Positions 1 to 64,000 of a DNA stretch of 64,000 bases are shown one piece after another. The stretch covers positions 65,497 to 129,496 of the forward strand of contig CAWKPF010000002.1 of the NCBI GenBank assembly GCA_963851415.1. The letters are read 5' to 3'. How positions within the stretch are numbered: position 1 is the stretch's first letter; every line of letters starts with the position of its first letter. The notes under the pieces are model-generated. The model did not search any database, had not been told where the DNA came from, and was given only the letters and a program-made list of their open reading frames with translations. The DNA is from an uncultured Acidobacteriota bacterium. GTDB taxonomy: Bacteria; Acidobacteriota; Thermoanaerobaculia; Multivoradales; Multivoraceae. Position numbers and translations under genes: made by a program.

Positions 1-83
1 GCCGATTCACCTCGAGATGTCCGCGCGAAGCCGGCCGCCCCGGAAGTGATTCTCAGCGATGGGGCACGAAGAGGCGTCAAGCG

Positions 84-971
84 CTACAGCGGCTTCCGCG
101 CTACGATCGCCCAGGTGCTCGAGTCGAGCCACACGCTGCCGTCGTCGCGCTGGTTGGCGCGCAGCATCCGAATCAGCTCGTCCCGGATCTCCGGCAGCTT
201 CTCACGCCCCAGCTCCCCAGCCTCGCGCACGATCTCCCCCGCGGGTCCAACGGCGAGTTGATACTCGAGGGCCTCCGCGAGGTCTCGACCGACACAGATC
301 GGTGCATCTTGACGGCGGAACTCCGCGTCCGGAAAGCCCGCAGCCCGGATCATCAGGCGGTCCGTCTCTTCATCGGCCATCGAAAAGGGCCCGGGGCCGC
401 AAGTCTTGCCGTCGTCGCCCGGAGGGGGCAGGTGCCGCAGCGTCGCCTCCTTGGCCGCAGCCACCCACTCGTTCTCGCTCGAGCCGCGCCACACGAGCAG
501 GCACATCCTGCCCCCGGGCTCGAGCCCCGCATGCATGTTGCGCATCGCCGCGACCGCGCTCGCGAAGAACATCACCCCGAAGCGCGAGTAGGCCACATCG
601 TAGGAGCTCGGCTCGAAGGTTCGACTCTGCGCGTCGACCAGCTCGTAGCTGACGTTCTCGGCGCCCGCTGCGGCCCGCTCCTCCTCGGCCACCCTCAAGA
701 AAGACTCCGTACAGTCGATCCCGTGCACTCGTCCAGCCACGCCCACCGCTTCGGACATCTCGAGACACGTCTCGCCGAAACCGCAACCGACGTCGAGGAC
801 TCGTTCACCCTCGGCCACAGCGAAGAAGTCGGCGGCCAGGTCGCTGTGGACCTTGCCGTTTCCCGACAGCAGGTGGCGAAAGCGAATCCACTTGGGCGTC
901 AGGATCTGGTTCCAACACTCGACGAAGCCGAGGTTGGAGGGGTCTGTCTGGCTGGCGATCTGTGGGGGCAT
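84..971 (-). CDS. class I SAM-dependent methyltransferase
   Basis: Track ORF 84..1040(-). The in-frame ATG at 971 (MPPQIASQ...) is preferred because the 23 upstream codons look non-coding. SAM-binding motif I VLDVGCGFGETCLEM. GC3-biased. Confidence 0.75.
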   Translation of the reverse strand: MPPQIASQTDPSNLGFVECWNQILTPKWIRFRHLLSGNGKVHSDLAADFFAVAEGERVLDVGCGFGETCLEMSEAVGVAGRVHGIDCTESFLRVAEEERAAAGAENVSYELVDAQSRTFEPSSYDVAYSRFGVMFFASAVAAMRNMHAGLEPGGRMCLLVWRGSSENEWVAAAKEATLRHLPPPGDDGKTCGPGPFSMADEETDRLMIRAAGFPDAEFRRQDAPICVGRDLAEALEYQLAVGPAGEIVREAGELGREKLPEIRDELIRMLRANQRDDGSVWLDSSTWAIVARKPL

Positions 972-1026
972 GGTGTCTCCTTCTACCCAACAGAAACGCA
1001 GCCCCCAACAAAACCCGCCAAAATCA

Positions 1027-1129
1027 GGGACAGGCACCACTCCCGAGAAAAGCGAGGAACGCCGATGAAGAGTGCCTGTCCCCTCTGCGGAGGAATGCCA
1101 GGAATGGCGGGTGGGTCGTGCCTGTCCCC
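1027..1129. repeat. REP-like inverted-repeat element (GGGACAGGCAC / GTGCCTGTCCCC)
   Basis: Read directly: GGGACAGGCAC at 1027-1037, and its reverse complement at 1072-1083 and 1118-1129. All lie in the 162-nt spacer between the pdxH stop and the methyltransferase start. A related copy sits at 23430-23465. Confidence 0.6.
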
Positions 1130-1133
1130 AATT

Positions 1134-1715
1134 TCAGGGGTTGAGGCGGTAGTGCTTCCAGGTATCGCCGTCGGGCTCGTAGACGGTTCGCTCGTGCAGC
1201 CGAAAGCGGCCTTCGACCCAGAATTCGATCCAGTGGGGGGCGACGCGAAAGCCCGACCAGTGGGGCGGACGCTCGACCTTGCGCCCGAGAAACCGGGCCT
1301 CGACCTTGGCGACTTCCTTGAGGAGATGGGCCGTGCTCTCGAGCGGTCGGCTCTGCTGCGAAGCCCACGCGCCCAACTGTGAGCCCAGAGGTCGGGTCGC
1401 GAAGTACTCGTCGGCCTCGGCGTCGTCGACGCGCGAGGCCTGACCCAGGATGATCACCTGCTTGCCCAGCTCACGCCAGTAGAAGTTGAGCGAGACCCTG
1501 GGGTTGGCCAGGATCTCCCTACCCTTGCGGCTCTCGAAGTTGGTGTAGAAGACGAACCCGCGCGGATCGAAGTCCTTGAGCAGGACCGTGCGAGCGGACG
1601 GCTGACCATCGGCCGACACCGACCCGAGGCTCATTGCGTTGGGATTGGCCATGCCCGCCGCAACAGCCTCGTCGAAGACCTTGCCGAAACGAACGAAGGG
1701 ATCCTTTTCCGTCAT
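1134..1715 (-). CDS. pdxH: pyridoxamine 5'-phosphate oxidase
   Basis: 193-aa ORF. Segments SARTVLLKDFDPRGFVFYTNFESRKG, WRELGKQV and the C-terminal ...WKHYRLNP match my memory of PNPOx/PdxH signatures. It lies 13 nt downstream of fhs on the same strand. Confidence 0.85.
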   Translation of the reverse strand: MTEKDPFVRFGKVFDEAVAAGMANPNAMSLGSVSADGQPSARTVLLKDFDPRGFVFYTNFESRKGREILANPRVSLNFYWRELGKQVIILGQASRVDDAEADEYFATRPLGSQLGAWASQQSRPLESTAHLLKEVAKVEARFLGRKVERPPHWSGFRVAPHWIEFWVEGRFRLHERTVYEPDGDTWKHYRLNP

Positions 1716-1728
1716 CGCCTGGCCGCGC

Positions 1729-3375
1729 TCAGGTCATGCCGACGATCTCGCCGTCCTTCAGATCGATGTGATGCGCCTGGGGCTCGACCGGCAAGCCCGG
1801 CATGCGCATGATGTCCCCGAGCAAGGCCACCACGAAGCCCGCGCCCGCGGAAACCACGAAGTCGGACACCGTGATCTCGAAGTCGACCGGACGCCCGGTC
1901 CGAGTCGGCTGATCGGTCAGAGAGGTCGGAGTCTTGGCGATGCACACGGGGAGCTCTCCGTAGCCCAGCTCCTCGATCTTCTTGAGCGCCACCTTGGCCT
2001 TCTTGGTGTACTGCACCGAGGAAGCGCCGTACATCGTGCTCGCCACCTTGAAGATCTTCTCCGGAATGGGATCGCTGAGCTCATAGAGCGGATGGAACTG
2101 CTGGTGCTCGCGCTCGTGGTGAGTGATCACCGCCTCGGCGAGCGCTTTTCCCCCGTCGCCCCCGCGGGCGAAGTGATCGGCCAGCGCAAAAGGCACGCCG
2201 AGCTCGGCGCACGCCTTCTCCACCACTTCGATCTCGTCGCCGCTGTCGGTGTGGAACTGGTTGAGCGCCACCACGGGCTTCTCACCGAAGGCACGAATGC
2301 TCTCGATGTGCTTGTAGAGGTTCGGGAGGCCTCGCTCGACGGCCGCGGCATCTGGCTTCTCCAGGTTCTTCTTGACTCCACCGTGACACTTGAGCGCTCG
2401 AACCGTGGCCACCAGCACAACCGCAGCCGTGTCGAGGCCGGCGCTGGTGCACTTGATGTCGAAGAACTTCTCCGCGCCGAGATCGAACCCGAACCCGGCC
2501 TCGGTCACGACCCAATCGGCGTGGGCGAGCGCCATCTTGGTCGCGATCACCGAGTTGCAGCCGTGCGCGATGTTGGCGAACGGGCCCCCATGCACGAACG
2601 CGGGAACGCCATCCATCGTCTGCACCAGGTTCGGCATCATCGCTTCGCGCAGCAACGCCATCATCGCTCCGGAGGCGTTGAGGTCACCAGCAGTCACCGG
2701 CTCGCCACGCCAGGTGAAGGCGACCAGCAAACGAGACAGTCGCGCCCGCAGGTCGTTCTCGTCTTCGGCCAGACACAGTGCCGCCATCACCTCGGAGGCC
2801 GGCGTGATGTCGAAACCGCCTTCGCGCGGAACCCCCTGGAGTCGGCCACCGAGACCGACGACGACATGACGCAGCGCGCGGTCGTTGAGATCGACGACGC
2901 GACGCCACAGCACCTGCCGCGAGTCGATGCGCGGCCGAGATCCGTGGTAGATGTGATTGTCGATCAGCGCCGCCAGCAGGTTGTTGGCACTCGTGATGGC
3001 ATGGAAGTCGCCGGTGAAGTGGAGATTGATCTGGTCTTTGGGTACGAGCGACGCCTTCCCGCCACCGGTGGCGCCGCCCTTCATGCCGAAGACCGGGCCA
3101 AGAGACGGCTCGCGCAGCGCCAGGCAGACCTTCTCTCCCAGCTTGGCAAACCCCTGGGCCAGGCCGATCGAGGTGGTGGTCTTGCCTTCCCCCGACTTGG
3201 TCGGGGTGATCGCCGAAACCAGAATCAGTTTGCCGTCGGGACGTCCGTTGTTCCGGGCCTCCAGCCGCACTTTGGCCTTGTCGTCGCCGTAGGGAACCAG
3301 ATACTTGTCGTCAATACCCAGACTCCGGGCGACCTCGCGGATCGGCCGCGGCTGTCCGGGAGAAGAGTCGCTCAT
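1729..3375 (-). CDS. fhs: formate--tetrahydrofolate ligase
   Basis: Track ORF 1729..3648(-), trimmed to ATG 3375 (MSDSSPGQ...), which is preceded by AGGAGG. Motifs TPTKSGEGKTTTSIGL and PVCIAKTPTSLTD are typical of Fhs. Confidence 0.9.
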   Translation of the reverse strand: MSDSSPGQPRPIREVARSLGIDDKYLVPYGDDKAKVRLEARNNGRPDGKLILVSAITPTKSGEGKTTTSIGLAQGFAKLGEKVCLALREPSLGPVFGMKGGATGGGKASLVPKDQINLHFTGDFHAITSANNLLAALIDNHIYHGSRPRIDSRQVLWRRVVDLNDRALRHVVVGLGGRLQGVPREGGFDITPASEVMAALCLAEDENDLRARLSRLLVAFTWRGEPVTAGDLNASGAMMALLREAMMPNLVQTMDGVPAFVHGGPFANIAHGCNSVIATKMALAHADWVVTEAGFGFDLGAEKFFDIKCTSAGLDTAAVVLVATVRALKCHGGVKKNLEKPDAAAVERGLPNLYKHIESIRAFGEKPVVALNQFHTDSGDEIEVVEKACAELGVPFALADHFARGGDGGKALAEAVITHHEREHQQFHPLYELSDPIPEKIFKVASTMYGASSVQYTKKAKVALKKIEELGYGELPVCIAKTPTSLTDQPTRTGRPVDFEITVSDFVVSAGAGFVVALLGDIMRMPGLPVEPQAHHIDLKDGEIVGMT

Positions 3376-3503
3376 GCTTCGCCTCCTGAAGAATCTCACT
3401 CGATTGGATGGCAGTTGGATCGAGCTCGAAGGATGTCTCGAGCTGCGCGGGATAGCTCGTCCATTCTGCGTCCTCCCGAGAGGCGAGGCAAGGCCGACCG
3501 AGC

Positions 3504-3532
3504 AAGAAAAACCCAGGGAGAAGCCCGGGGTT
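3504..3532 (-). terminator. candidate intrinsic terminator downstream of the OmpW-like gene
   Basis: On the minus strand AACCCCGGG-CTTCT-CCCTGGGTT forms a 9-bp stem with one mismatch and a 5-nt loop, followed by TTTCTTGC. It lies about 120 nt after the stop at 3654 and upstream of fhs. Confidence 0.4.
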
Positions 3533-3653
3533 CTACCTGATCGCTTCCGACGAGGCGGATCTGCTGCCTGGCCCCATCGAACCCCTCGAGTCTTGGATGG
3601 AAGACTTCTCGTCGGTCGGGCGCGAACCCCCCGATTCACCCATGGCACTCGAT

Positions 3654-4277
3654 TCAGAAGCGATATCCGACTCCGAGCGTCGACGTCCAGGGAGAAATTT
3701 CGATCGACGTGACCTCCGCCTCGTCACCCGTGACTCTGTAGTCTGCAACGAGATAGCGCAGCGCGAAGGAGAGTGTCCACGGGCCCTTGCCGATTGCCAG
3801 ATCCAAAGCAGCGGCGGCGCCCCACACGAAGGTATCCTCGGCCGAGAACCGGTCCGCGCCGAAGCGCAGATCACCGAAAAAGGCGTAGCCGACCATTGGC
3901 GTGAGAGCGAGATCGGCTCTGCGACCGGGCGTCACATGAACATCGAGCCCCATGGTGACGGGGGTGAACCCGACCTCGCCACTGGAGCTCGAGAAGCCAC
4001 CCTGGAGCTCGGTAAAGACCGACAGCGTCGGGCGACTCTGGTGAACCGCGAGCTCCACCCCGAAGCGCCGGCTGAAACGGTACTCCGTCTCGAGACCCAG
4101 TTCGTAGGAATCATCGAAGCCGACTGAGATATCTCCGTCGCTCTCGGAGATCTGGAGTGGTCCACCGTATGTGTTCCAACCTCCCACCGCACGCACAAGC
4201 CACCGATCCTCCTGAGCAGAGAGAGCAGCGGCCGCGAGAACGAAGCCAGCCAGGTAGATAGTCGATCTGCTTCTCAT
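3654..4277 (-). CDS. ompW: OmpW-family outer-membrane beta-barrel protein
   Basis: Track ORF 3654..4400(-), trimmed to ATG 4277, which is preceded by GAGGAGG. Signal peptide MRSRSTIYLAGFVLAAAALSAQ. C-terminal ...IEISPWTSTLGVGYRF resembles the E. coli OmpW end (...DPWVFMFSAGYRF). Confidence 0.7.
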   Translation of the reverse strand: MRSRSTIYLAGFVLAAAALSAQEDRWLVRAVGGWNTYGGPLQISESDGDISVGFDDSYELGLETEYRFSRRFGVELAVHQSRPTLSVFTELQGGFSSSSGEVGFTPVTMGLDVHVTPGRRADLALTPMVGYAFFGDLRFGADRFSAEDTFVWGAAAALDLAIGKGPWTLSFALRYLVADYRVTGDEAEVTSIEISPWTSTLGVGYRF

Positions 4278-4463
4278 CGTGTTCCTCCTCAACCGTGGGA
4301 CCGCGCATTCGGTCTCCGAGGAAGACCAGCGCAAGGTCCATGCCCACACCGAACGAGAGCGCCAGGCCTGGCCAGGGCCGCAGCCGGCCCTTCTGATCAA
4401 GGGTCGAACCTCGCCTTCCCGAGTCTCGCTCTAGGGGGCTCCACCGTCTGTTTCGAGCGACAG

Positions 4464-4477
4464 TGTCTGATCAGACA
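4464..4477. promoter_or_regulatory. perfect 14-bp palindrome TGTCTGATCAGACA, candidate enhancer (UAS) for the sigma54 activator
   Basis: Read directly. Its centre lies 100 bp upstream of the GG of the sigma54 -24 element at 4569-4583. That is the usual distance for bacterial enhancer-binding-protein sites. Confidence 0.4.
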
Positions 4478-4568
4478 TACAGCAACGAGTCGCTTCCGTG
4501 CCGCGGGAAGCTGGGCTGAAACGACCACTTCCTTCGTTTCTGCCTCCTCGAGTCCGCCACCGCCGAGC

Positions 4569-4583
4569 TGGCACTCCTCTTGC
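4569..4583 (+). promoter_or_regulatory. sigma54 (-24/-12) promoter TGGCAC-N5-TTGC
   Basis: TGGCACtcctcTTGC matches the RpoN consensus exactly. It is 77 nt upstream of ATG 4660, in front of an operon that ends in a sigma54-dependent activator. Confidence 0.65.
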
Positions 4584-4659
4584 CTCTCGTGTCCACTCAG
4601 AAGACCTCCTGACGCCAAGACCCCTTTCGGGCCTCGGACGGGAGAGAATCGGAGGGCGG

Positions 4660-6027
4660 ATGAGAATGCAGCACCAGACAACGACTCGCTCCGAACGACT
4701 GACGCGAACGACGTGGCTGGTCTTCGCGCTTCTCCTCGCCTGGATCGCCTCGGCGCCCTCGGCCCACGCGCAGTCCCAGAACGACGAGTTCTTCATCGAG
4801 TCGATCTTCGTCGAAGGTGCTGAGCGATTCGGCGCCGGAATCGTCATCTCGGAGTCTCTGCTCCAAGAGGGTCAGCTCTACAGTGAGCGAGCCCTGCGCG
4901 ACGCAGTACACCGGATCGTCCGCTTGCCTCTCGTCCTCGACGCCGAGTTCGCGCTGCGCAAGGGCTCTCGCCGCGGCCGCTATCAGCTGGTCATCACCAT
5001 CGAGGAAGCACGACACTGGTTCTTCTTCAGCGATCTGCTGGCAAGCGCCGGAGACGACCGACTCGGGTTCCGCACGGTCGGCTCCGACATTTCCACCGAG
5101 ACACGCTCCGACGATCAGGAGGACTCCGCCCTCTTCGCGGGCTGGAGGACATCGGCCGGACGCTTCGGGGTCTTCTCGGTCGGAATCGACCCCCTCGACG
5201 AGGGAAAGCTGCAGCTGGGCTTCACGCAGTACAACCTCCTTGGGCGCAACATCCAGCTTCAGGTCGGCTACCTCTTCCAACCGTTGGAAGGCGGCTTCAA
5301 CGAGGGCCGCGACAAATCGGAGCAACAGACCTTTCGGCTCGGCTTGGGCATCCCGCTACGGGGCAACCACTCCCTCAGCCTCAGTAGCTCTTATCGCCGA
5401 CTCCGCTATCGAACCGACTTCGCTCCAGCCGGCTCCTACGAGAGCGATCTCGATCGCATCTGGGCGGAGCTGTCATGGGTCTACAACACACTGGACGACC
5501 CGGTTTTTCCTACCACCGGACGGTTCCTGCGTGGTGGGGTGAGCTATCACCAGGAGCAGACTTCGAGCCGACTCAGCTTCTCGCCGATGACGGCTCCTCC
5601 CGTCGACGAGCGGCGCGAGTTGGATGGATCCGAGTGGCGAGCAGGAGTCGTGGCCGACTTCCACCGGACGATCTCCGCCAGGGACAGTCTCTCGATTTCG
5701 GCAAGGGCCTCCGCTGGAGCCGGAGAGTTCGACCTCCTCAGCGAGCCCTTCCCCTCGATGACTCGAGACACCGAAGTCGACCTCGGCCACGCCAGCCTGA
5801 CGCTCGGCTACGCCCGGTTCCTTCTGCGCAACGTCCAGAAACCGCGCTGGCGCGAGCTGCGCTGGGAGAATGACGTCGAGCTGTTCGCCGATCATTTCTC
5901 CCCGGCGCAGTATGGCGCTAAGGACACTGCCACCGGCTATCGGCTCGAGTCTCGCCTTCGCTACCGGACGAGCTGGGGGCTCTTCAGCTTCGCTGTCGAA
6001 TACATCCAACGCGAGGACTTCCCTTGA
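4660..6027 (+). CDS. POTRA-domain outer-membrane beta-barrel protein (ShlB/FhaC/BamA-like)
   Basis: Track ORF 4498..6027, trimmed to ATG 4660 after GGAGGG. Signal peptide ...LLLAWIASAPSAHAQ. POTRA-like FFIESIFVEGAERFGAGIVISESLLQEGQLYSERALRDAVHRIVRL. The remainder is rich in alternating beta-strand patterns. Confidence 0.7.
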   Translation: MRMQHQTTTRSERLTRTTWLVFALLLAWIASAPSAHAQSQNDEFFIESIFVEGAERFGAGIVISESLLQEGQLYSERALRDAVHRIVRLPLVLDAEFALRKGSRRGRYQLVITIEEARHWFFFSDLLASAGDDRLGFRTVGSDISTETRSDDQEDSALFAGWRTSAGRFGVFSVGIDPLDEGKLQLGFTQYNLLGRNIQLQVGYLFQPLEGGFNEGRDKSEQQTFRLGLGIPLRGNHSLSLSSSYRRLRYRTDFAPAGSYESDLDRIWAELSWVYNTLDDPVFPTTGRFLRGGVSYHQEQTSSRLSFSPMTAPPVDERRELDGSEWRAGVVADFHRTISARDSLSISARASAGAGEFDLLSEPFPSMTRDTEVDLGHASLTLGYARFLLRNVQKPRWRELRWENDVELFADHFSPAQYGAKDTATGYRLESRLRYRTSWGLFSFAVEYIQREDFP

Positions 6028-6668
6028 AGATCCTCGCATCGCTCGCGCTCATGTTGGCAACGGTGTCGAGTCCCTCGGCGCAGCCTCGACTCGTGCTCGA
6101 TGCCCCACACTGGGGGGTTCTGACAGGACTCCCACCGGTACTCCAGAACGAAGAGATTCGCCGCCAATTGAGGAGCGGACTGACGACTTCCATGGTCTTT
6201 ACCGTAGGCTCTCCCAGCAGGAGCTCGTCGCGCTTCGGCGGCGCGGGTCGGGTCGAAATCCGTTACGAGCCATGGGATGAGATCTTTCTGGTGAGAACGA
6301 TCGGCATCGACGGCGCAGTCGCCGATACGAAGCTCTCCACGCAAGAGACTCTCGAGCTCTGGTGGTCAGAGCTCCAACTGCGGGTCATGAACCTCGAGCA
6401 CATCTCCGGGCCGCTGCGCGACAGCGTGACGCTGACCCTCAAAGTCGTCCCCTTTTCGCACGCGGAGCAGCACGACACCCAGCGATGGTACTCGGAATCC
6501 GTACATCAGTCGGGCCGCAGCACAGATGACGTACCGGGTGTGCGCCCGGTCGGGCCCGATCCCCTGGAGAAAATGCTCAGCGCCCTGATTGCCACTTCGA
6601 TTCAGCGCCGCCCCCTCATCTCCTTCGAGTGGAAACTCGATTGGCCGGCTGAGGAGAGCTCCCCATGA
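6024..6668 (+). CDS. secreted protein of unknown function (possibly DUF4390-like)
   Basis: TTG start overlaps the upstream stop (TTGA). Signal peptide MKILASLALMLATVSSPSAQ. GC3-biased. The DUF4390 idea rests only on remembered gene context (DUF4390 upstream of NtrY/NtrX-type pairs) and the ...YEPWDEIF... segment. Confidence 0.6.
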   Translation: MKILASLALMLATVSSPSAQPRLVLDAPHWGVLTGLPPVLQNEEIRRQLRSGLTTSMVFTVGSPSRSSSRFGGAGRVEIRYEPWDEIFLVRTIGIDGAVADTKLSTQETLELWWSELQLRVMNLEHISGPLRDSVTLTLKVVPFSHAEQHDTQRWYSESVHQSGRSTDDVPGVRPVGPDPLEKMLSALIATSIQRRPLISFEWKLDWPAEESSP

Positions 6669-7906
6669 ACCTGAGGGCGACTCTGCTGGCAGTCTTGGGC
6701 ATGGTCACCGTGGCTGCTCTGATCTTCGCATTCTTGCAGCGCCCGCTTCTCTCGGCGTCCCTGGGCCTTTCGGCACATCCCGACATCCAGGCGCAACTGC
6801 AGCGATCTCTCGAGGATCAGAAGACGCTGGCCGAACTCGACCCGGCCCGAGAGCCGCACTACCGCGAGCGCTTCGAGGAGCTGGAGAAAACGGTCCAACG
6901 TCTGCTCATCCTGGAGCACAACCGGGAGCAGCTGGAGCGTCGATATCAGCTCGTCGCCTTGGTTCTGCTGGCGATCAGCGTGGTTCTTGCCACTGGTCTG
7001 TACGCCCTTCACCATGCCCGTCAGGGCCCCCGCCTGCAGCGCATTGGAGAGGCACTGGCGGAGTTGGCGCGCGGCCGCACCGATCTCGAGCTGAAAGACC
7101 GCCAGCACGACAGCATCGGCCGGATCTCGGCGATGATCGAGAGGACCTCCCGCCTCATGGCCGAGGATCGGCGGCGACTGGCATCGCTCGAGAATCTCTC
7201 GACCTGGCAGGAGGCCGCGAGACGACAGGCGCACGAAATGAAGACACCGCTGACGTCGGCGCAGCTCGAGCTCGACCGCGTCTACTCGCAGGTAGCGAGC
7301 TCGCGGGCTCCGGACCGAGGATCCTTGTTGGCGACTCTCGACGGCGCCCGCGACGAACTGCGCCGCCTGGCCGCATCCACTCAACTGTTCACCAGCTTCG
7401 CGAGGTTGCCGCGCCCGACTCTCCGCACTCTGCGCCTCGACAGACTCCTGGCCGAGTTCGTGGAGACCTTCGCCACGGCCTGGCCCAACCTCCGACTCTC
7501 CATCAAGGAAACGATCGAAGTCAGCGCTGAAGTGGATCGCGATCTCCTGCGTCAGGTCCTGGTCAACCTATGCGACAACAGTTCGCTCGCCTGCAAGGAG
7601 CGGGACGGCACGGTAGCGTTCTCACTCGAGGCCTCGACCGAGACGGTGAGTCTATCGGTGTGCGACAACGGCCCGGGAGTCGCCGCTGAAATGCGCAGTC
7701 GGCTGTTCGAGCCCTACTCCACCACGAGGCCACCAGGGGAAGGAATGGGGCTGGGTTTGGCGATCTCGCGCAAGATCCTGCTCGATCATGGCGGTGACCT
7801 CGAGTGGATCGATGCTGACGCTGCGAGGTCGACCGACGATCCAGCAGGTCACGCCGGCACCTGCATGCGGCTCCTATTGCCGAGATTCCACGAGGCTTCC
7901 GCATGA
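6665..7906 (+). CDS. sensor histidine kinase (two TM helices, HAMP-like, HisKA, HATPase_c)
   Basis: ATGA overlap with the upstream gene. H-box HEMKTPLTSAQLEL, N-box VLVNLCDNS, G-boxes DNGPGV and GMGLGLAISRKILLDHGGDL. Confidence 0.85.
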   Translation: MNLRATLLAVLGMVTVAALIFAFLQRPLLSASLGLSAHPDIQAQLQRSLEDQKTLAELDPAREPHYRERFEELEKTVQRLLILEHNREQLERRYQLVALVLLAISVVLATGLYALHHARQGPRLQRIGEALAELARGRTDLELKDRQHDSIGRISAMIERTSRLMAEDRRRLASLENLSTWQEAARRQAHEMKTPLTSAQLELDRVYSQVASSRAPDRGSLLATLDGARDELRRLAASTQLFTSFARLPRPTLRTLRLDRLLAEFVETFATAWPNLRLSIKETIEVSAEVDRDLLRQVLVNLCDNSSLACKERDGTVAFSLEASTETVSLSVCDNGPGVAAEMRSRLFEPYSTTRPPGEGMGLGLAISRKILLDHGGDLEWIDADAARSTDDPAGHAGTCMRLLLPRFHEASA

Positions 7907-9285
7907 GCCGTTTGCTCATCGTCGAAGACGACCCGAAGCTGCGCGCTACCCTTCTCTTCCAGCTGCGCGACGCGGGCTATGCTCCCGAAGCCGCCGAGAG
8001 TGCAGAAGGAGCACTCTCGAGGCTGGAGGGCGACGAGTCGCCGCCAGATCTCCTTCTGCTCGACGTGCGCCTCCCGGGAATGAGCGGCGTAGAGCTAGTA
8101 CGTCGGCTGTGCGAGCAGAACCGATTGCCAGCCACGGTGATTCTCTCGGGCGAGGCGACCATCGGCGAAACCGTGGAGGCTCTCCAGCTCGGCGTCCACG
8201 ACTTCCTGGAAAAGCCCTTCCGGGCCGAGCGACTGCTGCGCTCGGTGCGCAACGCTCTCGAGCACACCTCGCTCCGGCAGAAGATCCGTACGCTCGAGAA
8301 CGAGTTGACCGGGCAGCCGGAAATTCTCGGCAACTCCGAGCCGATCGCCAGGCTGAGGGAACAGATCGAGCGTACGGCAACCACGGATGCGCGGGTGTTG
8401 ATACTCGGTGAAAGTGGCACCGGCAAAGAGCTGGTCGCGGACGCACTGCATCGCCAGAGCCCCCGCCGTAACCACCCCTTCATCAAGGTCAATTGTGCCG
8501 CCATTGCGCCGCAGTTGATCGAAGACGAGCTCTTCGGCCACGCTCGCGGAGCGTTCACCGATGCGCGCAGCGACAAGAGCGGGCTCTTCGAGGAGGCCAA
8601 TGGCGGCTCCCTCTTTCTCGACGAGATCGGCGATATGGATCTCTCCCTACAGGCACGCCTCCTCCGGGTCTTGGAGGACGGCCACGTCCGGCGTGTCGGG
8701 GAGACGCGGGAACGCGCGGTGAACGTTCGCGTCATTGCCGCCACCCATACCGATCTCGAAGCCGCAGTCGAGCAGGGCCGATTCCGGCAAGATCTCTTCT
8801 TCCGCCTCGCGGGGGTGCCCCTCGAGGTGCCGCCTCTGCGCCAGCGCGGAGCTGACATCGAGCTCCTGTTCGAGCACTTCGTCGATCTCTACAGTCGACG
8901 TCATCGAGCCCGTTCCCGACGGATCGCACCAGAGGTCTTTGCCGTTCTCGAGGCCTACCCCTGGCCCGGAAACGTGCGGGAGCTGAGCAACCTGTGTGAG
9001 CGCCTGGTCGTTCTCGGCACCGACCCCATCGACGTGAAACAGCTGCCTGAGCCCTATCGCAACCCCCGGGCGACGCTGACGGAGAATCTTCTGGCGATGA
9101 AATCCGCAGAGCCCATCCTCCCGCTGCGAGACTTCCGGGCCCGCGTCGAGAAGGAGTACCTCGAAGCAGTGCTCGAGAGCACGGGGTGGAACGTGTCCGC
9201 TGCCGCCCGTGCCCTCGGCATCCAGCGAACTCATCTGCATCAGAGGTTGGTGACCCTGGGTTCCAAGCGCCCGCCCGACCGCTGA
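7903..9285 (+). CDS. sigma54-dependent response regulator (NtrC family)
   Basis: ATGA overlap with the kinase gene. Receiver domain (LLLLDVRLPGMSG), AAA+ Walker A GESGTGKELVA, GAFTDA loop (GAFTGA variant), C-terminal Fis-type HTH AAARALGIQRTHLHQRL. Confidence 0.9.
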   Translation: MSRLLIVEDDPKLRATLLFQLRDAGYAPEAAESAEGALSRLEGDESPPDLLLLDVRLPGMSGVELVRRLCEQNRLPATVILSGEATIGETVEALQLGVHDFLEKPFRAERLLRSVRNALEHTSLRQKIRTLENELTGQPEILGNSEPIARLREQIERTATTDARVLILGESGTGKELVADALHRQSPRRNHPFIKVNCAAIAPQLIEDELFGHARGAFTDARSDKSGLFEEANGGSLFLDEIGDMDLSLQARLLRVLEDGHVRRVGETRERAVNVRVIAATHTDLEAAVEQGRFRQDLFFRLAGVPLEVPPLRQRGADIELLFEHFVDLYSRRHRARSRRIAPEVFAVLEAYPWPGNVRELSNLCERLVVLGTDPIDVKQLPEPYRNPRATLTENLLAMKSAEPILPLRDFRARVEKEYLEAVLESTGWNVSAAARALGIQRTHLHQRLVTLGSKRPPDR

Positions 9286-9344
9286 GCAAACAGGCCCGAG
9301 AATCGACTTCCGGTCCCGCTCGGAGTCACTGGCGCAAGGCAAAC

Positions 9345-10142
9345 CTATTTCCAGGTCACTTCCATGGCGAAGAAGTGATCGAAGACCTCGCGCTGTGGGT
9401 GGTTCGCCTCGTTGACCGCTGGAGAGCGGATGTAGAAGTCGAGCTGCATCGCGGCGGGATTCACCGCCCCCGCCTCGTTCGGCCCGGTCGCCTCCGGTTG
9501 CACGATCAGCGTCTCGCGGTCACGCATCCCCTGGGTGACCATGAAGTGGATCTGATAGTCCTCGTGCAGGGGCTCCCCGTCGAGCGTCGCGCTTCCCCAT
9601 CCCCAACCCGCGACGAAGAGAATGCTCTTGGGCCAGTTCGAGTCGCCACAGCCGGAATCGCCGTGCTCGAAGAGCCAGGCCGCGATGCCCCCGTCCTGGC
9701 ACGGGGAGAACTCCTCGAAGCGCTCCATCTCGACCCGGTATCGCCCTTCGGGTAGATCGAGCACCGCTTCGAAGGTGCCGCGGTTGGCGATCTCGTCGAC
9801 ATCGATCTCGATCGTGCCGTCGACCTCGCGCAGGTTCGTCGCGTCATCACCCATGTGATCCCAGCCCGGCTCGTCGTCCAAGGAGCCGACCTGAAAGACG
9901 CGGCTCCCTGATATGACGAAGCGGCCGTCGTAGAGGCGGTGCTGGGACGGGGTGTAGACGCCGCCCGCCGTGCCGGGCTGCGTGCGTGCCCCCCGGGCCG
10001 CTTCACTGACGGAAGCGGAGCCCTCGGCGGGTGCGTCCTGACTTGCCGGACTGCCTTCGGGGCTCGGCACCGCGGCAGGCTCGCCTGCGCAGGAGGCAAG
10101 GAGGGCGGAGAGCAGCAGCAGGACGAAAAGAGGGTTGTTCAT
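9345..10142 (-). CDS. lipoprotein of unknown function
   Basis: Track ORF 9345..10214(-), trimmed to ATG 10142 after GGAG. Lipobox MNNPLFVLLLLSALLASCAG. GC3-biased. I recognise no family. Confidence 0.6.
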   Translation of the reverse strand: MNNPLFVLLLLSALLASCAGEPAAVPSPEGSPASQDAPAEGSASVSEAARGARTQPGTAGGVYTPSQHRLYDGRFVISGSRVFQVGSLDDEPGWDHMGDDATNLREVDGTIEIDVDEIANRGTFEAVLDLPEGRYRVEMERFEEFSPCQDGGIAAWLFEHGDSGCGDSNWPKSILFVAGWGWGSATLDGEPLHEDYQIHFMVTQGMRDRETLIVQPEATGPNEAGAVNPAAMQLDFYIRSPAVNEANHPQREVFDHFFAMEVTWK

Positions 10143-10275
10143 CGTCAATCTCCGGGCTGGCGCGAAGAGCCTCGAGCGCACCGTCGCTCCGCCCCTGCCC
10201 TGGCTCGAAGTCATAGGGGACCGCCTTCATCACGTGCTCGGGCAACTCCGTCTACGCTAGCAGAGGCCAATTCGA

Positions 10276-11610
10276 TCACCGATCGACGAGTCGGGCCTGA
10301 CGAAGAATCTCCCGCAGCTTGGGACGCGATCCGGTCAGCAGCAATCCCACCCGAAACAGCCGGGCCCCGAAGCGGATCGCCATCCAGGTCGCAGCCACCA
10401 GCACCAAAAATGCGCCAACGATCTCGAGCCACGTGACCCCATCGGGCTCGAGCGTGAGTCGCATCAGGAGGGTCAACGCCGAGGTGAACGGAATCCAGGT
10501 CAAGACCCGAGCGATCGTGCCATTGGGCTCGTTGATCAGGAGCGCCATGAAGAAGAAGGGCACCACCATCAACAGGGTCCACACCATGCTGAACTGCTGG
10601 CTCTCCTTGAGATTGCCGCCGATCGACCCGCTGGCCAGGATCAAGCTGCCGATGAAGAGGTAGGTCGCGATGAAGAACGTCACGCCGACCCCGATCATCT
10701 TCCACGGGATGGGGACCCCGGCCAGCGCCAGGATTCCGGCGGCGACGAAGGAGCCTCCCAGGATCATCGACGACCACACGAAGACCTGGAGCAGCCCGGC
10801 GCCTCCCAGACCGATCAGTTTCCCCATGAGCAGCTCGTCGGGGTCGGCCGAGGACAGCACCACCTCGATGACCTTGTTCTCCTTCTCCGTCGCCGTGCCC
10901 TGCAGCAGGTAACCGCTGGTCATCATCAGCGAGATGAAGAGGAGAATCGCGAAGATCCCCGGGATGGCGAAGCGAGCCACGAGCTCGGCCACGCTGAAGG
11001 GCTCGATCTCGCCATCGTCGGCAATGATCCACTGCTTGCGCTCCGCAATGGTGTTGTCGAGACGAGCCGCGATGTCCTCCGGAACCCTGCCAGAGAGCAT
11101 GCGATCGCGCAGCAGGCGGCGAAACTGGTCGGTCGCCATCTCCGCCGAGGTGATACCTCCGTCTCTGCGATAGCTGTCGACGCGACCGCTCGTCATGTAG
11201 TCGGGAGAGATGTGGTAGATGCCCTGGAGCCGCTCCGCCACCACCGCTTCCTTCGCCTCCTCGAGCGAGTCGAACGGAGTGAAGACCGCACTGCCCTCCT
11301 TGAGCGAGCGCACCATCGGGTTGTTGCTCGCCGCCAGTTCGAGGGCCGCCTGCGCTTCCGGCGGCAGGTCGAACACCGGCAGCTCCACCTCTCCTTCGAG
11401 GCGCAGCACGTCGGCCTCGTCGACCACGGCGTAGAGGTTGACCTCCGACTGTTCGGACTTGGCCACGAAGTAGCCGGGAATGCTGACCAGAAGCCCATAG
11501 AGCCCCAGGAACAGAGGCATGCCGAACGTCGTGATCAGGTACCCCTTGCGTTTGACGGTGCTCCAGAATTCGAAGCTCGCCACCGCCCGGACCTTCTGCC
11601 AGCGAACCAT
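10276..11610 (-). CDS. ABC-2 type transporter permease (NatB-like)
   Basis: 444 aa. N-terminal TM helix, a large soluble loop, then five C-terminal TM helices. It abuts the ATPase gene with no gap. Confidence 0.75.
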   Translation of the reverse strand: MVRWQKVRAVASFEFWSTVKRKGYLITTFGMPLFLGLYGLLVSIPGYFVAKSEQSEVNLYAVVDEADVLRLEGEVELPVFDLPPEAQAALELAASNNPMVRSLKEGSAVFTPFDSLEEAKEAVVAERLQGIYHISPDYMTSGRVDSYRRDGGITSAEMATDQFRRLLRDRMLSGRVPEDIAARLDNTIAERKQWIIADDGEIEPFSVAELVARFAIPGIFAILLFISLMMTSGYLLQGTATEKENKVIEVVLSSADPDELLMGKLIGLGGAGLLQVFVWSSMILGGSFVAAGILALAGVPIPWKMIGVGVTFFIATYLFIGSLILASGSIGGNLKESQQFSMVWTLLMVVPFFFMALLINEPNGTIARVLTWIPFTSALTLLMRLTLEPDGVTWLEIVGAFLVLVAATWMAIRFGARLFRVGLLLTGSRPKLREILRQARLVDR

Positions 11611-12636
11611 CTACGACACCTCCCTCGGGCTCACACTCTCCGTGTCGCCCAGCAGCGCCGCCTCGGCAGCGACCGAGGCCTGCTCGCCCACCGTTCCCTT
11701 GACCACCTGCACGAAGACCTCGTCCATCGAAGCGAGCACGCGCTCGAAGCGGGTCACCGGCGTTCCGGCTCGGATCAGCTCCGCCAGCACCTCGCTCGGC
11801 TCGGCCCCCGGCTCGAGACGGAGAAGCCAATCCTGCTGGCGCGCATCTCTACTCGAGCGCAGGCGCGCCCCACTCACTCCGGCCACCTCGGGCAGAGGCC
11901 CGGGAGCCTGCACCGCGACCTCGAGCGGGGTGTAGCGCTGGCGAACTTCGTCGACTTCGCCGTACTCCATCAGCGTGCCCTGGTGCACCAGCGCCACCCG
12001 ATCGCACAGCTCTTCGACCATGTTCATCTGGTGGGTCGACAGAATGGTGGTCAGTCCGCGCTCGCGCCGATCCTCGATCAACGCCTTGACCAGGCGCACG
12101 TTGACCGGATCCAGGCCCGAGAACGGCTCGTCGAGCACACAGAGCTCGGGCTCCGTCAGAAGAGTCGCGGCGATCTGCACCTTCTGGCTCATTCCCTTGC
12201 TCAATCGCTCCACCCGCCAGCTGGTGACCTGCGGCAGCTCCACCTTTTCGAGCCACTCCTGCGCCTTGGCTCGCGCGCTGCGACGCGCCAGCCCCTTGAG
12301 CGTGCCGAAGTAGACCAGGATGTCGATCACCTTCATCTTGCTGTAGAGGCCACGCTCCTCGGGCAGGTAGCCGACCCGGTCGAGGTGCGCCCGGTCGAGC
12401 GGCTCCCCGAACAGCCACACCCGTCCCGATGTCGGGCGAATGATGTCCATGGCCACGCGGATCAGGGTGGTCTTTCCCGCCCCGTTCGGGCCGAGGAGCC
12501 CCAGGACCTCGCCCGGCTCGATCCCGAACGTGACTTCCCGGACCGCCTCGACGTCGCCGTAGCTCTTGCCGACGCGCTCGAAGCCGAGCACCTGCGCGGC
12601 AAACGACTCGCTCGTGGCTGCCGGGCTCTCCGTCAT
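11611..12636 (-). CDS. ABC transporter ATP-binding protein (NatA-like)
   Basis: Walker A GPNGAGKTT, signature LSKGMSQK, Walker B LCVLDEPFSGLD. ATG 12636 is preferred (GGAGGAG upstream). ATG 12669 is an alternative. Confidence 0.85.
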   Translation of the reverse strand: MTESPAATSESFAAQVLGFERVGKSYGDVEAVREVTFGIEPGEVLGLLGPNGAGKTTLIRVAMDIIRPTSGRVWLFGEPLDRAHLDRVGYLPEERGLYSKMKVIDILVYFGTLKGLARRSARAKAQEWLEKVELPQVTSWRVERLSKGMSQKVQIAATLLTEPELCVLDEPFSGLDPVNVRLVKALIEDRRERGLTTILSTHQMNMVEELCDRVALVHQGTLMEYGEVDEVRQRYTPLEVAVQAPGPLPEVAGVSGARLRSSRDARQQDWLLRLEPGAEPSEVLAELIRAGTPVTRFERVLASMDEVFVQVVKGTVGEQASVAAEAALLGDTESVSPREVS

Positions 12637-12748
12637 CGTCGCTCCTCCGCCGTGAGATTCGGGTGCCATCCTGTCACCAGTCCTCCGTCGTACGTCCTAC
12701 GGACCGTGCTCATTCGGATTCGCGGATGGATGGCGGGCCCGCCCGAGG

Positions 12749-13636
12749 CTAGTCGTCGCGCTGCAGGCGACGCTCCAACTTGCCGAAGCGTGATTTCGTG
12801 TCTCGGTCGACCTTCGGATAGCGCAGCCCCAGCCCCTCCATTGTCTGCACGATGATCTGCGCGACCGTGAGCCGCATGTAGCGCTTGTTGTCCGCCGGGA
12901 TGGCATACCAGGGAGCCCAGGGGCGCGAGGTGGCACGGAGCGCATCCTCGTACGCCTTCATGTAGTCGTCCCAGAGCTCACGCTCCGCCAGGTCGCCCTC
13001 CGAGAACTTCCAATTCTTCTCCGGCTCCTCGAGCCGCGCGAGAAAGCGCTCTTTCTGCTCCTTCTTCGACACGTTGAGCCAGAACTTGAGGACCACCGTG
13101 CCGTTGCGCGCCAGGTGCCGCTCGTGGTCGCGAATCGACTCGTAGCGCTCCTGCCAGAGCTGCTCGAGATCGGAACTGCCGGTCACGTCGCGGGGCAGCC
13201 TCTGGCCCTCGAGGTACTCGGGATGCACTCGCACCACGAGCACCTCCTCGTAGTAGCTCCGGTTGAAGATCCCGATCCGGCCACGCTCCGGCAGGCACTT
13301 CGATGTCCGCCAGAGGAAGTCGTGGTCGAGCTCCTCGGCGTTGGGTTGCTTGAACGAGAACACCTGACAACCCGCCGGGTTCACGCCGCTCATCACGGCT
13401 CGAATGGTGCCGTCCTTGCCCGCCGCGTCCATCGCCTGGAAGACCAGCAGCACCGCATGGTGATCGTGGGCGTAGAGAATCCGCTGCAATTCGTCCAGGC
13501 GCTCGGTCTGCTCTTCGAGCTCCTCTTCCAGCTGCTTCTTCTTCGGCGTCCCTCGAGGCGGCTCCGTCGGCGAGCTCGCCAGATCGAAGTCTCCGTCGAA
13601 GGGGACGAGATAGGGACTCGAGACGGGATCGGACAT
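12749..13636 (-). CDS. ppk2: polyphosphate kinase 2 family protein
   Basis: C-terminal 295 codons of track ORF 12749..15646(-), starting at ATG 13636 after AGGAGGAG. PPK2 motifs [42 protein letters not shown]. Confidence 0.85.
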
Positions 13637-13707
13637 GAGCGCTTCTCCTCCTTGCTTCGAAACCGACAGCCTAGCGCAGGCCGTCGGTTCCTCCGACCGC
13701 TCGGGCT

Positions 13708-15222
13708 CTACTGCAGTCGCATCAGCGCTGCAGTCGCGAGCACGACCATGCAGATCAGATAGAGCTTGATCAACAGGGGAACGATGAAACGCGCCCAGCG
13801 CTGGTAGGGAATCCGACCGAGCAACAGCATCCCCATGAGCAGGGCGTTGGTCGGCACGATCATGTTGGTCAATCCGTCGCCGAACTGGTAGGCCAGGATC
13901 GCGGTCTCTCGACCGATGCCGGTGAGATCGGCGAGCGGCGCCATGATGGGCATCGTCACGTAGGCCTGGCCACTCCCGGAAGGGATCAGGAAGTTGCACA
14001 CGGTCTGCACCGCCAGCATCCCCCACGACGCGAGCACCGGGGCCACCGCGCCCAGGCCGTCGGCCTTGTTGAGCAGCGAGGCCACGCCGTGAATCACCGT
14101 GTCGATCACCCGGGCGTCGGAGAGCACCACCTCGATGGTCCTGGCGAAGCCGATCAAGAGCGCCGTTCCGGTCATCTCGGCGGCCCCTTCGGTGAACGAT
14201 CGCGCCATCTGGTTGGGACTGAGCTTGCCGATCGCGCCGGCGAACAGACCGAGGCCGAGGAACAGGGCCGTCAGCTCGACCAGGTACCACCCGTGCGCGT
14301 CGATCCCCCAGACGAAGACCGCGATCATCGCCACCATCGCGGTGACGATCGCGATCCGCGCCGGCGTCAACTCCAGGTCTTTCGGCATCTCGAAACCGTC
14401 CGAATAGTCGACGTCGGCGACCAGCCCCTTCTCCGGTGCGGCCCGAAGTCGTGCGACGTAGCGCATCACATGGTGGACGCTCACTACGAGCATCACCCCG
14501 AGCAGCGCCCACCGCAGGGTGAATCCCACCGAAGGGCTCTGGCCGGCGATCTCCTTCGCGATCATCACGGTGAATGGGTTGATCGAGGCACAGCCGTAGC
14601 CGATGCCCGCACCGATGTAGATGATCCCCATCGCCACCATCGCGTCCATCTCCAGGGCGATACACATCGCTACCAGGATCGGCACGAACGGCATGTACTC
14701 CTCCGCCATCCCGATCGTGGCGGAACCGAGAGCGAAGAGAGCCATCATCCCTGCCACCAGGAGCATGGGGCGACCGCCGAAGATACGAATGGCGCCGCCG
14801 ATCAGAGCGTCGATCGCACCGGTCTTGCGCACCACTGCGATCACACCTCCGACCATGAAGACGAAGAAGATGATCTCCCCTGCCGCCTCCAGCCCACTGG
14901 GCACCAGGGTCAGCGCGGCATGCCACGGCAACGGCTCGGCTTCCACCCGGTGGTAGGAGCCCGGTACCACCTGGCGTCCCGGTACCCCCTGAGTGCTCCC
15001 TGCCGGAAGCGTCACGGTTCGGCCCTCGGTCCCCGCCATCGGCTCGCCGTCGACGCGCAGCTCCTCGTCTGCAGGCAGGGTGACCTCGCTGGCCGCGGCG
15101 AGCTCCTCGCTCGACAGCTCGCGATCGAATTCCCCTGCGGGCAGGAGGTAGGTCGCCAGCTGCGCCAGTACGACCATGGTGCAGATCAGGACCAGCGCGT
15201 CTGGAAATCGGCCTCGGCTCAC
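13708..15222 (-). CDS. YfcC-family (C4-dicarboxylate anaerobic carrier-like) membrane transporter
   Basis: 504 aa and polytopic. N-terminus [35 protein letters not shown] resembles YfcC-family N-termini. GTG start. Confidence 0.7.
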
Positions 15223-15313
15223 GCGTCACTCTCCATTCCTGGGGCCTCTGGGTCGGTTCCTGCGAGAAGTCGTCCGGCGATTCTAGTAGGCTCGCACCCC
15301 TACCGAGGAGATT

Positions 15314-15967
15314 GTGATGAAGATCAGAGCTACCGCCGTGATGAGAACGGTGCTCGCAGCGGCCTTTCTGTGGGCGGCACCGACGGTTCACGCAACCGCC
15401 ACCGATCCAGCGCTGACTCCCGAGGAGACCGAGCAGCTCCAGGGGCTGATCGAAGAGTCCCGAGCGATGTATCTCGGGCTGCTGGCCGGGGTGAGTGACG
15501 CGCAGTGGGGCTTCAAACCGGCGGAGGATCGCTGGTCGGTGGGGGAATGCGCCGAGCACATCGTGCGCTCGAACGAAGCCCTGCTGGCTGCCGCCAAGCA
15601 GGCCATGTCCGGGGAACCAACGGACGACTGGGAGACCAAGACGCAAGGCAAGACAGCGCTCTTGCTGCAGGTCATGCCCAACCGCAACCCCGGCGGCGCC
15701 GGCGGCGCGACCGCCCCCCAGGAGATCCGGCCGACTGGAGAGCTCTCGCGCCAGGAGATCGTCGACCGCTTCGAGGAGCTCTACGTCGAGCTGACCCAGA
15801 TGGCCAGCACGTCAGACCCCTACAAGTCACACACCCAGGAGCATCCGTTCCCGATCTTCGGCACCCTGAGTGCCTACGACTGGATCATCTATGTGCCCCT
15901 GCACACCATCCGCCACTCGAAGCAGATGATCGAGGTCATGGAGACCGAGGGCTACCCGGCGAAGTAG
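15314..15967 (+). CDS. DinB-family (DinB_2-like) protein with signal peptide
   Basis: Signal-like N-terminus. [11 protein letters not shown]... and ...[14 protein letters not shown] supply the His residues typical of the DinB four-helix bundle. Confidence 0.7.
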
Positions 15968-15970
15968 GCC

Positions 15971-16870
15971 GTGATCTCACGCTCCTGCTCCTCGATCGGA
16001 CCGACCGTCGTCGGACTCCTCGTTCTCGCGATCGGCCAACCGGCCCTCGGCGGCGACGCCCTGAGCGAAGGGGATCGTGCGTATGCCCGAAGGCACGAGG
16101 GAGCGAGCGCGACGGGCGTTGCCCAGGCGGAATGGATCGACCGGGCCGTCGCCTCCTACCAGAAAGCTCTCGCGGAGGACCCCGATTCCCTGGAGATCCG
16201 CACCAGGCTCCTTCACGCCCTGATGTTTCGCGGCCAGTACGTTCCGGGCACCAGGGAAGAGCGCAAGCGGGTCTTCGAAGAGGGGCGCTCCGTCTTCGAG
16301 GAGGGGCGCGATCGGCTGAGCGAGCGACTCGAGTTGCCCAAACCACTCTCCAAGCTCGATCCCCCCGAAGTCGCCGAAGCCGTCGCCTCGGTTCCCGGCG
16401 CCGGCGCCTTCTTCTTCATGGGCTCGGTGCACTGGGGACTGTGGGGAGAGAACTTCGGCAGTATGGCCTCGGTGCGCAAGGGGGTCGCGACCAAGATCCG
16501 AGACCTCGGAGAAACGGCACGTCTGCTCGACGAGAGCTACAGCAACGGCGGCCCGCTGCGACTCCTGGGGCGTCTCAATCTGGTCGCGCCTCGAGTCCCG
16601 TTCTTCACGCGGTGGATCGATCGAGACAAGGGCCTCGCCTTCCTCGAAGGGGCGTTTCGCATCGCTCCCGACGACCCGCTCAACCAGTTCTTCCTCGCCG
16701 ACGGCCTGCTCGAGCACGCTCCCGAGCGCGCGGACGAAGGGCGAAGCCTCCTCTGTCAGCTGCGCTCCGTGGAGCCGCGCCCGGGCATGGAGACCGAGGA
16801 CGCGGAAGCGCTCGCCATGGCCGCGACCTCACTGCGCGAGCGCGGCGGCGACGCGTTCTGTCGCGATTGA
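15971..16870 (+). CDS. secreted TPR-like protein (possibly TatT-like)
   Basis: 299 aa, hydrophobic N-terminus, helical-repeat composition. Its C-terminal part (YSNGGPLRLLGRLNLVAP...) resembles TRAP-T TatT-family proteins from memory only. Confidence 0.45.
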   Translation: MISRSCSSIGPTVVGLLVLAIGQPALGGDALSEGDRAYARRHEGASATGVAQAEWIDRAVASYQKALAEDPDSLEIRTRLLHALMFRGQYVPGTREERKRVFEEGRSVFEEGRDRLSERLELPKPLSKLDPPEVAEAVASVPGAGAFFFMGSVHWGLWGENFGSMASVRKGVATKIRDLGETARLLDESYSNGGPLRLLGRLNLVAPRVPFFTRWIDRDKGLAFLEGAFRIAPDDPLNQFFLADGLLEHAPERADEGRSLLCQLRSVEPRPGMETEDAEALAMAATSLRERGGDAFCRD

Positions 16871-16882
16871 GCCGCCAGTCCC

Positions 16883-19612
16883 TCAGCCCTCGCGCAGCGT
16901 CTGCGCGGGAGCCAGACCGGCCGCTCGCCTGCCCGGGAGCCAGGCCGCGATCAGCGTCACCGCCAGCAGCACGAGCGGTGCACCCACGAGGACCCAGGGG
17001 TCGATCGCTTCGACTCCGTGCAGGCTCGACTGCAGCATTCGACCCATCAGTAAGGAGAGGAAGAGGCCGAGCACCGATCCGAGCGTCGCCACCGCCAGCC
17101 CCTGCGCCACGACGTGGCGCAGCACCCCGCCTCGGGTCGCGCCCAGGGCGAGCCGAACCGCGATCTCGCTCCGCCCCTCCAGCACCTGGCGCGACAGGCT
17201 GCCGTAGAGCCCGAGCCCGCTGAGCAGGGTCACGACCAGCGCGAGCGCGGCCGCCAGCCAGGCAACGGCGCGCGGATTCCCCAGCGAGAGCTCGGACGCT
17301 CGCCCGAGCCACTCGATCTCGTCGACGATCACGCCGGGCTCGAGAGTGCGAGCGATCTCTTCCAGTCGGCGCAGCGCGGGTCCCGACTCGCCACGGGAGC
17401 GAAGCACCACTGCCATCGAAGGCCAGGACGACTGATCGTGAGCGGCGTAGAGATGCGGCTCCGGGGGTACGGCCGCACTGGTATCGACGAGGTTCTCGAC
17501 CACACCGACGATCTCCCGCACGGCCGGCTCTCCCGGAGTCAGCACCCAATCGAGAGTCACCTCCAGTCCCAGCGGACTCCGGCCATCGAGATACCGATCG
17601 ACGAACTCCTGATCCACCAGCACGACTGCAGGCGCTCCTTGCGTGTCGCGCGCTTCGAGCCTTCGCCCCTCGAGAAGATTCGTGCCCAACGTCTCGAAGT
17701 AGTCGCGGCTCACCGTGTTGAAAAGCGCGTGAGGACGGTTGCCCTCCTCGGCGGCCTGCCCCTCGATCTCGAGGCGCACGCGATCGACCTCACTCGACAG
17801 GAAGGGGAGCTTGAGCGCGGCGCCTCCCGACTCCACCTGCGGCAGGGCCTCGACCTGATCGAGCAGGCGCTCGAAGAAGCTCACACGATCGCTCGCCTCC
17901 CGGTAGTCGGCGATCGGCAGGGAGAGCCGCGCGGACCAGAGCTCACTCGGCTCGGTCACCCCGGTCGGGGCAGCTTCCAGCCACCACAAGCTGCGCACCA
18001 GAAGGCCGGTCGCCACCAACAGAGGCAGGGCCAACGCCACCTGACCGGCCACCAGAGCCCGCTGCCACCGGCGAGACCGGCGATCGGGCCCGCGCCCATG
18101 ACTCCGGATCTCCCCCTCGAGGTCGCCCCGCAGGGAGAGGCGCGCCGGCAGCCAGCCGAACAGCAGCAGCGACGAGAACCCGACGAGCGCGCTGCCCAGA
18201 ACCACTCGCGGGTCGAGAGCGATCTCCCCCAGACGCGGCAGCTCGAGAGGAAGCCAGCGGGCCACCATCGAGGCCAGCGCCCCGGCACAGGCCACCCCGA
18301 GCAGGGTCCCGGCGCAGGCCAGCAACAGCGATTCGGTCGCGGCCTGTCGCGCCACCGCGCCGCGTCTCGCGCCCAGCGCCACGTGCAACGCCAGCTCCGG
18401 GCGGCGCGAAAGGAAGCGAGTCAGCGTGAGCGCCGCGAGGTTGATCGCCACCGCGAACGACAGCAGCAGCGTCGCCACCAGCAGCATGCGAAGCCCGCCG
18501 CGCGACCCCGCCACCACCGTGTCGAGCAGAGGAGTGACTTCGAGCGCCCACCCGCGATAGGCCTCCGGCTCCGTCTCGAGCACCCGCGCCTGGACCAGCG
18601 CGGCCTCCTCACGAGCCCGATCGAGACTCACGCCGTCACCCAGGCGCGCCACCGCAGTGAAGAAGCGTCCGTCCAGGCCGAACGGTACCTGCTCCAGCGG
18701 CCGCATCACCCAGAGCTCGGGGACCGTCCCACTCAGCTCGTGGCCGTAGGCCGTTTCGGGGAGGACCCCGGCGACCGTGTGGGCACGATCGTCCACCGTG
18801 AGGGTCCGCCCGATCACGTCGGCGTCCCCCTGGAACACCCTCCGCCAGAAGGGCTCGGAGAGCAGCACCGCTTCGCCGCCCGAGGACGACACCGAGCCGA
18901 GCAACGGCTCGATCCCGAGCACCGAGAAGTAGTCGACGGAGGCGACCGCCCGCATCGCGCGCTCGGACTGGGCTTCGCCTCGCCAGATCGCGGGAAACAC
19001 ACTGACGTAGGCCACGCCGTCGAACGACGACGCGGACAGGAGAGCCTCCAACTGACGACGACTCACCCAATCGATGGCGTCGGTGCGCGGCTCGTGGGCG
19101 ACGATGCGAACCAGACGCTCCGATTCGCGGTAGGGCAAGGGGCGCTCGAGGACCGATCGAACGAGGGTGTAGGAGACGGTGGTGGCGGCGATCGAGCCGG
19201 CGAGCAAGGCCAGGACGACAAATGAGAACCCTTTGCTGCGCCAGAGGCGCCGAGCCGAGAAGCGCAGGTCGAGCAGCCAGCGACCACGCCCTCCCTCCGA
19301 AGCGTCGATCGGCGGATGCAGTGCCAGCCCCTCGGGGCGGAAGCGGCGCTTGTCGCGGGAGCGCCGCGGGTGGGTGCGCAACCACCACGCGTCGCGCAGG
19401 GCGATCCGTGCGATCCCAGCGTCGAGGACCTCTGCGGACGCCGACCGGCTACGCCTCGCGAGAGCGGCCAGCTCGCCACTCCACTCGGCGGCCCATTCGG
19501 CGCGCTCCGATGCCGGCACCAGCCGGTAGGCGAGGGCGAAGAGTCGACGTGCACCGTGCGTGCAGTCCTCGGGCAGCTCCAGTCCGTCGAGACTCTCCGA
19601 ATCCATCGTCAC
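16883..19612 (-). CDS. ADOP-type duplicated FtsX/MacB-like permease
   Basis: 909 aa with two FtsX-like four-TM modules separated by large loops. It has a 4-nt overlap with the upstream PadR gene. This pairing is characteristic of the acidobacterial duplicated orphan permease family. Confidence 0.8.
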   Translation of the reverse strand: MTMDSESLDGLELPEDCTHGARRLFALAYRLVPASERAEWAAEWSGELAALARRSRSASAEVLDAGIARIALRDAWWLRTHPRRSRDKRRFRPEGLALHPPIDASEGGRGRWLLDLRFSARRLWRSKGFSFVVLALLAGSIAATTVSYTLVRSVLERPLPYRESERLVRIVAHEPRTDAIDWVSRRQLEALLSASSFDGVAYVSVFPAIWRGEAQSERAMRAVASVDYFSVLGIEPLLGSVSSSGGEAVLLSEPFWRRVFQGDADVIGRTLTVDDRAHTVAGVLPETAYGHELSGTVPELWVMRPLEQVPFGLDGRFFTAVARLGDGVSLDRAREEAALVQARVLETEPEAYRGWALEVTPLLDTVVAGSRGGLRMLLVATLLLSFAVAINLAALTLTRFLSRRPELALHVALGARRGAVARQAATESLLLACAGTLLGVACAGALASMVARWLPLELPRLGEIALDPRVVLGSALVGFSSLLLFGWLPARLSLRGDLEGEIRSHGRGPDRRSRRWQRALVAGQVALALPLLVATGLLVRSLWWLEAAPTGVTEPSELWSARLSLPIADYREASDRVSFFERLLDQVEALPQVESGGAALKLPFLSSEVDRVRLEIEGQAAEEGNRPHALFNTVSRDYFETLGTNLLEGRRLEARDTQGAPAVVLVDQEFVDRYLDGRSPLGLEVTLDWVLTPGEPAVREIVGVVENLVDTSAAVPPEPHLYAAHDQSSWPSMAVVLRSRGESGPALRRLEEIARTLEPGVIVDEIEWLGRASELSLGNPRAVAWLAAALALVVTLLSGLGLYGSLSRQVLEGRSEIAVRLALGATRGGVLRHVVAQGLAVATLGSVLGLFLSLLMGRMLQSSLHGVEAIDPWVLVGAPLVLLAVTLIAAWLPGRRAAGLAPAQTLREG

Positions 19613-19935
19613 GCTCCTCCCTTGGCTGGAAGCTGCGCCGCGAACGGCTGCAGGAAGAGAAAGCGCTCGAGCGCCGCGTCGAGGGCCGCCTCCCCCCTCG
19701 GGCTGATCACGTAGTAGCGCCGCGGTGGCCGCTTCTCCGCCCGGGCCGCCGCAACGGGCTCCCAGGCCGAGCGGACCAGACCCTGGCGCTCCATTCGCCG
19801 CAGTGCCGGGTAGATCGTGCCGCCGGGCAGCCCGGTGACGTCGGTGATGTCGAAGCCGTGGCGGTATCCCTTGGCGATGGCCTGGAGCACGACGGCCGAA
19901 GAGTGGGTCAAACGTGGTGCCGGCATGGTCGACAT
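19609..19935 (-). CDS. PadR-family transcriptional regulator
   Basis: Last 108 codons of track ORF 19609..23826(-), starting at ATG 19935. Winged-helix segment VVLQAIAKGYRHGFDITDVTGLPGGTIYPALRRMERQGLV...RRYYVISPRGEAAL. Confidence 0.85.
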   Translation of the reverse strand: MSTMPAPRLTHSSAVVLQAIAKGYRHGFDITDVTGLPGGTIYPALRRMERQGLVRSAWEPVAAARAEKRPPRRYYVISPRGEAALDAALERFLFLQPFAAQLPAKGGA

Positions 19936-19936
19936 G

Positions 19937-19960
19937 CTATCTAAATAGAATCCTATATAG
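19937..19960. promoter_or_regulatory. AT-rich palindromic patch (CTATCTAAATAG ... CTATATAG), candidate padR promoter/operator
   Basis: This is the only AT-rich stretch in the padR/tricorn spacer. It starts 2 nt upstream of the padR ATG, with no SD sequence, which suggests a leaderless or very short leader. Confidence 0.3.
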
Positions 19961-20070
19961 CAAGCCCCCGCTGGCGGAGGCAGCGCCCACGGCCCCGGTC
20001 TGCTAACGTCACGCTGCCCATTCGATCTGTTCTGCGACCGATACCGAGGGCGGCGCCCACCGAGAGCCCG

Positions 20071-23000
20071 GTGGGAGCTGGCGCCCCGGGGAGACCATCC
20101 GTGAGCTGCTACCGATTCGATTCCACGCTTCTTTCCTGCCTCGTGCTCTTTCTCTCCTGCGCGGTGTCCAGCCTGGCACCGGCAAGAGCCGTCAACCTCG
20201 AAGACACGCGCATGCTCAGCCACCCGGCCGTCAGCGCCGAGCACATCGCTTTCGCCTACGCCGGCGATCTCTGGGTGGCCCAGCGCGACGGCAGCGGCGT
20301 TCGTCGGTTGACCAGTGACTTCGGCGACGAGCTCAGCCCGCGCTTCTCTCCCGACGGTCAGACGATCGCCTTCACCGGCGAGTACGACGGCAACGTCGAC
20401 GTGTTCCTGGTGCCGACCGCCGGGGGTACCCCGACCCGACTCACCTACCACCCCGGCCAGGACGTCGTGCAGGACTTCACTCCCGACGGCTCGGCGGTGC
20501 TCTTCGCCTCCCAGCGCGAAAGCTTCACCAACCGCTACCTGCAGCTCTTCACCGTGCCGACCGAGGGTGGCTTCCCCACCCGCCTGCCGATTCCGAACGG
20601 GCTGCGCGCCTCCTACTCCCCGGACGGCAAGAAGATCGCGTACATCCCGATCCCGGAGCGCATGAACCAGTGGAAGAACTACCGCGGCGGTACCGTCGCC
20701 CGGATCTTCATCTACGACACGGGCGACCACTCGGTCCAGGTCGTGCCCCAGCCCGAGGGGCGCTCGAACGACACCGACCCGGTCTGGCTCGGCGGCGAGG
20801 TCTACTTTCGCTCGGATCGCAGCGGCGAGTTCAACCTGTTCTCCTTCGAGCCTGCCAGCGAGACGATCGAGCAGCACACCTTCTTCGAGGACTTCCCGAT
20901 CAATCGGGTCACCAGCAGCACGACCGACGCCCTGATCTTCGAGCAGGCCGGCTACCTCCATCTCTTCCAGGCAAACGGAAACCGGCCCGAGCGCCTGAAG
21001 ATCGGAGTGTCGGCCGATCTGATCGAGACCCGCCCGCGGTGGGTGAAGGGGCCGGAGTGGATTCGCTCGGCAGACCTGTCGCCGTCGGGAGCCCGGGCGG
21101 TTCTCGAGTATCGAGGCGAGATCCTGACGCTGCCGGCCAGGAAGGGCGATGCCCGCAACCTGACTTCGAGCACCGGGGTGCACGAACGCAGCCCCGTCTG
21201 GTCGCCCGACGGCCAGAGCATCGCCTACTTCTCGGATGAAGGAGGCGAGTACCGACTCCACATCGCGCCGCAGAGCGGAGCCGGTGACGTCCGCACGCTC
21301 GACCTCGGCGGACACGGCTTCTATTTCGATCCGCGCTGGTCTCCCGACTCGAAGAAGCTCTCCTTCACCGACAACTCCCAGGCGCTCTACTGGATCGATC
21401 TCGCGAGCGGCAAGGTCACCGAGATCGCTGCCGAGCCGCACTATCAGCCGGGCATGGCCGGCCCCCCTCACTCCTGGTCTCCGGACTCTCGTTGGATCGC
21501 CTACTCGGTGAACAGTGAGGCCTACATCCAGAGGGTATGGGTTCACGACACCGTCCAAGGCACCTCTCACCCCATTACCGACGGCCTCAGCGAAGTGAGC
21601 GATCCGGTCTTCGACCGCGGCGGCAAGTACCTCTATTTCTTTGCCTCCACCGACGCCGGACCGGTGAAGCACTGGTTCGCCATGTCGAATGCCGACATGG
21701 AGCTGAACAATGCGGTCTATGTCGCGGTGCTGCCGAGCGACGAGCCCTCTCCCCTGGCACCGGAAAGTGACGAGGAAGAACCGGGCGACGCCGAGAAAGA
21801 GACCGACCCCGAGGGAGAGGGCGAGGGCAAGGACGAGAAGAAGAGCGACGACCCTGCCGACGAGAATGGCGACGAGAGCCCGACGCAGGAAGTCGCCGTT
21901 CGGATCGACTTCGACGGCCTGGAACAGCGCATCGTGGCACTCCCCATCCCGAGCGGCCCTCTCACCGACCTCGCAGCCGGTGCTGCCGGCAAGGTCTTCT
22001 TCATCGAGCGCGGGCGCGGCGGAGCACCCAGCGCGCTCAAGACCTTCGACTTCGAGACCCGCGAGATCACGGACCTGCTCACCGGTGCCAGCGGCTACGA
22101 GCTCAGTGCAAACGGCAAGAAGTTGCTCTACGTCGCGGGTCCCGCCTGGGGAATCGCCGACGCCGGCGGCAAGATCGACACCGGCGAGACCGCCCTGCCG
22201 ATCGACAAGCTCCAGGTCAAGATCGACCCCCGCGCCGAATGGGCTCAGATCTTCGACGAGGCGTGGCGCATCAACCGCGACTTCTTCTACGACCCCGGGA
22301 TGCACGGCGCCGACTGGCAGGCCATGGGTGAGAAGTACCAGGTGTTTCTCGACGACATCACCACGCGTGAGGACCTCAACACCCTGCTGACCTGGATGTC
22401 GAGCGAGCTCGCGGTGGGCCATCACCGCAACGGCGGTGGCGATTCCCGGGAGGAGACCGAAGAGATCCCGGGCGGCCTCCTCGGAGCCGACTTCGAGGTC
22501 GACAGCGGCCGCTACCGCTTCGCCAAGGTGTTCGGGGGCCTGAACTGGAATCCGGAGATGCGGGCACCCCTCACCGCGCCTGGCGTATCGGTCCGCGAGG
22601 GCGAGTACCTGATCGCGGTCAACGGCGTGGACCTCTCCGCCTCCGACAACGTCTACCGCCGATTCGAGAACACCGCCGACAAGATCGTGCGTCTCACCGT
22701 CGCCGCAACCGCCGACGGCACCGGAAGCCGAGACGTCGACGTCGTGCCGATCGCGAGTGAGTATGCCCTGCGCAACCGAGACTGGGTGGAAGGGAACCTG
22801 CGCAAGGTCACGGAAGCCACCGACGGGCGCGTCGCCTATGTCTACGTCCCCAACACCACCAACCAGGGCCACGAGTACTTCAAGCGCTACTTCTTTCCGC
22901 AATCCAACCGCGAGGCCATCATCGTCGACGAGCGGTTCAACGGTGGCGGCCAGATCGCCGACTACTACATCGACATCCTGCGCCGCCCCTACATGAGCTC

Positions 23001-23430
23001 GTGGGCAACGCGCTACGGCGAAGACATCGTGACCCCGTCCGCAGCGATCTTCGGGCCGAAGGTGATGCTGATCGACGAGACGGCCGGCTCGGGCGGCGAC
23101 ATGCTCCCGTGGATGTTCCACAAGCTCGGCCTCGGCACGCTGATCGGCAAGCGCACCTGGGGAGGCCTGGTCGGAGTGCTCGGGTTCCCGGTCCTGCTCG
23201 ACGGGGGCTTCATCACCGCTCCCAACCTGGCGATCTGGACCGAAGACGGCTTCGTGGTCGAGAACGTCGGCGTGCCGCCCGACATCGAGGTCGAGCAGTG
23301 GCCTGCCGACGTCATCGAGGGGCGCGACCCCCAGCTCGAGAAAGCGATCGAGGTGGTACTGCGCCAGCTCGAAGAAAACCCGCCCCCCTCCAGAGAGCGC
23401 CCCCCCTTCCCCATCCGAGTGAGAAAGTAG
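20071..23430 (+). CDS. tricorn-like protease (beta-propellers + PDZ + S41 peptidase)
   Basis: 1119 aa. N-terminal MLSHPAVSAEHIAFAYAGDLWV...SPRFSPDGQTIAFTGEYDGNVDVFLVP and C-terminal ...DERFNGGGQIADYY...MLIDETAGSGGDMLP are tricorn/S41 hallmarks. The start is uncertain (GTG 20071 or GTG 20101). Confidence 0.85.
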   Translation: MGAGAPGRPSVSCYRFDSTLLSCLVLFLSCAVSSLAPARAVNLEDTRMLSHPAVSAEHIAFAYAGDLWVAQRDGSGVRRLTSDFGDELSPRFSPDGQTIAFTGEYDGNVDVFLVPTAGGTPTRLTYHPGQDVVQDFTPDGSAVLFASQRESFTNRYLQLFTVPTEGGFPTRLPIPNGLRASYSPDGKKIAYIPIPERMNQWKNYRGGTVARIFIYDTGDHSVQVVPQPEGRSNDTDPVWLGGEVYFRSDRSGEFNLFSFEPASETIEQHTFFEDFPINRVTSSTTDALIFEQAGYLHLFQANGNRPERLKIGVSADLIETRPRWVKGPEWIRSADLSPSGARAVLEYRGEILTLPARKGDARNLTSSTGVHERSPVWSPDGQSIAYFSDEGGEYRLHIAPQSGAGDVRTLDLGGHGFYFDPRWSPDSKKLSFTDNSQALYWIDLASGKVTEIAAEPHYQPGMAGPPHSWSPDSRWIAYSVNSEAYIQRVWVHDTVQGTSHPITDGLSEVSDPVFDRGGKYLYFFASTDAGPVKHWFAMSNADMELNNAVYVAVLPSDEPSPLAPESDEEEPGDAEKETDPEGEGEGKDEKKSDDPADENGDESPTQEVAVRIDFDGLEQRIVALPIPSGPLTDLAAGAAGKVFFIERGRGGAPSALKTFDFETREITDLLTGASGYELSANGKKLLYVAGPAWGIADAGGKIDTGETALPIDKLQVKIDPRAEWAQIFDEAWRINRDFFYDPGMHGADWQAMGEKYQVFLDDITTREDLNTLLTWMSSELAVGHHRNGGGDSREETEEIPGGLLGADFEVDSGRYRFAKVFGGLNWNPEMRAPLTAPGVSVREGEYLIAVNGVDLSASDNVYRRFENTADKIVRLTVAATADGTGSRDVDVVPIASEYALRNRDWVEGNLRKVTEATDGRVAYVYVPNTTNQGHEYFKRYFFPQSNREAIIVDERFNGGGQIADYYIDILRRPYMSSWATRYGEDIVTPSAAIFGPKVMLIDETAGSGGDMLPWMFHKLGLGTLIGKRTWGGLVGVLGFPVLLDGGFITAPNLAIWTEDGFVVENVGVPPDIEVEQWPADVIEGRDPQLEKAIEVVLRQLEENPPPSRERPPFPIRVRK

Positions 23431-23465
23431 GGACAGGCACTCCTCCCGAGGAATCGCAGGTACGG
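23430..23465 (+). repeat. second locus of the GGGACAGGCAC repeat family
   Basis: GGGACAGGCACTCCTCCCGAGGAATCGCAGGTACGG overlaps the tricorn stop codon. About 30 of 36 positions match 1027-1062. Confidence 0.45.
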
Positions 23466-23857
23466 GGCCCGGCTTCCGCAGGCCTCGACCCTCAAAAAAG
23501 CTGTCCGTCGAGCGCATCCAGGGTGAAGGATCGGTCGAACCCCTGATCACCACACGCTGAGCCCCCGCACGGGGGATTTCGTACCGGACGTGGACTGTCG
23601 ACTTCGCAAGGAGTCGACGCCGCATCCGTTGACGGCAATCAGGAGAGGGGCGCCCAGGGCAGCGAAACCTGCTGACTGGGCGCCCGTCGCCTCGTAATGG
23701 CCGCGCGCGGCTCTCGGCCCCCCGACACGAGGCGAACGACCTGCTCCATCGCCCAACGCAGAGCTCTCTCTGACGACTTCGAGCCCGAACCGCTCCTTCC
23801 CGGGCGTCGGCGACTGGTACGATCATCGCCGATCACCCGCTCGAAAGGAGACGCAGC

Positions 23858-25423
23858 ATGAGCTCGCCGGCCCCCCGCACTGTCGACAGCCTGACCGAAA
23901 AGGCGACGGTGCAGCCCGACAAGACGGCTCTGGTCGACGATCGCCCGGACGGCCACAAGACCGTGTGGAGCTACGCCGAGCTCGAGACGCGCGCCAACCG
24001 CCTCGCGCATCGTCTTCTCGACGCCGGATTGGCATCGCGGGAGCGGGTGCTGTGGTGCGGCAAGAACTCCCCCGACGTGGTGACGCTCATTCACGCTTCG
24101 CGCAAGGCTGGCCTCACCTCCGTGCCCCTCAACTACCGGCTGACCCCCGAAGAAGCCGCCTACGTCACCGACAACTCCGACGCCGTGCTCGCCTGGATCG
24201 ACGCCGAGCAGGTCGAGCTGTTCGAACAGATCCGAGACCGCATCCCCAAGGTGCGCGACATCGTCGTGTTCGACGGCGAGCCGGGCCCGGGAATGATCTC
24301 CGCCCAGGAGTGGGTCGACGGCGGGAGCGAAGACCCGATCCCGCCGCCCCAGGCCGAGTCCCGCTCGATGATCTACACCTCCGGCACCACCGGCAAACCC
24401 AAAGGCGCCGTGCGCACCGGCACTGGGGACCCCGAGCAGCTCGCCGCCATGATCGCCCACATCGGCTACGCCCCGGACGACGTCTACCTCACCACCGGCC
24501 CGGTCTACCACTCGGGGCCGGGCGGCTTCATGGCGATCTCGTTCCTGCTCGGCAACACCGTGGTCCTGCAGCGCAAGTTCGATCCCGAGGACTGGCTGCG
24601 ACTGGTCGAGACCTACCGCGTGACCAGCACCTTTTCCGCCCCCACGCCGATCCGAATGATCTGCCACCTCCCCGACGAGGTGAAGGCGCGCTACGACCGC
24701 TCCAGCATGCGCGTCATGGTCGCCAACGCCGCCCCCTGGCCCTACGCGCTCAAGCAGGCCTACTGCTCCGACTTCCCGGAGGAGTCGCTGTTCGAGGTCT
24801 ACGGCTCGACCGAGATGGGGGTCAACATGATCCTGCGCCCCGAAGACCAACTACGCAAGCCCGGCTCGTGTGGCAAGCCCGCGCCGATGATCGACGTCAA
24901 GCTGATCGACGACGACGGCAACGAAGTCACCGAGCCGAAGACCCCCGGCGAGGTGTTCGTGCGCAGCCGCAGCATGTTCAACACGTACCACAAGGCCCAG
25001 GAGAAGTACGAAGCCGAGACCCGCGGCGAGTACCACACCGTGGGCGACGTCGCCTTCTTCGACGACGAAGGGTTCTACTACATCTGCGATCGCAAGAACG
25101 ACATGATCATCTCCGGCGGCATGAACATCTACCCGGCCGAGATCGAGGCGGCACTCGAACAGCACCCCCAGATCTTCGAGGCTGCCGTGTTCGGCATTCC
25201 GAGCGAGCAGTGGGGCGAGACCGTGCATGCCGTCGTCGTGCCGAAAGAAGGCCGCCTCGACGAAGCGACGATCACCACCTACGCCCACGAGCATCTCGCC
25301 GGCTACAAGGTGCCGCGCTCGGTCAGCTTCGTGGAAGAGCTGCCCAAGACCGGCTCCGGCAAGATCCTCAAGCGCGAGCTGCGCAAGCCCTTCTGGGAAG
25401 GGCACGAGAGCCAGGTGCTCTGA
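23858..25423 (+). CDS. AMP-dependent acyl-CoA synthetase/ligase
   Basis: ATG after GAAAGGAGA. AMP-binding motif MIYTSGTTGKPKGAV, plus YGSTE, GDVAFFDDEGFYYICDRKNDMIISGGMNIYP and ...GSGKILKREL. Confidence 0.85.
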   Translation: MSSPAPRTVDSLTEKATVQPDKTALVDDRPDGHKTVWSYAELETRANRLAHRLLDAGLASRERVLWCGKNSPDVVTLIHASRKAGLTSVPLNYRLTPEEAAYVTDNSDAVLAWIDAEQVELFEQIRDRIPKVRDIVVFDGEPGPGMISAQEWVDGGSEDPIPPPQAESRSMIYTSGTTGKPKGAVRTGTGDPEQLAAMIAHIGYAPDDVYLTTGPVYHSGPGGFMAISFLLGNTVVLQRKFDPEDWLRLVETYRVTSTFSAPTPIRMICHLPDEVKARYDRSSMRVMVANAAPWPYALKQAYCSDFPEESLFEVYGSTEMGVNMILRPEDQLRKPGSCGKPAPMIDVKLIDDDGNEVTEPKTPGEVFVRSRSMFNTYHKAQEKYEAETRGEYHTVGDVAFFDDEGFYYICDRKNDMIISGGMNIYPAEIEAALEQHPQIFEAAVFGIPSEQWGETVHAVVVPKEGRLDEATITTYAHEHLAGYKVPRSVSFVEELPKTGSGKILKRELRKPFWEGHESQVL

Positions 25424-25493
25424 GGCACGACTCTGCCAGCCCGCCTCTCTTGTAGGCTGAGCCGCTCAAACGGATCGCTACCATGGAGCCTCC

Positions 25494-28319
25494 ATGCAGC
25501 TGCTGAGCGTCGTCCTTCTGCCAGCGCTCGGGGCAGTCCTTCTCGCCCTGGCGAGCCGGTCTCGGGTCTCGCCTGCCTGGGCGAGCGGGCTGGTCACCGG
25601 CACGGCGCTGGCGCTGCTCTGTGGCCTCGCGCCAAAGGCGCTCGTCGGCGAGGCCACCGTTACCGCCTGGCAGTGGATCCCCTCGCTCGGCCTGGAGCTC
25701 TCTCTGCGCCTCGACGGCCTCACCCTGCTGTTCGGCCTCCTGATCCTCGGGATCGGCCTCCTCGTCGTGCTCTATGCACGCTACTACCTGTCGGGCCAGG
25801 AGGGCCGGGCACGCTTCTACTGTCTCCTGCTGCTCTTCCAGAGCGCCATGCTGGGCCTGGTGTTCTCCGAGAACCTGCTCCTCGCCGTGGTGTTCTGGGA
25901 ACTGACCAGCCTCGTTTCCTTCCTGCTGATTGGCTACTCCTATCGCAAGAGTGAGGCTCGGCAGGGAGCCAGGCTCGCTCTGCTCGTCACCGGCGGTGGC
26001 GGAATCGCCCTGTTGGCAGGAGTGCTTCTGCTCGGCCGCATGGCGGGTAGCTACGAGCTCTCGGTCGTATTGAGCTCTCGAGAGCTCATTCAGTCCCACC
26101 CGCTCTACGGCACCGCCCTGGTGCTCCTGCTGCTCGGCATCTTCACGAAGTCGGCGCAGTTCCCTTTCCACTTCTGGCTCCCCCACGCCATGGCGGCGCC
26201 CACACCGGTGAGCGCCTACCTGCACTCGGCCACGATGGTGAAGGCAGGCATCTTCCTGCTGGCCCGTCTCTTTCCGGCCCTGGCCGGCACCGAAGAGTGG
26301 TTCTTCCTGGTGGGTGGCGCCGGAGTCACGACGCTCGTGCTGGGCGCTGCCTTCGCGCTCTTCCAGCACGACCTCAAGGGACTGCTCGCCTACTCGACGA
26401 TCAGCCACCTCGGACTGATCACCCTGCTGTTCGGGCTCGGAACCCCTCTCGGGGAGATCGCCGCCCTCTTCCACCTGATCAACCACGCCGTCTTCAAGGC
26501 CTCTCTGTTCATGGCGGCCGGCATCATCGACCATGAAGCCGGAACCAGAGACATGCGACGACTTTCGGGCCTCGTCCGAAAAATGCCCTACACGGCCATG
26601 CTCGCGATCGTGGCCGCCGCGGCGATGGCAGGAGTGCCGTTGCTGAACGGCTTTCTGAGCAAGGAGATGTTCTTCGCGGAGACCCTCCAGGTGCAGTGGA
26701 TGGGACCGTGGTACTGGTTGCTCCCCACGCTCGCGACCCTGGCCGGAGTGTTTTCCGTCGCCTACTCGACCCGATTCGTTCACGACGTCTTCTTCGGCCC
26801 ACCACTCGAGAGTCTCCCACCCGAGCGGCAACCTCCGAAGACCCCTCACCCCCCGCCACGATGGATGATCGTGCCGGTCGAAATTCTGGTCGTCGTCTGC
26901 CTGCTGGTCGGGGTGCTACCCAATCTCACGATCGGCACGCTGCTCGAGGCCGCCGCCCAGAGCGTGCTGCAGGCTCCGCTGCCCTACTACAGCATCAAGT
27001 TGTGGCACGGCTTCAACACCCCACTCTTGATGAGCGTCGTCGCCCTCCTTGGTGGCGTGCTCGTCTACGCCGGGCGGCACCCTCTGCTGGCCCTCTACGA
27101 TCGACACCTGCGCGAGTTCGAGGGCAAGCGACTCGTCGAGCACGGGGTCGAACGGACCGTGGCCGCTGCCACCTGGATCACCGATCGACTGGAGACCGGC
27201 TCTCTGCAGCGGGTCGTCTTGTGGCTCGTCGCTGCAGCTCTCCTGGCTCCCCTGGCCGGCGTTGCGGCACATCGGGCGGGCCAGCCCTGGATCGGCAGCG
27301 CTGGATGGAGCGACCCCGACCTCGCCACGGCGATGGGCGCCCTGGGGCTGGTGATTGCGGCCCTGGCGGCGGCGGCCTGGCATCGGCGCCGGCTCTTCGC
27401 ACTGCTGATGTTGGGGGTGATCGGGCTGCTGGTCACTCTCGCCTTCGTGCGCTTCTCGGCTCCGGATCTGGCGATGACCCAGCTGCTGGTCGAGGTCGTG
27501 ACGTTGCTCCTGCTCCTGTTGGCGATGTACTTCCTACCTGCCGACACACCGCGCGAGAGCAGTCCCGCGCGGCGCGGCCGCGATGTGCTGATCGCGACCG
27601 CCGGCGGACTGCTCGCGGGTGGCGCCACGCTGGCCATCCTGACCCGTCCGTTCGAGTCGATCTCGTCGTTCTACCTGGACCAGGCCAAGCCAGCTGGCGG
27701 CGGCTACAACGTCGTCAACGTGATCCTGGTCGATTTCCGCGGGTTCGACACCCTGGGCGAGATCCTGGTGCTCGGCATCGCCGCACTCGGAGCGGCCGCC
27801 CTGCTCAGGGGCATGGCCGTACAGACTCGCGAGCTCGATTGGCTCGGAAGACCCTGGGCTTCGGATCGCCATCCCCTCATGCTGGTGGTCATCTCACGCC
27901 CGCTCCTCCCGCTCGCCCTGCTGATCTCGCTGTATCTCCTGCTCCGGGGGCACAACGCGCCGGGGGGCGGATTCATCGCGGGCCTGGTCGCCGGCGTCGC
28001 GATCGTGCTGCAGTACCTGGCGAGCGGAACCGAGTGGACGCAGGCCCGGCTCGGGCGCGATTTTCGCGGATGGATCGGCGTCGGAGTCCTTCTCGCCACG
28101 GCCACTGGTGCGGCCGCACTCCTCTTCTCCCGGCCGTTCCTGTCCTCGGCGTTTCGCTACCTCGAATGGCCGTTGGTCGGAAAGTTCGAGGTCGCCAGTG
28201 CCATGGTCTTCGACATCGGGGTATTTCTCACGGTCGTGGCGACGGTGCTCATCATCCTGGCCTCTCTCGGCCGACTCGGTCCTGCCGACCAGGATCCAGA
28301 CCTGGAACTGAGGGACTGA
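25494..28319 (+). CDS. mrpA: Na+/H+ (monovalent cation/H+) antiporter subunit A (fused A+B type)
   Basis: 941 aa and polytopic. NuoL-like core (WELTSLVSFLLIG, AQFPFHFWLPHAMAAPTPVSAYLHSATMVKAG) followed by an MrpB-like C-terminus. First gene of a seven-function operon. Confidence 0.9.
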   Translation: MQLLSVVLLPALGAVLLALASRSRVSPAWASGLVTGTALALLCGLAPKALVGEATVTAWQWIPSLGLELSLRLDGLTLLFGLLILGIGLLVVLYARYYLSGQEGRARFYCLLLLFQSAMLGLVFSENLLLAVVFWELTSLVSFLLIGYSYRKSEARQGARLALLVTGGGGIALLAGVLLLGRMAGSYELSVVLSSRELIQSHPLYGTALVLLLLGIFTKSAQFPFHFWLPHAMAAPTPVSAYLHSATMVKAGIFLLARLFPALAGTEEWFFLVGGAGVTTLVLGAAFALFQHDLKGLLAYSTISHLGLITLLFGLGTPLGEIAALFHLINHAVFKASLFMAAGIIDHEAGTRDMRRLSGLVRKMPYTAMLAIVAAAAMAGVPLLNGFLSKEMFFAETLQVQWMGPWYWLLPTLATLAGVFSVAYSTRFVHDVFFGPPLESLPPERQPPKTPHPPPRWMIVPVEILVVVCLLVGVLPNLTIGTLLEAAAQSVLQAPLPYYSIKLWHGFNTPLLMSVVALLGGVLVYAGRHPLLALYDRHLREFEGKRLVEHGVERTVAAATWITDRLETGSLQRVVLWLVAAALLAPLAGVAAHRAGQPWIGSAGWSDPDLATAMGALGLVIAALAAAAWHRRRLFALLMLGVIGLLVTLAFVRFSAPDLAMTQLLVEVVTLLLLLLAMYFLPADTPRESSPARRGRDVLIATAGGLLAGGATLAILTRPFESISSFYLDQAKPAGGGYNVVNVILVDFRGFDTLGEILVLGIAALGAAALLRGMAVQTRELDWLGRPWASDRHPLMLVVISRPLLPLALLISLYLLLRGHNAPGGGFIAGLVAGVAIVLQYLASGTEWTQARLGRDFRGWIGVGVLLATATGAAALLFSRPFLSSAFRYLEWPLVGKFEVASAMVFDIGVFLTVVATVLIILASLGRLGPADQDPDLELRD

Positions 28320-28323
28320 TCGC

Positions 28324-28653
28324 GTGGAGTTTCTCTTTGCCCTGTCCGTCGCCGTGCTCGTGGGTGCTGCCATCTACCTGCTGCTGCGGGCCCGCACGTA
28401 CCCGGTGGTGCTCGGGATCACCCTGCTCTCCTATGCGGTGAACCTGTTTCTGTTCGCTTCGGGGCGTCTCACTCGAGACCGCGCCCCGCTCACCAACCTC
28501 GAGCTCGACCGCTATCCCGATCCACTTCCGCAGGCTCTCGTGCTCACCGCGATCGTCATCGGCTTCGGTATGACGGCCCTGCTGGTGGTGCTCTCGGTTC
28601 GCGCCGCGGCCGACTTTCGCAGCGATCACGTCGACGGGGAGGCCCCACGGTGA
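28324..28653 (+). CDS. mrpC: Na+/H+ antiporter subunit C
   Basis: 109 aa, three TM helices (NuoK-like), GTG start 4 nt after mrpA. Confidence 0.85.
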   Translation: MEFLFALSVAVLVGAAIYLLLRARTYPVVLGITLLSYAVNLFLFASGRLTRDRAPLTNLELDRYPDPLPQALVLTAIVIGFGMTALLVVLSVRAAADFRSDHVDGEAPR

Positions 28654-30206
28654 CCAGTTGGATGCACTGGCCGGTGGCGCCCCTGCTCGTACCTCTCGTG
28701 GCCGGTGCAGCGCTCCTCCTGATCCCGAGGGAATCGTGGCGTAGGGCGACGAGTTTCGGCGCCGCGCTGCTCTTCGCTCTGCTGGGCCTGGGGCTCTTCA
28801 GCCTCGTCGGGGCCCAGGGGACGCTCGTCTACGCACTCGGCGATTGGCCGACACCGTTCGGCATCGTCCTGGTCGCCGACCGATTGAGCTCGATGCTCGT
28901 TCTGCTCACTGGAGTGCTCGGGCTGGGGGCGATCGGCTACGCGATCGCCCAGGGGGAAGACCGGCTGGGCCCGAACTTCCACTCGATCTTCCAGTTCCAG
29001 CTGCTCGGAGTGAGTGGCGCCTTTCTCACGGGAGACCTCTTCAACCTGTTCGTCTTTTTCGAGATCATGCTCATCGCGTCCTACTGCCTCCTGCTCCACG
29101 GCCAGGGCGAGGCACGAATCCGGGCGGCGCTGCGCGTGGTCGTACTGAACCTGGTGGGCTCGGCCCTCTTCCTGATCGCGATCGGCGTCATCTACGGCAC
29201 TCTCGGCACACTCAACATGGCGGATCTGGCGGTTCGAGTGAGTCGTGTGCCCGCAGAGTCCGTGCCGCTACTGGCTGGCGGGGCCCTTCTCCTCCTGGTC
29301 GTGTTCGGCCTCAAGGCAGCTCTCTTCCCGCTCTACCTGTGGCTGCCCAGCGCCTATTCGGCCGCTTGCGCCTCGGTCGCCTGTGTCTTCGCGATCCTCA
29401 CCAAGGTCGGGATCTACTCCATCCTGCGCGTCTACACCCTGATCTTCGGCGACGCGGCGGGGCCCCTGGCACAGGTAGCGGCCCCCTGGCTGCTGCCCAC
29501 GGCCCTCGTCACCGTGACCCTGGGCGCCGCCGGCGTCCTGGGCAGCGCCAGCCTTCCTCGGCAGATCGGCTACCTGGTGGTCGTTTCGGTCGGAACCACG
29601 CTCGCCAGCGTCGGCCTGTTCACGAGCCAGGCGACGGCAGCGGCGATCTACTATCTGATTCAAAGCACCGTGATCACCGCCGGTCTGTACCTGCTCGCCG
29701 ATCAGATTCGACGCCGTGAGGCCGATCCGCCCGCCGGCAAGGGCGAGCCCAGGGGCGCGGCGCTGCTCGGAGCGCTGTTCTTCATCGCAGCGGTGGCCGC
29801 ATCGGGCCTTCCTCCGGCCAGTGGATTCGTCGGCAAACTGATGATCCTCGAGGCCGCGGGCCCCTCTCCGGCCGTCGCGTGGGTCTGGACCCTGATTCTG
29901 GGAGCGAGTTTCGTGAGTGTCGTCGCGATGGCGCGCGCGGGCAGCTCGCTCTTCTGGCGGCCAGCACCCGAGGCCACGCAGCCATCTGGGAGCGTCGCCG
30001 AGTCGGCGGCCATCGTTACCGGCGGGCGGTCCCTCGGTACGGCCCTGAGCACCGGCTTCATTCTCGGTGCCTTCCTGCTCGCTCTCTTCGCCACCCCGGT
30101 GATCGATCAGATCGAGGCCGCCGCCGAGGAAGTGCACGACCCCCAGCGTTACATTCGCGCCGTGCTCGGCGAAGACGCCGCGCTCAGCGAGGGAGACACG
30201 CCATGA
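28650..30206 (+). CDS. mrpD: Na+/H+ antiporter subunit D
   Basis: 518 aa, NuoN/M-like (FNLFVFFEIMLIASYCLL, LFPLYLWLPSAYSAA). It overlaps mrpC by 4 nt. Confidence 0.9.
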   Translation: MTSWMHWPVAPLLVPLVAGAALLLIPRESWRRATSFGAALLFALLGLGLFSLVGAQGTLVYALGDWPTPFGIVLVADRLSSMLVLLTGVLGLGAIGYAIAQGEDRLGPNFHSIFQFQLLGVSGAFLTGDLFNLFVFFEIMLIASYCLLLHGQGEARIRAALRVVVLNLVGSALFLIAIGVIYGTLGTLNMADLAVRVSRVPAESVPLLAGGALLLLVVFGLKAALFPLYLWLPSAYSAACASVACVFAILTKVGIYSILRVYTLIFGDAAGPLAQVAAPWLLPTALVTVTLGAAGVLGSASLPRQIGYLVVVSVGTTLASVGLFTSQATAAAIYYLIQSTVITAGLYLLADQIRRREADPPAGKGEPRGAALLGALFFIAAVAASGLPPASGFVGKLMILEAAGPSPAVAWVWTLILGASFVSVVAMARAGSSLFWRPAPEATQPSGSVAESAAIVTGGRSLGTALSTGFILGAFLLALFATPVIDQIEAAAEEVHDPQRYIRAVLGEDAALSEGDTP

Positions 30207-30715
30207 CAAGACCCCAATCCGGGGCCCAACGCTCCTGGCTCCCCCACCCCGGCCTCTCCGCCGCCCTTCTCGTCTTCTGGCTCTGGCTCAACTCCAGCCT
30301 GGCTTTCGGCCAGATCGTGCTGGGAAGCGCCGCCGCCCTCGCGATCCCATGGTTCACGACGCGCTTCTGGAGTGAGCAGGTTCCGCTGCGCAAGCCGGTG
30401 CGACTGGCCTTCTTCATGGCACTCGTGCTGCGCGACATCGTGGTCGCCAACGTCGTCGTGGCCGTACGGATTCTGGGACCCAATCGTAATCTCTCACCGA
30501 GCTTCGTCACTGTGCCGGTGGAGCTCGAGAGCGACTTCGCGCTCGTGACGTTGGCCTCCGTCATCTCGCTCACGCCGGGCACGGTGTCGACCGACCTGAG
30601 CCCCGATCGGCGAACACTGCTGATCCATGCACTGACCAGCACGAACGACGAGGCCCTCGTCGAAACGATCAAACGGCGCTACGAGCGCCCCCTCGCGGAG
30701 ATCTTCGAATGCTGA
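30203..30715 (+). CDS. mrpE: Na+/H+ antiporter subunit E
   Basis: ATG 30203 inside track ORF 29879..30715, with an ATGA overlap with mrpD. The MnhE-like sequence ends ...LVETIKRRYERPLAEIFEC. Confidence 0.75.
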   Translation: MTRPQSGAQRSWLPHPGLSAALLVFWLWLNSSLAFGQIVLGSAAALAIPWFTTRFWSEQVPLRKPVRLAFFMALVLRDIVVANVVVAVRILGPNRNLSPSFVTVPVELESDFALVTLASVISLTPGTVSTDLSPDRRTLLIHALTSTNDEALVETIKRRYERPLAEIFEC

Positions 30716-30978
30716 AACTGAGTCTCACGATTGCGCTGGCTCTGCTGGTCGTCGCCCTCTTGCTCAACTTGTGGCGAGTCCTTCGCGGCCCGGATCTGCT
30801 CGACCGTGTCATCGGCGTCGACACGCTCTACATCAACTCCCTCGCAGTGCTGATCGTCTACGGCGTCTATCTCGATGACGCCCGGTACTACGAGACCGCA
30901 CTGCTGATCGCCCTTCTCGGATTCATCAGCACGATGGCGTTGTGCAAGTTCCTCTTGCGCGGCGACATCATCGAGTGA
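30709..30978 (+). CDS. mrpF: Na+/H+ antiporter subunit F
   Basis: 89 aa, three TM helices, LWRVLRGPDLLDRVIGVDTL motif. It overlaps mrpE. Confidence 0.8.
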   Translation: MLKLSLTIALALLVVALLLNLWRVLRGPDLLDRVIGVDTLYINSLAVLIVYGVYLDDARYYETALLIALLGFISTMALCKFLLRGDIIE

Positions 30979-30984
30979 AGACCC

Positions 30985-31311
30985 ATGATCGAAATCATCG
31001 TCTCCCTGCTCGTGGTCCTGGGCGCAGCCTTCGCTCTGATCGGCTCGATCGGACTGGTCAAGCTGCCCGACACCTTCTCCCGACTGCACGGGCCGACCAA
31101 GGCCACCACACTCGGGGTCGGCGGAGTTCTGGCCGGCTCGGTGGTCCACTTCAGCACGCGTTCCGGCAACCCCACCGTTCACGAACTGCTGATCATCGTC
31201 TTTCTGTTCCTCACCGCCCCGATCAGCGCCCACCTCATCTCGAAGGCGGCGCTGCATCGAGGCCTGGCCACTCGGAGCGAGCCGCCCGAGGAATGGCCAG
31301 GCAGTCAGTAG
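30985..31311 (+). CDS. mrpG: Na+/H+ antiporter subunit G
   Basis: 108 aa. IGSIGLVKLPDTFSRLHGPTKATTLG is typical of MnhG. Confidence 0.8.
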   Translation: MIEIIVSLLVVLGAAFALIGSIGLVKLPDTFSRLHGPTKATTLGVGGVLAGSVVHFSTRSGNPTVHELLIIVFLFLTAPISAHLISKAALHRGLATRSEPPEEWPGSQ

Positions 31312-31327
31312 GGCTCCACTCTCTCGG

Positions 31328-34102
31328 CTACTCGTGCCGCAGCGCCGCGGTCGGTGCGATCTTCGTCACGCGTCGCGCCGGTAGCCACGACGCCAACGTG
31401 GCCGCCGTCGCCAGCAGCAACGCAGCCCCGACGAAGACGATCGGATCGGCCGCGCTCACCTCGTAGAGAAAGCTGCTGAGCAGCCGAGCCGTGGCAGCAG
31501 CGAGCAGGAGTCCGACGCAGAGACCGACCAGGGTCAAGGTCAGCCCCTCGCGCACCATCTGGCGCAGCACGTCACCACTGGTCGCCCCGAGCGCCATGCG
31601 GACGCCGATCTCCCTCGTGCGCCGCGACATCACGAAGGCCTTGACTCCGTACACTCCGACCAGCGCCAGGAACAACGCCAGCCCTCCGAGAATCGAGAAC
31701 ACCTGCGCCCCGGCTCGCACCAGCCAGAGGAAAAGACTCTCGTCGCGGTGATCGCGCATCGTCTTGAGAGTCAGCACGGGCAGTGCGGGATCGATCGAGC
31801 GGATCGTCTCGCGAATCGTGGCGAGCATGGCCGCCTCGTCGTCACCCATGCGATCGGCCACGCGGACGTGCACGTGCATGTTGGTCGAGAACACCTGCCC
31901 GTAGGGCACGTAGAGATGGGAGGTCGGGCCCAGGTCCCAGAGGTTGTGTCGTACGCCGGGAACGACACCGACCACCTGAAGCGGCACAGGCTCCCTGCCG
32001 GGAAGGCTCGCCGCGATCTGGATGAACTCGCCCAGCGCTTCCCCATCGGGAAACAGTCGCTCGGCCAGCGGCTCACCGATGATGGCGACCTTCGGCCCGT
32101 CGTCGGAGCGGATCTCTGATTCGTTGAACTCGCGGCCGCGCAGCACCGGAAGGCGCAGCGACTCGAAGTAGTCGTCACCCACGATGTAGTAGTTCGCGCC
32201 GGCACCCGCGTCGGGATCGGTTTCGCCGGCGAGCTGGACCTGTCGGCCGTTGGTCACCGCACCGAACGGCACGATCGACGCCATGCCAGCGCTCTCGACA
32301 CCCGGTAGGGCGCGGATTCGCGACATCACCTGGCGGAAGACCTCTCTGGTTCCCGCTTCGTCGCGCCCGATCAGACTGGGGTCGAGCTCGACCAGGACAC
32401 TCTTCTCGAGACTGAAGCCCGGGGTCGCACGAGCAGCGGCCAGGGCGCCTCGAGTGAACAGGCCGCCCGCGACCAGGAGCACCAGAGAGAGTGCAATCTG
32501 GGCGACGATCAGGAGATTGCGCGGAGCCAGGAGGCGAGGGCTGGAGCCAGCACCGATGTCCTTTCCCGCCGACTCCTTGAGACCGTCGACCAGGTCGCCC
32601 CCGCTGAGGCGCCAGGCGGGCCCGAGTCCGAAGAAGAGAGTCGCGAGCACGCAGAAACCCAGCGTCGCCAGGATCACTCTGAGGTCGGGGCTGGCGTCGA
32701 TCACGAAGCTGATGCCGAACGGGACCAGGCCACCGACCGTAGAGAACAGAAGACGGGTACCCAGATAGGCCAGAACGAGCCCGAGAACGCCGCCCGCCAA
32801 GGCCAGGAGCAGGCCTTCGGTCAGCAGTTGGCGCAGCAGTCGCGTGCGTCCGCCTCCCAGAGAAAGCCGGATCGCCATCTCTGTGCGGCGCGCCGCACCG
32901 CGCGCCAGGAACATGTTGGCCAGGTTGAGACACGCGATGAGCAGCACGACTCCAGTCATCGCCATCATCATGAGCGCGGGGCCGATCAGGAAGTCGCTTC
33001 CCTGGGGAACGTTGGAGACCCCGAGGCGCGACATGGGAGCGACCGTGAACGTCTGGTGCTCTTGTGCCACTGGATACTGCTGCTCCAGACGACTCGCGAG
33101 CGACGCCAACTCCGGCGCGGCGGCCGCGGCGTCGATACCCTCGCGGAGCCGCCCGAAGGGCATCAACGAATAGTTCTTGCGGTCGTCGAGCACACCCACC
33201 GTGCCGGTGTTCGCCGGCCCCGAGGCATACGGAAAGAAGGAGAGTGGTAGCCAGAGGTCGGGGGAGATGAGCGCCGTGGAGCCGGTGAAGCCCTCCGCCG
33301 CGATGCCGACCACGGTGACGGTTTCCCCACTGATCGGGAGTGTGGAACCGATCAACTCGGGATCGGCACCATTGCGTGCCCAGTAGTCGTGGCTCACCAC
33401 AGCCACCCGGCCGTCGCCGCTCGGGCTCTCCTCCGCCAGGGTGAAGGCGCGGCCGCGTGCGGGGGGCACACCAAAGGCATCGAAGTAGTTGGCCGAGACC
33501 AGGCCCGCCATCACCCGCCGGGTCGTGCCGCCCTCGGTCACGCCCACCACCGTGATGTTGAACGAAGCCAGCTCCTCGAAGACCTGGTTCTGTTCACGTA
33601 TGTCGACATAGGTGGGATACGAGAACATGCGATAGCTGTCCGGGCGCTCGGTGTTCTGGCTGTAGACACCGACGATGCGCTCGGGATCTGCGATCTTCAC
33701 CGGCCTCATCATCAACATGTTGATCAGGCTGAACATCGCCGAGTTGACCCCGATGCCGAGCGCCAGCACGATCACGGCCACCGCGGTGAACCCGGGGCTC
33801 TTGCTCAGCGAGCGCCAGGCATAGTTGACGTCCCGCCACAGTTCTTCAAACATCCTCTGTCTCCTGCGTTGCCGTTCTCCGCGTCGCCCGGAATGTTTGA
33901 GACTGCGACGAGTGCCGTCGAGATCACCGAACTGCATTAACGCCTGACGCTCCGCCGCCTCGGGATCCAGACCCTTCTCCCTCAGCTCCTCGATGCGCGA
34001 CTCCATGTGAAAGCGCAGCTCGTCGTCCACCTCGCGGTGGATCTGGTACGTGGTCCGCCAGGGAAAGCGAAATCCGCGGGGGATTCCCCGGACGCGGGCC
34101 AT
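31328..34102 (-). CDS. ADOP-type duplicated FtsX/MacB-like permease
   Basis: 924 aa. N-terminal prefix ...DDELRFHMESRIEELREKGLDPEAAERQALMQFG, two FtsX modules, C-terminal ...LPARRVTKIAPTAALRHE. It lies 3 nt downstream of a PadR gene. Confidence 0.85.
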   Translation of the reverse strand: MARVRGIPRGFRFPWRTTYQIHREVDDELRFHMESRIEELREKGLDPEAAERQALMQFGDLDGTRRSLKHSGRRGERQRRRQRMFEELWRDVNYAWRSLSKSPGFTAVAVIVLALGIGVNSAMFSLINMLMMRPVKIADPERIVGVYSQNTERPDSYRMFSYPTYVDIREQNQVFEELASFNITVVGVTEGGTTRRVMAGLVSANYFDAFGVPPARGRAFTLAEESPSGDGRVAVVSHDYWARNGADPELIGSTLPISGETVTVVGIAAEGFTGSTALISPDLWLPLSFFPYASGPANTGTVGVLDDRKNYSLMPFGRLREGIDAAAAAPELASLASRLEQQYPVAQEHQTFTVAPMSRLGVSNVPQGSDFLIGPALMMMAMTGVVLLIACLNLANMFLARGAARRTEMAIRLSLGGGRTRLLRQLLTEGLLLALAGGVLGLVLAYLGTRLLFSTVGGLVPFGISFVIDASPDLRVILATLGFCVLATLFFGLGPAWRLSGGDLVDGLKESAGKDIGAGSSPRLLAPRNLLIVAQIALSLVLLVAGGLFTRGALAAARATPGFSLEKSVLVELDPSLIGRDEAGTREVFRQVMSRIRALPGVESAGMASIVPFGAVTNGRQVQLAGETDPDAGAGANYYIVGDDYFESLRLPVLRGREFNESEIRSDDGPKVAIIGEPLAERLFPDGEALGEFIQIAASLPGREPVPLQVVGVVPGVRHNLWDLGPTSHLYVPYGQVFSTNMHVHVRVADRMGDDEAAMLATIRETIRSIDPALPVLTLKTMRDHRDESLFLWLVRAGAQVFSILGGLALFLALVGVYGVKAFVMSRRTREIGVRMALGATSGDVLRQMVREGLTLTLVGLCVGLLLAAATARLLSSFLYEVSAADPIVFVGAALLLATAATLASWLPARRVTKIAPTAALRHE

Positions 34103-34105
34103 CGC

Positions 34106-34444
34106 TCAGGTGGCCTCCAAGACCTGGAACACGGCGGTTGCGTAGCGTCGCCAGTTCGACCACTCCTCGTTCAAACGGGCACGGCCGCTCGACGTGATCT
34201 CGTAGTACTTGGCCCGGCGGTTGTTCTCCGACGTGCCCCACTCGCTCTCCACGAGCTCACGGCGCTCGAGTCGGTGCAACGCCTGGTAGAGCGCCGCGTC
34301 TTCGATGCCCAGCTCCCCGTCCGAGCTGTCCCGGATCCAGGCCGAGAGGCCGTAGCCGTGATTCGGACCGCGGGTCAGGGCCTTGAGAATCAGAATGTCG
34401 ACGGTGCCCTGGATGAGCTTGAGGCTACTGCGATCGGAGGTCAT
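34106..34444 (-). CDS. PadR-family transcriptional regulator
   Basis: ATG 34444 inside track ORF 34106..34606(-). LKLIQGTVDILILKALTRGPNHGYGLSAWI...ALYQALHRLERRELVESEWG...RRAKYYEITSSGRARL. Confidence 0.85.
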   Translation of the reverse strand: MTSDRSSLKLIQGTVDILILKALTRGPNHGYGLSAWIRDSSDGELGIEDAALYQALHRLERRELVESEWGTSENNRRAKYYEITSSGRARLNEEWSNWRRYATAVFQVLEAT

Positions 34445-34633
34445 GTTCCGGCTCCCTGGAGCTTTCCCCATAGATGGTGAGGGAAGCGCCTGGAGATGAT
34501 ACGCCGGAGAGGCGCGCCGTGTTTCACTTCGGCTGCCCACGTGACGGCGGCGCACCCACCACAGCGGCTGCACCCGGTGAGGTCCCGTCCCCCACCGGAA
34601 GGCCACCGAGCCTTCAGTCGAGCTCGAAGTCTG

Positions 34634-34918
34634 CTAGGACGAGAAGTGAGCCTTGCCCACGGCCCGAGCTTCAGCGTCGTCGAGCACCGGGACCGCCTCG
34701 ATATCGATGACGGAGTTCCAGTTCAACAACCAGCGCCCCAGTCCCGCCGGGTCGTCGGTCTCGCAGATGGCGACGCCGGTGAGGCTCACCACATCGTGCC
34801 ACCGTCCGAGAAGCTTGACGCCACCGAAGTCTTCGTCATCCGGCGACATCTCAGAGAAGCCCTGGAAGGTCTCGTGCCTCTTGTCGGGATGGACCTGCCA
34901 GCTCACCATGAATTTCAT
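34634..34918 (-). CDS. DUF3303-like small protein
   Basis: 94 aa. MKFMVSWQVHPDKR... and ...GRWLLNWNSVIDIEAVPVLDD resemble the DUF3303 pattern as I remember it. Confidence 0.6.
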   Translation of the reverse strand: MKFMVSWQVHPDKRHETFQGFSEMSPDDEDFGGVKLLGRWHDVVSLTGVAICETDDPAGLGRWLLNWNSVIDIEAVPVLDDAEARAVGKAHFSS

Positions 34919-35107
34919 GGCATCCTCCTTGCGCGGGTTGTCGGTCGTGGAAGGGTCAGGACGGTACTATCACAAGGCCAACGAAGAGCCGCCGCCAATC
35001 CCGGGAAAATGGGGACAGTTGCCATTCTTCCCGGCGTTTTCTCCGAGTCTGTCGCTTCTGGCGAGACTGAACGAGACGCTCCCCGGAACGAGAGTCCCCA
35101 GCGGGCG

Positions 35108-35305
35108 TCAGTCCAAGACGCGACCCGGCCACATCTCGAAGCCGGCCGCCGCGAAGTGGCGATCGAACGTGAAGACCCGACGAAGGCGTCGACGCTTCAT
35201 CAGGACGAACGACACACAGTCCGTGAAGCTCGGGCCCTGATCGGCCAGCTTGGTCTGGGCCCGTGTCTTGAGGTCGTTCGGCAGCATGACGGTGGTCCGA
35301 TGCAT
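35108..35305 (-). pseudogene. VapB-VapC internal-deletion remnant (RHH N-terminus fused to PIN C-terminus)
   Basis: MHRTTVMLPNDLKTRAQTKLADQG (antitoxin-like RHH start) runs straight into PSFTDCVSFVLMKRRRLRRVFTFDRHFAAAGFEMWP (C-terminal end of a PIN/VapC domain). Confidence 0.6.
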
Positions 35306-35400
35306 GGCGCCATAATGGCACAAGCCATACACGCGAAGCGGTTCGACTTCGTTCACTCAGTGATTATGCTCCCTAGCATTATGCTATTCTGCATAAACTC

Positions 35401-36810
35401 ATGAGATTCCTCGATCGCGAAGAAGAGCTCGGACGACTCGACCGCCTGACGGCGACCGCGAGCGGGGGCCTCGCCGTCGTCTACGGTCGACGGCGGATCG
35501 GCAAGACTCGCCTTCTCGTCGAGTGGTCGCAACGACACGAGGGGGTCTACTCGGTCGCGGACCAGTCTGCTGTCGACGTGCAACGTCGATACCTGGCGCA
35601 GCACCTGGGCCAACGACTGCCCGACTTCGGCGACGTCGAGTATCCGGACTGGCAGACTCTCTTCAGTCGACTGGCGAGAGACGCGCAGACACTCGGCTTC
35701 AAGGGCCCCGTGGTTCTTGACGAGCTTCCCTATCTGGTGGCCAGCTCCCCCGAGCTCCCGTCCCTCCTCCAGCGTTTCTGCGACCACGACGCCACCCGAG
35801 CCAACCTGGTCCTGGCGATCGCGGGCTCGAGTCAGCGCATGATGCAGGGGCTCGTCCTCTCCGCCGACGCACCGCTCTACGGCCGTGCGAGCGTGGTGCT
35901 CGACCTCCAGCCGTTGCGCCCCGGCTGGCTGGTGCCGGCCCTGGGAACGAAGTCAGCGATCGAGACGGTGGAGAACTGGGCTGCGTGGGGCGGCGTCCCT
36001 CGCTACCTCGAGCTCGCCCGCGAGATCGAGGGCAGCGCCAGGGAGAGAATCGACGAGCTGGTGCTCGATCCCCACGGTCCCCTCCACCGTGAGCCCGACC
36101 GCCTGCTCCTCGAAGAAGTGCCGAGCGCAGTGGAGGTTCGACCCGTCCTCGATGCCATCGGGGCCGGAGCACACCGCGTCTCCGAGATCGCCGGCAGACT
36201 CGGGCGTCCCGCGACTTCCATGTCCCGACCCCTCGAGCGCCTGGTCGAGATGGGGCTGGTCGAGCGCCAGGTCCCCTTCGGTGAGCCGCCGCGCAAGAGC
36301 CGTCGCAGCCTCTACCGGATTCGCGATCCTCTCTTTCGTCTCTGGTTCCGTGTCGTCGCGCCGAACCGTGCGCAGCTCGCCACCGGCACGCGGGCCGCCC
36401 GACGCGCGATCCTCGCTCCACACTGGAGCGGGCTGGTGGCGCAGAGCTGGGAGGATCTGTGCCGAAGCGAGCTCCCCCGGGGAGGCCTCGCCTCAGAGCT
36501 GGGCCCACTGTCGGCCGCGAGCCGTTGGTGGCGAGGCAACGCCCCCGAGTGGGACGTCGTGGCCGAGGGTCTCGAGCGCGACGTGCTCTGGCTCGGTGAA
36601 GCGAAATGGAGCGATCGGCCCCTCACCCTCGCTCAGGTGAAGGGCGAAGCACAGAAGCTCGCCAGGAAGGCACTCCCGACCCTGGGCAGGAAGTACGAGA
36701 AGCACGAGATCGTGCGCGGGCTCATGGTCCCCCAGACCACCGGTCGCATCCCGAAGGAGGTCGAGGGAGTGAGGATCGTGAGGGCCCGGGAGCTGATCGC
36801 GAGAGCCTGA
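35401..36810 (+). CDS. ATPase (archaeal-ATPase/AAA-like) with DUF234-type C-terminal domain
   Basis: MRFLDREEELGRLDRL...VVYGRRRIGKTRLLVEW (P-loop). Central wHTH-like GAHRVSEIAGRLGRPATSMSRPLERLVEMGLVER. C-terminal EWDVVAEG...LWLGEAKWS resembles a PD-(D/E)xK-type D...E-x-K pattern. Confidence 0.75.
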   Translation: MRFLDREEELGRLDRLTATASGGLAVVYGRRRIGKTRLLVEWSQRHEGVYSVADQSAVDVQRRYLAQHLGQRLPDFGDVEYPDWQTLFSRLARDAQTLGFKGPVVLDELPYLVASSPELPSLLQRFCDHDATRANLVLAIAGSSQRMMQGLVLSADAPLYGRASVVLDLQPLRPGWLVPALGTKSAIETVENWAAWGGVPRYLELAREIEGSARERIDELVLDPHGPLHREPDRLLLEEVPSAVEVRPVLDAIGAGAHRVSEIAGRLGRPATSMSRPLERLVEMGLVERQVPFGEPPRKSRRSLYRIRDPLFRLWFRVVAPNRAQLATGTRAARRAILAPHWSGLVAQSWEDLCRSELPRGGLASELGPLSAASRWWRGNAPEWDVVAEGLERDVLWLGEAKWSDRPLTLAQVKGEAQKLARKALPTLGRKYEKHEIVRGLMVPQTTGRIPKEVEGVRIVRARELIARA

Positions 36811-36931
36811 GTCGGAGATCGGAGCAGCGACCAAGACCCGTCTACCGGACCGGATCGGCTCGAGCGTCGAGCAGCCCTTCCTCCTCTTCGAGGAGCTCGA
36901 GGACCTGCTCGGTCGGGAGAGGCAACGAGCC

Positions 36932-37102
36932 TCAGCTCTCCTCGACCAAGTCGTTTCCCGAGGCTGCGCCCGGGCGCTCTCGCAGATAGGCCTCCAGCGC
37001 GTCACCGACGATCTGGCTGATCTGGCGGTCGCTGCGCGCCGCTTCGAGCTTCACTCGGCGATAGAGCCCCGGCTCGATCATGCTGCTGATCTTCCGATTC
37101 AT
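36932..37102 (-). CDS. orphan ribbon-helix-helix (CopG/VapB-like) antitoxin, probably truncated
   Basis: MNRKISSMIEPGLYRRVKLEAARSDRQISQIVGDALEAYL... An alternative ATG is at 37126. The ORF stops at a TGA, after which 29 further GC3-biased in-frame codons follow. No toxin gene lies downstream. Confidence 0.55.
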   Translation of the reverse strand: MNRKISSMIEPGLYRRVKLEAARSDRQISQIVGDALEAYLRERPGAASGNDLVEES

Positions 37103-37303
37103 GTCAGAACGACGACCCGATGTCATGATGTCGTCAAGACGAGCGTCGCTCACTCTCAGCCCCGCTTTTCCACCTCTACCTGAAAGAACGAGATCCGTGA
37201 TCCTGAACTGCCACCGAGTTCCAGGTCCACAGCGGAGCCGTTCGTTTCCACATCTGGCGCGCTGCCAGAACACCGTCATGGCCGTGCGGGCCCATCCAGG
37301 AGA

Positions 37304-40300
37304 TCAGGAGCCTCCCGACGTCCCTGCCATCGCGGAGCCCGCGTCATCGGCCAGCGGCAGCCAGTCCGGATAGTCCGCCCACCCCGGGAACGGGGCGTAG
37401 TCGATCGAGTACCCGGTGTCGCTCTCGGGGTCTTCGACGGCGCGGAAGTTGGTCAGCCTTCGCAGGAGAGCGAGCAGCTCCGCTCTCGGCAGGGTGTGGA
37501 TCGGCGGCTTCGTGACGTCCGGCATCGGCCAGAGACGGACCGCACCGTCGGCCCCCATGGAGGCGATCCAGCGCCCGTCTGGAGACACGTCGACGCTGTT
37601 GACCGCTCCTTCGTGACCGAGCAGTCGATGAGGCTCTCCTCCATCGATAGGTCCGACGCGGATCTCGCCGTCCGCGCCGCCCGTCACCAGCACCCTCTCG
37701 TCGGGGTCGAGTGCCGCGCTCAGGGCCAACGGGTGGCCCGCCACGAGTCGCTCTTCTCCGGTCTCGAGGTCGTAGACCTCGACCCCGGCTTCGACCCGTT
37801 GCTGAAGATACGTGGGGTAGACACCCATCGTGGCGTAGAGGAAGCGGTTGTCACGGGTGACCGCACCGGCCTGCCCCTCACCGAGCCACCGCTCACTGCC
37901 ATCCTCCAGGCTCCAGAGCCGTGTGCCCGACCACCCAGACACGAAGACCGAGCGACTGTCCGGAGTGAAACCGACGCGGAGGAACGCGGGGTCCTGGCCT
38001 GCGGGCGGGGGTTTGTCGGGACTTGCTGACAGGAGCAGCCGAACCTCATCTTCGTTGTGGAGATCCCAGACCAGGAGCTCCGGATATCCGGCCCCTAGCC
38101 GCGAAGCGTCCGTCGGGACTGATCGCGACCGGCACCAGGGAGTGTCCCGCACTCGACACGGGAGAAGGACGCTTCGTCACTCTCCGGCAAGCGTTGCGCT
38201 GCCCCACTCTCGATGTCGACCAGCCAGACGTTGGCGTTCCCCTCGCCCACCAGAACGCGCCGCCCATCGGGATGCCACGCGACCGAGTACAGTCCCTGGG
38301 GCCGCCGAAACAGCTCCGATTCGAACGAGCCGAATGCTTGCCCGAACCAGCAGCACTTCGACTCCACAGGCGGAGCGTGCCTTCGAGCTCGACACTGGCG
38401 ATCCGTGAGCCATCGGGGGAGAAGGCCACGCCGAAGCCCTCATTCGGCCCCTCAATGACGTAAGGATGTCTCCGTTCTGCCGGCCACAAGCCCAGACCAA
38501 GGGAGCGGTCCCAGATGGCGAGCCACTGCTCGGCCGAGTCCAGATCCAGAGCCCGGGGGTTGCCACCGACCTGGTCGCGAAGGAAGACCAGCGGTTCCGT
38601 CTCGGGCGGCTGGAGAAGATCCCAGACCTCCGCCCATTGCTGTCCGGCCCGGTTGTGGGCCGCCAGGCGCTCACCGGACGGGGAGAAAGCGAGGCTGGTG
38701 ATCGGCCGATCCAGACGGCGCTCCCAGAGCAAGGCGCCCGAGAGGTCCTCCGTGCGACGCACCCGAACCCGGCCCTGGTCGTCCGCCGTAGCGATGAGCT
38801 CGCCCCCGGGGCTGAGCTCCACCCGAACCACCCGTCGTGCATGTTCGTGACAGACCAAAGGCCGTTCGCTCAGTTGCCGCCATCGATAGACGCAGACCTC
38901 TCCCCGATTCGCCACGGCCAAGAAAGGACCTCCAGCTCGAACGCGGTCTACGCTCACCGGAAAGACGGAGGAATCGAGACGTCCGACCTCCACCACGGTA
39001 CGCTCACTCAGCGACCAGGCGCGGACCACCGCCTCCTCCTGGAGATGCTCGAAGGTCAGCACGTGCTCCGAGTCGGGAAGGCGAATCTCCGACCCCCGCA
39101 TCGGCCTCCACCAGAGCGACGGGTCCTCGGTTTGAGTCGAGTACACGACCAGAACCTGCCCCGCGGCGAACTCGATCATCGCGTCGCGACCTGGAACCCC
39201 AGAAGGCCCTCTCAACGACTCCCCCTCGAGCGCCGCCACGAGATCGGGGGGAAACACGACTCGTGCGACGGTCCCGCCTCTTCGATAGAAAGTCCGCGCG
39301 CGAACGCCCTCCTCCTCGGACTTCGGCCCGCCGAATCAGCGACACCATCTGCAGAAAACGACAGAGAATGCCCCGCCCCGACGCCCACATGGGAGACGAG
39401 CGGTCCCGACCAGAGGGCCTCCAGGACGAGCTCCCGCGCAGCAGGTGAGTCGTGCACCTGCAGACTCTCGATCGCGTGGGCGAGCGCACCGGTCGGGCTG
39501 CTCGCGGTCGGATCCTTCGCCAGCTCGGACCGCCCGAGCGCCACCAGCTCACTCGCCTCGGCACGCTTCGTCTCCGCCACCGAGCGTCGCCAGAACGCAC
39601 CGACGACCAATAAACCCATCGAAAAGGACCGCGAACGCAGACACCGCCGCGACCCTCCGGCGACGCCGCTGCCGATGCGCGTGCCCGACCATCGCGCCGG
39701 CGAAGTCCTCTTCCAGGGAGCTCATGCCTCCCGGGTAGCGCTCGCGCCAGAGCTCGTACTCCTTGAAGGCGCTCCCGGTCCACAGCAGATCGTCGGGGCG
39801 GCCTCGCTCCTCCCAGATCAACGCCGACTGACGCAGTTGATCGAGCAGCTGGGCCCCGTCCTCGTCCTGCGCCTGCCAGCGCACGAGCCGAGGCCAGGAG
39901 CGCAGCAGCGACTCGTGGATGATCTCGACCCGTTGTCGCGGCTCTCTCGCCGTCGCTGTCGAGCTCGTAGGAGGTCAGAAGGCGCGCATCGATGAGTTCC
40001 GTCAGCACCCGACTCGCCGCCTCCCGATCTTCGAAAGCCGACAGCAGCTCTTCGCGATCCCAGGTGGCGCGGGTTCGTTGAGCCGTGACCAGCCTGCGGA
40101 ACAGCCCACGCACCACGGGCAGGTTCTCCTCACCGATCTTCTCCAGCGTGCTCTCGGCGTGACGGCCGAGCGCACCCTCGACACCCCCGATCCGCTCGTA
40201 GGCGGCGCGCGTGAGAAGTCCCCGCTCCCGATCGCGGCGCTCCCACATCTGCGCGGCCGCAAACGCGATGAGGGGCAGGGCACCGCGCTCCCCTTCGACG

Positions 40301-41958
40301 GCCGACACCATCTCGTCGACCAGCGCATCATCTTCGAATCGGTAGCCACAACGAAGGGCCGGCTGCACCAGCGCCCGGCGCAGCCCGCTCCCCGAGAGGG
40401 TCTCGAGCCCGGTCACCTCGGAGAACACGGGCCGCAGCGACTCGTGCCGATTGCAGTGCATGAAGAAGTCGTCGCGCATCGACACCAGCACGTGGACGTC
40501 GGCTTCGAGAGCCAGGCGCCCGAGCAGGTCGGCAAATCGCTCCTGAACCTCTTCGGGATTCTGCGTGAACAGCTCTTCGAACTGGTCGAGCACGATGAGG
40601 GCGTGACCGTGCCGCTCGCGCCAGCGTGAAACCAGCGACACCGCGACGTCGGGCTCTTCGAAGCGCAGCAGCTCGCGCATCGACTCGGTGTCGCCCGCGA
40701 GCTCCTCCACCAGGGACTCGCCCAGCGCCATGAAGGGTCGGTTGCCGGGCTGCGCCACCACGGCACGCCAGTCGTCCGGCATGGCGGCAAGGAGTCCGGC
40801 GCGGACGAAGGAGCTCTTGCCTGCGCCCGAGGGTCCGATCAAGGCGAGCAGATGCGGCTGGCGCAGCTTCTTCCACATCTCCTCCACTTCGAGCTCGCGG
40901 CCGAAGAAGAACTTCGCGTTCTCCGACGTGAAGGAGGCGAGACCCGGGTACGGAGTGACCCCTTCTTCGGCGGCGCGAACCGTCAGCTCTTCGAGAGCTC
41001 GCGACAGTTCGGCCGCGCTACCGGGTCGATCGTCCCTCCTCGGAGAGAGCGCACTGCGCAAGGCAGGAGCCCAGGGCGTGTCGGCGAGATCGGGCGGTGT
41101 CTGCCGGCAACTCTCCCAGAGAGCGTGGCGATCCTCGCGCGCGCGGACTCCCTTTGGCGCGATCATTTCGGCCAGCAGGATCGCCGACGAGAACACATCG
41201 GCCCGCGCGTCGAGCGCCTCCCCGAGCGCCTGCTCGGGGGACATGTAGGCCGGAGTGCCCGCCACGGTCTTGGTCTCGTCCGCAGCGAGGATCTTGGCGA
41301 CTCCGAAATCCATCACCACCACCCGACCCGCGCGGGTCAGCATCACGTTCTCCGGCTTGATGTCCCGATGCACCAGCTCGGCCGCGTGAATCGCCTCGAG
41401 TCCGGCCAGGAACTGAGCCGCGATCTCGCGCGCTTCGTCCATCGGAAGAGGCGAGCGCTCGCGCAGCACCTCGGCCAGCGTGTGGCCATCGACGTACTCC
41501 ATCGACACCAGCTCGCGCCCCTCGATCTCTTCCAGCTGGTACACCCGGCACACATTGGGTGAGACCACCTCGCGAGCCGTTCGCACCTCCTGGCGCAGCG
41601 TCTCGAGCGCTCGCTCGCTGGCCAGCAGCTGGGGATGCAGCGCCTTGAGTGCCACGTCGACCCGCAGCTTCAGATCGAACGCCTGCCACACCTCCCCCAT
41701 CCCGCCGCCACCGAGGCGGGCACGGATCTGGTAGCGGCCACCGAGGATCTTGCCAGGCGAGATCTCGGCGCTTGCCGAGTCGAGCGTGGAGGCGTTACCG
41801 CGACCGTGCCGCTGATCCGCCTGCAACTCCTCGTGCAACGTTGGCTGCTCGATCGCGAGCCTCGCCATGCAGGAGAGACACACTCCCTGCGCCCACGACT
41901 CGTTGGTGAGCGGAGTGCCGCAGTCGGGACAGCGATCGAGACGAGCGGGCGAGGTCAC
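37304..41958 (-). pseudogene. multiply frameshifted paralog of the Ser/Thr kinase-STAND NTPase-TM-WD40 gene
   Basis: Homology to the intact 42548..47281 protein can be followed through track ORFs 39004..41958, 39549..39884, 39212..39619, 38046..39257, 38095..38367 and 37304..38152. Every step is a change of frame, with shifts near 39942, 39620, 39246-39251, about 38370, about 38150 and about 38100. Confidence 0.8.
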
Positions 41959-42006
41959 CGTGGCCCTCCCTCAGGCCACTCCGAGAGCGCTGGCTCGACC
42001 GGATGT

Positions 42007-42034
42007 GTATGACATGTCATACTCGTATGACATG
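42007..42034. promoter_or_regulatory. candidate relBE operator: 16-bp perfect palindrome GTATGACATGTCATAC plus a third half-site GTATGACATG
   Basis: Read directly: palindrome at 42007-42022 and repeated half-site at 42025-42034. Both overlap the first two candidate ATGs of the antitoxin. Confidence 0.5.
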
Positions 42035-42256
42035 AGTGCCACCATGTTATCGATTCGCCTCGATCCAGAGATCGAAGAGCGCCTCCGCCAGCTGGCCGAG
42101 AAGACGGGAAGGACGAAGAGCTTCTACGTGCGCGAGGCCATTCTCGAGCACCTCGAGGAGATGGAAGACCGCTATCTGGCGATTGATCGCCTCGAGAAAC
42201 CGGCCCGCCGGCTGACGCTGGACGAGGTGGAGCAGGAGCTTGACCTGGACGGTTGA
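42014..42256 (+). CDS. relB: RHH-type antitoxin (RelB/ParD/CopG-like)
   Basis: ...[53 protein letters not shown]... The start is ambiguous (ATG 42014, 42032 or 42044). It overlaps the toxin gene by 17 nt. Confidence 0.8.
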
Positions 42257-42506
42257 GCTCGACGAACGTGCCGTCAAGGAGCTGCGCAAGCTGGACCGTC
42301 AGGTGCAGCGCCGCATCCTCTCCTTCCTGCGCCAGCGCATCGCGATCGACCAAGACCCGCGGCGACTGGGGCAGGCGCTGAGCGGAACCGAGCTGTCCCT
42401 GTGGCGGTACCGAGTGGGCGACTATCGAGTGATCTGCCAGCTCGAGGATGAGACCGTCGTCGTCCTCGTGGTGCGCATCGGACATCGGCGTGAGGTCTAC
42501 CGCTAG
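42240..42506 (+). CDS. relE: RelE/ParE-family type II toxin
   Basis: 88 aa, TTG start. [30 protein letters not shown]...[35 protein letters not shown] is a textbook RelE/StbE pattern. Confidence 0.9.
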
Positions 42507-42547
42507 CGACAACGGCCGCTGACTTGCGTGCCGGACTGTCGCGAAGC

Positions 42548-45500
42548 TCAAGAGCTGCCTCCGGCGGAAGTCGGCCGTTCCTCTTCTGCATCCGCGGCCA
42601 AAGGCAGCCAGTCCGGGTAGTCCGCCCAACCCGGGAACGGGTCATAGTCGATCGAGTAGCCCGTCTCGCTCTCCGGGTCTTCGACCGCGCGGAAGTTGGT
42701 CAGCCGCTTCAGGAAAGCGAGGAGATCGTCCTGGGGGAGAGTGTGGATCGGCACCTTGGTGACATCGGGCACCGGCCAGATACGCACGCTGCCGTCAGCT
42801 CCGGACGACACGAGCCAGAGTCCGTCGGGCGAGAAGTCGAGCGAGTAGACCGGCCCTACGTGCCCGAGCAGCAGATGCGGCTCTTCGCCGGTGATCGGAC
42901 CGACTCGGATCACACCCTGCCAGTCACCGCTCGCCAGAATCGACTCGCTCGGGTCTAGCGCCACCACCGTCGCCACTCCGTGATTCGGCAGCACCTCGTA
43001 GTCGCCGTTCTCGAGGTCATAGATCCGCACGGGATCGGCTCCCGCCTCCTGACCCCATTCCTGCTTCATGCCCAGAGTCGCAAACACCCTGCGCCCGTCG
43101 CGCGACACCTGGGACACGAAGCCCTCCCCGAGGATTTCGAAGGTGCCATCGTCGAGGTCCCAGACCCTGATCGCGTCCCACTCGGAGGCCACGATCTTCC
43201 GGCTGTCTGGGGTGAAGTGGACTCCAAGGAAGCTGGGCTCGGGAGGGAACGGGCCTCTCGGCCCGCGCTCCTTCTCCTCTGGCACCAGCACCCGCACATC
43301 GACGGCCCCGAGTGACTCGGCCTCGAGAGACCAGACCAGCAGCTCAGGGCCCCCCGCACCAGCTGCGTAGCGCCCATCGGGACTCACGGCCACGGGGTAA
43401 GGGGTGGCCATCGCGACCATCCGTCCGGAGAAGCGCGCCGTTGCGGTCTGCGGTAGCTCTCGCGCCTCGCCCGACACCACATCGACAAACCAGGTCGTCC
43501 CGTCTCCTTCCCCCGCCATCACACGCCGACCATCTGGATGCCACGATACCGACCTGATACCGGAGTAGGGCTGGATTAGCTTCGAGAGCGTTCCCGTGAC
43601 GTGGCCCCTCTGCAGGTGCCGTAGCGCCCCCCGGAACGCCCCCTCCCCCCAGGACAGACTTCGTCCATCCGGCGAGAAGGAAGCGGAAAGTGTGTCGGTC
43701 GATCCGTCGGCGACGAACGGATGGCGCCGTGCAGCTGGCCACATCGTCAGGCCACCGATGTTGGTGAAGCCGAGAATCCACTGACCCCCGGCGCCCCAAC
43801 GGACCTCATGATGGGTCGCTCCCTGGTGACGGCTGAAGAGAAGTGGCTCCATCTCGGGTGGATAGTCGAGATTCCAGACGCTGGCGAACGCAGCCCCCCC
43901 GCGAGGCCAGGCCAGCCATCTGGTGTTGGTGGCATCGAAAGCTCGATCGTGGCTGCGACCGAGCGCTCGAGACCACTCTCCCGAGGCTCTTCCCAGCTCC
44001 CGCCGCCACATCCGCATTCGACCTTCTGGGTCGAAGCTGCCCACCAACTGACCGTCGAAGCTCAAAAAGGCACCCGTCGCTTCTGAGGGGAGATCATGGC
44101 AGTCCGTCGGCCCCGTCTGCGGCGATTCCCACTGCCAAACACAAACGCGATCGTCGACTGCGATGGCAGCCACGGACGAAGAATGGGCTCTGGGTCCCGC
44201 TGGAAGCCGACCGAGCTCTCGTGGCATTCCACCATCGAGCGGCCAGTAGCTGATCTCTCGCCATTCTCCGTCTACGGCGATGGCCACGAGTTCTTCCGAG
44301 CTGCGCACGTAGAAGAAGGCCTCGGTTCCAAGGTTCTCCCATCGCAACACGCGACCTTGCGGTGGTGGCGACAGAACCACGAACCCACGGAGGTAGACGT
44401 CCACCATCAGTTCGCGTCCAGGAACCGCCTGGGTGATCATCATGTCGCCGAGCGCATCGTTTTCCAGCTCGCGCACGAGGTCCGGCGGGTAGGGCAAGAC
44501 CTCAGTGGTCCCGTCGCGGTGATAGAGGCGACGCCCCTGCAGTCGGTCCTCCGCCAGGACCGGCCCCGCGAGCCAGGTTCCGCTCGAGCTCATCTCGGAC
44601 GACCGCCCGGAGGCATGTTCCGCCTGCACGTGAATCGCCAACGGTCCCGCCCACAAGGCATCCATCACCAGTCGTCGTACCGCGGGATCGTCCTGCAGCT
44701 CGAGCCGTTTCATGGCGTAGGCGAGCGCTCCCGTCGGGTCCTTCTCGGTCGGATCCGAGGGCAGGTGAGAGCGACCGAGCGAGAGAAGATGGTTCGCTTC
44801 CACCTGCCGGCCCGCGTCGACGGCTCGACGCCAGAACCCGGTAACCACGAGTACCGTCGCTGCCAGGAAGGCCACCGCCATTGCCACTGCGATCCGCCGT
44901 CTCCGACGCTTTCGCCCCGACAACTCCACCATGGCGTCGGCGAACTCCGCTTCCGTCGAGCTCAGAGCTCCTGAGTAGTCCTCGCGCCAGAGCTCGTACT
45001 CCTTGAAGGCTTTGCCGGTCCATAGCAGATCGTCGGGCCGGCCTCGGTCTTCCCAGATCGACGCTGCCTGACGCAGCTGATCCAGCAACTGTGCCGAGTC
45101 TTCGTCCCGGACCTGCCACCTGACCAATCGAGGCCACGAGCGCAGAAGCGATTCGTGGATGATCTCGACCCGGTGCCGAGGCTCGGCGTCTTCCTCTTCG
45201 CTTTGCCGCTCGTAGGACGTCACGAGACGCGCATCGATCAGCACGTTCAGCACCCGACTCGCGGCCTCTCGATCCTCGAACGCCGAAAGCAGCTCGTCAC
45301 GGTCCCAGGTGGCGCGCGTGCGCTGCGCGGTGACCAGACGCCGGAAGAAATCCCGAACGACCACCACGTTCTCTTCGCCGATCTCCTCGAGCGTGGCATC
45401 GGCATGGCGCGCCAACGCGCCGGCAACGCCGCCGATCTCTTCGTACGTGCGCCGCGTGAGCACCCCTCGCTCGCGGTCGCGCCCTTCCCACAGCTGGGCA

Positions 45501-47281
45501 GCTGCAAAGGCTAGCAGCGGCAGCGCGCCCCGCTCGCCCTCGACCTCGCCGAGGATCTCCTCGACCAGGTGATCGTCTTCGAACCGGTAGCCGTGCTTGA
45601 GCGCCGGCTGCACGACGGCACGTCGCAACGCGCTGCCCGAGAGCGGATTGAGCACGGTCAGGGCTTCGAAGATCGGCGTGAACGCCGGATACCGACCACA
45701 CTCGGCCAGGAAGTCGTCGCGCAACGACAAGAGAATCCGCACGTCGGCCTCGATCGACAGGCGACCGAGCAACTCGGCAAAGCGCTCCTGGACTTCGGGC
45801 GAGCTCTGGGTGAAGAGCTCTTCGAACTGGTCGATCACGAGAAGCGCGTGCTCGTGGTTGCCGCGCCAACGCTTCACCGCCGCCACGGCCTTGGCCGGAT
45901 CGTCGAAGCCGACCAGCTCGCGCACGGCATCGGTGTCTCCGGCGAGCTCGACGGCGAGCGCCTCGGCCAGCGCGGTGACCGGGCGCACTCCGGGTGTCGT
46001 GACCAGCACTCCCCAACCGTCGGGTCGGGCGGGCAGGACCCCGGCTCTCAGGAACGACGTCTTACCGGTGCCGGAGGGACCGATCAGACCGAGCACGTGG
46101 AGACGACGCAGCTTCTTCCACATCGCCTCGACTTCGAGCTCGCGGCCGAAGAAGTACTCGGCGTCGGCTTCGGTGAAGGAGGCGAGGCCGGGGTAGGGCG
46201 TGACGCCCTCTTCGATGGCGCGGGTGGTGGCCTCTTCGAGAGCCCGGGAGAGGACCGCGGCGCTGGCAGGACGGGCGTCCCGGTCGCCGGCGATGCACCG
46301 ACGCAGCACCGGGGCCCAGGGCGTCTTCGCCAGGCGCGGCGGAGTCTCTCGACAGCGCTGCCAGAACTGTCGCCGCTGCTCGGGCGAGCGCACCCCGCCC
46401 GACTCCACCATCTCGGCGAGCACCAGACCGGCGGCGTAGACGTCGGTGCGCGCGTCGAGCGGCTCGCCCTTCGACTGCTCGGGAGCCATGTAGGCAGGGG
46501 TCCCGGCAACGTCGCTCGCCTGCCCGACCAGCGCTCCGGCGATACCGAAGTCCATCACCACGACGCGACCGGCCCGGGTCAGCATGACGTTCTCGGGCTT
46601 CACGTCGCGATGCACGAGCCCGGCGGCGTGGATCGCTTCGAGACCGGCGAGCATCTGGGCGGCGAGGTCGCGTGCCTCGCTCAGATCGAGGGGGCTGCGC
46701 TGGGCGAGAAGCTGCTGCAGGGTTTCGCCGTCGATGTACTCCATGGAGACCAGCTCGTGTCCCTCCAACTCGACCAGATCGAACACCCGGCAGACGTTGG
46801 GCGAGACGACTTCGCGAGCGGTGCGCACCTCCTGGCGAAGGGTTTCGAGGGCCGGACGGTGCTGCAACAGGTCGGCGCGCAGTGCCTTGAGCGCGACATC
46901 GACGCGCAGCTTGAGGTCGAACGCTCGCCACACCTCACCCATGCCACCCGTGCCGAGGAGGGTGCGAATGCGGTATCGGCCACCGAGGATCTGGCCGCGC
47001 TCGAGCGCCTTGCGCGAGGAAGGGAGAGTGCCCGGCTCGGCATCACCCTGGTCTGCGTGGCCCTGTTCTGGGTCGCCCCGGTCTGGGTCGCCCCGGTCGG
47101 CTTCGATCTCGGCGAGGAGCGAGGGCTGCTCGAGACTCAACCGGGCCATGCACGCCAGGCACAGACCGGTGGCCCACGGCTCGTCACTGAGCGGGGTCCC
47201 GCAGTCGGGGCAGAGCGGCGCCTCGTCCGCTCTCGCCCTCCCCTCCAATCGCGGGGCTTCCCCTGTTGGCGTCTCTCCCAA
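42548..47281 (-). CDS. Ser/Thr protein kinase fused to a STAND-type P-loop NTPase, one TM helix and a C-terminal WD40-like beta-propeller region
   Basis: 1577 aa. CPDCG...CLAC ribbon (residues 24-43). Kinase motifs GTGGMGEVW, VALK, HRDVKPEN, DFGIA, GTPAYMAPE (about residues 97-350). PYPGLASFTEADAEYFFGRE + Walker A GPSGTGKTS + Walker B LLVIDQFEE. RKRRRRR + TM IAVAMAVAFLAATVLVVTGFW (44834-44893). WD40-type blades such as GHVGPVYSLDFSPDGLWLVSSGADGSVRIWPV. Confidence 0.9.
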   Translation of the reverse strand: MGETPTGEAPRLEGRARADEAPLCPDCGTPLSDEPWATGLCLACMARLSLEQPSLLAEIEADRGDPDRGDPEQGHADQGDAEPGTLPSSRKALERGQILGGRYRIRTLLGTGGMGEVWRAFDLKLRVDVALKALRADLLQHRPALETLRQEVRTAREVVSPNVCRVFDLVELEGHELVSMEYIDGETLQQLLAQRSPLDLSEARDLAAQMLAGLEAIHAAGLVHRDVKPENVMLTRAGRVVVMDFGIAGALVGQASDVAGTPAYMAPEQSKGEPLDARTDVYAAGLVLAEMVESGGVRSPEQRRQFWQRCRETPPRLAKTPWAPVLRRCIAGDRDARPASAAVLSRALEEATTRAIEEGVTPYPGLASFTEADAEYFFGRELEVEAMWKKLRRLHVLGLIGPSGTGKTSFLRAGVLPARPDGWGVLVTTPGVRPVTALAEALAVELAGDTDAVRELVGFDDPAKAVAAVKRWRGNHEHALLVIDQFEELFTQSSPEVQERFAELLGRLSIEADVRILLSLRDDFLAECGRYPAFTPIFEALTVLNPLSGSALRRAVVQPALKHGYRFEDDHLVEEILGEVEGERGALPLLAFAAAQLWEGRDRERGVLTRRTYEEIGGVAGALARHADATLEEIGEENVVVVRDFFRRLVTAQRTRATWDRDELLSAFEDREAASRVLNVLIDARLVTSYERQSEEEDAEPRHRVEIIHESLLRSWPRLVRWQVRDEDSAQLLDQLRQAASIWEDRGRPDDLLWTGKAFKEYELWREDYSGALSSTEAEFADAMVELSGRKRRRRRIAVAMAVAFLAATVLVVTGFWRRAVDAGRQVEANHLLSLGRSHLPSDPTEKDPTGALAYAMKRLELQDDPAVRRLVMDALWAGPLAIHVQAEHASGRSSEMSSSGTWLAGPVLAEDRLQGRRLYHRDGTTEVLPYPPDLVRELENDALGDMMITQAVPGRELMVDVYLRGFVVLSPPPQGRVLRWENLGTEAFFYVRSSEELVAIAVDGEWREISYWPLDGGMPRELGRLPAGPRAHSSSVAAIAVDDRVCVWQWESPQTGPTDCHDLPSEATGAFLSFDGQLVGSFDPEGRMRMWRRELGRASGEWSRALGRSHDRAFDATNTRWLAWPRGGAAFASVWNLDYPPEMEPLLFSRHQGATHHEVRWGAGGQWILGFTNIGGLTMWPAARRHPFVADGSTDTLSASFSPDGRSLSWGEGAFRGALRHLQRGHVTGTLSKLIQPYSGIRSVSWHPDGRRVMAGEGDGTTWFVDVVSGEARELPQTATARFSGRMVAMATPYPVAVSPDGRYAAGAGGPELLVWSLEAESLGAVDVRVLVPEEKERGPRGPFPPEPSFLGVHFTPDSRKIVASEWDAIRVWDLDDGTFEILGEGFVSQVSRDGRRVFATLGMKQEWGQEAGADPVRIYDLENGDYEVLPNHGVATVVALDPSESILASGDWQGVIRVGPITGEEPHLLLGHVGPVYSLDFSPDGLWLVSSGADGSVRIWPVPDVTKVPIHTLPQDDLLAFLKRLTNFRAVEDPESETGYSIDYDPFPGWADYPDWLPLAADAEEERPTSAGGSS
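47069..47098 (-). repeat. 15-nt tandem duplication inside the kinase gene (encodes DRGDP-DRGDP)
   Basis: Plus strand ttctgggtcgccccg / gtctgggtcgccccg, 14 of 15 identical. It lies in the linker between the zinc ribbon and the kinase domain and is absent from the pseudogene copy. Confidence 0.7.
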
Positions 47282-47356
47282 GCTCCGTCTCCCTCCTATG
47301 AGCCCTCCCTGAGTGAGAAACGGATCGCCATCACAAGGTCACAGCTCGCATTCTCC

Positions 47357-48100
47357 TCACGCGTCGGCCCCGCTGTGCCACGGTTGGATCACGGCCAGCA
47401 GGTGACGGAGCTCGTCGTCGAGCTCGCCGGCGGCCACCGTCTCCCCCACCTCTTCCCGCAAGAGAGCCCCGTAGCGCTGCCGCATGCGCATGACGGCGTT
47501 CTTGACCGCGCCCTCGGACATGCCGAGCTCCGACGCAGCGTCGCGATAGGAGATATGCGGCTCGGAGCCCGAGAGGTAGCGGCGCAGCACCGGAAACTGG
47601 GAGGCCTTGCCCGAGGCCTCGAAGTCGGCCTCGAGCCGCTCGAGCGCCCGCTCCATGACGGTGAGCCCCCAGCGACGCTCGAAGATCTGCTCCGGCGTCA
47701 GCTCCTCCACCGGTTCTCTCTGGAAACGACGCTCGGCCTGGTCGGCATCGATGGGCGCGTCGAGCGTCACGATCTCGACGTGGCCGCCGCGCTTGAGGGT
47801 GCGCGCCTCGTCACGATGGTGAGAGAGGAAGTTCCCGAGGCAGGCGTGGAGAAAGGAGCGAAAGCGACCCTTGGAGCGATCGACGGCCTGCATCACGTCG
47901 CGCTCGAGCAGGTCGGCGAAAAAGCTCTGGGTGAGGTCGCGCGCTTCCTCCGGGGAGAAGCCCCGCACCCGAATGAAGGCGTAGGCCGGGTACCAGTACG
48001 ACGCGCACAGCGCCTCGAGCGCCCGCCGGGCCTCGCTTTCCGTGCCTTCCTTGGCGGCCAGGACCACGCTCCACTGGGTGGTCGCGAGTTGGTTGCCCAA
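47357..48100 (-). CDS. ECF-type RNA polymerase sigma factor (kinase-associated type)
   Basis: 247 aa, TTG start. N-terminal TTQWSVVLAA..., sigma2-like DLTQSFFADLLERD, sigma4 HTH ISYRDAASELGMSEGAVKNAVMRMRQRY. It is 75 nt upstream of, and co-directional with, the kinase gene. Confidence 0.85.
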   Translation of the reverse strand: MGNQLATTQWSVVLAAKEGTESEARRALEALCASYWYPAYAFIRVRGFSPEEARDLTQSFFADLLERDVMQAVDRSKGRFRSFLHACLGNFLSHHRDEARTLKRGGHVEIVTLDAPIDADQAERRFQREPVEELTPEQIFERRWGLTVMERALERLEADFEASGKASQFPVLRRYLSGSEPHISYRDAASELGMSEGAVKNAVMRMRQRYGALLREEVGETVAAGELDDELRHLLAVIQPWHSGADA

Positions 48101-48138
48101 ATCCCTGAGTCCCGATTTCCGTCGACGATCGTTTGGAA

Positions 48139-48199
48139 TCTGGGACCAATTCTAGCGATTCTGGGACAATTGACCACATCTGCCTTACCGATCTGGGAC
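48139..48199 (+). promoter_or_regulatory. three direct repeats of TCTGGGAC in the sigma/TonB-receptor divergent spacer
   Basis: Copies at 48139-48146, 48160-48167 and 48192-48199, spaced 21 and 32 nt apart. Flanks are aaTCTGGGACcaatt, atTCTGGGACaattg, gaTCTGGGACtttt. The last copy lies 15 nt upstream of CGT (48215) and about 48 nt upstream of ATG 48247. Confidence 0.45.
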
Positions 48200-48246
48200 T
48201 TTTCCGTGCGATTCCGTTTCTTCAGAGGAAAAGGGGGAATGGGCCA

Positions 48247-51202
48247 ATGAGCAGGGATCTCCATCGCTTCAGGACCGGGTTCGGCTCTTTGATTCTCTTC
48301 GTCGTGGCCGCGCTGGCGACGACACGGGGGGGCTTTGCACAGGCCGTGACGGGGAACGTCTACGGCACGGTGACCGACTCGGCGGGGCAATCGCTTCCCG
48401 GGGTCACCGTCACCATCGGTGGAATCGGAGCCGATCGCACTCAGTTCACCGACGCGCGGGGGCGCTTCCGTTTCCTGGGCCTCGACCCCGGAGAGTGGCA
48501 TCTCCGCGCTGAGCTCTCCGGCATGGGCTCGCTCGACTTTCCTGGGGTGGAGGTGCGCATCGGTCGCAACACGACGCTCCCGCTGGTGCTCCGACCGGCG
48601 ATGCAGGAAACGCTCACGGTCACTTCGGAGAGCCCCCTTCTGGACGAGCGCGAGCTCACCCAGGGCACCACGGTGACGCAGGTGGAGCTCGAACGGATTC
48701 CCACGGCACGCGATCCGTGGGCGATCGTGGGCCAGACGCCGGGCGTGCTGGTCGATCGCGTGAACGTGGGGGGAAGCGAGTCGGGTCAGCAGTCGAGCTT
48801 CCGGGCACAGGGGGTCGAGTCCCGTTCAGAACGACTGGCAGCTCGACGGAGTCCAGATCACCGATATGTATGGCCCAGGGGCCTCCTCGTCCTACTTCGA
48901 CTTCGACCAGTTCGCGGAGATGCAGTTCACCACCGGCGGCACCGACGTGACCAAGAACACGGCCGGCGTCGGAGTGAACCTGGTGACCAAGCGGGGCAGC
49001 AACGAGTTTCGCGGCTCGGCGCGATTCTTCAACACGAAAGCGCAGGGATACTTCGGAGGCTTCCTGCCTCAGGCACGAGTCAATGTCAACGAAGAGGACA
49101 TGGGTCCCGGACAGTCCCTCGACGACTACAAGGGCGCCCAGATCCGGGAGATCGAGGAGATGGGGTTCGAGGCCGGAGGCGCCCTGGTTCGCGATCGCGC
49201 CTGGCTGTGGGGCTCCTGGGGACAGAACGACATCCAACAGAACGCCGCGACGGGAACCGCCGACGACACCATTCTCGAGAACACTGCACTCAAGCTGAAC
49301 GCACAGTTCAGCCGCGCCAACAGCTTCGTCGCGTCATGGAACAACGGTGACAAGCAGAAATCCGGTCGCGAGGCCGGCAGCACCCGCCCCGACATCACCA
49401 GCTACAACCAGCGTGGCCCCTCCGCGATCTACCGCTTCGAAGATACGCACGTCTTCACCTCGAATCTGTTCGTCACGGGCACCTACTCTCTCAACGACCT
49501 CGGCTTCCAGCTGGCTGCGAAGGGCGGAGTCGGGCCCGACGCTCCAGAGTCGTGGCGCCGCAGCGACGGCGTGTGGCAGGAGAACTACATCAGCGGTAGC
49601 TCCACGTCTCCGGGCGACGAGATCAAGGTCGACTCGTCGTACTTCCTCAACACGGGGAACATCAACCACGAGCTGCGGGTCGGCGGCCGGTTCCGCCGGT
49701 CCGAGAACTCGAGTGTGTTCGCCTGGCCGGGGAAGGACGTCTTCACCTACAACACCACGAGCACCCACTTCGTGACCGCGAAGCGAGGCATCGGGACCCC
49801 GGTGCTCATGGAGTATTTTTCGCTCTGGGCACAGGACACCCTGAGCCTGGGGCGCTTCACGGTCAACGCCGGCTTGCGCTATGACGACCAGAAGGGGCGA
49901 AACCAGGCCGCCCGCGTGCCCGGCAACCCGATGGTGCCAAACGTGCTACCCGAGATCGAGTACGCGGGGGCGGCGCCCGACTTCACCTGGACGAGCCTGG
50001 CGCCCCGACTGGGCGTGACCTATGCCCTCGGCAGCGAGCGTGACACCTTGATCCGAGCCAGCCTGGCCCAGTTCGCGGATGCTCTCGGCTCGCGCTACAT
50101 CGATCGCACGAACCCGGCCGGCAACGTCTACGCCTACTTCGCGCTCCCCTACGTCGACGGCCCGTACACCGGAGACGGCAGCGAGCTCGACGATCCGGCG
50201 CGGGTCGACTTCGCCAACGGCTTCGACCCGGCAGACCCCTCGTCGCTCGATGACCCCGACCGCACCGACCCGGGATTCGATCCGCCGCTCACCACCGAGC
50301 TCGTGATCGGCGTCGAGCACGCGGTGCTCCCCGAGTTCGTGGTCGGACTCACGCTCACGGCACGCAACGTCGACAAGATCGAGGAGCTGAGGCCGATCAT
50401 CCGCAACAGCGACGGCACCGAGCGCACCGTGACCGCAGAGGACTACGTGCTCGACGGGAGCCTGAGCGGCACGATCGACGACCCGAACGCCGGCGGCCCA
50501 GCGAGGAGCTACGACGTGCCGGTCTACGCCCTGCGAGAGGACTTCCAGTTCACCGGCGGTGAGCTCCTGCTCAACGGCGCGCGCGAGCGGGACTACCTGG
50601 GCGCGGCGCTCACCTTTACCAAGCGTTTGGCGAATCGGTGGATGATTCGCGGGTATCTGAACTACGGCAGCGCCGAGTGGAAGGTCCCGGCCGAGTATCT
50701 GGCTCAGAACGACCCCAACAGAGACCAGGACGGCGGGGATCGGGATGGATCTCTGTTCGCCACTCGCTCGGGTGCCGGCGGCAGAGGGGAGCGGTTCCTG
50801 CAGTCGACGTGGACGTCGAACGTGACCGGCCTCTACCAGATCGCTCCCGATCGGCCGTGGGGATTCAACCTGTCGGGAGCGCTCACGGCGCGAGAGGGCT
50901 ATCCCATCCCCTACTTCAACGAGACCACGACCAGCGACGGCCTGTTCCGCCGCATCAGTGTGGTCGGCGACTTCGACGACTACCGGCTACCCACCATCGC
51001 CACCCTGGATCTGAGGTTCGAGAAGGAGTTCAACCTGACCGGCCCGGTCAACATGACCTTCGGGATCGACGCGTTCAACATCACCAACACAGGGACGGCG
51101 ATGTCACGGCGCCGCGACCTGAGCGTGTCGAGTGCGTACTGGCTCGAGGACAACATCTCGCCAAGGATCTGGCGGCTCGGGGTGCGTTTGAGCTGGAAGT
51201 GA
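48247..51202 (+). pseudogene. TonB-dependent receptor with carboxypeptidase-regulatory-like N-domain, carrying a single frameshift near 48810-48814
   Basis: Track ORFs 48133..49350 (signal peptide, VTGNVYGTVTDSAGQSLPGVTV...) and 48866..51202 (barrel, ends ...RLGVRLSWK) are one gene. The +1 frame reads ...GSSPVQNDWQLDGVQITDMYGPG... directly after ...SSFRAQG. The shift sits at a G5 run. Confidence 0.8.
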
Positions 51203-51764
51203 GGTCCGACCTTCGGCGAAACAGGTCCTCACTGAGAGCTCCGCGCACCAGGGCCCGACTGGGGGCTCTCCATCGAGGGTAGAATTATCCTTCGGCTGCT
51301 TCGACGAGATCAGCTTCGGAGTCATTGCCCAATCGAGTCGATACGGACCGTGAAAGATCATGGGAACGGGGTCCTCGACTGTGGGTTATCGATGGCCTCC
51401 GGTATAGGAAGAATTCACCATCCCGGAGTGCTACCCAGTGATCACTGTAGGCCTGATCGAGCAGCCGGACCTCGAGCAGATGGACGAGAGTGGCCGCAAC
51501 TGGACAGCGGTTCGTCGTCGCGAACCTCTCGTTGCGAAACAGATTGTCATTCCGCGCCTGGCCGGGCTCGGCGACGGCGGTTTGATGGCGTGGCAGGACA
51601 TCACGGGCCTAGCGGTACGGGGATAATCTCGCGAGCCCCTCGAGCCCCTCCGACCCCGTCTGCCTGTGGAGACTCCCGGACTCGGCTCCGAAAACTCCCA
51701 GGCCGCCACTCGGGGTAACAGCCCTCAGGACTCGTTCTCACCAGATCTGCATCGCTTTGCCAAC

Positions 51765-52931
51765 ATGAGAATCCTGCTCCTCAGCGAGATCTTCCCTCCC
51801 AAGACCGGTGGCAGCGGGCGCTGGTTCTGGGAGATGTATCGCCGCTTGCCCCGAGAGTGGGTTGCCATCGCCGCCGGGGACGATCCTGCGGCCGAGGCGT
51901 TCGACCGCAGTCACGACACGCCTCTCCACCGCGTTCCTTTGACCATGAACGAGTGGGGGGTCGTCAGTCTGAGCGGTTCCCTCGGGTACTTGCGGGCGCT
52001 CCGGAGGCTACGAACACTCGTTCGCGAAGAGCAGGTCACTAGCGTCCACAGTGGCCGCTGCCTGCCGGAGGGAGTCATGGCTCGAGCCCTGAAGAGCCTG
52101 TGCGGTGTCCCGTACGTCTGCTACGTTCATGGCGACGACGTGCGATCGGCTTCGCTGAGTCGCGAGCTGAGCTGGCTCGTGCGGTGGGTGTTCTCCGGCG
52201 CCGAATACCTGGTCGCCAACTGCAACAATACGGCAAAGATCCTCGTCGACGAGTGGGGCCAACCCCCGACTCACCTGGCGGTGTTGCATCCTGGCGTCGA
52301 CACTCGGAGATTCGCACCGGCACGTCGTGACCCGGCGGTTCGCGAACGGCTCGGTTGGGGCGAGCGACGAGTCATCTTGACGGTTGGCAGATTCCAGACA
52401 CGGAAGGGCCAGGATCGCATGATTCTCGCGCTGGCTTCGATTCGCGACGCGATCCCCGATGTGCTCTTCGTGATCGTCGGTGATGGCGAGACGCGCTCCC
52501 AGCTCGAAGGGCTCGTGGCCGACCAGGAGGTGGAGGCTCACGTCCAGTTTCTCGGTGAGCTACCGGACGAGGAGCTGATTCAGTGCTATCAACAGTGTGA
52601 CCTGTTTGCCTTGCCCAATCGGCAGGTGGGCACGGACATCGAAGGATTCGGCATGGTCTTGCTCGAGGCCCAGGCTTGCGGCCGTCCCGTTCTGGCCGGA
52701 GCCTCGGGAGGGACTTCCGAGACCCTGCGGGAAGGGGCGACCGGGGTGCTCGTCGAATGCTCCGATCCCTCGACACTGGCCGCCGGCGTGGTGGATCTGT
52801 TGATCGACCCAGAGAGGATGGACCGCATGGGCGAAGAAGCGCGCCGTTGGGCAGTCGATCAGTTCGACTGGGAGGCCCTGACCGAGCAAGCCATGGAGCT
52901 GTTCGACGGCGGGACGGCCCGCTCCCGATAG
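51765..52931 (+). CDS. GT4-family glycosyltransferase
   Basis: ATG 51765 (MRILLLSEIFPPKTGGSG...) inside track ORF 51666..52931. The C-terminal EGFGMVLLEAQACGRPVLAGASGG motif is typical of the GT4/GT-B fold. Confidence 0.8.
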   Translation: MRILLLSEIFPPKTGGSGRWFWEMYRRLPREWVAIAAGDDPAAEAFDRSHDTPLHRVPLTMNEWGVVSLSGSLGYLRALRRLRTLVREEQVTSVHSGRCLPEGVMARALKSLCGVPYVCYVHGDDVRSASLSRELSWLVRWVFSGAEYLVANCNNTAKILVDEWGQPPTHLAVLHPGVDTRRFAPARRDPAVRERLGWGERRVILTVGRFQTRKGQDRMILALASIRDAIPDVLFVIVGDGETRSQLEGLVADQEVEAHVQFLGELPDEELIQCYQQCDLFALPNRQVGTDIEGFGMVLLEAQACGRPVLAGASGGTSETLREGATGVLVECSDPSTLAAGVVDLLIDPERMDRMGEEARRWAVDQFDWEALTEQAMELFDGGTARSR

Positions 52932-52959
52932 AGGAGACCCGACGTCGTGGCCAGGGCCG

Positions 52960-54315
52960 TCAGCGCGAGCTCTTCAGCTTTTCCCCGAGTCGGCGTGCGG
53001 TGATCTCCACACCGCGACCGTGGATGACGTCTTCGTGATCGCCGGGAATGTCGACCAGAGTGATGTCCTTGGCAAGTCCCCTCCAGCCCAGTTCGGGGAA
53101 CTGGTCCTTGAACCAGCTTTCTGCGCCGTGGCGGAAGAGAATGACGGGAGCCGACAGTGCCTGCGGGCGATACCGTCGAAAGGCTCTCAGACAGCTCCGT
53201 TCCACGTAGCTGGGCCGCAGCGACTCCGGCAGCGGGATCCGCAGTGCGGTTCGGCCCCGGATCGCCAGACGCGTGGGAAGAGTCCGCATGGCGGCAGTCT
53301 GATCCCGCACGAGCGACAGCACGTTACCCAGCACGCTGCGGCCGAAGTAGACCAGGCGCTCCGCCACACCGAGTTTCGCGGTATTGGCGCGATGCCGACC
53401 GGCTCGCTCCTCGAGCGTCTCGTGCCAGGGGAAGAGGGTGTCGAACATCGCCAGAATCTCGACGCCCTCCCCGGCATCGGTCAGCTGGCGGGCAATCTCG
53501 AAAGCGACCACCCCGCCGAAGGAATAGCCGCCAAGACGATAGGGCCCCTTCGGTTGAAGCGACCGAATCTCCGCCACATGACGGGCGGCGAGTTGCTCGA
53601 TGCTCTCGGGAAAGGGCTCGCTGCCATCGGCACCCGGAGGCGCCAGCCCGTACACCGGCTGGTCCGAGCCGAGCTCTCGGGCCAGATCGTAGTAGTGGAT
53701 CGTCCGACCTGCCACGCAATGGGCACAGAACAGTGGAGGCTGTGAGCCCCGCGGTTGAATCTCGACCAGCAGCGAGTCTCGGCCGACGGCCGGCGCCCCT
53801 TGCAGCACCTCGGCGAGCCTCGCCACCGTGGGTCGCTGGAACACCGTATCCACCTGGATCGTCTGCCCGAGTCGCTCTCGAATCACGACCACGAGTCGCA
53901 GAGCTCGCAGAGAATGGCCGCCCAGGTCGAAGAAGTCATCGTGGATTCCGACAGGCTCGACGCCGAGCAGCTCGGAGAAGATGGTCACGAGGGTCTCTTC
54001 CAGGGCGTCGCGGGGCGCGCTGTCCTTCGAGGTCGCGCGTTCGGTGGCGGGCTCGGGAAGCGCGTCGCGATCGATCTTGCCGTTGACCGTTCGCGGCATC
54101 GCGTCCAACGTCACGAACATCGCCGGCACCATGGGCTCGGGCAACCGCTCTCGGAGGTGGCGGCGCAACTCCTCCGGCGTTGGAGCCGATCGGGAGTCGG
54201 GAACGACGTAGGCGACGAGCTTGGTCTCGCTTCTCACGCCGAGCTCGTCGAGACGCCGGGCGAGTGCCTCCCGCTGTGGCTCACCGAGTCGTTCGATTCT
54301 CGCTCGCAGTTCCAT
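52960..54315 (-). CDS. NRPS fragment: A-domain C-terminal part (A9-A10), PCP and thioesterase
   Basis: ATG 54315 (MELRAR...) overlaps the upstream stop (TGATG). KLVAYVVPD, LPEPMVPAMF (A9), NGKIDR (A10), FFDLGGHSLRAL (PCP), GYSFGGVVAFE (TE GxSxG). Confidence 0.8.
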   Translation of the reverse strand: MELRARIERLGEPQREALARRLDELGVRSETKLVAYVVPDSRSAPTPEELRRHLRERLPEPMVPAMFVTLDAMPRTVNGKIDRDALPEPATERATSKDSAPRDALEETLVTIFSELLGVEPVGIHDDFFDLGGHSLRALRLVVVIRERLGQTIQVDTVFQRPTVARLAEVLQGAPAVGRDSLLVEIQPRGSQPPLFCAHCVAGRTIHYYDLARELGSDQPVYGLAPPGADGSEPFPESIEQLAARHVAEIRSLQPKGPYRLGGYSFGGVVAFEIARQLTDAGEGVEILAMFDTLFPWHETLEERAGRHRANTAKLGVAERLVYFGRSVLGNVLSLVRDQTAAMRTLPTRLAIRGRTALRIPLPESLRPSYVERSCLRAFRRYRPQALSAPVILFRHGAESWFKDQFPELGWRGLAKDITLVDIPGDHEDVIHGRGVEITARRLGEKLKSSR

Positions 54316-57300
54316 CAGCGAATGGCCTTCACGATGACCATCGAGTCCGCCCACCAGGCATCCTCAGTGTCCTCGGGGATCTCCACAGGCTGCACCCGAA
54401 GCGAGAGCGATGAAAAATGCTCCAGCAGGGCCCGTTGGTGTCGACGGCTGAGGGAGTCGATCTCGGTGGACAGATAGCTGAAGACCCCTCCGGGGCGAAG
54501 GTGCCTCGCGGCAATGACAAAGAAGTGCTCCGCAAAGGTGATTCCCTCCACCATGTAGCGCAGGAACTCTTCCTCGTCGAGCGGAACGGCGTGAAAGAAG
54601 ATGCCATCGTACAGGCCGAGTCGATCTTCGACATCCTGCCACCGGCCCTCGAAGAGACGGATGTCGCGCTCGGCGAACCGTTCCCGAAACGGCCGGAAGA
54701 ACCGCTCCACACAGGACTGGTTTGCCTCGACCACAGAGTGGGATCGCACGCCGAGCTCCTGGATGAGTGCAGCGGACACGCCCCGACCGAAGCCGACTTC
54801 GAGAACGTCGCCGTGGTCCTGCGTGACGTCTTCGGCCATCGCTCTCATCACCGGGATCTGCCAGTCCTCCATGATCTCCTGCTCGGTCGGATCGTTGTGC
54901 TCCCGGTCGGGGACGGTCCCGTCGAAATCGCCGGTGGCGCCCCGCACGAACCGACGGGCGGTCCGATCGAGGTGCAGCAGATCGGCCGTCAGCTCGTCGA
55001 GGCTCTGCTCGAGGAGCCAGTTGCGCTGCGCGTCACGAGGCGGGCGAACGAAGTCTTCCTCATCGATACGAAGGGTGAGCTCGAACGCCTCTCGCCGGCG
55101 AGTGAACGAGGTCGCGGAGTCCCCGACTGCTCGGAGGAGACGCTCGACGGTATCAGTGTCGAGTGTCGAGAGACGCTCTGCGAGACCACCCGCCTCACGC
55201 GCGACGACGACGGCCTCGACGACACCTGAATGGGAACAGAGTGCCGCCTCGATCTCGCTGGGCTCGATCCGGTGTCCTCGAATCTTGAGCTGTTGGTCCA
55301 CGCGTCCCAGGAACTCCAGCTCGCCGCACTCGAGGAACCGAACGCGGTCTCCCGTGCGGAACAGTCGCCCTCCCTCGGCAAAGGGGTTGGTGAGAAAGGC
55401 GGGGTCGTCACGACCCCAGTACCCGCGCGCGATACCGGTACCTCCGAGATAGAGCTCTCCCGGCGCCCCGGCAGGCGTGGGCCTCCTCTCCTCGTCGAGC
55501 ACGTAGGCCAGACAGTCCGCGATGGGGCGGCCGATGGGAACGCGACCGCCCCCCTCGAGCTCCGTACAGTCGCAGACAGTGCTCCAGACCGTGGCCTCGG
55601 TGGGCCCGTACTCATTGAAGAGGCGGCAGTCGGGAAGCACCGCCCGGTGGGCCTGCACCACTCCCGGAGGGCAGGCTTCGCCCGCGACGATCACGACCCT
55701 GAGGGAGCGAAGGCTCGGATCGAGAATCTCTCGATAGAGAGCTGGAATGGACAGCAGGTGAGACACCTCGTGCCGCTGGATGATCTCTCGAATCTCGTGC
55801 GGATCCGGAAGATGTGTGCCCGGCGGCAGGCAAAGGGTCGCCCCTTCCCCCAGGGTCCAGAAGATCCCGGCCACGGAGCTATCGAAGGCGAACGAGGACA
55901 AGAGCAGGAACGAACGCAGCGATTCGCAGCCGTAGTACTGGGTTCGAGCCTGGGTCGAGTGCCAGAGATTCTCATGAGTGACCATCACACCCCGGGGCTC
56001 CCCGGTCGAGCCCGAGGTGTAGAGGATGTAGGCGAGGTCGCCGGGGTCCGGGGTTGTGGGAAGGTCGTCGCACTCCTCTGTGAAGTCCTCGACATAGAGA
56101 ATGTTGTCTGCCCCGAGACCCGCGCCGAGCGCCCGGGTGGTGAGCAAGAACTTCGACTGGGTGTCTGCGAGAATCTGCCGGGCCCGTTCGACCGGATAGG
56201 CCGGATCCAGAGGGACGTAGGCGCCTCCGGCCTTGAGCACACCGAGAACGGCGAGCAGCATGGAGGGCGAACGGGGCACGAAGATGCCGACGGGCTCCCC
56301 CCGCCCGACCCCCAGGCGCACCAGCTCGCGTGCGAGCGAGTTGGCGCGCCCGTTCAGCTGGCGGTAGCTCCACGCTTCCTCAGCCGCCACGATCGCGACT
56401 CTGTCCGGCGTCCGGCCCGCGACGCTCTCGAACCCGCGGTGCCAGAGCCTCTCCCCTCCAGCTTGCAGTGCCGGCCCCCGCACGGCTTGCGGAGCGGCCA
56501 TCTGGATCGTTTCCAGGGGAGAGTCCGGGCGGGTTGCGAGCTGGTCGAGCGCAGTGCCGAAGTGGTCAGCCATGCGCTCGATTGCGGGCTCGCCGAAGCG
56601 AGCGCGGTCGAAGATGAACGAGACGACCAGTCGGTCTCCCGGCTGAACCACTACTGCCAGAGGAAGGTTGGTGTGGGCATCGAAACGCTCGTCCTCGATC
56701 GCTAGCGTGGAGGGTGGCTGTTCAGGCACCCTGTAGTTGGCATAGGAGAACAGACTGTCGAAGAGCGGGCGACCGGCTCTCCCGATCCAGCTCTGGATCT
56801 TCCGTAGCGAGGTGTGCTCGTAGCGGCGGCCGTGAGCCTGCCGCGCCTGCAGGTCACGCAACCACTCCCCCGCCGCGACACCCGAGGGCACCTGCGCTCG
56901 ACAAGGAGTGGTGTTCATGAACAGACCCACCATCTCCTCGGCGCCGTCGAGTCCCGAAGGGCGTCCCGCGGTCGTCGCACCACAGAGAATGTCGTCACGC
57001 CCGGTGTAGCGCGCGACCAGAACGCACCACGCTCCGAGCAGCAAGGTGCTCAGGGTGATGCGCTCACGCCGAGCCGCTGCGATCAACGGGGCGCTCGGCA
57101 CCAGCAGGTCGCGGCGAGCATGACCCTGCCCGGAGCCCGCTGGAAGATCGAACGGAGTGGGCTCGGCGTCCGCCAGCTCCTGTTGCCAGTAGCGCTTGGA
57201 TTCCTCTTCGTCGGAGTGGGCCGCGAGCCAGTCGAGGAAATCCGAATACGCTCTTGGCTCGGCCAGCTCATCTCCACGGTAGCACTCGAACACCTCGCGT

Positions 57301-58352
57301 AGCACCACAAGTCGAGACCAGCCGTCGAGAATCATGTGGTGATAGCTCCACAGGAACCGCCACCGATTCTCGCCAGTTCGGGCCAGGGCCAACCGCAAGA
57401 GTGGCGCCTTCTCCAGATCGAAGCCACGCTCCTTGTCTGCCTCGCTCCAGGCCACGATCTCGTCCTCCTCGCTGCGTCCCCGCCAGTCCAGGAGCTCGAG
57501 TGTGGGAGTCGCGTCGGACTCTACCAACTGTAGAGGTGTTTCCCGATCGTGCCAGAGAAAGCGAAGGCGAAGGGCATCGTGGCGTCGCGTCACGGTTCGC
57601 CATGCGCCTTCGAGTCGCGCCGGATCGAGCTCGCCCTCGATCCGACAGGAGTACTGCTCGTGGTAGACGCCGGCACCCTCGCTCTCGAGGCTGTGAAACA
57701 GCATCCCTTCCTGGAGCGGCGAAAGCGGCCTTTCTCGCGGCGCGCAAGGAGCGGCGATCGTGGTTGGACCGGTAGTGCGCTCCGCCGCCGAGGCAAGCCG
57801 TTCCACAGTTGGATGTTCGAACAGGTCAGAGGGCTCCACGGAGATCCCTGCCTCGCGCGCCCGGGCGACGATTCGAATCGCGGTGATGGAGTCGCCGCCC
57901 AGCTCGAAGAAATCGTCGTGGATTCCGACTCGCTGCAACCCGAGCAGCTCGCGCCAGATCTCCGCCAGTTTCTCCTGCGCGGGTGTGCAGGGCTCGGCGA
58001 AGGTCGAGGAGGCCTCGGGCTTCGGCAGGGACCCGCGATCGACCTTTCCCCTCGAGGTGAGAGGAAGCTCGTCGAGCCGAACGAACACGGAGGGAACCAT
58101 GAAATCCGGCAGTCTGCCAGCCACCCGAGAGCGGAGATCGTCGGCTGCGATCTCACGATCGGCGACGTAGTAGGCGGTGAGCCCGGCCCGCTTCTCGTGG
58201 GCCCGTTCCGGCTGGTATCCAATCTCGTTCAGCCGAGCCCGCACGGTGGCCGAGTCGATTTCGTCATCGAGCTCGGCGAGCGCCTCGTCACGCTCCTTGT
58301 GGCCGAGTCGAACGTCCCAGCTGTAGGGAAGCGCGTAGTTGTGGAAACCCAC
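54315..58352 (-). CDS. NRPS: end of module 1 (A9-A10, PCP), then module 2 C domain and A domain (A1-A8) followed by a GAMT-like methyltransferase domain
   Basis: LPDFMVPSVF / RGKVDR, FFELGGDSITAI, PLSPLQEGMLFH + HHMILDGWS (C), LAYILYTSGSTGEPRGV, NEYGPTEATV, LKIRGHRIEPSEIE (A8), then ...MEDWQIPVMRAMAE...VLEVGFGRGVSA... to the stop. The N-terminal 45 residues continue the PP-loop domain of the upstream ORF. Confidence 0.85.
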   Translation of the reverse strand: MGFHNYALPYSWDVRLGHKERDEALAELDDEIDSATVRARLNEIGYQPERAHEKRAGLTAYYVADREIAADDLRSRVAGRLPDFMVPSVFVRLDELPLTSRGKVDRGSLPKPEASSTFAEPCTPAQEKLAEIWRELLGLQRVGIHDDFFELGGDSITAIRIVARAREAGISVEPSDLFEHPTVERLASAAERTTGPTTIAAPCAPRERPLSPLQEGMLFHSLESEGAGVYHEQYSCRIEGELDPARLEGAWRTVTRRHDALRLRFLWHDRETPLQLVESDATPTLELLDWRGRSEEDEIVAWSEADKERGFDLEKAPLLRLALARTGENRWRFLWSYHHMILDGWSRLVVLREVFECYRGDELAEPRAYSDFLDWLAAHSDEEESKRYWQQELADAEPTPFDLPAGSGQGHARRDLLVPSAPLIAAARRERITLSTLLLGAWCVLVARYTGRDDILCGATTAGRPSGLDGAEEMVGLFMNTTPCRAQVPSGVAAGEWLRDLQARQAHGRRYEHTSLRKIQSWIGRAGRPLFDSLFSYANYRVPEQPPSTLAIEDERFDAHTNLPLAVVVQPGDRLVVSFIFDRARFGEPAIERMADHFGTALDQLATRPDSPLETIQMAAPQAVRGPALQAGGERLWHRGFESVAGRTPDRVAIVAAEEAWSYRQLNGRANSLARELVRLGVGRGEPVGIFVPRSPSMLLAVLGVLKAGGAYVPLDPAYPVERARQILADTQSKFLLTTRALGAGLGADNILYVEDFTEECDDLPTTPDPGDLAYILYTSGSTGEPRGVMVTHENLWHSTQARTQYYGCESLRSFLLLSSFAFDSSVAGIFWTLGEGATLCLPPGTHLPDPHEIREIIQRHEVSHLLSIPALYREILDPSLRSLRVVIVAGEACPPGVVQAHRAVLPDCRLFNEYGPTEATVWSTVCDCTELEGGGRVPIGRPIADCLAYVLDEERRPTPAGAPGELYLGGTGIARGYWGRDDPAFLTNPFAEGGRLFRTGDRVRFLECGELEFLGRVDQQLKIRGHRIEPSEIEAALCSHSGVVEAVVVAREAGGLAERLSTLDTDTVERLLRAVGDSATSFTRRREAFELTLRIDEEDFVRPPRDAQRNWLLEQSLDELTADLLHLDRTARRFVRGATGDFDGTVPDREHNDPTEQEIMEDWQIPVMRAMAEDVTQDHGDVLEVGFGRGVSAALIQELGVRSHSVVEANQSCVERFFRPFRERFAERDIRLFEGRWQDVEDRLGLYDGIFFHAVPLDEEEFLRYMVEGITFAEHFFVIAARHLRPGGVFSYLSTEIDSLSRRHQRALLEHFSSLSLRVQPVEIPEDTEDAWWADSMVIVKAIR

Positions 58353-61300
58353 GTTCCTGGCGATGCACCCAGATCCCCGCGTCGTTGATCAGGCAATTGG
58401 TGGAGCGGCCGGTATCCTCGGGCCGGATCCAGGGGGCACGCTCGTTCAGAGAACGACAGCACCTCCTCGAGGCTCACGTCGCAGTAGCGATAGAAGTCGA
58501 CGTACGAGGTCTCTTCGAACACCGAGTCGTCGCGGAACATCGATACGTCGAGGTTCCGGGACACCGCATCGTCCATGCGGTGATAAGCCTTGCGCGCCTC
58601 GAGCACCGTACGGTCGATCTCCGATGGGTCGCGCAGACCGATGCGGAAGAAGTCCGCGAGTCGGGTCTCGAAGATCTGGCCACGAGAGAGCCCCGTCACG
58701 ATGACACGCAGACCGCGCTCGCGAGCGAGCGAGACGGCGAGGGTATAGATGGTCTTGAAGCAGCCCTGGCAGACATTGCTGAAGCGCGCGAGGCTGTCCG
58801 CGAAGATGGTGTTCATCGCCGGAGTGCTGCCGAAGACGAGCTCGAGGCCGAGATCCTCGGTGGCACGCCGGATATTCTCCTTGGCACCGTCGGAGATGAA
58901 GCCGTTGTCGAGCGTGAAGACGAGAGGGGTCCGCCCGAGGGCAACGACCTGGTAGAGGGCATAGGTGCTGTCCTTGCCTCCGCTCAGGAGCATGATGCAA
59001 TCCTGGCCCCTGGCGTTTGGTCGACACTTCTCGTCGAGCTCGGACGCGAGCTCCTCCATCGTGCCGAAGTAGCTGCGAGCCTCTGCCTCGTAGGTCGAGA
59101 AGTCGCGACAGATATTGCACACCCCGTCCGAGTCGAGCAACGCTTCAGGATGGCGCGAGGTGAGCCCACAGCGAACACAAAAGCGCTCCTCCTCCCCACC
59201 GACGAGATCGACGACGCACTCCTCGATCTCGGGCATCTCGAGAAGGATCCGTTCGATCTCTGCCGGCTCGACCCGCGCCCCTCGCACCTTGAGTTGACGA
59301 TCGGCCCGACCGAGGAACTCGAGACAACCGTCGGGCCGCTGGCGGCAGAGATCGCCGGTGCGGTAGCGACCGTGGAATCGGTCACCTCCACGGTAGCCCT
59401 CGGCGACGCCCGGCCCTTCGACCACCAATTCGCCCTCCTCCCCCGGCGCTGCATCGACCGTCGCTCGAGTGCCATCGATGGCAAATCCGATCGGCACGGA
59501 CGCAGCCGTGTCGCGTTCGGGGTCGAAACGGTACACGACGCAGCCCACCGTGGCTTCTGTCGGTCCGTACTCGTTGAAGATCGTGATCCGACCTTCGGAG
59601 CGGCCCACGATCGCCCCAGCGAGCTCGGAGCGTAGGTCCTCACCGCCGACGACGAGCAGACTCAGTCTCTGAGGCATGGGCTCGCGCGAGCGAAGGATCG
59701 CCAGGTGAGAAGGAGTGAGCTTCACGACGTCCACTTCGTCGCGCTCGAAGACGTCGACGATCGAGAGGTCCGGCCCCCTCTGGGGCTCCGGATAGACGAC
59801 GACGCGTCCGCCAGATACCAACGGCACGAAGAGTGACGTCACCGTCAGATCGAAAGCGACAGACGAATGCAGGGCAAAGGCGAGGGGGCCATCCGAAGCA
59901 TAGGCGCGATGTGCCCAACCCACATAGTGGGCGAGGGCCCGGTGTGAGACCTCGACCCCCTTGGGACGCCCGGTCGACCCCGAGGTGTAGATGACGTAGG
60001 CGAGATCGTCTTTCGAGACGCGGTGCGGCGCACCCGACTCGTCGCCCCCCGTCTGGGTATCGTCGTCGAAGACCGCACAGGCGCCCGAGTCCTCGATCAG
60101 CCCGTTGCTTCGCTCTTCAGGATGACGTGGGTCGAGGGGAAGATAGGCTGCTCCTGCACCGAGCACTCCGAGGATCGCCGCCACCAGATCCGGAGTGCGC
60201 CGCATCCGGACTGCCACTACTGCGCCGGGGCCCGCACCCTGGCGACGTGCCTCCGCGGTCCACTGGGCCATGCGCGAAGCGAGCTCCCGGTAGCTCCATC
60301 GCTCTCCGGCGCCACTCAGAGCAACGGCCTCCGGAGTCGCCTCGGCCTGTCGCAGAAACATGTCGATTACCGTCGGGGCGGGCTCGATGGGCTGGTCGAG
60401 ATCGTCGAGCATGACGTCCAGGATGGCGAGATACTCTTGTGCGATCTGGTCGCGCCGACTCCGCGGGAATGAGTCTTCGTTCAGATCGAAGGACAGGGTC
60501 GTCTGTCCCAGCCCACCGAAGTCGTGTACCTGGAGTCGCAGGCTGTGGGCACGATCGCCATAGCCGGGATGCACCCACTCTGGCTCTGCCCTGGAACCGG
60601 CAATCTGTGGGATCCCGGCGGTGATGTAGTTGAGCACCACGTCGTAGGGCCGGGAGTGGACGACGTGGCTGCTTCCTGGCCGGGCGTTCAGAAGCATCCT
60701 CTGCGATTCGTCCCGAGTCTTGACGAAGAGAGAGCGGAAGGTCTCGCCCTCTTCGATTCGCGCATGCATCGGGAAGATCTCGATGAACAGGCCGATCGTC
60801 TCCTTGAAGGCCGCGGTGGGACGATTGTGTGCTGGAGCGAGGAACGCAGGGCTCCGATTGCCCGCCACACGGTAGAGCAAGGCGAAGAGGGCAGTTGCGT
60901 AGAGTTGAAAGCGAGCCAGGTCGGACGTGAGCCCACGGATTCCGTCGGACGAAGCGAGCTCTGCGAGTCGGCGTTCGCGCTCTTCGCCGAGAGCGTACGA
61001 GCTTCTGACCGTTCGGGAGCCACGACGCGAGGGTCTGTGCCCGTAGAAGACACAGGGCGCGAAAGGCTCTTCGAGCTTCTCTCGCCAGTAGGCGACGGCC
61101 TTCTCATGGCGAGGGCTCATCACCTGGGACCGCTCCCAGTCGACGTAGTCTTCGAACTGAGGCAGAGGCTCGGTCTCGGATAGGGTGTTCTCGAGGACGC
61201 GCCGGTAAAGCTCCTCGAGTCGGCCGAAGAGGATGCCACAAGACCAGCCGTCGGTCACCAGATGATGCTGGTTCAAGAAGAATCGGGCAGTTCCGTCACC

Positions 61301-61669
61301 CAGTCTCACCAGAACCGCATCGTAGAGACACTTCGCGAGGTCGAACTGGCGTGCGCTTCGAGTGGCGACCCACTTCGTGTACGCCTGGGCATCCGCGAGC
61401 TCGATCTCCTCCAACGAGGCAGGCACCTGCGAGAGCACCTCGCGGTACGGGACACCTACGCTCTCGAAGATCACCGTACGCAGAGCGTCACTGCCGGCGA
61501 CCAGCGCATCGAAGGCCGCCCGCAATGCCTCGACATCGATCGATCCCTCGCACACCTGCGACAAGGCCATGTTGTAGAGCGGCGCGTCGGGATCCAACTT
61601 CTGCCCGGTCCAAAGCAGAAACTGACCGCGCGACAGGTTGGACCGATCGAACGGAGAACGCTCGTCCAT
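58229..61669 (-). CDS. NRPS module 1: N-terminal C domain and A domain (A1-A8) followed by an embedded PP-loop ATP-pyrophosphatase (AANH) domain; the 3' end is out of frame
   Basis: SRGQFLLW, HHLVTDGWS (C), LAYVIYTSGSTGRPKGV, NEYGPTEATV, LKVRGARVEPAEIE (A8), then CVRCG...CNIC, LLSGGKDS, CQGC. After ...LSFSERA (about 58440) the reading continues in other frames into ORF 54315..58352, so the last 69 codons of this track ORF look like off-frame readthrough. Confidence 0.85.
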   Translation of the reverse strand: MDERSPFDRSNLSRGQFLLWTGQKLDPDAPLYNMALSQVCEGSIDVEALRAAFDALVAGSDALRTVIFESVGVPYREVLSQVPASLEEIELADAQAYTKWVATRSARQFDLAKCLYDAVLVRLGDGTARFFLNQHHLVTDGWSCGILFGRLEELYRRVLENTLSETEPLPQFEDYVDWERSQVMSPRHEKAVAYWREKLEEPFAPCVFYGHRPSRRGSRTVRSSYALGEERERRLAELASSDGIRGLTSDLARFQLYATALFALLYRVAGNRSPAFLAPAHNRPTAAFKETIGLFIEIFPMHARIEEGETFRSLFVKTRDESQRMLLNARPGSSHVVHSRPYDVVLNYITAGIPQIAGSRAEPEWVHPGYGDRAHSLRLQVHDFGGLGQTTLSFDLNEDSFPRSRRDQIAQEYLAILDVMLDDLDQPIEPAPTVIDMFLRQAEATPEAVALSGAGERWSYRELASRMAQWTAEARRQGAGPGAVVAVRMRRTPDLVAAILGVLGAGAAYLPLDPRHPEERSNGLIEDSGACAVFDDDTQTGGDESGAPHRVSKDDLAYVIYTSGSTGRPKGVEVSHRALAHYVGWAHRAYASDGPLAFALHSSVAFDLTVTSLFVPLVSGGRVVVYPEPQRGPDLSIVDVFERDEVDVVKLTPSHLAILRSREPMPQRLSLLVVGGEDLRSELAGAIVGRSEGRITIFNEYGPTEATVGCVVYRFDPERDTAASVPIGFAIDGTRATVDAAPGEEGELVVEGPGVAEGYRGGDRFHGRYRTGDLCRQRPDGCLEFLGRADRQLKVRGARVEPAEIERILLEMPEIEECVVDLVGGEEERFCVRCGLTSRHPEALLDSDGVCNICRDFSTYEAEARSYFGTMEELASELDEKCRPNARGQDCIMLLSGGKDSTYALYQVVALGRTPLVFTLDNGFISDGAKENIRRATEDLGLELVFGSTPAMNTIFADSLARFSNVCQGCFKTIYTLAVSLARERGLRVIVTGLSRGQIFETRLADFFRIGLRDPSEIDRTVLEARKAYHRMDDAVSRNLDVSMFRDDSVFEETSYVDFYRYCDVSLEEVLSFSERACPLDPARGYRPLHQLPDQRRGDLGASPGTWVSTTTRFPTAGTFDSATRSVTRRSPSSMTKSTRPPCGLG

Positions 61670-61670
61670 C

Positions 61671-61913
61671 TCAGTCCTTGCGCCGCTCGACGTAGCGGGC
61701 GATGGAGGACACGCTCCGAAAGTTCTCGATGGTCACATCCTCTGCGGGCACGACGATGCCGAATTCTTCCTGCAGAAAGGTGACCAGGAGCATGACTCCG
61801 ATCGAGTCGATCGGATGATGGGTGAGGAGGTCGTCGTCCGCGGCGGGTATCGCACTCGGCTCACCGAAGATCTCGACGGCGAGGAACTGGGCTATGGTTT
61901 CTGTCGTTGTCAC
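61671..61913 (-). CDS. free-standing acyl/peptidyl carrier protein
   Basis: 80 aa. The phosphopantetheine site context is LTHHPIDSIGVMLLVTFL. Its stop lies 1 nt before the NRPS start, and it overlaps the upstream adenylating-enzyme gene by 4 nt. Confidence 0.8.
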   Translation of the reverse strand: MTTTETIAQFLAVEIFGEPSAIPAADDDLLTHHPIDSIGVMLLVTFLQEEFGIVVPAEDVTIENFRSVSSIARYVERRKD

Positions 61914-63484
61914 GATCGGCCGTCTCCATCCTCGCTCAGGGCGGGGTAATCGATCTTCCCGGAAGACAGGCGCGGGAACGATTCCACGAGCTCGATGCGT
62001 CGAGGAACCGCGTGCGGCGGGACGAGAGACCGGAGATGCGCGATGACCTCCCGCGGTTCGAGCATCCTGCCGGCTCGCACCTTGACTGCCGCCTCGATGG
62101 CGCGGCTGTCACCGTCGGGCAGCGCGAACGCGGCGGCCTCCTCGACCGCGGGATGGGCGAGCAGGGCGTGCTCGATCGCTTCGAGCTCGATCCTGTAGCC
62201 CCGGATCTTGACCTGCCGATCCAATCGTCCTACGAACCGGAAGCCATCTCGCTCGAGCACCTCGACCAGGTCCCCGGTCCGGTAGAAGACCTCCTCTCGC
62301 CCGCCATCACGACGGCGCCGGTGGAAAACCTTCTCGTTGAGATCCGGCCGGTTCCAGTAGCCGGCCATAAGGGTGGGGCCACGCACCAGAAGCTCGCCCA
62401 CGGCGCCGATGCCGACCGGCGCACCGTGGTCGTCGACAACGATGCACTCCATCCCCGATGCTGCCTCGCCGATGGGGATCGGGGCTTCGTCGTCTGCGAT
62501 CGGTGGGACGTCGTAGCAGGTACAGCCGTTGGTTTCGGCCGGGCCGTACATGTTGTTGAAGCGAACATCGGGGAGTAGTTCCATGAGGTGGCGCAGGTGC
62601 TTGGTCGGGGTGCTTTCTCCGCCGTAGATGATCCAGCGTAGCTCGCTGAGGTCCTGCTTCTCGAGGGCACCGCGCGTGAGCAGCTGAACGAGGGCGAAGG
62701 GCACGGTGAAGAACACGCTGATGCGCTCCTGCGAAAGGAGGGCCGCGTAGCTCGCCGGCATCTTCGTGTGGGCCTCGGGGACCACCACCGTCGCTGCGCC
62801 GGCCAGGGCGGCAGCGAAATAGTCGAAGATCGACATGTCGAAGTGGAGCGGCGCCTGGTTGGTCAGTCGATCTTCCGGACGGAGGCCATACCTCGTGCAT
62901 GCCCAGCGGCAGAAGGCGAGGCAACTCTCGTGAGTGTGCATGATGCCCTTGGGCCGCCCCGTCGAGCCAGAGGTGTAGATGATGTAGGCGAGGTCATCAC
63001 CGATGACGTCGGGATCCGGCCCAGAATCTTCGGCCGCCGCATGGGCGTCGCTCCACGATTCGGTTCGAACGTCGAGCTCCCCTGGCGCGAGACCCACGAC
63101 CTGCGTCAGCGCGACCCCCTCTTGTTCGAGCACCGCCGCGACCGTGTCCGCCAGTTTCGGGGCGCTCACGAGATGGCGAATACCGCAGTCTCTCAGCACC
63201 TCGGCCAGCTCGGACACCGGGGCAGCGGGATTGAGCGGAACGTAGGCGGCACCCGCACGCAGCACGCCGTGGACGCCGATGCCGGTTTCGGCACTCTTGT
63301 GGAGCAGTATCCCAACGCGGTCGCCACGTCGAACGCCACCGTCGACGAGCAGTCGCGCAAGTCCGTTGGCTTCCCGGGCGAGATCTGACCACGAGAGAGT
63401 GCGCTGCGCGAAACAGACGGCGTCGCGCCCCGAGTGGTGCTCGACGTTGTGACGCAAGACGTCGGGAAGCGTGAGTCTCGTCAT
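61910..63484 (-). CDS. free-standing adenylate-forming enzyme (A-domain/DltA-like)
   Basis: 524 aa. LAYIIYTSGSTGRPKGI, FDMSIFDYF, NMYGPAETNG, YRTGDLV, GRLDRQVKIRGYRIELEAIE, SSGKIDY. Confidence 0.85.
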   Translation of the reverse strand: MTRLTLPDVLRHNVEHHSGRDAVCFAQRTLSWSDLAREANGLARLLVDGGVRRGDRVGILLHKSAETGIGVHGVLRAGAAYVPLNPAAPVSELAEVLRDCGIRHLVSAPKLADTVAAVLEQEGVALTQVVGLAPGELDVRTESWSDAHAAAEDSGPDPDVIGDDLAYIIYTSGSTGRPKGIMHTHESCLAFCRWACTRYGLRPEDRLTNQAPLHFDMSIFDYFAAALAGAATVVVPEAHTKMPASYAALLSQERISVFFTVPFALVQLLTRGALEKQDLSELRWIIYGGESTPTKHLRHLMELLPDVRFNNMYGPAETNGCTCYDVPPIADDEAPIPIGEAASGMECIVVDDHGAPVGIGAVGELLVRGPTLMAGYWNRPDLNEKVFHRRRRDGGREEVFYRTGDLVEVLERDGFRFVGRLDRQVKIRGYRIELEAIEHALLAHPAVEEAAAFALPDGDSRAIEAAVKVRAGRMLEPREVIAHLRSLVPPHAVPRRIELVESFPRLSSGKIDYPALSEDGDGRS

Positions 63485-63486
63485 GG

Positions 63487-64000
63487 TCAGAGTCCGAGTA
63501 GACGTGCGATCGTCAGGCGCTGGATGTCGGAGGTGCCACCCCAGAGCACGGTTCCGATCGAGTCCCGAAGGTCACGCTCACATCCGGTTTCCGTCAGGTA
63601 CCCACGTCCGCCGTGGATTCGCACGGTATCGAGGCCGGACTCGAGGGCGCTCTCGGCAACGAACAGCTTGGCCGCGGCTGCCTCGAGATGGGCCGAGTGC
63701 CCGTTCATCCGGAGAGCTGCGACACGATAGACCAGTAGACGTGCGGCTTCGAGTCGCACCTTCATGTCGGCGATCCGGTTCGACACCGACTGAAACTTGC
63801 CGATCGTCTGCCCGAACTGTCGACGCTGGCGCGCAAACCGAACCGCCGAGAGCAACTCTCGCTCCATCATTCCGACGTGGCTGGCCAGCATGCAGCTGCG
63901 TTCCCAGGCCAGCGAATCCGAAGCGATCGCGAGACCACTCCCTTCCGGTCCGATTCGGCCGTCGTCCGCGGCCAGACAATCCTCGAATGCCAGGGCACCG
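63487..64000 (-). CDS. acyl-CoA dehydrogenase family protein (C-terminal part; gene runs off the window)
   Basis: The frame stays open from 63487 to the window end. It reads ...GSGLAIASDSLAWERSCMLASHVGMMERELLSAVRFARQRRQFGQTIGKFQSV...RIHGGRGY...GGTSDIQRLTIARLLGL, typical of the ACAD C-terminal helical domain. Confidence 0.8.
   Translation of the reverse strand, partial: GALAFEDCLAADDGRIGPEGSGLAIASDSLAWERSCMLASHVGMMERELLSAVRFARQRRQFGQTIGKFQSVSNRIADMKVRLEAARLLVYRVAALRMNGHSAHLEAAAAKLFVAESALESGLDTVRIHGGRGYLTETGCERDLRDSIGTVLWGGTSDIQRLTIARLLGL

Follow-up and report, generated by a model that had tools for sequence, protein, structure and literature searches.

The minus-strand operon that spans position 52960 to beyond 64000, the edge of the 64-kb stretch of DNA analysed here (the window), is an uncharacterised two-module NRPS, an orphan within a widespread cluster family. 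Its most probable reading (about 0.6) is an intact NRPS for a small three-unit peptide, combining an AMDH module with a split His/methyltransferase (MT) module, the frameshifts found in its gene being artefactual. Besides the two C-A-PCP modules and the TE, the operon contains the C-terminus of an ACAD, a free A enzyme and an 80-aa carrier protein (CP), as mapped by Pfam, NCBIfam and PDB searches; A-domain specificity codes were read by hand off the motif positions (Table 1).

Table 1. Features of the NRPS operon, with positions in the window and the evidence for each assignment.
Feature	Positions	Strand	Evidence
ACAD-family flavoenzyme, C-terminal 170 aa, cut at window end	63487..64000	-	Pfam Acyl-CoA_dh_1, E=2e-38
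Free-standing adenylation enzyme, 524 aa, amino-acid-activating type	61910..63484	-	Pfam AMP-binding and AMP-binding_C
Free carrier protein, 80 aa, start overlapping A-gene stop by 4 nt	61671..61913	-	Pfam PP-binding, E=3.4e-7
C1 condensation domain, HHLVTDG, N-terminus of NRPS	60380..61669	-	Pfam Condensation, E=1.8e-47
A1 core (A1-A8), code DLTKVGEVG(K), Asn-type	59195..60379	-	Pfam AMP-binding, hand-read code
Insert 1, AMDH domain by homology	58212..59194	-	CysH-AMDH identity, TIGR03573, Foldseek
A1 subdomain (A9-A10), catalytic Lys in SRGKVDR	57987..58211	-	Pfam AMP-binding_C
PCP1	57732..57986	-	Pfam PP-binding, E=1.6e-17
C2 condensation domain, HHMILDG	56448..57731	-	Pfam Condensation, E=1.5e-78
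A2 core (A1-A8), code DSASIAEVW(K), His-type	55200..56447	-	Pfam AMP-binding, hand-read code
Helical tail and insert 2, GAMT-like class I SAM methyltransferase (PF27704)	54315..55199	-	PDB GAMT 3orh, E=1.5e-16
Start of second NRPS protein: helical head and A2 subdomain (A9-A10), Lys in NGKIDR	54016..54315	-	Pfam AMP-binding_C
PCP2	53776..54015	-	Pfam PP-binding, E=5.8e-16
TE domain (GYSFGG) and stop codon	52960..53775	-	Pfam Thioesterase, E=6.9e-32

An earlier, sequence-only reading had proposed one operon of two modules plus a TE, with both A domains interrupted between A8 and A9; the Pfam domain map and the tight junctions agree with it, both A domains do hold foreign sequence at that site, and the cluster is uncharacterised. 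Of the six separate reading frames that it placed -4 to +2 nt apart, four tight junctions stand (ACAD/A, +2 nt; A/CP, -4 nt; CP/NRPS, +1 nt; MT-ORF/Asub-ORF, a 1-nt TGATG overlap), whereas the fifth is produced by frameshifts. The apparent gene boundary 58229-61669 / 54315-58352 was thus rejected, because it consists of two +1 frame changes within insert 1, and the coding units are C-A(insert 1)-PCP-C-Acore-MT (54315-61669) and Asub-PCP-TE (52960-54315). Hence, the proteins are not C-A*-PCP and C-A*-PCP-TE; the earlier reading overlooked both these frameshifts and the fact that the second A domain really is divided between two proteins.

The two frame changes lie within ~100 nt of each other, at ~58450 and 58345-58350, and the contiguous proteins of relatives match the window in frame -1, then -2, then -3. 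If real, they would make the locus a pseudogene, with no product. Such decay would fit the clustering of the two shifts, the at least four frame changes that another gene of the window (37340-41931) shows relative to its paralog, and the existence of a protein-library entry (P0241) for the truncated 1146-aa ORF itself, but it is on balance unlikely: the motifs invariant in the family are all intact, whether they flank the shifts or lie between them, without in-frame stops or deletions, the second shift falls in a GGGTTT run, typical for indel errors, and the remainder of the 11-kb operon is open. Moreover, the frame changes that other, unrelated genes of the window show point to assembly quality rather than selective decay. 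Judged from these sequence features, both shifts most likely arose as errors of sequencing or assembly, and the NRPS gene is therefore probably intact in the organism.

Insert 1 shows 51% identity over 325 aa (E=1e-124) to the AMDH domain of CysH, whose sequence was taken from the supplement of PMC7966384, and shares with it all seven conserved regions. It belongs to the N-acetyl-sugar-amidotransferase superfamily, as a PP-loop ATPase with SGGKDS and a CxxC...GxCxxC zinc motif, and is contiguous with the A1 subdomain in all relatives. The A1 code reads DLTK[IV]GEVG across 71 aligned family members, and DLTKIGEVGK is the listed Asn/beta-cyanoalanine (AlbIV) code (PMC12283262). The AMDH domains of CysH and AlbIV sit in Asn-specific A domains, and that of CysH acts on carrier-bound Asn, which it either dehydrates, giving beta-cyanoalanine, or isomerises, giving isoasparagine (PMC7966384). 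By its identity to CysH-AMDH and its site in an Asn-code A domain, insert 1 is thus assigned to the already known AMDH type of CysH/AlbIV, and not to the unfamiliar class previously supposed.

NASAT-like or TtuA/YcfA-like chemistry, in which insert 1 would form an amidine or thioamide from an amide carbonyl, appears very improbable. It would be in line with the match to TIGR03573 over its full length (E=1.2e-26, model positions 2-320 of 344), with the Foldseek search of the AF2 model of a homolog (P0124), where the nearest solved fold is 8wex (E=1.5e-11) followed by the thiolating enzyme YcfA, with three further invariant Cys of the family (a CxxC pair plus one) that align with the CxxC of 8cnz, and with the reportedly dark brown colour of CysH (PMC7966384). 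Nonetheless, the extent of identity to CysH-AMDH, together with the sharing of every conserved region, makes the same reaction likely, and no ammonia- or sulfur-delivering partner gene is conserved nearby. By analogy with QueC, forming a nitrile is itself PP-loop chemistry.

Contiguous insert 1 is held by 170 genomic loci from many phyla, and 517 clusters (50% identity) match it at E<=1e-30, the best 150 being almost all NRPSs of 1350-3500 aa. The search of public genomes for the same A-insert architectures, suggested with the first reading, hence found the AMDH insert to be widespread, while a fully fused A-MT-A arrangement was never seen (0 among 20 MT-carrying loci).

A genuine stop codon divides the second A domain between two ORFs, a split that is conserved in relatives. 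Insert 2 ends in ...WWADSMVIVKAIR, followed by the TGA stop at 54315-54317, and the second NRPS protein starts with the ATG at 54315-54313 and the conserved helical head RIERLGEPQREALARRL, a motif that 15 relatives also keep N-terminally in their Asub proteins. A stop after the MT with an overlapping ATG is present in the window and in 15/15 MT-carrying relatives with a readable downstream ORF. Among the 20 MT-carrying loci, the MT is in its own frame in ~14 and fused to Acore in ~6; in most relatives it stands alone as a gene flanked by C-Acore and Asub-PCP-C, and the stand-alone MT genes retrieved by protein search share this genomic context. As a separate 262-aa gene, the MT would give a three-protein A domain. 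For the His-type A domains of relatives, A10 lies in the core's own ORF in 29/54.

The code DSA[CASLG]xAEVW was found in 21/21 MT-associated A domains, and DSALIAEVWK is a listed His code (PMC12283262). Over 1100 homologs of insert 2 were found, the majority being stand-alone PF27704 proteins of 262 aa, and the insert itself retains motif I (VLEVGFGRG) plus other family and SAM motifs. The PDB search listed GAMT entries only, and insert 2 has no detectable similarity in sequence to the M domain of TioS. Its membership of the guanidinoacetate-methyltransferase family (PF27704) identifies insert 2, as judged by homology, as a methyltransferase, yet not as a canonical NRPS M domain. Methyltransferases are the commonest class of A-domain insert, and the proposal of an unfamiliar domain class does not hold here either, even though the family is an unusual one.

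Upstream, the ACAD gave its top NCBIfam matches to PigA (E=1.5e-52) and to RedW, an L-prolyl-PCP dehydrogenase (E=3.6e-45), both under the equivalog cut-offs. A full-length ortholog (in L019) has as best PDB match the prolyl-ACP dehydrogenase 4irn (E=3.4e-117), scoring 395 bits to AnaB versus 289 bits to the next acyl-CoA dehydrogenase. A function as aminoacyl(prolyl)-carrier-protein dehydrogenase is thus likely. The free A enzyme scores above the TIGR01733 cut-off for amino acid adenylation domains (383.5 versus 317.4 bits); its best PDB match is the Gly module of LgrA (A2, E=5e-116), which outranks the proline ligase PltF (6o6e, E=4.8e-82), and its code, DMFTIGMGC, differs between relatives and matched no verified code. 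The carrier protein has a DSIG serine motif, and 17 relatives share a conserved ornithine cyclodeaminase gene.

These features bear on a fatty-acyl-initiated lipodipeptide line (ACAD, acyl ligase and ACP) with two novel inserts in a homologous socket. The gene order ACAD, ligase, CP, C-A-T-C-A-MT / Asub-T-release does parallel crz1-crz6 (PMC11342130), and the weak NCBIfam matches of the carrier protein are to ACPs. On the contrary, since AnaB, PigA and RedW are the enzymes nearest to the ACAD, and since the free A enzyme is of the amino-acid type, a fatty-acyl starter is improbable, and the trio resembles a prolyl-carrier dehydrogenase cassette. The co-conserved ornithine cyclodeaminase gene and the assignment of the inserts to a known AMDH and a methyltransferase likewise count against the lipodipeptide line, and homology of the re-entry linkers is undetectable: the shared LVAYVV stretch is the A domain's own strand, and a profile of the Asub heads gives the real insert-1 tails scores no higher than those of shuffled versions. 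Altogether, this reading is distinctly unlikely, and its insertion socket is no new idea, the a8-a9 loop being a documented insertion hot spot (PMC8341866, PMC11355689).

For the preferred intact NRPS, the product would most likely be a small three-unit peptide. The free A enzyme would load an amino acid, probably proline, on the free carrier protein, where oxidation by the ACAD-type flavoenzyme would yield the thioester of a pyrrole-2-carboxyl or pyrroline-carboxyl group. In agreement with the earlier view that the first C domain accepts a group from this carrier, C1 would, by homology, join the starter to Asn on PCP1. The AMDH would, as shown for CysH, catalyse ATP-dependent dehydration of the side chain of tethered Asn to beta-cyanoalanine or its isomerisation to isoasparagine, and C2 would add histidine. 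As A2 is physically split, its two proteins would have to associate for adenylation, as shown for Crz1/Crz2. The MT would methylate PCP-bound histidine on its alpha-amine or on an imidazole nitrogen, and the TE would free the product.

Compared with CysH/AlbIV (Gross et al. 2021, Nat Commun 12:1696), module 1 shares the ~330 aa placed between A8 and A9, the Asn code DLTKxGEVGK and the ATP motif SGGKD(S), in line with the numerous orphan AMDH homologs, all in Asn A domains, noted by those authors (PMC7966384). CysH differs in that it stands alone as an A-T module and supplies a pABA assembly line, whereas the AMDH of the window, whose copy carries two frameshifts, belongs to the first elongation module of a C-A-T-C-A line that has another starter and includes a His module; neither a CysJ-type hydroxylase nor a CysQ O-methyltransferase was seen in the visible part of the operon, which extends beyond the window. 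The N-acetyl sugar amidotransferases (WbuX, WbpG, LpNASAT; TIGR03573, PDB 8WEX) have the same SGGKDS PP-loop, CxxCXn[GN]xCxxC zinc motif and fold, but insert 1 reaches 94 bits against a family cut-off of 203 and is embedded in an NRPS; they form an acetamidine on a sugar, while the characterised AMDH relatives form a nitrile or isoAsn.

In the prolyl cassettes AnaC/AnaD/AnaB, PltF/PltL/PltE, PigI/PigG/PigA and RedM/RedO/RedW, a free A enzyme, a small CP and an ACAD dehydrogenase adjoin as in the window, and their dehydrogenases AnaB, PigA and RedW are those nearest the window ACAD, although its scores stay below the equivalog cut-offs and PltF is not nearest to the free A enzyme. Insert 2 resembles GAMT (PDB 3ORH, 1XCJ) in fold, SAM motifs and the conserved ME(R/D)W(E/Q)xPxM, but in its family the LYDTYPL segment becomes FFHA[VF]P or FFHTYPL, with the catalytic Asp replaced by His, and an additional N-terminal segment of ~70 aa (FIRPPRDxQRNWLL) is present; its context is an NRPS His module instead of creatine synthesis. 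Canonical interrupted A domains (TioS A8-M-A9, PDB 5WMM; KtzH; M types I-VI) also place a class I SAM methyltransferase in the a8-a9 loop, but within one polypeptide, whereas the MT of the window family always ends at a stop codon.

One case of a split A domain has been published, that of corallorazine Crz1/Crz2 in 2024, active in vitro only with both proteins present (PMC11342130). As in the window, this system (Dreckmann et al. 2024) is bimodular, ACAD, ligase and carrier-protein genes precede the NRPS, the first protein (Crz1, C-A-T-C-A-nMT) ends in Acore and a methyltransferase, and the second (Crz2, Asub-T-TD) brings the A subdomain, a T domain and a release domain. On the contrary, Crz uses Ser for A1, with a dehydrating C2, Gly for A2 and reductase release, compared with Asn, His and a TE in the window; its MT has been described as an NRPS nMT of the conventional kind, compared with a GAMT-like PF27704 protein in the window, and the window family more often encodes its MT in a gene of its own (262 aa).

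The assembly line forms part of a cluster that is uncharacterized, and its genes follow one another closely, as the sequence-only reading had proposed, with +2 nt between the genes of the ACAD (acyl-CoA-dehydrogenase-family enzyme) and the free A enzyme, -4 nt between A enzyme and carrier protein, and +1 nt between carrier protein and first NRPS frame. The Pfam domains of the three NRPS frames place both C-terminal A subdomains (Asub) in another frame than their own core (Acore). When run on whole ORFs, Pfam detected neither of the two inserts, and the inserts searched by themselves drew no more than weak matches to ThiI, QueC and Methyltransf. A GT4-family glycosyltransferase gene is convergent with the operon end across a 28-nt gap; a similar GT4 adjoins a C-A-PCP-TE gene in the relative L002, and within 10 kb this neighborhood is not conserved in 80 relatives. 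A nearby 778-aa ORF shows a strong coding signal (GC3 0.87) and has no match in Pfam or NCBIfam.

Features of the operon (six open minus-strand frames between 52960 and the end of the window) and of genes near it, in window positions
Feature	Position	Strand	Identified by
ACAD-family enzyme, C-terminal 170 aa	window edge, open through 63999	-	Pfam
AMP-binding enzyme, 524 aa	61910-63484	-	Pfam
Carrier protein, 80 aa	61671-61913	-	Pfam
NRPS frame 1: Condensation + AMP-binding	58229-61669	-	Pfam
AMDH domain (insert 1)	58212-59194	-	
NRPS frame 2: AMP-binding_C, PP-binding, Condensation, AMP-binding	54315-58352	-	Pfam
NRPS frame 3: AMP-binding_C, PP-binding, Thioesterase	52960-54354	-	Pfam
GT4-family glycosyltransferase	51666-52931	+	
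778-aa ORF	48866-51202	+	
Ser/Thr kinase-nSTAND1-WD40 paralog, intact, 1577 aa	42548-47281	-	
Kinase-nSTAND1-WD40 gene, frame-broken	37340-41931	-	

The boundary between NRPS frames 1 and 2, which had been read as one more gene junction, instead reflects two +1 frame changes inside insert 1, one at ~58450 (...ttc t ctg aac...) and the other in a GGGTTT run at 58345-58350, so that the AMDH frame is not continuous in the window. Upon three-frame translation of 58200-58560, good protein sequence can be followed through three successive frames, and contiguous NRPS proteins of relatives align down to ~58433 in frame -1, at 58449-58345 in frame -2 (77-83% identity), and from ~58424 in frame -3 of the window. 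Considering that (i) the same region is a single open frame of 1,400-2,650 aa in 70 relatives, (ii) the family-invariant motifs DTGRSTNCLIND and HNYALPYSWDVRLGH are preserved throughout the region of the shifts, and (iii) a kinase-nSTAND1-WD40 gene of the same window falls into five or more frame segments, with at least four frame changes, when compared with its adjacent, intact paralog, both changes are probably assembly indels. The broken kinase gene itself would fit either an assembly rich in indels or decay of that paralog. Pseudogenization of the NRPS gene through the two shifts is a rival explanation and appears unlikely.

The reconstructed insert 1 shares 51% identity over 325 aa (E=1e-124, full-length homology) with the AMDH of the cystobactamid NRPS CysH, the reference sequence being taken from the supplement of PMC7966384. 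It sits between A8 and A9, preceded by GRADRQLKVRGARVEPAEIE...ECVVDLV and followed by GLTAYYV...LPDFMVP...SRGKVDR, and its ATP-binding SGGKD motif, present as LLSGGKDSTYAL, is invariant across the family. The host A1 domain of the window has the code DLTKVGEVG, read by hand, and 71 aligned family members conform to DLTK[IV]GEVG; DLTKIGEVGK is the Asn/beta-cyanoalanine (Asn/Cya-3) code of the albicidin protein AlbIV, the A domain of which contains an inserted segment of 342 aa from the adenine-nucleotide alpha-hydrolase superfamily (PMC12283262). The domain was named AMDH by Gross et al. in 2021, when conversion of T-bound L-Asn to beta-cyano-L-alanine by CysH AMDH was shown in vitro and by domain deletion, and when the residue was reported to be isomerized to isoasparagine after prior action of the CysJ hydroxylase (PMC7966384). 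Thus, its identity to CysH-AMDH and the Asn-type host code place insert 1, at the level of sequence, within a known and characterized domain type, and the proposal that it was an unknown one had to be abandoned. Two reviews of interrupted A domains give M, KR, Ox and MOx as the only insert types, and a literature search returned nothing on an amidotransferase in interrupted adenylation, a PP-loop in NRPS, or 8CNZ.

Insert 1 also carries a PP-loop (SGGKDS) and an N-terminal CxxC...GxCxxC (CVRCG...DGVCNIC). N-acetyl sugar amidotransferases (NASATs) are defined by this pair of features, as the PP-loop SGGxDS and the tetracysteine CxxCXn[GN]xCxxC (PMC10607449). The 339-aa insert, rebuilt over three frames, aligned with positions 2-320 of 344 of the NCBIfam model TIGR03573 at E=1.2e-26, its 94 bits lying below the curated cut-off of 203.2 for NASAT itself. 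When an AlphaFold model of the homolog P0124 (pLDDT 84.9) was used as Foldseek query, LpNASAT (8wex) was the best match (E=1.5e-11, target-normalized TM-score 0.56-0.57), followed by the PP-loop enzymes YcfA and GMP synthetase. A NASAT-type domain new to NRPSs and forming an amidine or thioamide had been entertained as the main reading, and was dropped after the AMDH literature.

Beyond the zinc ribbon, AMDH shows three invariant Cys (alignments A1/A2), a pair in NVCxGCFK and one in RSTNC, and the CxxC pair of NVCxGCFK aligns with a CxxC in PDB 8cnz. CysH was reported to be dark brown, and the radical-SAM motif was the sole motif sought in the 2021 study (PMC7966384); since the search covered that motif only, a TtuA/LarE-style Fe-S site, not considered by its authors, may be envisaged from these cysteines. 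Membership of the NASAT/PP-loop superfamily, the zinc ribbon and the three invariant Cys together allow testable mechanistic hypotheses for AMDH, which the 2021 authors could not form because a structural template was then lacking.

The family is large. A scan of species-representative genomes yielded 170 confirmed genomic AMDH loci, distributed over Planctomycetota, Acidimicrobiia, Gemmatimonadota, Acidobacteriota, Proteobacteria and other groups, and 517 clusters (50% identity) match AMDH at E<=1e-30, the best 150 of them being nearly all NRPSs of 1,350-3,500 aa, in which the domain lies around residue 900-1150. Insert-1 homologs of ~550 aa were considered as separate PP-loop-Asub-PCP proteins and discarded, their contexts being contig-truncated or frameshifted long-read fragments. 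Two long ENA contigs (L001 and L003) have homologous clusters split into many short ORFs in a frameshift-error-like pattern, and such fragmentation makes many database 'proteins' appear as pieces of this kind. AMDH is among the few enzymes known to form a nitrile or isoasparagine on an assembly line, and is linked to two products only (albicidin and cystobactamid), while the orphan NRPSs that carry it number hundreds.

Insert 2 is of a different nature. In module 2, the 294 aa behind A8 are similar to the guanidinoacetate N-methyltransferase of human and rat (GAMT; 3orh, E=1.5e-16), and a phmmer search against PDB at E<=1 returned GAMT entries and neither TioS (5wmm) nor any other NRPS M domain. 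More than 1,100 homologs were found at E<=1e-5, mostly stand-alone proteins of 262 aa belonging to PF27704 (GuanidinoAc_N-MeTrfase), with a smaller number being fusions to an AMP-binding domain. The insert keeps SAM motif I and further motifs of the family, whereas the GAMT segment LYDTYPL reads FFHAVPL in the window and FFHTYPL or FFHA[VF]P in the family, an alignment by which the GAMT Asp is replaced by His. The Asp of this DTYPL segment is the catalytic base of GAMT. The two variants are distributed by subfamily, FFHTYPL being found in stand-alone methyltransferases (MTs) and FFHA[VF]P in those fused to an Acore, the window included. A literature search returned nothing joining GAMT with an adenylation domain. 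Profile searches go halfway toward refuting the earlier proposal that both inserts are unknown types rather than ordinary NRPS tailoring domains.

The A2 domain that hosts this MT has the code DSASIAEVW, all MT-associated copies share DSA[CASLG]xAEVW, and DSALIAEVWK is a His code (PMC12283262). The domain is split by a genuine gene boundary. The MT ends in ...WWADSMVIVKAIR, followed by a TGA at 54315-54317 that is overlapped by one base by an ATG at 54315-54313 (TGATG), and the third frame starts with MELRARIERLGEPQREALARRL... and continues into the A9/A10 subdomain, PCP and TE. Acore and MT thus close one ORF, and Asub, T and release domain lie on the next. The MT ends at the same point in 20/20 MT-carrying relatives. 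For the 15 whose next ORF was readable, the MT stop has a start codon overlapping it or close by, and the protein that follows carries a comparable helical head at its beginning, ahead of Asub.

The MT is, moreover, separate from Acore in 14 of the 20 MT-carrying relatives, giving a three-gene form composed of C-Acore with a ~50-aa helical tail, a 262-aa MT, and head-Asub-PCP-C; two stand-alone MT genes retrieved by protein search show the same arrangement. Among 54 A domains of the same code type beside AMDH modules, A10 is found in the core's own ORF in 29, which are therefore uninterrupted, and the remainder are split around the MT, with a few unresolved. A fully fused A-MT-A was found in 0/54 His-type A domains, a stop codon following the MT in every case. 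Canonical A8-M-A9 domains are single polypeptides; on the contrary, the stop after the MT in the window and its relatives leaves no single-polypeptide A8-M-A9.

Three-gene loci (L012, L016, L022, L028, L033, L035, L036, L038, L054, L076, L077, L080, L082, L084 and L085) have the split form mostly at ~12.8-18.6 kb of the locus, often trailed by an A-less C-PCP-TE protein. Intact orthologous clusters include L019, of the type [C-A(AMDH)-T-C-Acore-MT]+[Asub-T-TE], and an MT-less locus in the isolate Saltatorellus ferox Poly30 (NZ_CP036434). A Xenococcaceae cyanobacterium MAG (L086:5965-10891) has genes for MT, Asub-PCP-C, C-PCP-TE, HupE_UreJ_2 and an ornithine-cyclodeaminase (OCD), with no C-Acore gene within 8 kb upstream and a tRNA-synt_1c (GluRS-like) gene 585 nt upstream of the MT.

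Regarding the starter, an acyl or aminoacyl group had been expected, and the evidence favors the second. The free A enzyme scores 383.5 bits against the amino-acid adenylation model TIGR01733 (cut-off 317.4), and the families closest to the ACAD fragment are PigA and the L-prolyl-PCP dehydrogenase RedW. A full-length ACAD ortholog in the relative L019 scores 363.6 bits for PigA and 351.8 for RedW, both below the equivalog cut-offs (500 and 650, respectively), with the next family at 266.7; its best PDB match is the prolyl-ACP dehydrogenase 4irn (E=3.4e-117, 395 bits; next entry 289). Speaking against proline, the free A enzyme matches PltF at E=4.8e-82 and LgrA A2 more strongly, as its best PDB match, and its code is variable among relatives and without an assigned substrate. 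Lipoinitiation by ACAD, a fatty-acyl-AMP ligase (FAAL) and ACP was rejected on the NCBIfam and PDB matches, and a proline-derived cap, pyrrole-2-carboxyl or pyrroline-carboxyl, is somewhat favored as the starter. An ornithine-cyclodeaminase-like gene, conserved in 17 relatives, could possibly be the proline source.

Other genes recur within 10 kb of the AMDH module in loci L005-L084, namely those for a HupE_UreJ_2-domain membrane protein (35 loci), a GT1 glycosyltransferase (20), a ~560-aa protein without family match (12) and a PPTase (11); the window stops before the position where these co-conserved neighbors could appear. Two further neighbor clusters (c5 and c6) were rejected as conserved genes, since they consist of ORFs antisense to the genes for the free A enzyme and the ACAD.

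The sequence-only reading had also seen homologous re-entry linkers behind the two inserts, and neither part of that similarity held. The GLTAYYV / KLVAYVV portion belongs to the A domain itself, as the strand that comes next to its a8-a9 loop on the C-terminal side. For the rest, an HMM of 16 Asub heads gave the 69 real AMDH tails scores no higher than those of their shuffled counterparts. The a8-a9 loop itself is a documented insertion hot spot (PMC8341866, PMC11355689, PMC11342130).

Homology, architecture and conservation are observed directly here, and for substrates, starter identity and methylation site we infer the following route. The starter would be loaded and oxidized on the free carrier protein, and C1 would couple it to Asn-S-PCP1, where AMDH, by analogy with the chemistry shown for CysH, would turn the Asn side chain into a nitrile or isoAsn. 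C2 would then add His, the activating A domain being put together from two proteins, a function shown for the corallorazine NRPS (Crz); the GAMT-like MT would methylate His, and the TE would free the product. The cluster is a useful lead for genome mining and enzymology, and the near-constant pairing of AMDH-Asn and His modules in a coherent family of many phyla makes a concrete mining target.

A wider joint reading, to which we give only an outside chance, would have the GAMT-like MT and both halves of the His A domain form a non-covalent 'interrupted A domain' of two or three proteins. The forms seen in relatives (uninterrupted, free MT gene between Acore and Asub, MT fused to Acore) would then be frozen intermediates in the origin of interrupted A domains via gene insertion at the A8/A9 hinge. 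The family core, from Pro-derived cap to cyanoAla/isoAsn to His with or without N-methylation, would, together with the co-conserved HupE/UreJ-type membrane protein, constitute a new class of small N-rich metal-binding peptides.

The split recurs across phyla, always with the GAMT-like MT and often with this as a separate gene. It provides a natural system in which to study Acore and Asub function in trans and the evolution of interrupted A domains, and may suggest cut sites for NRPS engineering. The published split A domain is a single case, called unique in 2024, formed by Crz1 (C-A-T-C-A-nMT) and Crz2 (Asub-T-TD), whose A2 adenylates Gly only with both proteins mixed, as followed in a gamma-18O4-ATP exchange assay (PMC11342130). 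Crz1/Crz2 have the same architecture as the window and differ from it in substrates (Ser/Gly) and release domain, and the Asn- and His-type codes found here set the present cluster apart, by substrate, from the Crz gene cluster family. As far as the description of Crz goes, its nMT and the GAMT-like MT also belong to different families. New here is the combination of a GAMT-like MT with a His A domain whose split over two or three ORFs is conserved, a variant on the kind of system described in that single 2024 example.

Follow-up and report, generated by a model that had tools for sequence, protein, structure and literature searches.

Conventional interrupted adenylation (A) domains of nonribosomal peptide synthetases (NRPSs), for example TioS A4-M, carry a methyltransferase (M) domain after motif A8 and share a general logic in which the amino acid is adenylated, loaded onto the carrier and methylated as a tethered residue (Lundy et al. 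2020, PMC8341866). The known M types act on the backbone nitrogen or on side-chain oxygen or sulfur only, and the census text mentions neither guanidino groups nor guanidinoacetate N-methyltransferase (GAMT) (PMC8341866); the catalogued types do not include side-chain N-methylation by an A-embedded domain. Known conventional examples are contiguous, and the split found in corallorazine Crz1/Crz2 has been called 'unique' (PMC11342130). That pair is organised as C-A-T-C-A-M followed by (A9/A10)-T-release domain, produces a lipodipeptide, and needed the mixing of its two proteins to regain adenylation in vitro.

Vertebrate GAMT (EC 2.1.1.2; structures 3orh, 1xcj and 1khh) is a free enzyme whose acceptor is guanidinoacetate. 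The yeast and plant protein arginine delta-N-methyltransferase Rmt2 belongs to the GAMT-like group and methylates the internal nitrogen of a side-chain N-C=N unit, its substrate being a ribosomal protein. A GAMT-like domain within an NRPS has no description that we found in the searchable literature, nor was a known product of any NRPS member of this kind found; one mention of GAMT in a paper on animal alkaloids proved irrelevant to the NRPS domain. The window analysed here, a stretch of 64,000 nucleotides, holds such a domain in the second module of a two-module synthetase (Table 1).

Table 1. Position of the synthetase features and neighbouring genes in the window, listed in the direction of reading on the minus strand
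Feature	Position	Strand	Basis or remark
Acyl-CoA dehydrogenase, cut by window end	63487..64000	-	Pfam
Stand-alone adenylating enzyme, 524 aa	61910..63484	-	Pfam AMP-binding and AMP-binding_C; NCBIfam TIGR01733
Module 1: starter-type C, Asn-coded A (DLTKVGEVG) with insertion, then A9/A10	58023..61669	-	Pfam; code extraction
Module-1 insertion, PP-loop/alpha-ANH, ~330 aa, SGGKDS	about 58203-59179	-	NCBIfam WbuX TIGR03573, E 1e-22
Module-1 T domain	57789-57974	-	
Module-2 condensation domain (HHMILDG)	56493..57734	-	Pfam Condensation, E 1.5e-78
Module-2 adenylation core, A1 to A8, code DSALIAEVW (His)	55251..56432	-	Pfam AMP-binding, E 5e-87; code extraction
Start of small C-terminal A subdomain, right after A8 (EAALCSHSGVVEAVVVARE), and linker into M	55110..55250	-	Translation, alignment
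GAMT-like SAM-dependent methyltransferase (M) domain	54318..55109	-	264 aa, C-terminal end of C-A-M polypeptide
Gln codon at GAMT Glu45 position	54858..54860	-	MEDWQIPVM vs GAMT MERWETPYM (alignment, translation)
His codon at position of GAMT catalytic base Asp134	54591..54593	-	YDGIFFHAVPL vs GAMT FDGILYDTYPL (alignment, translation)
TGA stop of C-A-M polypeptide	54315..54317	-	Its A doubles as the A of the next gene's ATG (54313-54315), cgcTGATGgaa
Next gene	52960-54315	-	451 aa; carries rest of A subdomain, T, TE
N-terminal part of next gene: semi-conserved helix-like stretch, then A9 (LPEPMVP) and A10 (NGKIDR, catalytic Lys)	54031..54315	-	Pfam AMP-binding_C match; conservation seen across 69 homologues
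Module-2 thiolation (carrier) domain, GGHS	53806..53997	-	Pfam PP-binding, E 6e-16
Thioesterase domain (GYSFGG), chain release	52981..53739	-	Pfam Thioesterase, E 7e-32

The M domain belongs to the GAMT-like methyltransferase family (PF27704) and has the GAMT-type class I Rossmann fold, which bears out the family proposed in the initial annotation. A phmmer search of all PDB sequences with a 311-aa query places human GAMT (3orh) first at E 1.6e-16, the match spanning residues 124-261, followed by rat GAMT (1xcj/1khh/1p1b) at about 5e-14 (1xcj E 4e-14); no other significant match was returned, leaving GAMT as the sole significant sequence match among solved structures. The AlphaFold2 model of the domain has a mean pLDDT of 80, with the core above 94, and a Foldseek search of the PDB with it gives GAMT for each of the five top matches (E 3e-14 to 1e-12, target TM 0.68-0.77). 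This is roughly a million-fold better than the folds that rank next (about 5e-8), those of spermidine synthases and small O-methyltransferases, and NRPS M-domain structures are absent from the top 50 matches. PF27704, 'GuanidinoAc_N-MeTrfase', is carried by 1183 homologues, and homologues at 55-60% identity have it as a precomputed assignment; the best match among GTDB representatives stands at 60% identity. Scans of the last 311 residues gave sub-threshold generic matches only, both against a Pfam set without the PF27704 model (Methyltransf_25/23, E 0.05) and against NCBIfam (generic methyltransferases). With no significant match to Methyltransf_11/12/23/25, and with GAMT rather than standard NRPS methyltransferases ranking first, the domain is none of the NRPS M types described so far, whether for backbone N or for side-chain O or S, and its proposed distinctness from them holds. 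PA1216, a methyltransferase of a P. aeruginosa NRPS cluster, was considered as a lead and rejected, its motifs and architecture being unrelated.

The product of 54315-58352 (-) contains in translation A8, LKIRGHRIEPSEIE, and its end shows MEDWQIPVMRAMAE, GDVLEVGFGRGVSAALIQE, YDGIFFHAVPLDEEEF and LRPGGVFSYLS before VIVKAIR and the stop. The peptide quoted initially is present, although its extent of 187 residues falls short of a domain of about 262-264 aa. These limits are set by stand-alone homologues of 262 aa, whose alignment begins at R..FEL.L....F.RPPR.AQRNWLL, 75 residues upstream of MEDWQ; what had been taken for a linker of about 120 aa is mostly the conserved N-terminal extension of the family. 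Window M and GAMT share the SAM-binding motifs VLEVGFG, (I/V)ExN, GxW(E/Q)DV and (F/Y)DG(I)xx, whereas the extension of about 75 aa and the family-specific motif EIDS(L/F)SRxHQR (TEIDSLSRRHQR) are extra to GAMT. Among 272 family sequences the SAM-binding columns are near-invariant (motif I E/G/G, the acidic residue after strand 2, GxW and Asp129), and VLEVGFGRG, VVEAN, GRWQDV and YDGIFF, all found in the window copy, are invariant or nearly so.

M is inserted between a8 and a9 of the module-2 A domain; A1-A8 precede it, whereas A9-A10 come after it and are encoded by the next gene. The initial placement of M inside this A domain is thus correct as to the insertion site and incorrect as to a common reading frame: there is no single contiguous A-M-Asub polypeptide, as the TGA follows directly after M and A9/A10 open the next ORF. 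The same arrangement recurs in a non-redundant survey of related loci, 80 in number and drawn from more than 10 phyla, 69 of them informative for the junction. In 69/69 informative loci M ends at a stop, and the start of the next gene overlaps it or lies close by; M is fused to Asub in none of the 80. In 37 loci M and the A core form one protein, and in 36 M is a separate 262-aa gene. Junctions comprise ATGA overlaps (35 loci), 1-nt overlaps (7 loci, plus the window's own) and gaps of 0-36 nt, and each of the three relative frames occurs. In those multidomain proteins of a library of 1.8 billion proteins that contain M, it is always the extreme C-terminus. GAMT-like M domains in split A modules are widespread in bacteria; cultured carriers include Dokdonia pacifica DSM 25597, Winogradskyella sp. 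R77965, Aurantibacter crassamenti, Stieleria sedimenti and Flavisolibacter longurius.

The stop could in principle reflect a sequencing error or a programmed frameshift in an A domain that is really contiguous. Two apparent frame errors in module 1 of the same window, near 58440 and near 58348 by frame analysis, would agree with this, as would a next gene that lies in a different frame with a one-base overlap; they also mean that the window NRPS copy may be defective or its sequence may contain errors. The break is nevertheless real, because all 69 informative loci share the stop after M, in independent assemblies that include complete genomes. The variable spacings and relative frames, the proper ATG of the next gene, the free-standing M genes and the fact that all representative proteins end with M argue in the same direction, which makes an error or frameshift scarcely credible. 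The division of the module-2 A domain between two genes is natural, and the break is conserved.

The Stachelhaus specificity code of module 2, DSALIAEVW, extended by the Lys of NGKIDR to DSALIAEVWK, matches characterised His domains, DSALIAEVWK being listed among His-activating domains (PMC12283262), and module 2 is accordingly predicted to activate His. Across the family, 74 of 75 M-interrupted A domains show DSALIAEVW or a one-residue variant of it.

Two residues that mark enzyme activity in GAMT are both replaced in the window M domain, Glu45 aligning with Gln and Asp134 with His. Glu45 is said, in the work of Komoto et al. from 2004, to pair with the guanidino group; Asp134 is the catalytic base that deprotonates the guanidino nitrogen (PMC12842229). 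In the Glu45-equivalent column Gln occurs in 208/272 family sequences, with Glu in the Arg-coupled subfamily, and in the Asp134-equivalent column His occurs in 195/272 and Asp in 61/272. These residues covary with the A-domain code. M domains with the Gln/His (QH) pair go with the His code in 53 of 59 cases, the remaining 6 codes being gapped and unreadable, and those with the swapped His/Gln (HQ) pair do so in 4/4; an independent set adds the His code with 2/2 Gln/His or His/Gln M domains. Glu/Asp or Gln/Asp M domains are instead accompanied by A codes of the type D[VAT]E[DNE][IV]G[AS][IV][TGS] (25 + 6 proteins), which match the Arg consensus of PMC12283262. Among 47 further Glu/Asp (ED) loci, most of those with an A code show this type, and the His code is absent. 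A sister NRPS-embedded GAMT-like subfamily thus keeps Glu/Asp and pairs with Arg-like A codes, the Ca. Nitrospira defluvii locus being one Arg-coupled member, and six alignment columns alone, including the equivalents of GAMT Glu42, Glu45, Met70 and Asp134, separate the two subfamilies. As the active-site pair changes together with the A-domain specificity, we infer methylation of a side chain, which here would most likely be N-methylation of the His imidazole. The reading that we consider probable is that a GAMT-like M domain, set in a split His-activating A domain, methylates the side chain of carrier-bound His, likely at an imidazole nitrogen.

The most serious competitor, though an unlikely one, makes M a backbone N-methyltransferase that would act on the alpha-amine of carrier-bound His ahead of condensation, the usual task of a8-a9 M domains. 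The a8-a9 insertion site is common to backbone N-methylating M domains (PMC8949500; PMC8341866), and in the corallorazine precedent for the split the M domain is of that kind. Backbone M domains, however, accompany many A specificities, whereas the clade of the window M has a single code in all but one of its loci; the residue at the catalytic-base position varies with the class of side chain that the A domain selects, being His beside His codes and Asp beside Arg-like ones, which would be unexpected for an alpha-amine acceptor; and the fold is that of GAMT, an enzyme acting on planar N-C=N nitrogens.

A smaller chance falls to other chemistry or none. M might C-methylate the imidazole or O-methylate a beta-hydroxy-His or a carboxylate, or it might serve only in structure or docking; we regard this group as improbable. 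Oxygen functions can also be bound by Gln and His side chains, and PhyH-type dioxygenase genes were observed in 6 related loci; most related loci, like the visible portion of the window, nonetheless lack hydroxylase genes, and the GAMT family is known only for N-methylation. The near-invariance of the SAM-binding residues in more than 250 sequences argues for catalysis. N-methylation of the His side chain remains the preferred reading over these options.

The initial annotation had suggested a guanidino or amidino acceptor, which would be an Arg-like residue that module 2 loads or else an amidine formed in module 1. Homology of M to GAMT speaks for it, as does the sister subfamily that keeps Glu/Asp with Arg-like codes, and the module-1 insertion scores against WbuX, an acetamidino-forming amidotransferase family. 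For the window M domain the suggestion is nevertheless very improbable, since the module-2 code is a His code and the guanidino-binding Glu45 and Asp134 of GAMT are replaced by Gln and His. The idea fits the sister subfamily, which on this analogy would be the functional counterpart of Rmt2, rather than the Gln/His subfamily of the window; as an intuition it was chemically close, because an amidine-like N-C=N unit is part of imidazole too.

The supposed fit with amidine chemistry in module 1 is likewise not sustained. In 55 of the 80 related loci M occurs without an insertion of the module-1 type, and we therefore see no functional link between M and module 1. The insertion, in an A domain with the Asn code DLTK[IV]GEVG, matches the Asn dehydratase/aminomutase type of albicidin AlbIV and the cystobactamid AMDH. 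The likeness comes from the code (DLTKIGEVGK in albicidin), the insertion type, an alpha-ANH/PP-loop insertion of about 340 aa, and the SGGKD motif, which both have. The candidate product of this Asn-modifying type is a nitrile or iso-Asn, and amidine formation was set aside as less likely. The albicidin enzyme is a stand-alone A-T module in a pathway to a PABA oligomer, whereas the window insertion lies in a lipodipeptide synthetase, where its module is in line and of the elongation type.

In the mechanism proposed here, the C-A(A1-A8)-M and Asub-T-TE proteins would first associate to rebuild the A domain, the translationally coupled next gene supplying A9, the A10 catalytic Lys, the carrier and the thioesterase. 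The rebuilt domain would then adenylate L-His and load it onto the downstream carrier domain. M would methylate the side chain of the carrier-bound His, most likely at an imidazole nitrogen, with the Gln/His pair taking the place of the Glu45/Asp134 pair that holds and deprotonates the guanidino nitrogen in GAMT. The condensation domain C2 would couple the acyl-(modified Asn) chain of module 1 to methyl-His, and the thioesterase would finally free a lipodipeptide. Compared with GAMT, the window M would therefore differ both in its setting, within an NRPS module, and in its predicted acceptor, carrier-bound His in place of guanidinoacetate.

Crz1/Crz2 and the window agree in having M after A8, then a stop, then A9/A10 at the opening of the next ORF, and in the presence of acyl-CoA dehydrogenase and acyl-activating genes nearby. 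They differ in that Crz activates Gly, has an M domain described as a conventional backbone nMT, and releases its chain by a reductase, where the window has a His code, a GAMT-like M domain and a thioesterase. The M-linked split is moreover a rule here for a whole family across more than 10 phyla. From the conserved break it follows that naturally split A domains are common, against the single unique case reported in 2024, and the break, after a8 and the insert, marks a tolerated cut site for splitting NRPS modules.

On a wider view, which we put forward tentatively and at somewhat less than even chances, GAMT-like domains could be a class of NRPS tailoring domains that spans phyla and has been overlooked; they would N-methylate nitrogen-rich side chains on the carrier and always need a two- or three-piece split A domain. 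Two residues would set the specificity (imidazole with Gln/His, the Arg guanidine with Glu/Asp, and perhaps the second ring nitrogen with the swapped His/Gln), and the product of the window would be an acyl-(cyanoalanyl or iso-asparaginyl)-N-methylhistidine. That a two-residue signature is strictly paired with A specificity makes a simple and directly testable rule, and N-methyl-His or N-methyl-Arg units made on-line would widen the choice of building blocks in genome mining and engineering. Current labels, either 'guanidinoacetate N-methyltransferase' or a generic class I methyltransferase, hide the NRPS function in several hundred species.

Among the neighbouring genes, the 524-aa adenylating enzyme is an acyl- or aminoacyl-activating one, its role being probably to activate an acyl group for lipo-initiation; a fatty acyl-AMP ligase was considered for it and rejected, as NCBIfam scores a generic domain of the amino-acid-adenylation type. 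The acyl-CoA dehydrogenase is an accessory gene conserved in 36 related loci by tblastn. A compact flavobacterial operon has the order OCD-HupE/UreJ-C-A | M | Asub-T | C-T-TE-PPTase. In other phyla, HupE/UreJ-type, TonB-receptor and OCD genes are linked to the pathway, and on the wider view these neighbours hint that its product could be a new metal-binding type of lipopeptide.

The methyltransferase domain (M) embedded in the module-2 adenylation (A) domain resembles guanidinoacetate methyltransferase (GAMT) in both sequence and predicted fold, as the initial annotation had proposed. Among 177,635 distinct PDB sequences, human and rat GAMT were the sole significant matches to the last 311 residues of the C-A-M polypeptide (C, condensation domain), with E values from 1.6e-16 to 6e-14. 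An AlphaFold2 model of M, with 18 homologues as input (mean pLDDT 80, catalytic core above 94), ranked GAMT structures first in Foldseek (E 3e-14 to 1e-12), with spermidine synthases and small O-methyltransferases trailing by about six orders of magnitude and no NRPS M domain among the top 50. Local Pfam and NCBIfam scans of the C-terminal region gave generic matches only, all sub-threshold; in a large protein collection, homologues of M are assigned to a newer family, PF27704 'GuanidinoAc_N-MeTrfase'. The alignment with free-standing homologues, about 262 aa long, begins at 'R..FEL.L....F.RPPR.AQRNWLL', 75 residues before MEDWQ; M is therefore longer than the 187 residues first assigned to it, and most of the supposed 120-aa linker is a conserved N-terminal extension, modelled as a beta-hairpin and a long helix.

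The domain belongs to a small NRPS system encoded on the minus strand, whose features are collected in the table. The A of the TGA stop closing the C-A-M reading frame is the first base of the ATG opening the next gene, whose product comprises the rest of the small A subdomain (Asub, with A9 LPEPMVP and A10 NGKIDR), a carrier domain (T) and a thioesterase (TE).

Features of the NRPS locus and of the rest of the window
Feature	Window position	Strand
Small NRPS system, whole	52960-63484	-
Acyl-CoA dehydrogenase	precedes adenylating enzyme; truncated at window end	-
Stand-alone adenylating enzyme	61910-63484	-
Module 1, C-A-T, A domain interrupted by PP-loop domain	61669 to about 57789	-
PP-loop/alpha-ANH insertion of module 1	about 58203-59179	-
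Two +1 frame changes in module 1	58340-58460	-
Module-2 C domain	57734-56493	-
Module-2 A core, motifs A1-A8	56432-55251	-
Short first stretch of small A subdomain, module 2	55250-55110	-
GAMT-like M domain	55109-54318	-
Gln of MEDWQ	54858-54860	
His of FFHAVPL	54591-54593	
TGA stop of C-A-M reading frame	54315-54317	-
Asub-T-TE gene	52960-54315	-
N-terminus of Asub-T-TE protein	54240-54315	-
778-aa ORF	48866-51202	+
Two STAND NTPase/Ser-Thr kinase (WD40) genes	39004-47281	
ADOP-family duplicated permease (TIGR03434)	31328-34102	-
ADOP-family duplicated permease (TIGR03434)	16883-19612	-

Among 5.8 billion proteins searched, 1183 relatives were found. When 1.84 billion cluster representatives were scanned in full with HMMER, 1016 matched at E<1e-3 (142 at E<1e-30), and M formed the extreme C-terminus of every multidomain match (e.g. 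residues 999-1262 of 1262 and 3278-3546 of 3546). Eighty related loci were taken from species-representative genomes, and their domains were mapped by tblastn with the window's own domains as queries. These loci lie in Verrucomicrobiota, Planctomycetota, Acidobacteriota, Calditrichota, Chloroflexota, Bacteroidota, Cyanobacteria, Gemmatimonadota, Krumholzibacteriota, Nitrospirota and Gammaproteobacteria. The Stachelhaus code, nine pocket positions read from an alignment that used the window's A2 motifs as anchor, is DSALIAEVW for module 2 of the window, with the Lys of NGKIDR, encoded on the next gene, as tenth position. The same code, or one differing by a single conservative residue, occurs in 74 of 75 M-interrupted A domains, and DSALIAEVWK is listed among His-activating domains (PMC12283262); in more than ten phyla, M is thus coupled to a single predicted amino acid, histidine.

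Rmt2, like GAMT, methylates a guanidine, that of arginine, and Glu45 of GAMT reportedly pairs with the guanidino group. In the HMMER alignment with rat GAMT, the Gln of MEDWQ stands at Glu45 (MERWE) and the His of FFHAVPL at Asp134 (YDTYPL), the residue that a passage of PMC12842229, citing Komoto et al. 2004, describes as the base deprotonating the guanidino nitrogen ahead of methyl transfer. Given these replacements and the His-type code, the guanidino-bearing substrate first suggested for module 2 appears unlikely. The SAM-binding positions hardly vary among 272 family sequences, in which the Glu45/Asp134 equivalents are Gln/His in 190, Glu/Asp in 47, Gln/Asp in 11 and His/Gln in 5. The His code accompanies 53 of 59 Gln/His proteins, the A codes of the remaining six rows being gapped and unreadable, and all four His/Gln proteins. 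Glu/Asp and Gln/Asp domains are paired with codes such as DVENVGAIG, DVEDIGAIS, DVEEIGVIT and DAADVGAIT, which conform to the Arg consensus given in PMC12283262, D-(A/V)-E-D-(I/V/L)-G-A-(V/I)-(T/D)-K. The pairing was reproduced in an independent set of 80 loci (L085-L164), retrieved with a Glu/Asp member as query and belonging to Nitrospira (including Ca. N. defluvii), Acidobacteriota, Streptomyces, Actinoplanes, Allokutzneria and Nostoc. The 47 codes readable for its 77 Glu/Asp domains are mostly of acidic-pocket (Arg-like) type, with a few other types and no His code among them; both Gln/His loci of this set have His codes. Just six alignment columns cleanly separate the His- and Arg-coupled subfamilies, four of them equivalents of GAMT Glu42, Glu45, Met70 and Asp134.

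The covariation of the active-site pair with the A-domain code indicates that the catalytic centre of M sees the side chain and not the common alpha-amino group; alpha-N-methylation by M, the main rival explanation, which would direct the methyl group to that shared position, is accordingly unlikely. With a side-chain-facing centre, the Glu/Asp subfamily most likely methylates the arginine guanidine, and its NRPS-embedded members are probably on-line arginine guanidino methyltransferases. For the Gln/His subfamily of the window, the most likely target is a ring nitrogen of histidine; the N-C=N unit of its ring is a cyclic equivalent of that in guanidine. Beyond the predicted His code and the covariation, we infer the steps as follows. 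The C-A-M and Asub-T-TE polypeptides would associate, the rebuilt A domain would adenylate histidine and load the carrier domain, and M would methylate His-S-carrier; the module-2 C domain would condense the methylated histidine with the module-1 intermediate, and the thioesterase would release the product.

The Glu/Asp sister subfamily is common in Nitrospira, Acidobacteriota and actinomycetes (Streptomyces, Actinoplanes, Allokutzneria), an example being a locus of Candidatus Nitrospira defluvii (L117, FP929003, 2051573-2068373). Five metagenomic relatives (P0005, P0135, P0144, P0156, P0163) have the pair swapped, with His aligned to Glu45 and Gln to Asp134, and retain the His code; they may methylate the other imidazole nitrogen.

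A domains that host an M domain at a8-a9 are a textbook arrangement. Of the 80 loci, 37 carry M fused to the A core and 36 encode it as its own 262-aa gene between the A-core and Asub-T genes; seven are uninformative upstream. In 69 of 69 informative loci, M ends in a stop and the next gene opens with the A9/A10 subdomain; no M-Asub fusion was found among the related loci mapped. The two genes share an ATGA overlap in 35 loci, overlap by a single base, as in the window, in seven and are separated by 0-36 nt in most others, with all three relative frames represented. Sequencing error and programmed frameshifting are ruled out by this constancy of the stop, the varied spacing and the use of all frames; judged from its junctions, the split marks a gene boundary that is conserved and translationally coupled, and it is identical ('A M / Asub T') in the independent Glu/Asp set. 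The split may be obligatory because the last strand of the GAMT fold (...SMVVVKA) lies inside the sheet, far from the N-terminus, so that the domain could not be inserted as a simple loop. The first ~25 residues of the Asub-T-TE protein (MELRARIERLGEPQREALARRLDEL) fit a semi-conserved '..RI..LS..QR.LLA..L' pattern present ahead of the LVAY strand in 69 homologues; this stretch may be a docking helix for re-assembling the split A domain.

[quoted passage not shown] Searches of open-access papers found no description of an NRPS M domain of the GAMT family, of an M domain strictly coupled to His (or Arg) modules and marked by a two-residue signature, or of a universal split after M.

Module 1 carries a ~330-aa PP-loop/alpha-ANH insertion with SGGKDS and CxxC...CxxC motifs in an Asn-coded A domain (DLTKVGEVG). 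It matches the WbuX amidotransferase family at E 1e-22, below the family cut-off, and weakly an N-acetyl sugar amidotransferase structure. The host A domain is always coded DLTK[IV]GEV[GA] (Asn; 26 loci), and C-A-Z-Asub-T, with Z the insertion, forms one ORF in 24 related loci. The code and insertion type are shared with albicidin AlbIV, in which a 342-aa alpha-ANH insertion accompanies conversion of Asn to beta-cyanoalanine, and with the cystobactamid AMDH domain, which makes iso-Asn; by this analogy, the insertion more probably yields a nitrile or iso-Asn than an amidine. No such insertion accompanies M in 55 of 80 loci; the two tailoring steps are therefore cassettes independent of each other, and the link first drawn between M and module-1 amidine chemistry is not supported. 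Inside the insertion, just before A9/A10, two successive +1 frame changes about 100 nt apart lie in short homopolymer runs near GCCCCCTGG (about 58440) and GGGTTTCCACAAC (about 58348). The corresponding region is a single uninterrupted ORF in five homologous loci; the changes reflect either sequencing or assembly error or a pseudogenised synthetase.

Genes repeatedly linked to His-M synthetases in other phyla encode an acyl-CoA dehydrogenase (36 loci), a HupE/UreJ_2 membrane protein (33), an Sfp-type PPTase (23), an ornithine-cyclodeaminase (OCD)/mu-crystallin enzyme (21) and TonB-dependent receptors (10), and they hint at a metal-related lipopeptide; of these, none but the dehydrogenase, at the window edge, is visible within the window. 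A compact operon in Flavobacteriaceae and other Bacteroidota (L039, L043, L055, L057, L060, L062-L068, L071, L072, L076, L079-L081) is conserved and comprises, in this order, OCD/mu-crystallin, HupE/UreJ_2, C-A, M, Asub-T(-T), C-T-TE and PPTase genes, with or without PhyH; its A domain is spread over three genes, its C-T-TE module lacks an A domain of its own, and its transporter genes point to a possible role related to metals.

The 778-aa ORF that separates the NRPS locus from the kinase genes has no Pfam match and may be spurious or an uncharacterised protein. Outside the NRPS locus, the window resembles an Acidobacteriota chromosome, with two ADOP permeases, one adjoining a PadR-containing ORF, two large STAND kinase genes, an Mrp antiporter and PPK2.

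Follow-up and report, generated by a model that had tools for sequence, protein, structure and literature searches.

A PP-loop ATP-pyrophosphatase domain interrupts predicted asparagine-activating adenylation domains of nonribosomal peptide synthetases and may modify an amide of the carrier-bound residue

The window (the whole stretch of 64,000 nucleotides analysed, from an uncultured Acidobacteriota bacterium) carries near its end, on the reverse strand, a nonribosomal peptide synthetase (NRPS) locus with the following genes and features, given from upstream to downstream.

63487..64000 (-): 3′ part of an acyl-CoA dehydrogenase-like gene that runs off the window end (tblastn)
61910..63484 (-): stand-alone adenylating enzyme (Pfam AMP-binding and AMP-binding_C; TIGR01733 at 383 bits, over the cut-off)
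61671..61913 (-): stand-alone carrier protein, 80 aa, Ser in IDSIGVM (translation; syntenic in homologous loci)
58229..61669 (-): NRPS ORF1 as called: C domain, core of the module-1 A domain (motifs A1-A8), first ~252 aa of the insert, out-of-frame tail
59252-59293 (-): A8 motif, LKVRGARVEPAEIE
about 58182..59194 (-): inserted PP-loop ATP-pyrophosphatase domain with the N-acetyl sugar amidotransferase (NASAT) fold, ~337 aa after frame repair, between A8 and A9
59108..59179 (-): Zn-ribbon tetracysteine CVRC-x16-CNIC (CVRCG at 59165-59179, CNIC at 59108-59119)
58967..58984 (-): PP-loop SGGKDS
58760..58771 (-): CxGC (CQGC; C967, C970), where the helix preceding beta-4 starts
58475-58492 (-): YRYCDV
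58433..58461 (-): +1 slip from frame 0 into frame 1, the first of two (tblastn of five homologues)
58393..58395 (-): C1091, the third Cys (DTGRSTNC), from the frame 1 piece
58345..58352 (-): +1 slip from frame 1 into frame 2, the second of two, at the run gggttt (tblastn of five homologues)
58035..58112 (-): A9 (LPDFMVPSVF, 58083-58112) and A10 (RGKVDR, 58035-58052) of the same A domain, which resumes past the insert
54315..58352 (-): NRPS ORF2: end of the insert, C-terminal subdomain of the module-1 A domain, PCP1, C2, core of A2, guanidinoacetate-methyltransferase-like insert
52960..54315 (-): ORF3: A9/A10 of A2, PCP2, thioesterase; start ATG overlapping the stop codon of ORF2

The flanking genes recur elsewhere. 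An acyl-CoA dehydrogenase-like family is found in 26 of 62 homologous loci (the one of locus L002 matches window positions 63490-63999 with 49% identity by tblastn), and in 32 of the 62 a homologue of the adenylating enzyme, the probable loader of the starter unit, is encoded upstream. The break between ORF2 and ORF3 is also present in homologues (tblastn).

Pfam places a condensation domain at residues 12-334 and AMP-binding at 439-759 of ORF1, and in the repaired protein AMP-binding is followed by the insert, AMP-binding_C (1161-1207) and PP-binding (1231-1292). Hence, a foreign catalytic domain occupies the a8-a9 position of an A domain that has all its other parts and leads into a carrier domain, a layout shared by most of the 80 homologous loci read. 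The initial annotation had already placed a PP-loop (AANH) domain between A8 and A9 of module 1, and all the motifs it named are in the sequence; its limits, 58217-59185, become about 58182-59194.

The insert is read in three frames, as shown by ORF reading and tblastn with five homologues: frame 0 up to SFSERA, then a frame 1 piece, PWIRPEDTGRSTNCLINDAGIWVHRQERG (58348-58434, reverse strand), then frame 2, starting FHNYALPYSW at 58346 downward on the same strand. The earlier division into two frames (two ORFs) had missed the middle piece, which carries the invariant STNC motif. The two +1 slips lie within ~90 nt and have the same direction, hence do not compensate each other, and the public record carries the frameshifted ORF, as one would expect of a pseudogene that makes no functional domain in this genome. 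However, such an explanation is extremely improbable. Repair of the frames restores each invariant residue, ~7.3 kb of NRPS show no other slips (tblastn with five homologues), the second slip falls in a homopolymer run, the contig has 4.74 Mb, similar out-of-frame tails occur in many database homologues, and there is a further probable frame slip near 48.8 kb. The window copy is not decayed, and both slips in it are probably long-read/sequencing errors.

The fusion is widespread. A collection with one genome per species contains 290 stretches encoding relatives, and clustering at 50% identity gives 568 representatives with E ≤ 1e-30, long NRPS proteins making up nearly all of the best 150. The assembly chimera considered earlier is ruled out, as hundreds of independent genomes share the fusion, which is seen in MAGs of many phyla. 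Most of the 80 loci encode the complete module as a single ORF of about 1400-1900 aa. The recurrent order is adenylating enzyme, carrier protein, C-A(insert)-T, and the module bearing the insert is usually the first, acyl-accepting one, with an N-terminal C domain. Locus L001 has an epimerisation domain after the carrier domain, and 24 of the 80 homologues fall in the longer size class that corresponds to this architecture. The specificity code of the host A domain is DLTK[IVM]GE[VI][GA]K in 71 of 71 loci (in three, the final position is a gap), which we take to be the code for Asn among the Stachelhaus codes; on this basis the host is predicted to be always Asn-specific, a point that the initial annotation had not made. 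The code for the next residue, DSAL[IVM]AEVW, is also conserved and possibly specifies histidine, a residue that would often be methylated by the embedded guanidinoacetate-methyltransferase-like domain. A HupE/UreJ-type membrane protein is frequent next door in homologous loci.

By whole fold and by profile, the closest relatives of the insert are the NASATs. Against the NCBIfam model TIGR03573 (WbuX) it gives E 1e-25 over model positions 2-320 of 344, far beyond chance, with 91 bits against a curated cut-off of 203.2. The AlphaFold model (pLDDT 92.1) has LpNASAT as its top Foldseek match, over its full length (8WEX; E 1.4e-11, TMq 0.65, TMt 0.57, ~385 columns), and shares the fold of that enzyme. 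The ribbon CVRC...DGVCNIC, conserved at 100% in the homologue alignment, follows the tetracysteine signature CxxC-xn-[GN]xCxxC, which accompanies the Zn content of NASATs (PMC10607449), and the PP-loop SGGKDS is invariant in 148 of 148 representatives. Yet the insert aligns with canonical NASATs by hhalign in its N-terminal half only. In structure, the thiolating enzymes TtuA, YcfA, and NcsA come next. TtuA gives a Foldseek E of ~4e-7 but a TM of ~0.4, and the family profile gives E 0.04 with TtuA 5MKO. The best PDB sequence match of that profile is the [4Fe-4S] enzyme mmLarE (8CNZ, E 7e-8), restricted to the region from the PP-loop to the CxxC. The mixture of NASAT-like and TtuA-like features noted at first reading is supported.

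Three further cysteines separate the insert from the NASATs. The CxGC pair (C967, C970) is present in 148 of 148 representatives and the Cys of STNC (C1091) in 147, the sole exception being the window's own frameshifted ORF. Canonical NASATs (n = 76) keep the four ribbon cysteines only and show a gap where the insert has its CxGC segment. The Cys of YRYCDV, at first proposed as the distal cluster ligand, is conserved in only 65% of 71 homologues, and this role would pass to C1091 (GRSTNC). The CxxC of the insert aligns with the CxxC that ligates the [4Fe-4S] cluster of mmLarE, and the protein has both the PP-loop and the conserved CxxC...C triad of the Fe-S sulfur-inserting AANH enzymes, as in Thermotoga LarE, where SGGxDS goes with a cluster-binding CXXC-C (PMC9283937). 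In CtaC, which has PP-loop residues D77/S78 and cluster ligands C154, C157, and C284, 127 residues separate the second Cys of the CxxC from the distal one; in the insert they are 121. From these likenesses we infer a putative [4Fe-4S] cluster on C967, C970, and C1091.

Most likely, the insert activates an amide of carrier-bound Asn in cis; a thioamide is the favoured product, a nitrile or an amidine being possible. The A domain would load Asn onto the downstream carrier domain, whose arm would bring Asn or N-acyl-Asn to the embedded domain. There the amide oxygen, most probably that of the side-chain carboxamide, would be adenylated with ATP, and sulfide held on the cluster would displace AMP to give the thioamide (thio-asparagine), in the manner of CtaC, TtuA, and [4Fe-4S] LarE. 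Our tentative best explanation, to which we give somewhat less than an even chance, is hence a genuine, catalytically intact tailoring domain in the a8-a9 loop of an Asn A domain that forms a thioamide on carrier-bound Asn with sulfide from an Fe-S center. It is favoured by the near-universal CxGC and STNC motifs absent from canonical NASATs, by the action of CtaC on carrier-bound peptides with a similar CxxC...C spacing, and by the lack of a HisH/HisF-like glutaminase partner among the frequent neighbours (families in at least 3 of 62 homologous loci). Against it, the nearest family by whole fold and HMM forms amidines (TM 0.65, vs ~0.4 for sulfur insertases), and the Cys triad might, as in QueC, coordinate a second Zn rather than a cluster. 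The same set of frequent neighbours (at least 3 of 62 loci) includes no cysteine desulfurase or sulfur carrier, although a sulfur-delivery gene need not adjoin, given that LarE can depend on IscS. Furthermore, an O-adenylated primary amide can eliminate AMP to give a nitrile (PMC13060819).

The last point leads to an alternative that we regard as possible but unlikely, in which the adenylated side-chain amide of carrier-bound Asn loses AMP from the AMP-imidate to give beta-cyanoalanine, the Cys triad being a structural metal site. This route requires no external nucleophile, and it would suit loci whose frequent neighbours (at least 3 of 62 loci) include no ammonia- or sulfur-delivering partner. 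A primary carboxamide would always be on offer, since the host A domain is predicted to be always Asn-specific, and the conversion of an amide through an AMP-imidate to a nitrile with ATP has precedents in the AANH-type PesC, QueC, and the auranthine enzyme (PMC13060819). Some homologues carry precomputed matches to the QueC family PF06508, but QueC models give no match to the repaired window insert at E ≤ 0.01, and the C-terminal Zn-binding Cys cluster of QueC is, as far as we can judge, absent from it. The 'nitrile synthetase' 9LEI is among the weak PDB profile matches, with an E of 0.15 that is not significant, and it is not obvious what an invariant CxGC...C triad would do in a dehydration. 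True NASAT chemistry, in which ammonia attacks the activated amide and turns either that of the Asn side chain or the N-acyl amide into an amidine, would agree with the closest family by HMM and fold and with its defining features, the CxxC..GxCxxC Zn ribbon and the PP-loop. It is nonetheless improbable, considering the score below the curated cut-off, the alignment of the N-terminal half only, the three additional invariant Cys, and the missing glutaminase among the frequent neighbours, as a HisH/HisF-like glutaminase accompanies WbuX-type enzymes. Finally, the target could be the new N-acyl backbone amide, either thioamidated or closed by the Asn side-chain N to a cyclic acyl-amidine (dihydropyrimidinone). 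The module usually takes an acyl group from a carrier protein through its N-terminal C domain, CtaC works on backbone amides of carrier-bound chains, and NASATs work on N-acyl (acetamido) groups (PMC10607449). However, this reading is pure conjecture with no known product and, except in its cyclisation variant, leaves the strict Asn specificity unexplained, so that we consider it very unlikely.

An NRPS A domain interrupted by a PP-loop domain had been thought undescribed, and this agrees with the literature: two reviews of interrupted A domains (2020, 2024) name no inserts other than methyltransferases, oxidases, ketoreductases, and monooxygenases, and full-text searches found no description of a PP-loop insert. 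Its occurrence in hundreds of bacterial species suggests that NRPSs have an on-line chemistry not recognised so far, in which the exchange of O for S would be the most likely reaction. That the insert represents the first domain to form thioamides in line (in cis) within canonical NRPSs, and a large, widespread, and uncharacterised family of acylated thio-asparagine peptides, is a more doubtful proposition. If so, the compounds made may bind metals, as a HupE/UreJ-type membrane protein is frequently encoded alongside.

Among known systems, the N-acyl-D-Asn initiation modules of the ClbN type (colibactin-type prodrug motif), consisting of starter C, A(Asn), T, and E, resemble these modules in their C-A(Asn)-T-E architecture, with the E domain seen in locus L001. 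However, ClbN is not known to have an insert in its A domain, and the frequent neighbours of the homologous loci include no ClbP-like peptidase. QueC/ToyM and the asparagine-synthetase-like nitrile synthetase PesC adenylate the oxygen of a primary amide with ATP, as proposed for the insert, but they belong to different sub-families, start from a carboxylate, and use free or ribosomal substrates. NASATs (WbpG, WbuX, PseA; 8WEX) share with the insert the fold, the Zn ribbon, SGGKDS, and presumably the activation of an amide carbonyl by ATP. Yet they are free-standing and act on nucleotide sugars, whereas the insert is embedded in an NRPS A domain, has three more invariant Cys, and differs from them in its C-terminal half. 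The conversion of acetamido to acetamidino sugars, with ammonia from a HisH/HisF-like partner, finds no counterpart in its surroundings, an NRPS module whose neighbour families in at least 3 of 62 loci include no glutaminase.

TtuA/TtcA/NcsA and [4Fe-4S] LarE have the PP-loop ATPase core and a CxxC at the same topological position, and TtuA also has an N-terminal Zn finger. Their substrates, in contrast, are tRNA or a pyridinium cofactor precursor, the similarity in fold is partial (TM ~0.4), and the third Cys follows after 77 residues in Thermotoga LarE. CtaC, compared by its published residue positions, has a PP-loop and a triad of similar spacing, and the literature shows it, in line with the first reading, to be an Fe-S AANH synthetase turning amides into thioamides with ATP on carrier-protein-bound substrates. 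But CtaC is a separate protein; it belongs to a non-canonical anaerobe pathway and modifies, in trans, the backbone amides of an oligomer of beta-alanine, while the insert is fused in cis, tied to Asn, and spread over MAGs of many phyla. In the interrupted A domains of TioS, KtzH, and PchF a catalytic domain likewise lies between a8 and a9, the A domain resumes, and the insert presumably acts on the carrier-bound residue. There the inserts are methyltransferases, ketoreductases, oxidases, or monooxygenases; here it is a PP-loop ATP pyrophosphatase.

The NRPS gene cluster in the window lies on the minus strand, where a long ORF (58229..61669) overlaps another (54315..58352) in a different frame. 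Translated in order, they give a condensation (C) domain, an adenylation (A) core up to A8 (LKVRGARVEPAEIE), a PP-loop insert, the A9 and A10 motifs, a carrier domain (T), and a second C-A module. Every motif named by the initial annotation was found at its position. The annotation had followed the chain through two reading frames; the insert in fact spans three, and the genes upstream include a candidate starter enzyme:

63487-64000, minus strand: acyl-CoA dehydrogenase (ACAD) fragment, cut by the window end
61910..63484, minus strand: adenylating enzyme, starter candidate
61671..61913, minus strand: stand-alone carrier protein
minus strand: frame 0, ending ...SFSERA
58348-58434, minus strand: frame 1 piece, PWIRPEDTGRSTNCLINDAGIWVHRQERG
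downstream of the frame 1 piece, minus strand: frame 2 piece, beginning FHNYALPYSWDVRLGHK
after the insert, minus strand: A9 (LPDFMVPSVF) and A10 (RGKVDR)

A tblastn comparison of five full-length homologues with the window finds exactly two +1 slips, and no more, across the two ORFs. They are read as consensus errors and not as gene decay, a matter that only the reads can settle, because the frame-repaired copy retains all residues invariant in the family, the window sits in a 4.74 Mb contig, many database homologues have out-of-frame tails likewise, and a further slip is suggested elsewhere in the window. This last one lies at about 48800-48870 on the plus strand, where the GC3 signal leaves the frame of ORF 48133..49350 (with a CarboxypepD_reg domain) and continues in the frame of ORF 48866..51202, with no stop at the switch. 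It is probably another +/-1 indel, splitting one gene of about 1000 aa, and would be consistent with an error-prone long-read assembly.

The fusion is widespread. When one genome per species was scanned, 290 stretches proved to encode a relative of the insert; 80 loci were kept (56-71% identity), spanning roughly a dozen phyla as read from record titles. Among their groups are Acidimicrobiia, Planctomycetota, Gemmatimonadota, Acidobacteriota, Nitrospirota, Proteobacteria, Cyanobacteria, and Chloroflexota, and one carrier, the isolate Saltatorellus ferox Poly30, is cultured. In 1.84 billion cluster representatives (clusters at 50% identity), searched exhaustively, 568 proteins came up at E <= 1e-30; nearly all of the best 150 are NRPS proteins of great length, and in most of them the insert falls close to residue 900. 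A single unbroken ORF of about 1400-1900 aa encodes the complete module in most of the 80 loci. The initial annotation had proposed a database search for such fusions and had raised the possibility of an assembly chimera; their recurrence in independent genomes, in these numbers and as one-ORF modules, rules the chimera out.

The PP-loop identity proposed for the embedded segment is borne out by significant matches. The repaired 352-aa segment covers nearly the whole NCBIfam model TIGR03573 (WbuX, N-acetyl sugar amidotransferase, NASAT) with E 1e-25, although its score of 91 bits misses the curated cut-off of 203. No Pfam family covers the insert in the repaired module. AlphaFold2, given 62 homologues, yields a confident model (pLDDT 92.1, pTM 0.90), and the top structural match of this predicted fold is the Legionella NASAT 8WEX (E 1.4e-11, TM 0.65, about 385 columns). 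TtuA, YcfA, and NcsA, which are thiolating enzymes of the AANH type, follow at a distance, and next come asparagine synthetase, TilS, and the [4Fe-4S] enzyme mmLarE. NASATs are recognised by a Zn-binding CxxC..[GN]xCxxC signature and a PP-loop (PMC10607449); the N-terminal CVRC...GVCNIC and the SGGKDS of the insert match them.

The cysteines set the insert apart from the canonical NASATs. Conservation analysis finds the four ribbon cysteines, C967 and C970 (NVCxGCFK), and C1091 (DTGRSTNC) to be 100% conserved. The cysteine of YRYCDV (C1063), which the initial annotation had considered as a cluster ligand, is conserved at only 65% and was rejected in that role. CxGC is present in 148 of 148 cluster representatives and STNC in 147, the lone exception being the window's own frameshifted ORF. 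Among 76 full-length canonical NASATs extracted from genome loci, by contrast, the ribbon cysteines are the only conserved ones. In an hhalign comparison of the insert with these proteins (probability 97.9) the N-terminal half alone aligned, and the segment SL.RFSNVCxGCFKT was set against a gap; aligned by eye, GRSTNCLIND corresponds to GTYSKYNSIDD, which lacks a cysteine. In the model, CxGC is predicted to lie at the N-terminus of the helix before beta-4, which is topologically where TtuA-type enzymes have their cluster ligands. Informative PDB sequence matches required a family profile, as the single-sequence search with the insert gave weak matches only. The top match of the profile, with E 7e-8 and CxxC aligned on CxxC, is 8CNZ, the [4Fe-4S] LarE of Methanococcus maripaludis. 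In the LarE of Thermotoga, an SGGxDS motif accompanies a CXXC-C arrangement (C92, C95, C172) that holds a sulfide-delivering [4Fe-4S] cluster (PMC9283937).

At the ten specificity positions of the alignment, all 71 host A domains examined carry DLTK[IVM]GE[VI][GA]K (the last position is gapped in three). Among Stachelhaus codes this is the one for asparagine; in the aspartate code His replaces Glu322. The code is kept even though the C and A cores are just about 35-48% identical to those of the window, and such strict coupling across diverged cores argues for asparagine, which offers a primary carboxamide, as the substrate or, at a minimum, as an element needed for recognition. The one-ORF module of locus L001 (1877 aa) is C-A(insert)-T-E, its extra ~450 aa past the carrier being an epimerisation domain (HHLAVDAVSW). 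The longer size class (1740-2000 aa) comprises 24 of 80 homologues; the window copy has no E domain. Apart from the insert, which ClbN lacks, this layout is that of modules forming N-acyl-D-Asn prodrugs, such as ClbN.

All relatives of the insert share one step, the ATP-dependent adenylation of a carbonyl oxygen, after which AMP is displaced: by ammonia in NASATs, giving an amidine, and in TtuA, LarE, and CtaC by sulfide bound to a cluster, which produces a thiocarbonyl. In QueC and PesC AMP leaves by simple elimination, turning a primary amide into a nitrile (PMC13060819). The insert would use ATP to adenylate the side-chain amide of asparagine, and sulfide from a cluster would displace AMP to leave a thioamide. 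Thioamidation of the asparagine side chain is tentatively favoured, with cluster, substrate amide, and product all inferred, since the invariant cysteine triad is foreign to NASATs and aligns with known cluster ligands. Formation of a nitrile, chemically the simplest fate of a primary amide, would need no partner; it is a somewhat unlikely outcome here. Formation of an amidine, the chemistry of the closest fold family, is more doubtful still, and a reaction at the N-acyl amide of the backbone, or a ring closure, is very improbable.

Domain maps show a recurring order at these loci: a stand-alone adenylating enzyme, a carrier protein, [C - A(core) - insert - A(C-terminal part) - T], and then C-A-T...TE. 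The genes upstream in the window (ACAD fragment, adenylating enzyme, carrier protein) match it. The genes that recur nearby encode the adenylating enzyme (32 of 62 loci), an acyl-CoA dehydrogenase (26 of 62), and also a glycosyltransferase; no glutaminase, cysteine desulfurase, or ClbP-like peptidase is among the recurrent neighbours, so that a dedicated partner of these kinds was rejected. In the window, the starter adenylating enzyme (61910-63484, minus strand) scores above the cut-off of TIGR01733 (amino-acid adenylation), keeps Asp235, and has the hand-read code DMFFIGMGCK. Given this score, Asp235, and the adjoining carrier protein and acyl-CoA dehydrogenase, a possible starter unit is an amino or modified acyl acid, and not a simple fatty acid. 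A HupE_UreJ_2 membrane protein (PF13795, E 8e-46) lies 0-7 kb from the module-1 gene in several phyla, e.g., at loci L004, L011, L031, and L079; clustering places it at 24 of 62 loci and direct count within 0-7 kb at 22. The window, whose end falls inside the upstream ACAD gene, does not show the gene for this protein. HupE/UreJ proteins are Ni/Co permeases, and with such a neighbour the products may have a role related to metals. Two large tandem proteins with Ser/Thr kinase and nSTAND1 NTPase domains, at 39004-41958 and 42548-47281 (both minus strand; the latter with WD40 repeats too), appear unrelated to the NRPS.

The second A domain of the window is likewise interrupted after A8 (54318-55170, minus strand, in ORF 54315..58352). 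Its insert resembles guanidinoacetate N-methyltransferase (human GAMT 3ORH, E 1.5e-16) and not the canonical methyltransferase domain of NRPSs; it goes unrecognised by Pfam at E <= 0.001 and by NCBIfam at E <= 0.01. At 54313-54317 (minus strand) this A domain is divided between two genes: the ORF stops directly after the methyltransferase insert, and the ATG of the next ORF (MELRARIERL..., 52960..54315), which provides A9/A10, carrier domain, and thioesterase, overlaps the stop codon. The split looks natural, as the homologous proteins P0129 and P0148 stop at the same point. The A domain that comes next after the Asn module (55230-56500, minus strand, and its counterparts in the 80 loci) has a conserved code, DSAL[IVM]AEVW, shared by 17 domains that carry the methyltransferase insert and about 29 that lack it; this code may be histidine-like.

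The module-1 insert interrupts its A domain at the canonical a8-a9 site, and its class is covered in neither of two reviews of the subject: the relevant terms are absent from the 2020 categorisation (PMC8341866), and the 2024 review has methyltransferase, oxidase, and ketoreductase inserts, with monooxygenase as an auxiliary domain (PMC11355689). The initial annotation's remark that no A domain interrupted by a PP-loop domain had been described agrees with these reviews and with a full-text literature search, which leaves a small residual chance of a description beyond the searchable literature. A PP-loop ATP pyrophosphatase in this place would give an NRPS ATP-driven activation of an amide (to thioamide, nitrile, or amidine) on a carrier-bound residue, and the strict coupling to asparagine provides a clear, testable substrate hypothesis. 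Few homologues are named by their sources, and then by adenylation or carrier functions only; given the size of the family, a whole class of natural products has probably been overlooked by genome mining. Thioamidated nonribosomal peptides are "exceedingly rare", closthioamide being the sole bacterial example in 2019 (PMC6772006).

From the NASATs the insert differs in missing the curated family threshold and in its NRPS context. The thioamide synthetase of closthioamide, CtaC, is an Fe-S AANH enzyme acting on carrier-bound peptides, with PP-loop residues D77/S78 and ligands C154, C157, and C284 (PMC6772006, PMC7183216). The insert, a candidate member of the Fe-S AANH group, would in principle work in a like manner. 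From the second cysteine of CxxC to the distal one there are 127 residues in CtaC, compared by its published positions, versus 121 in the insert.
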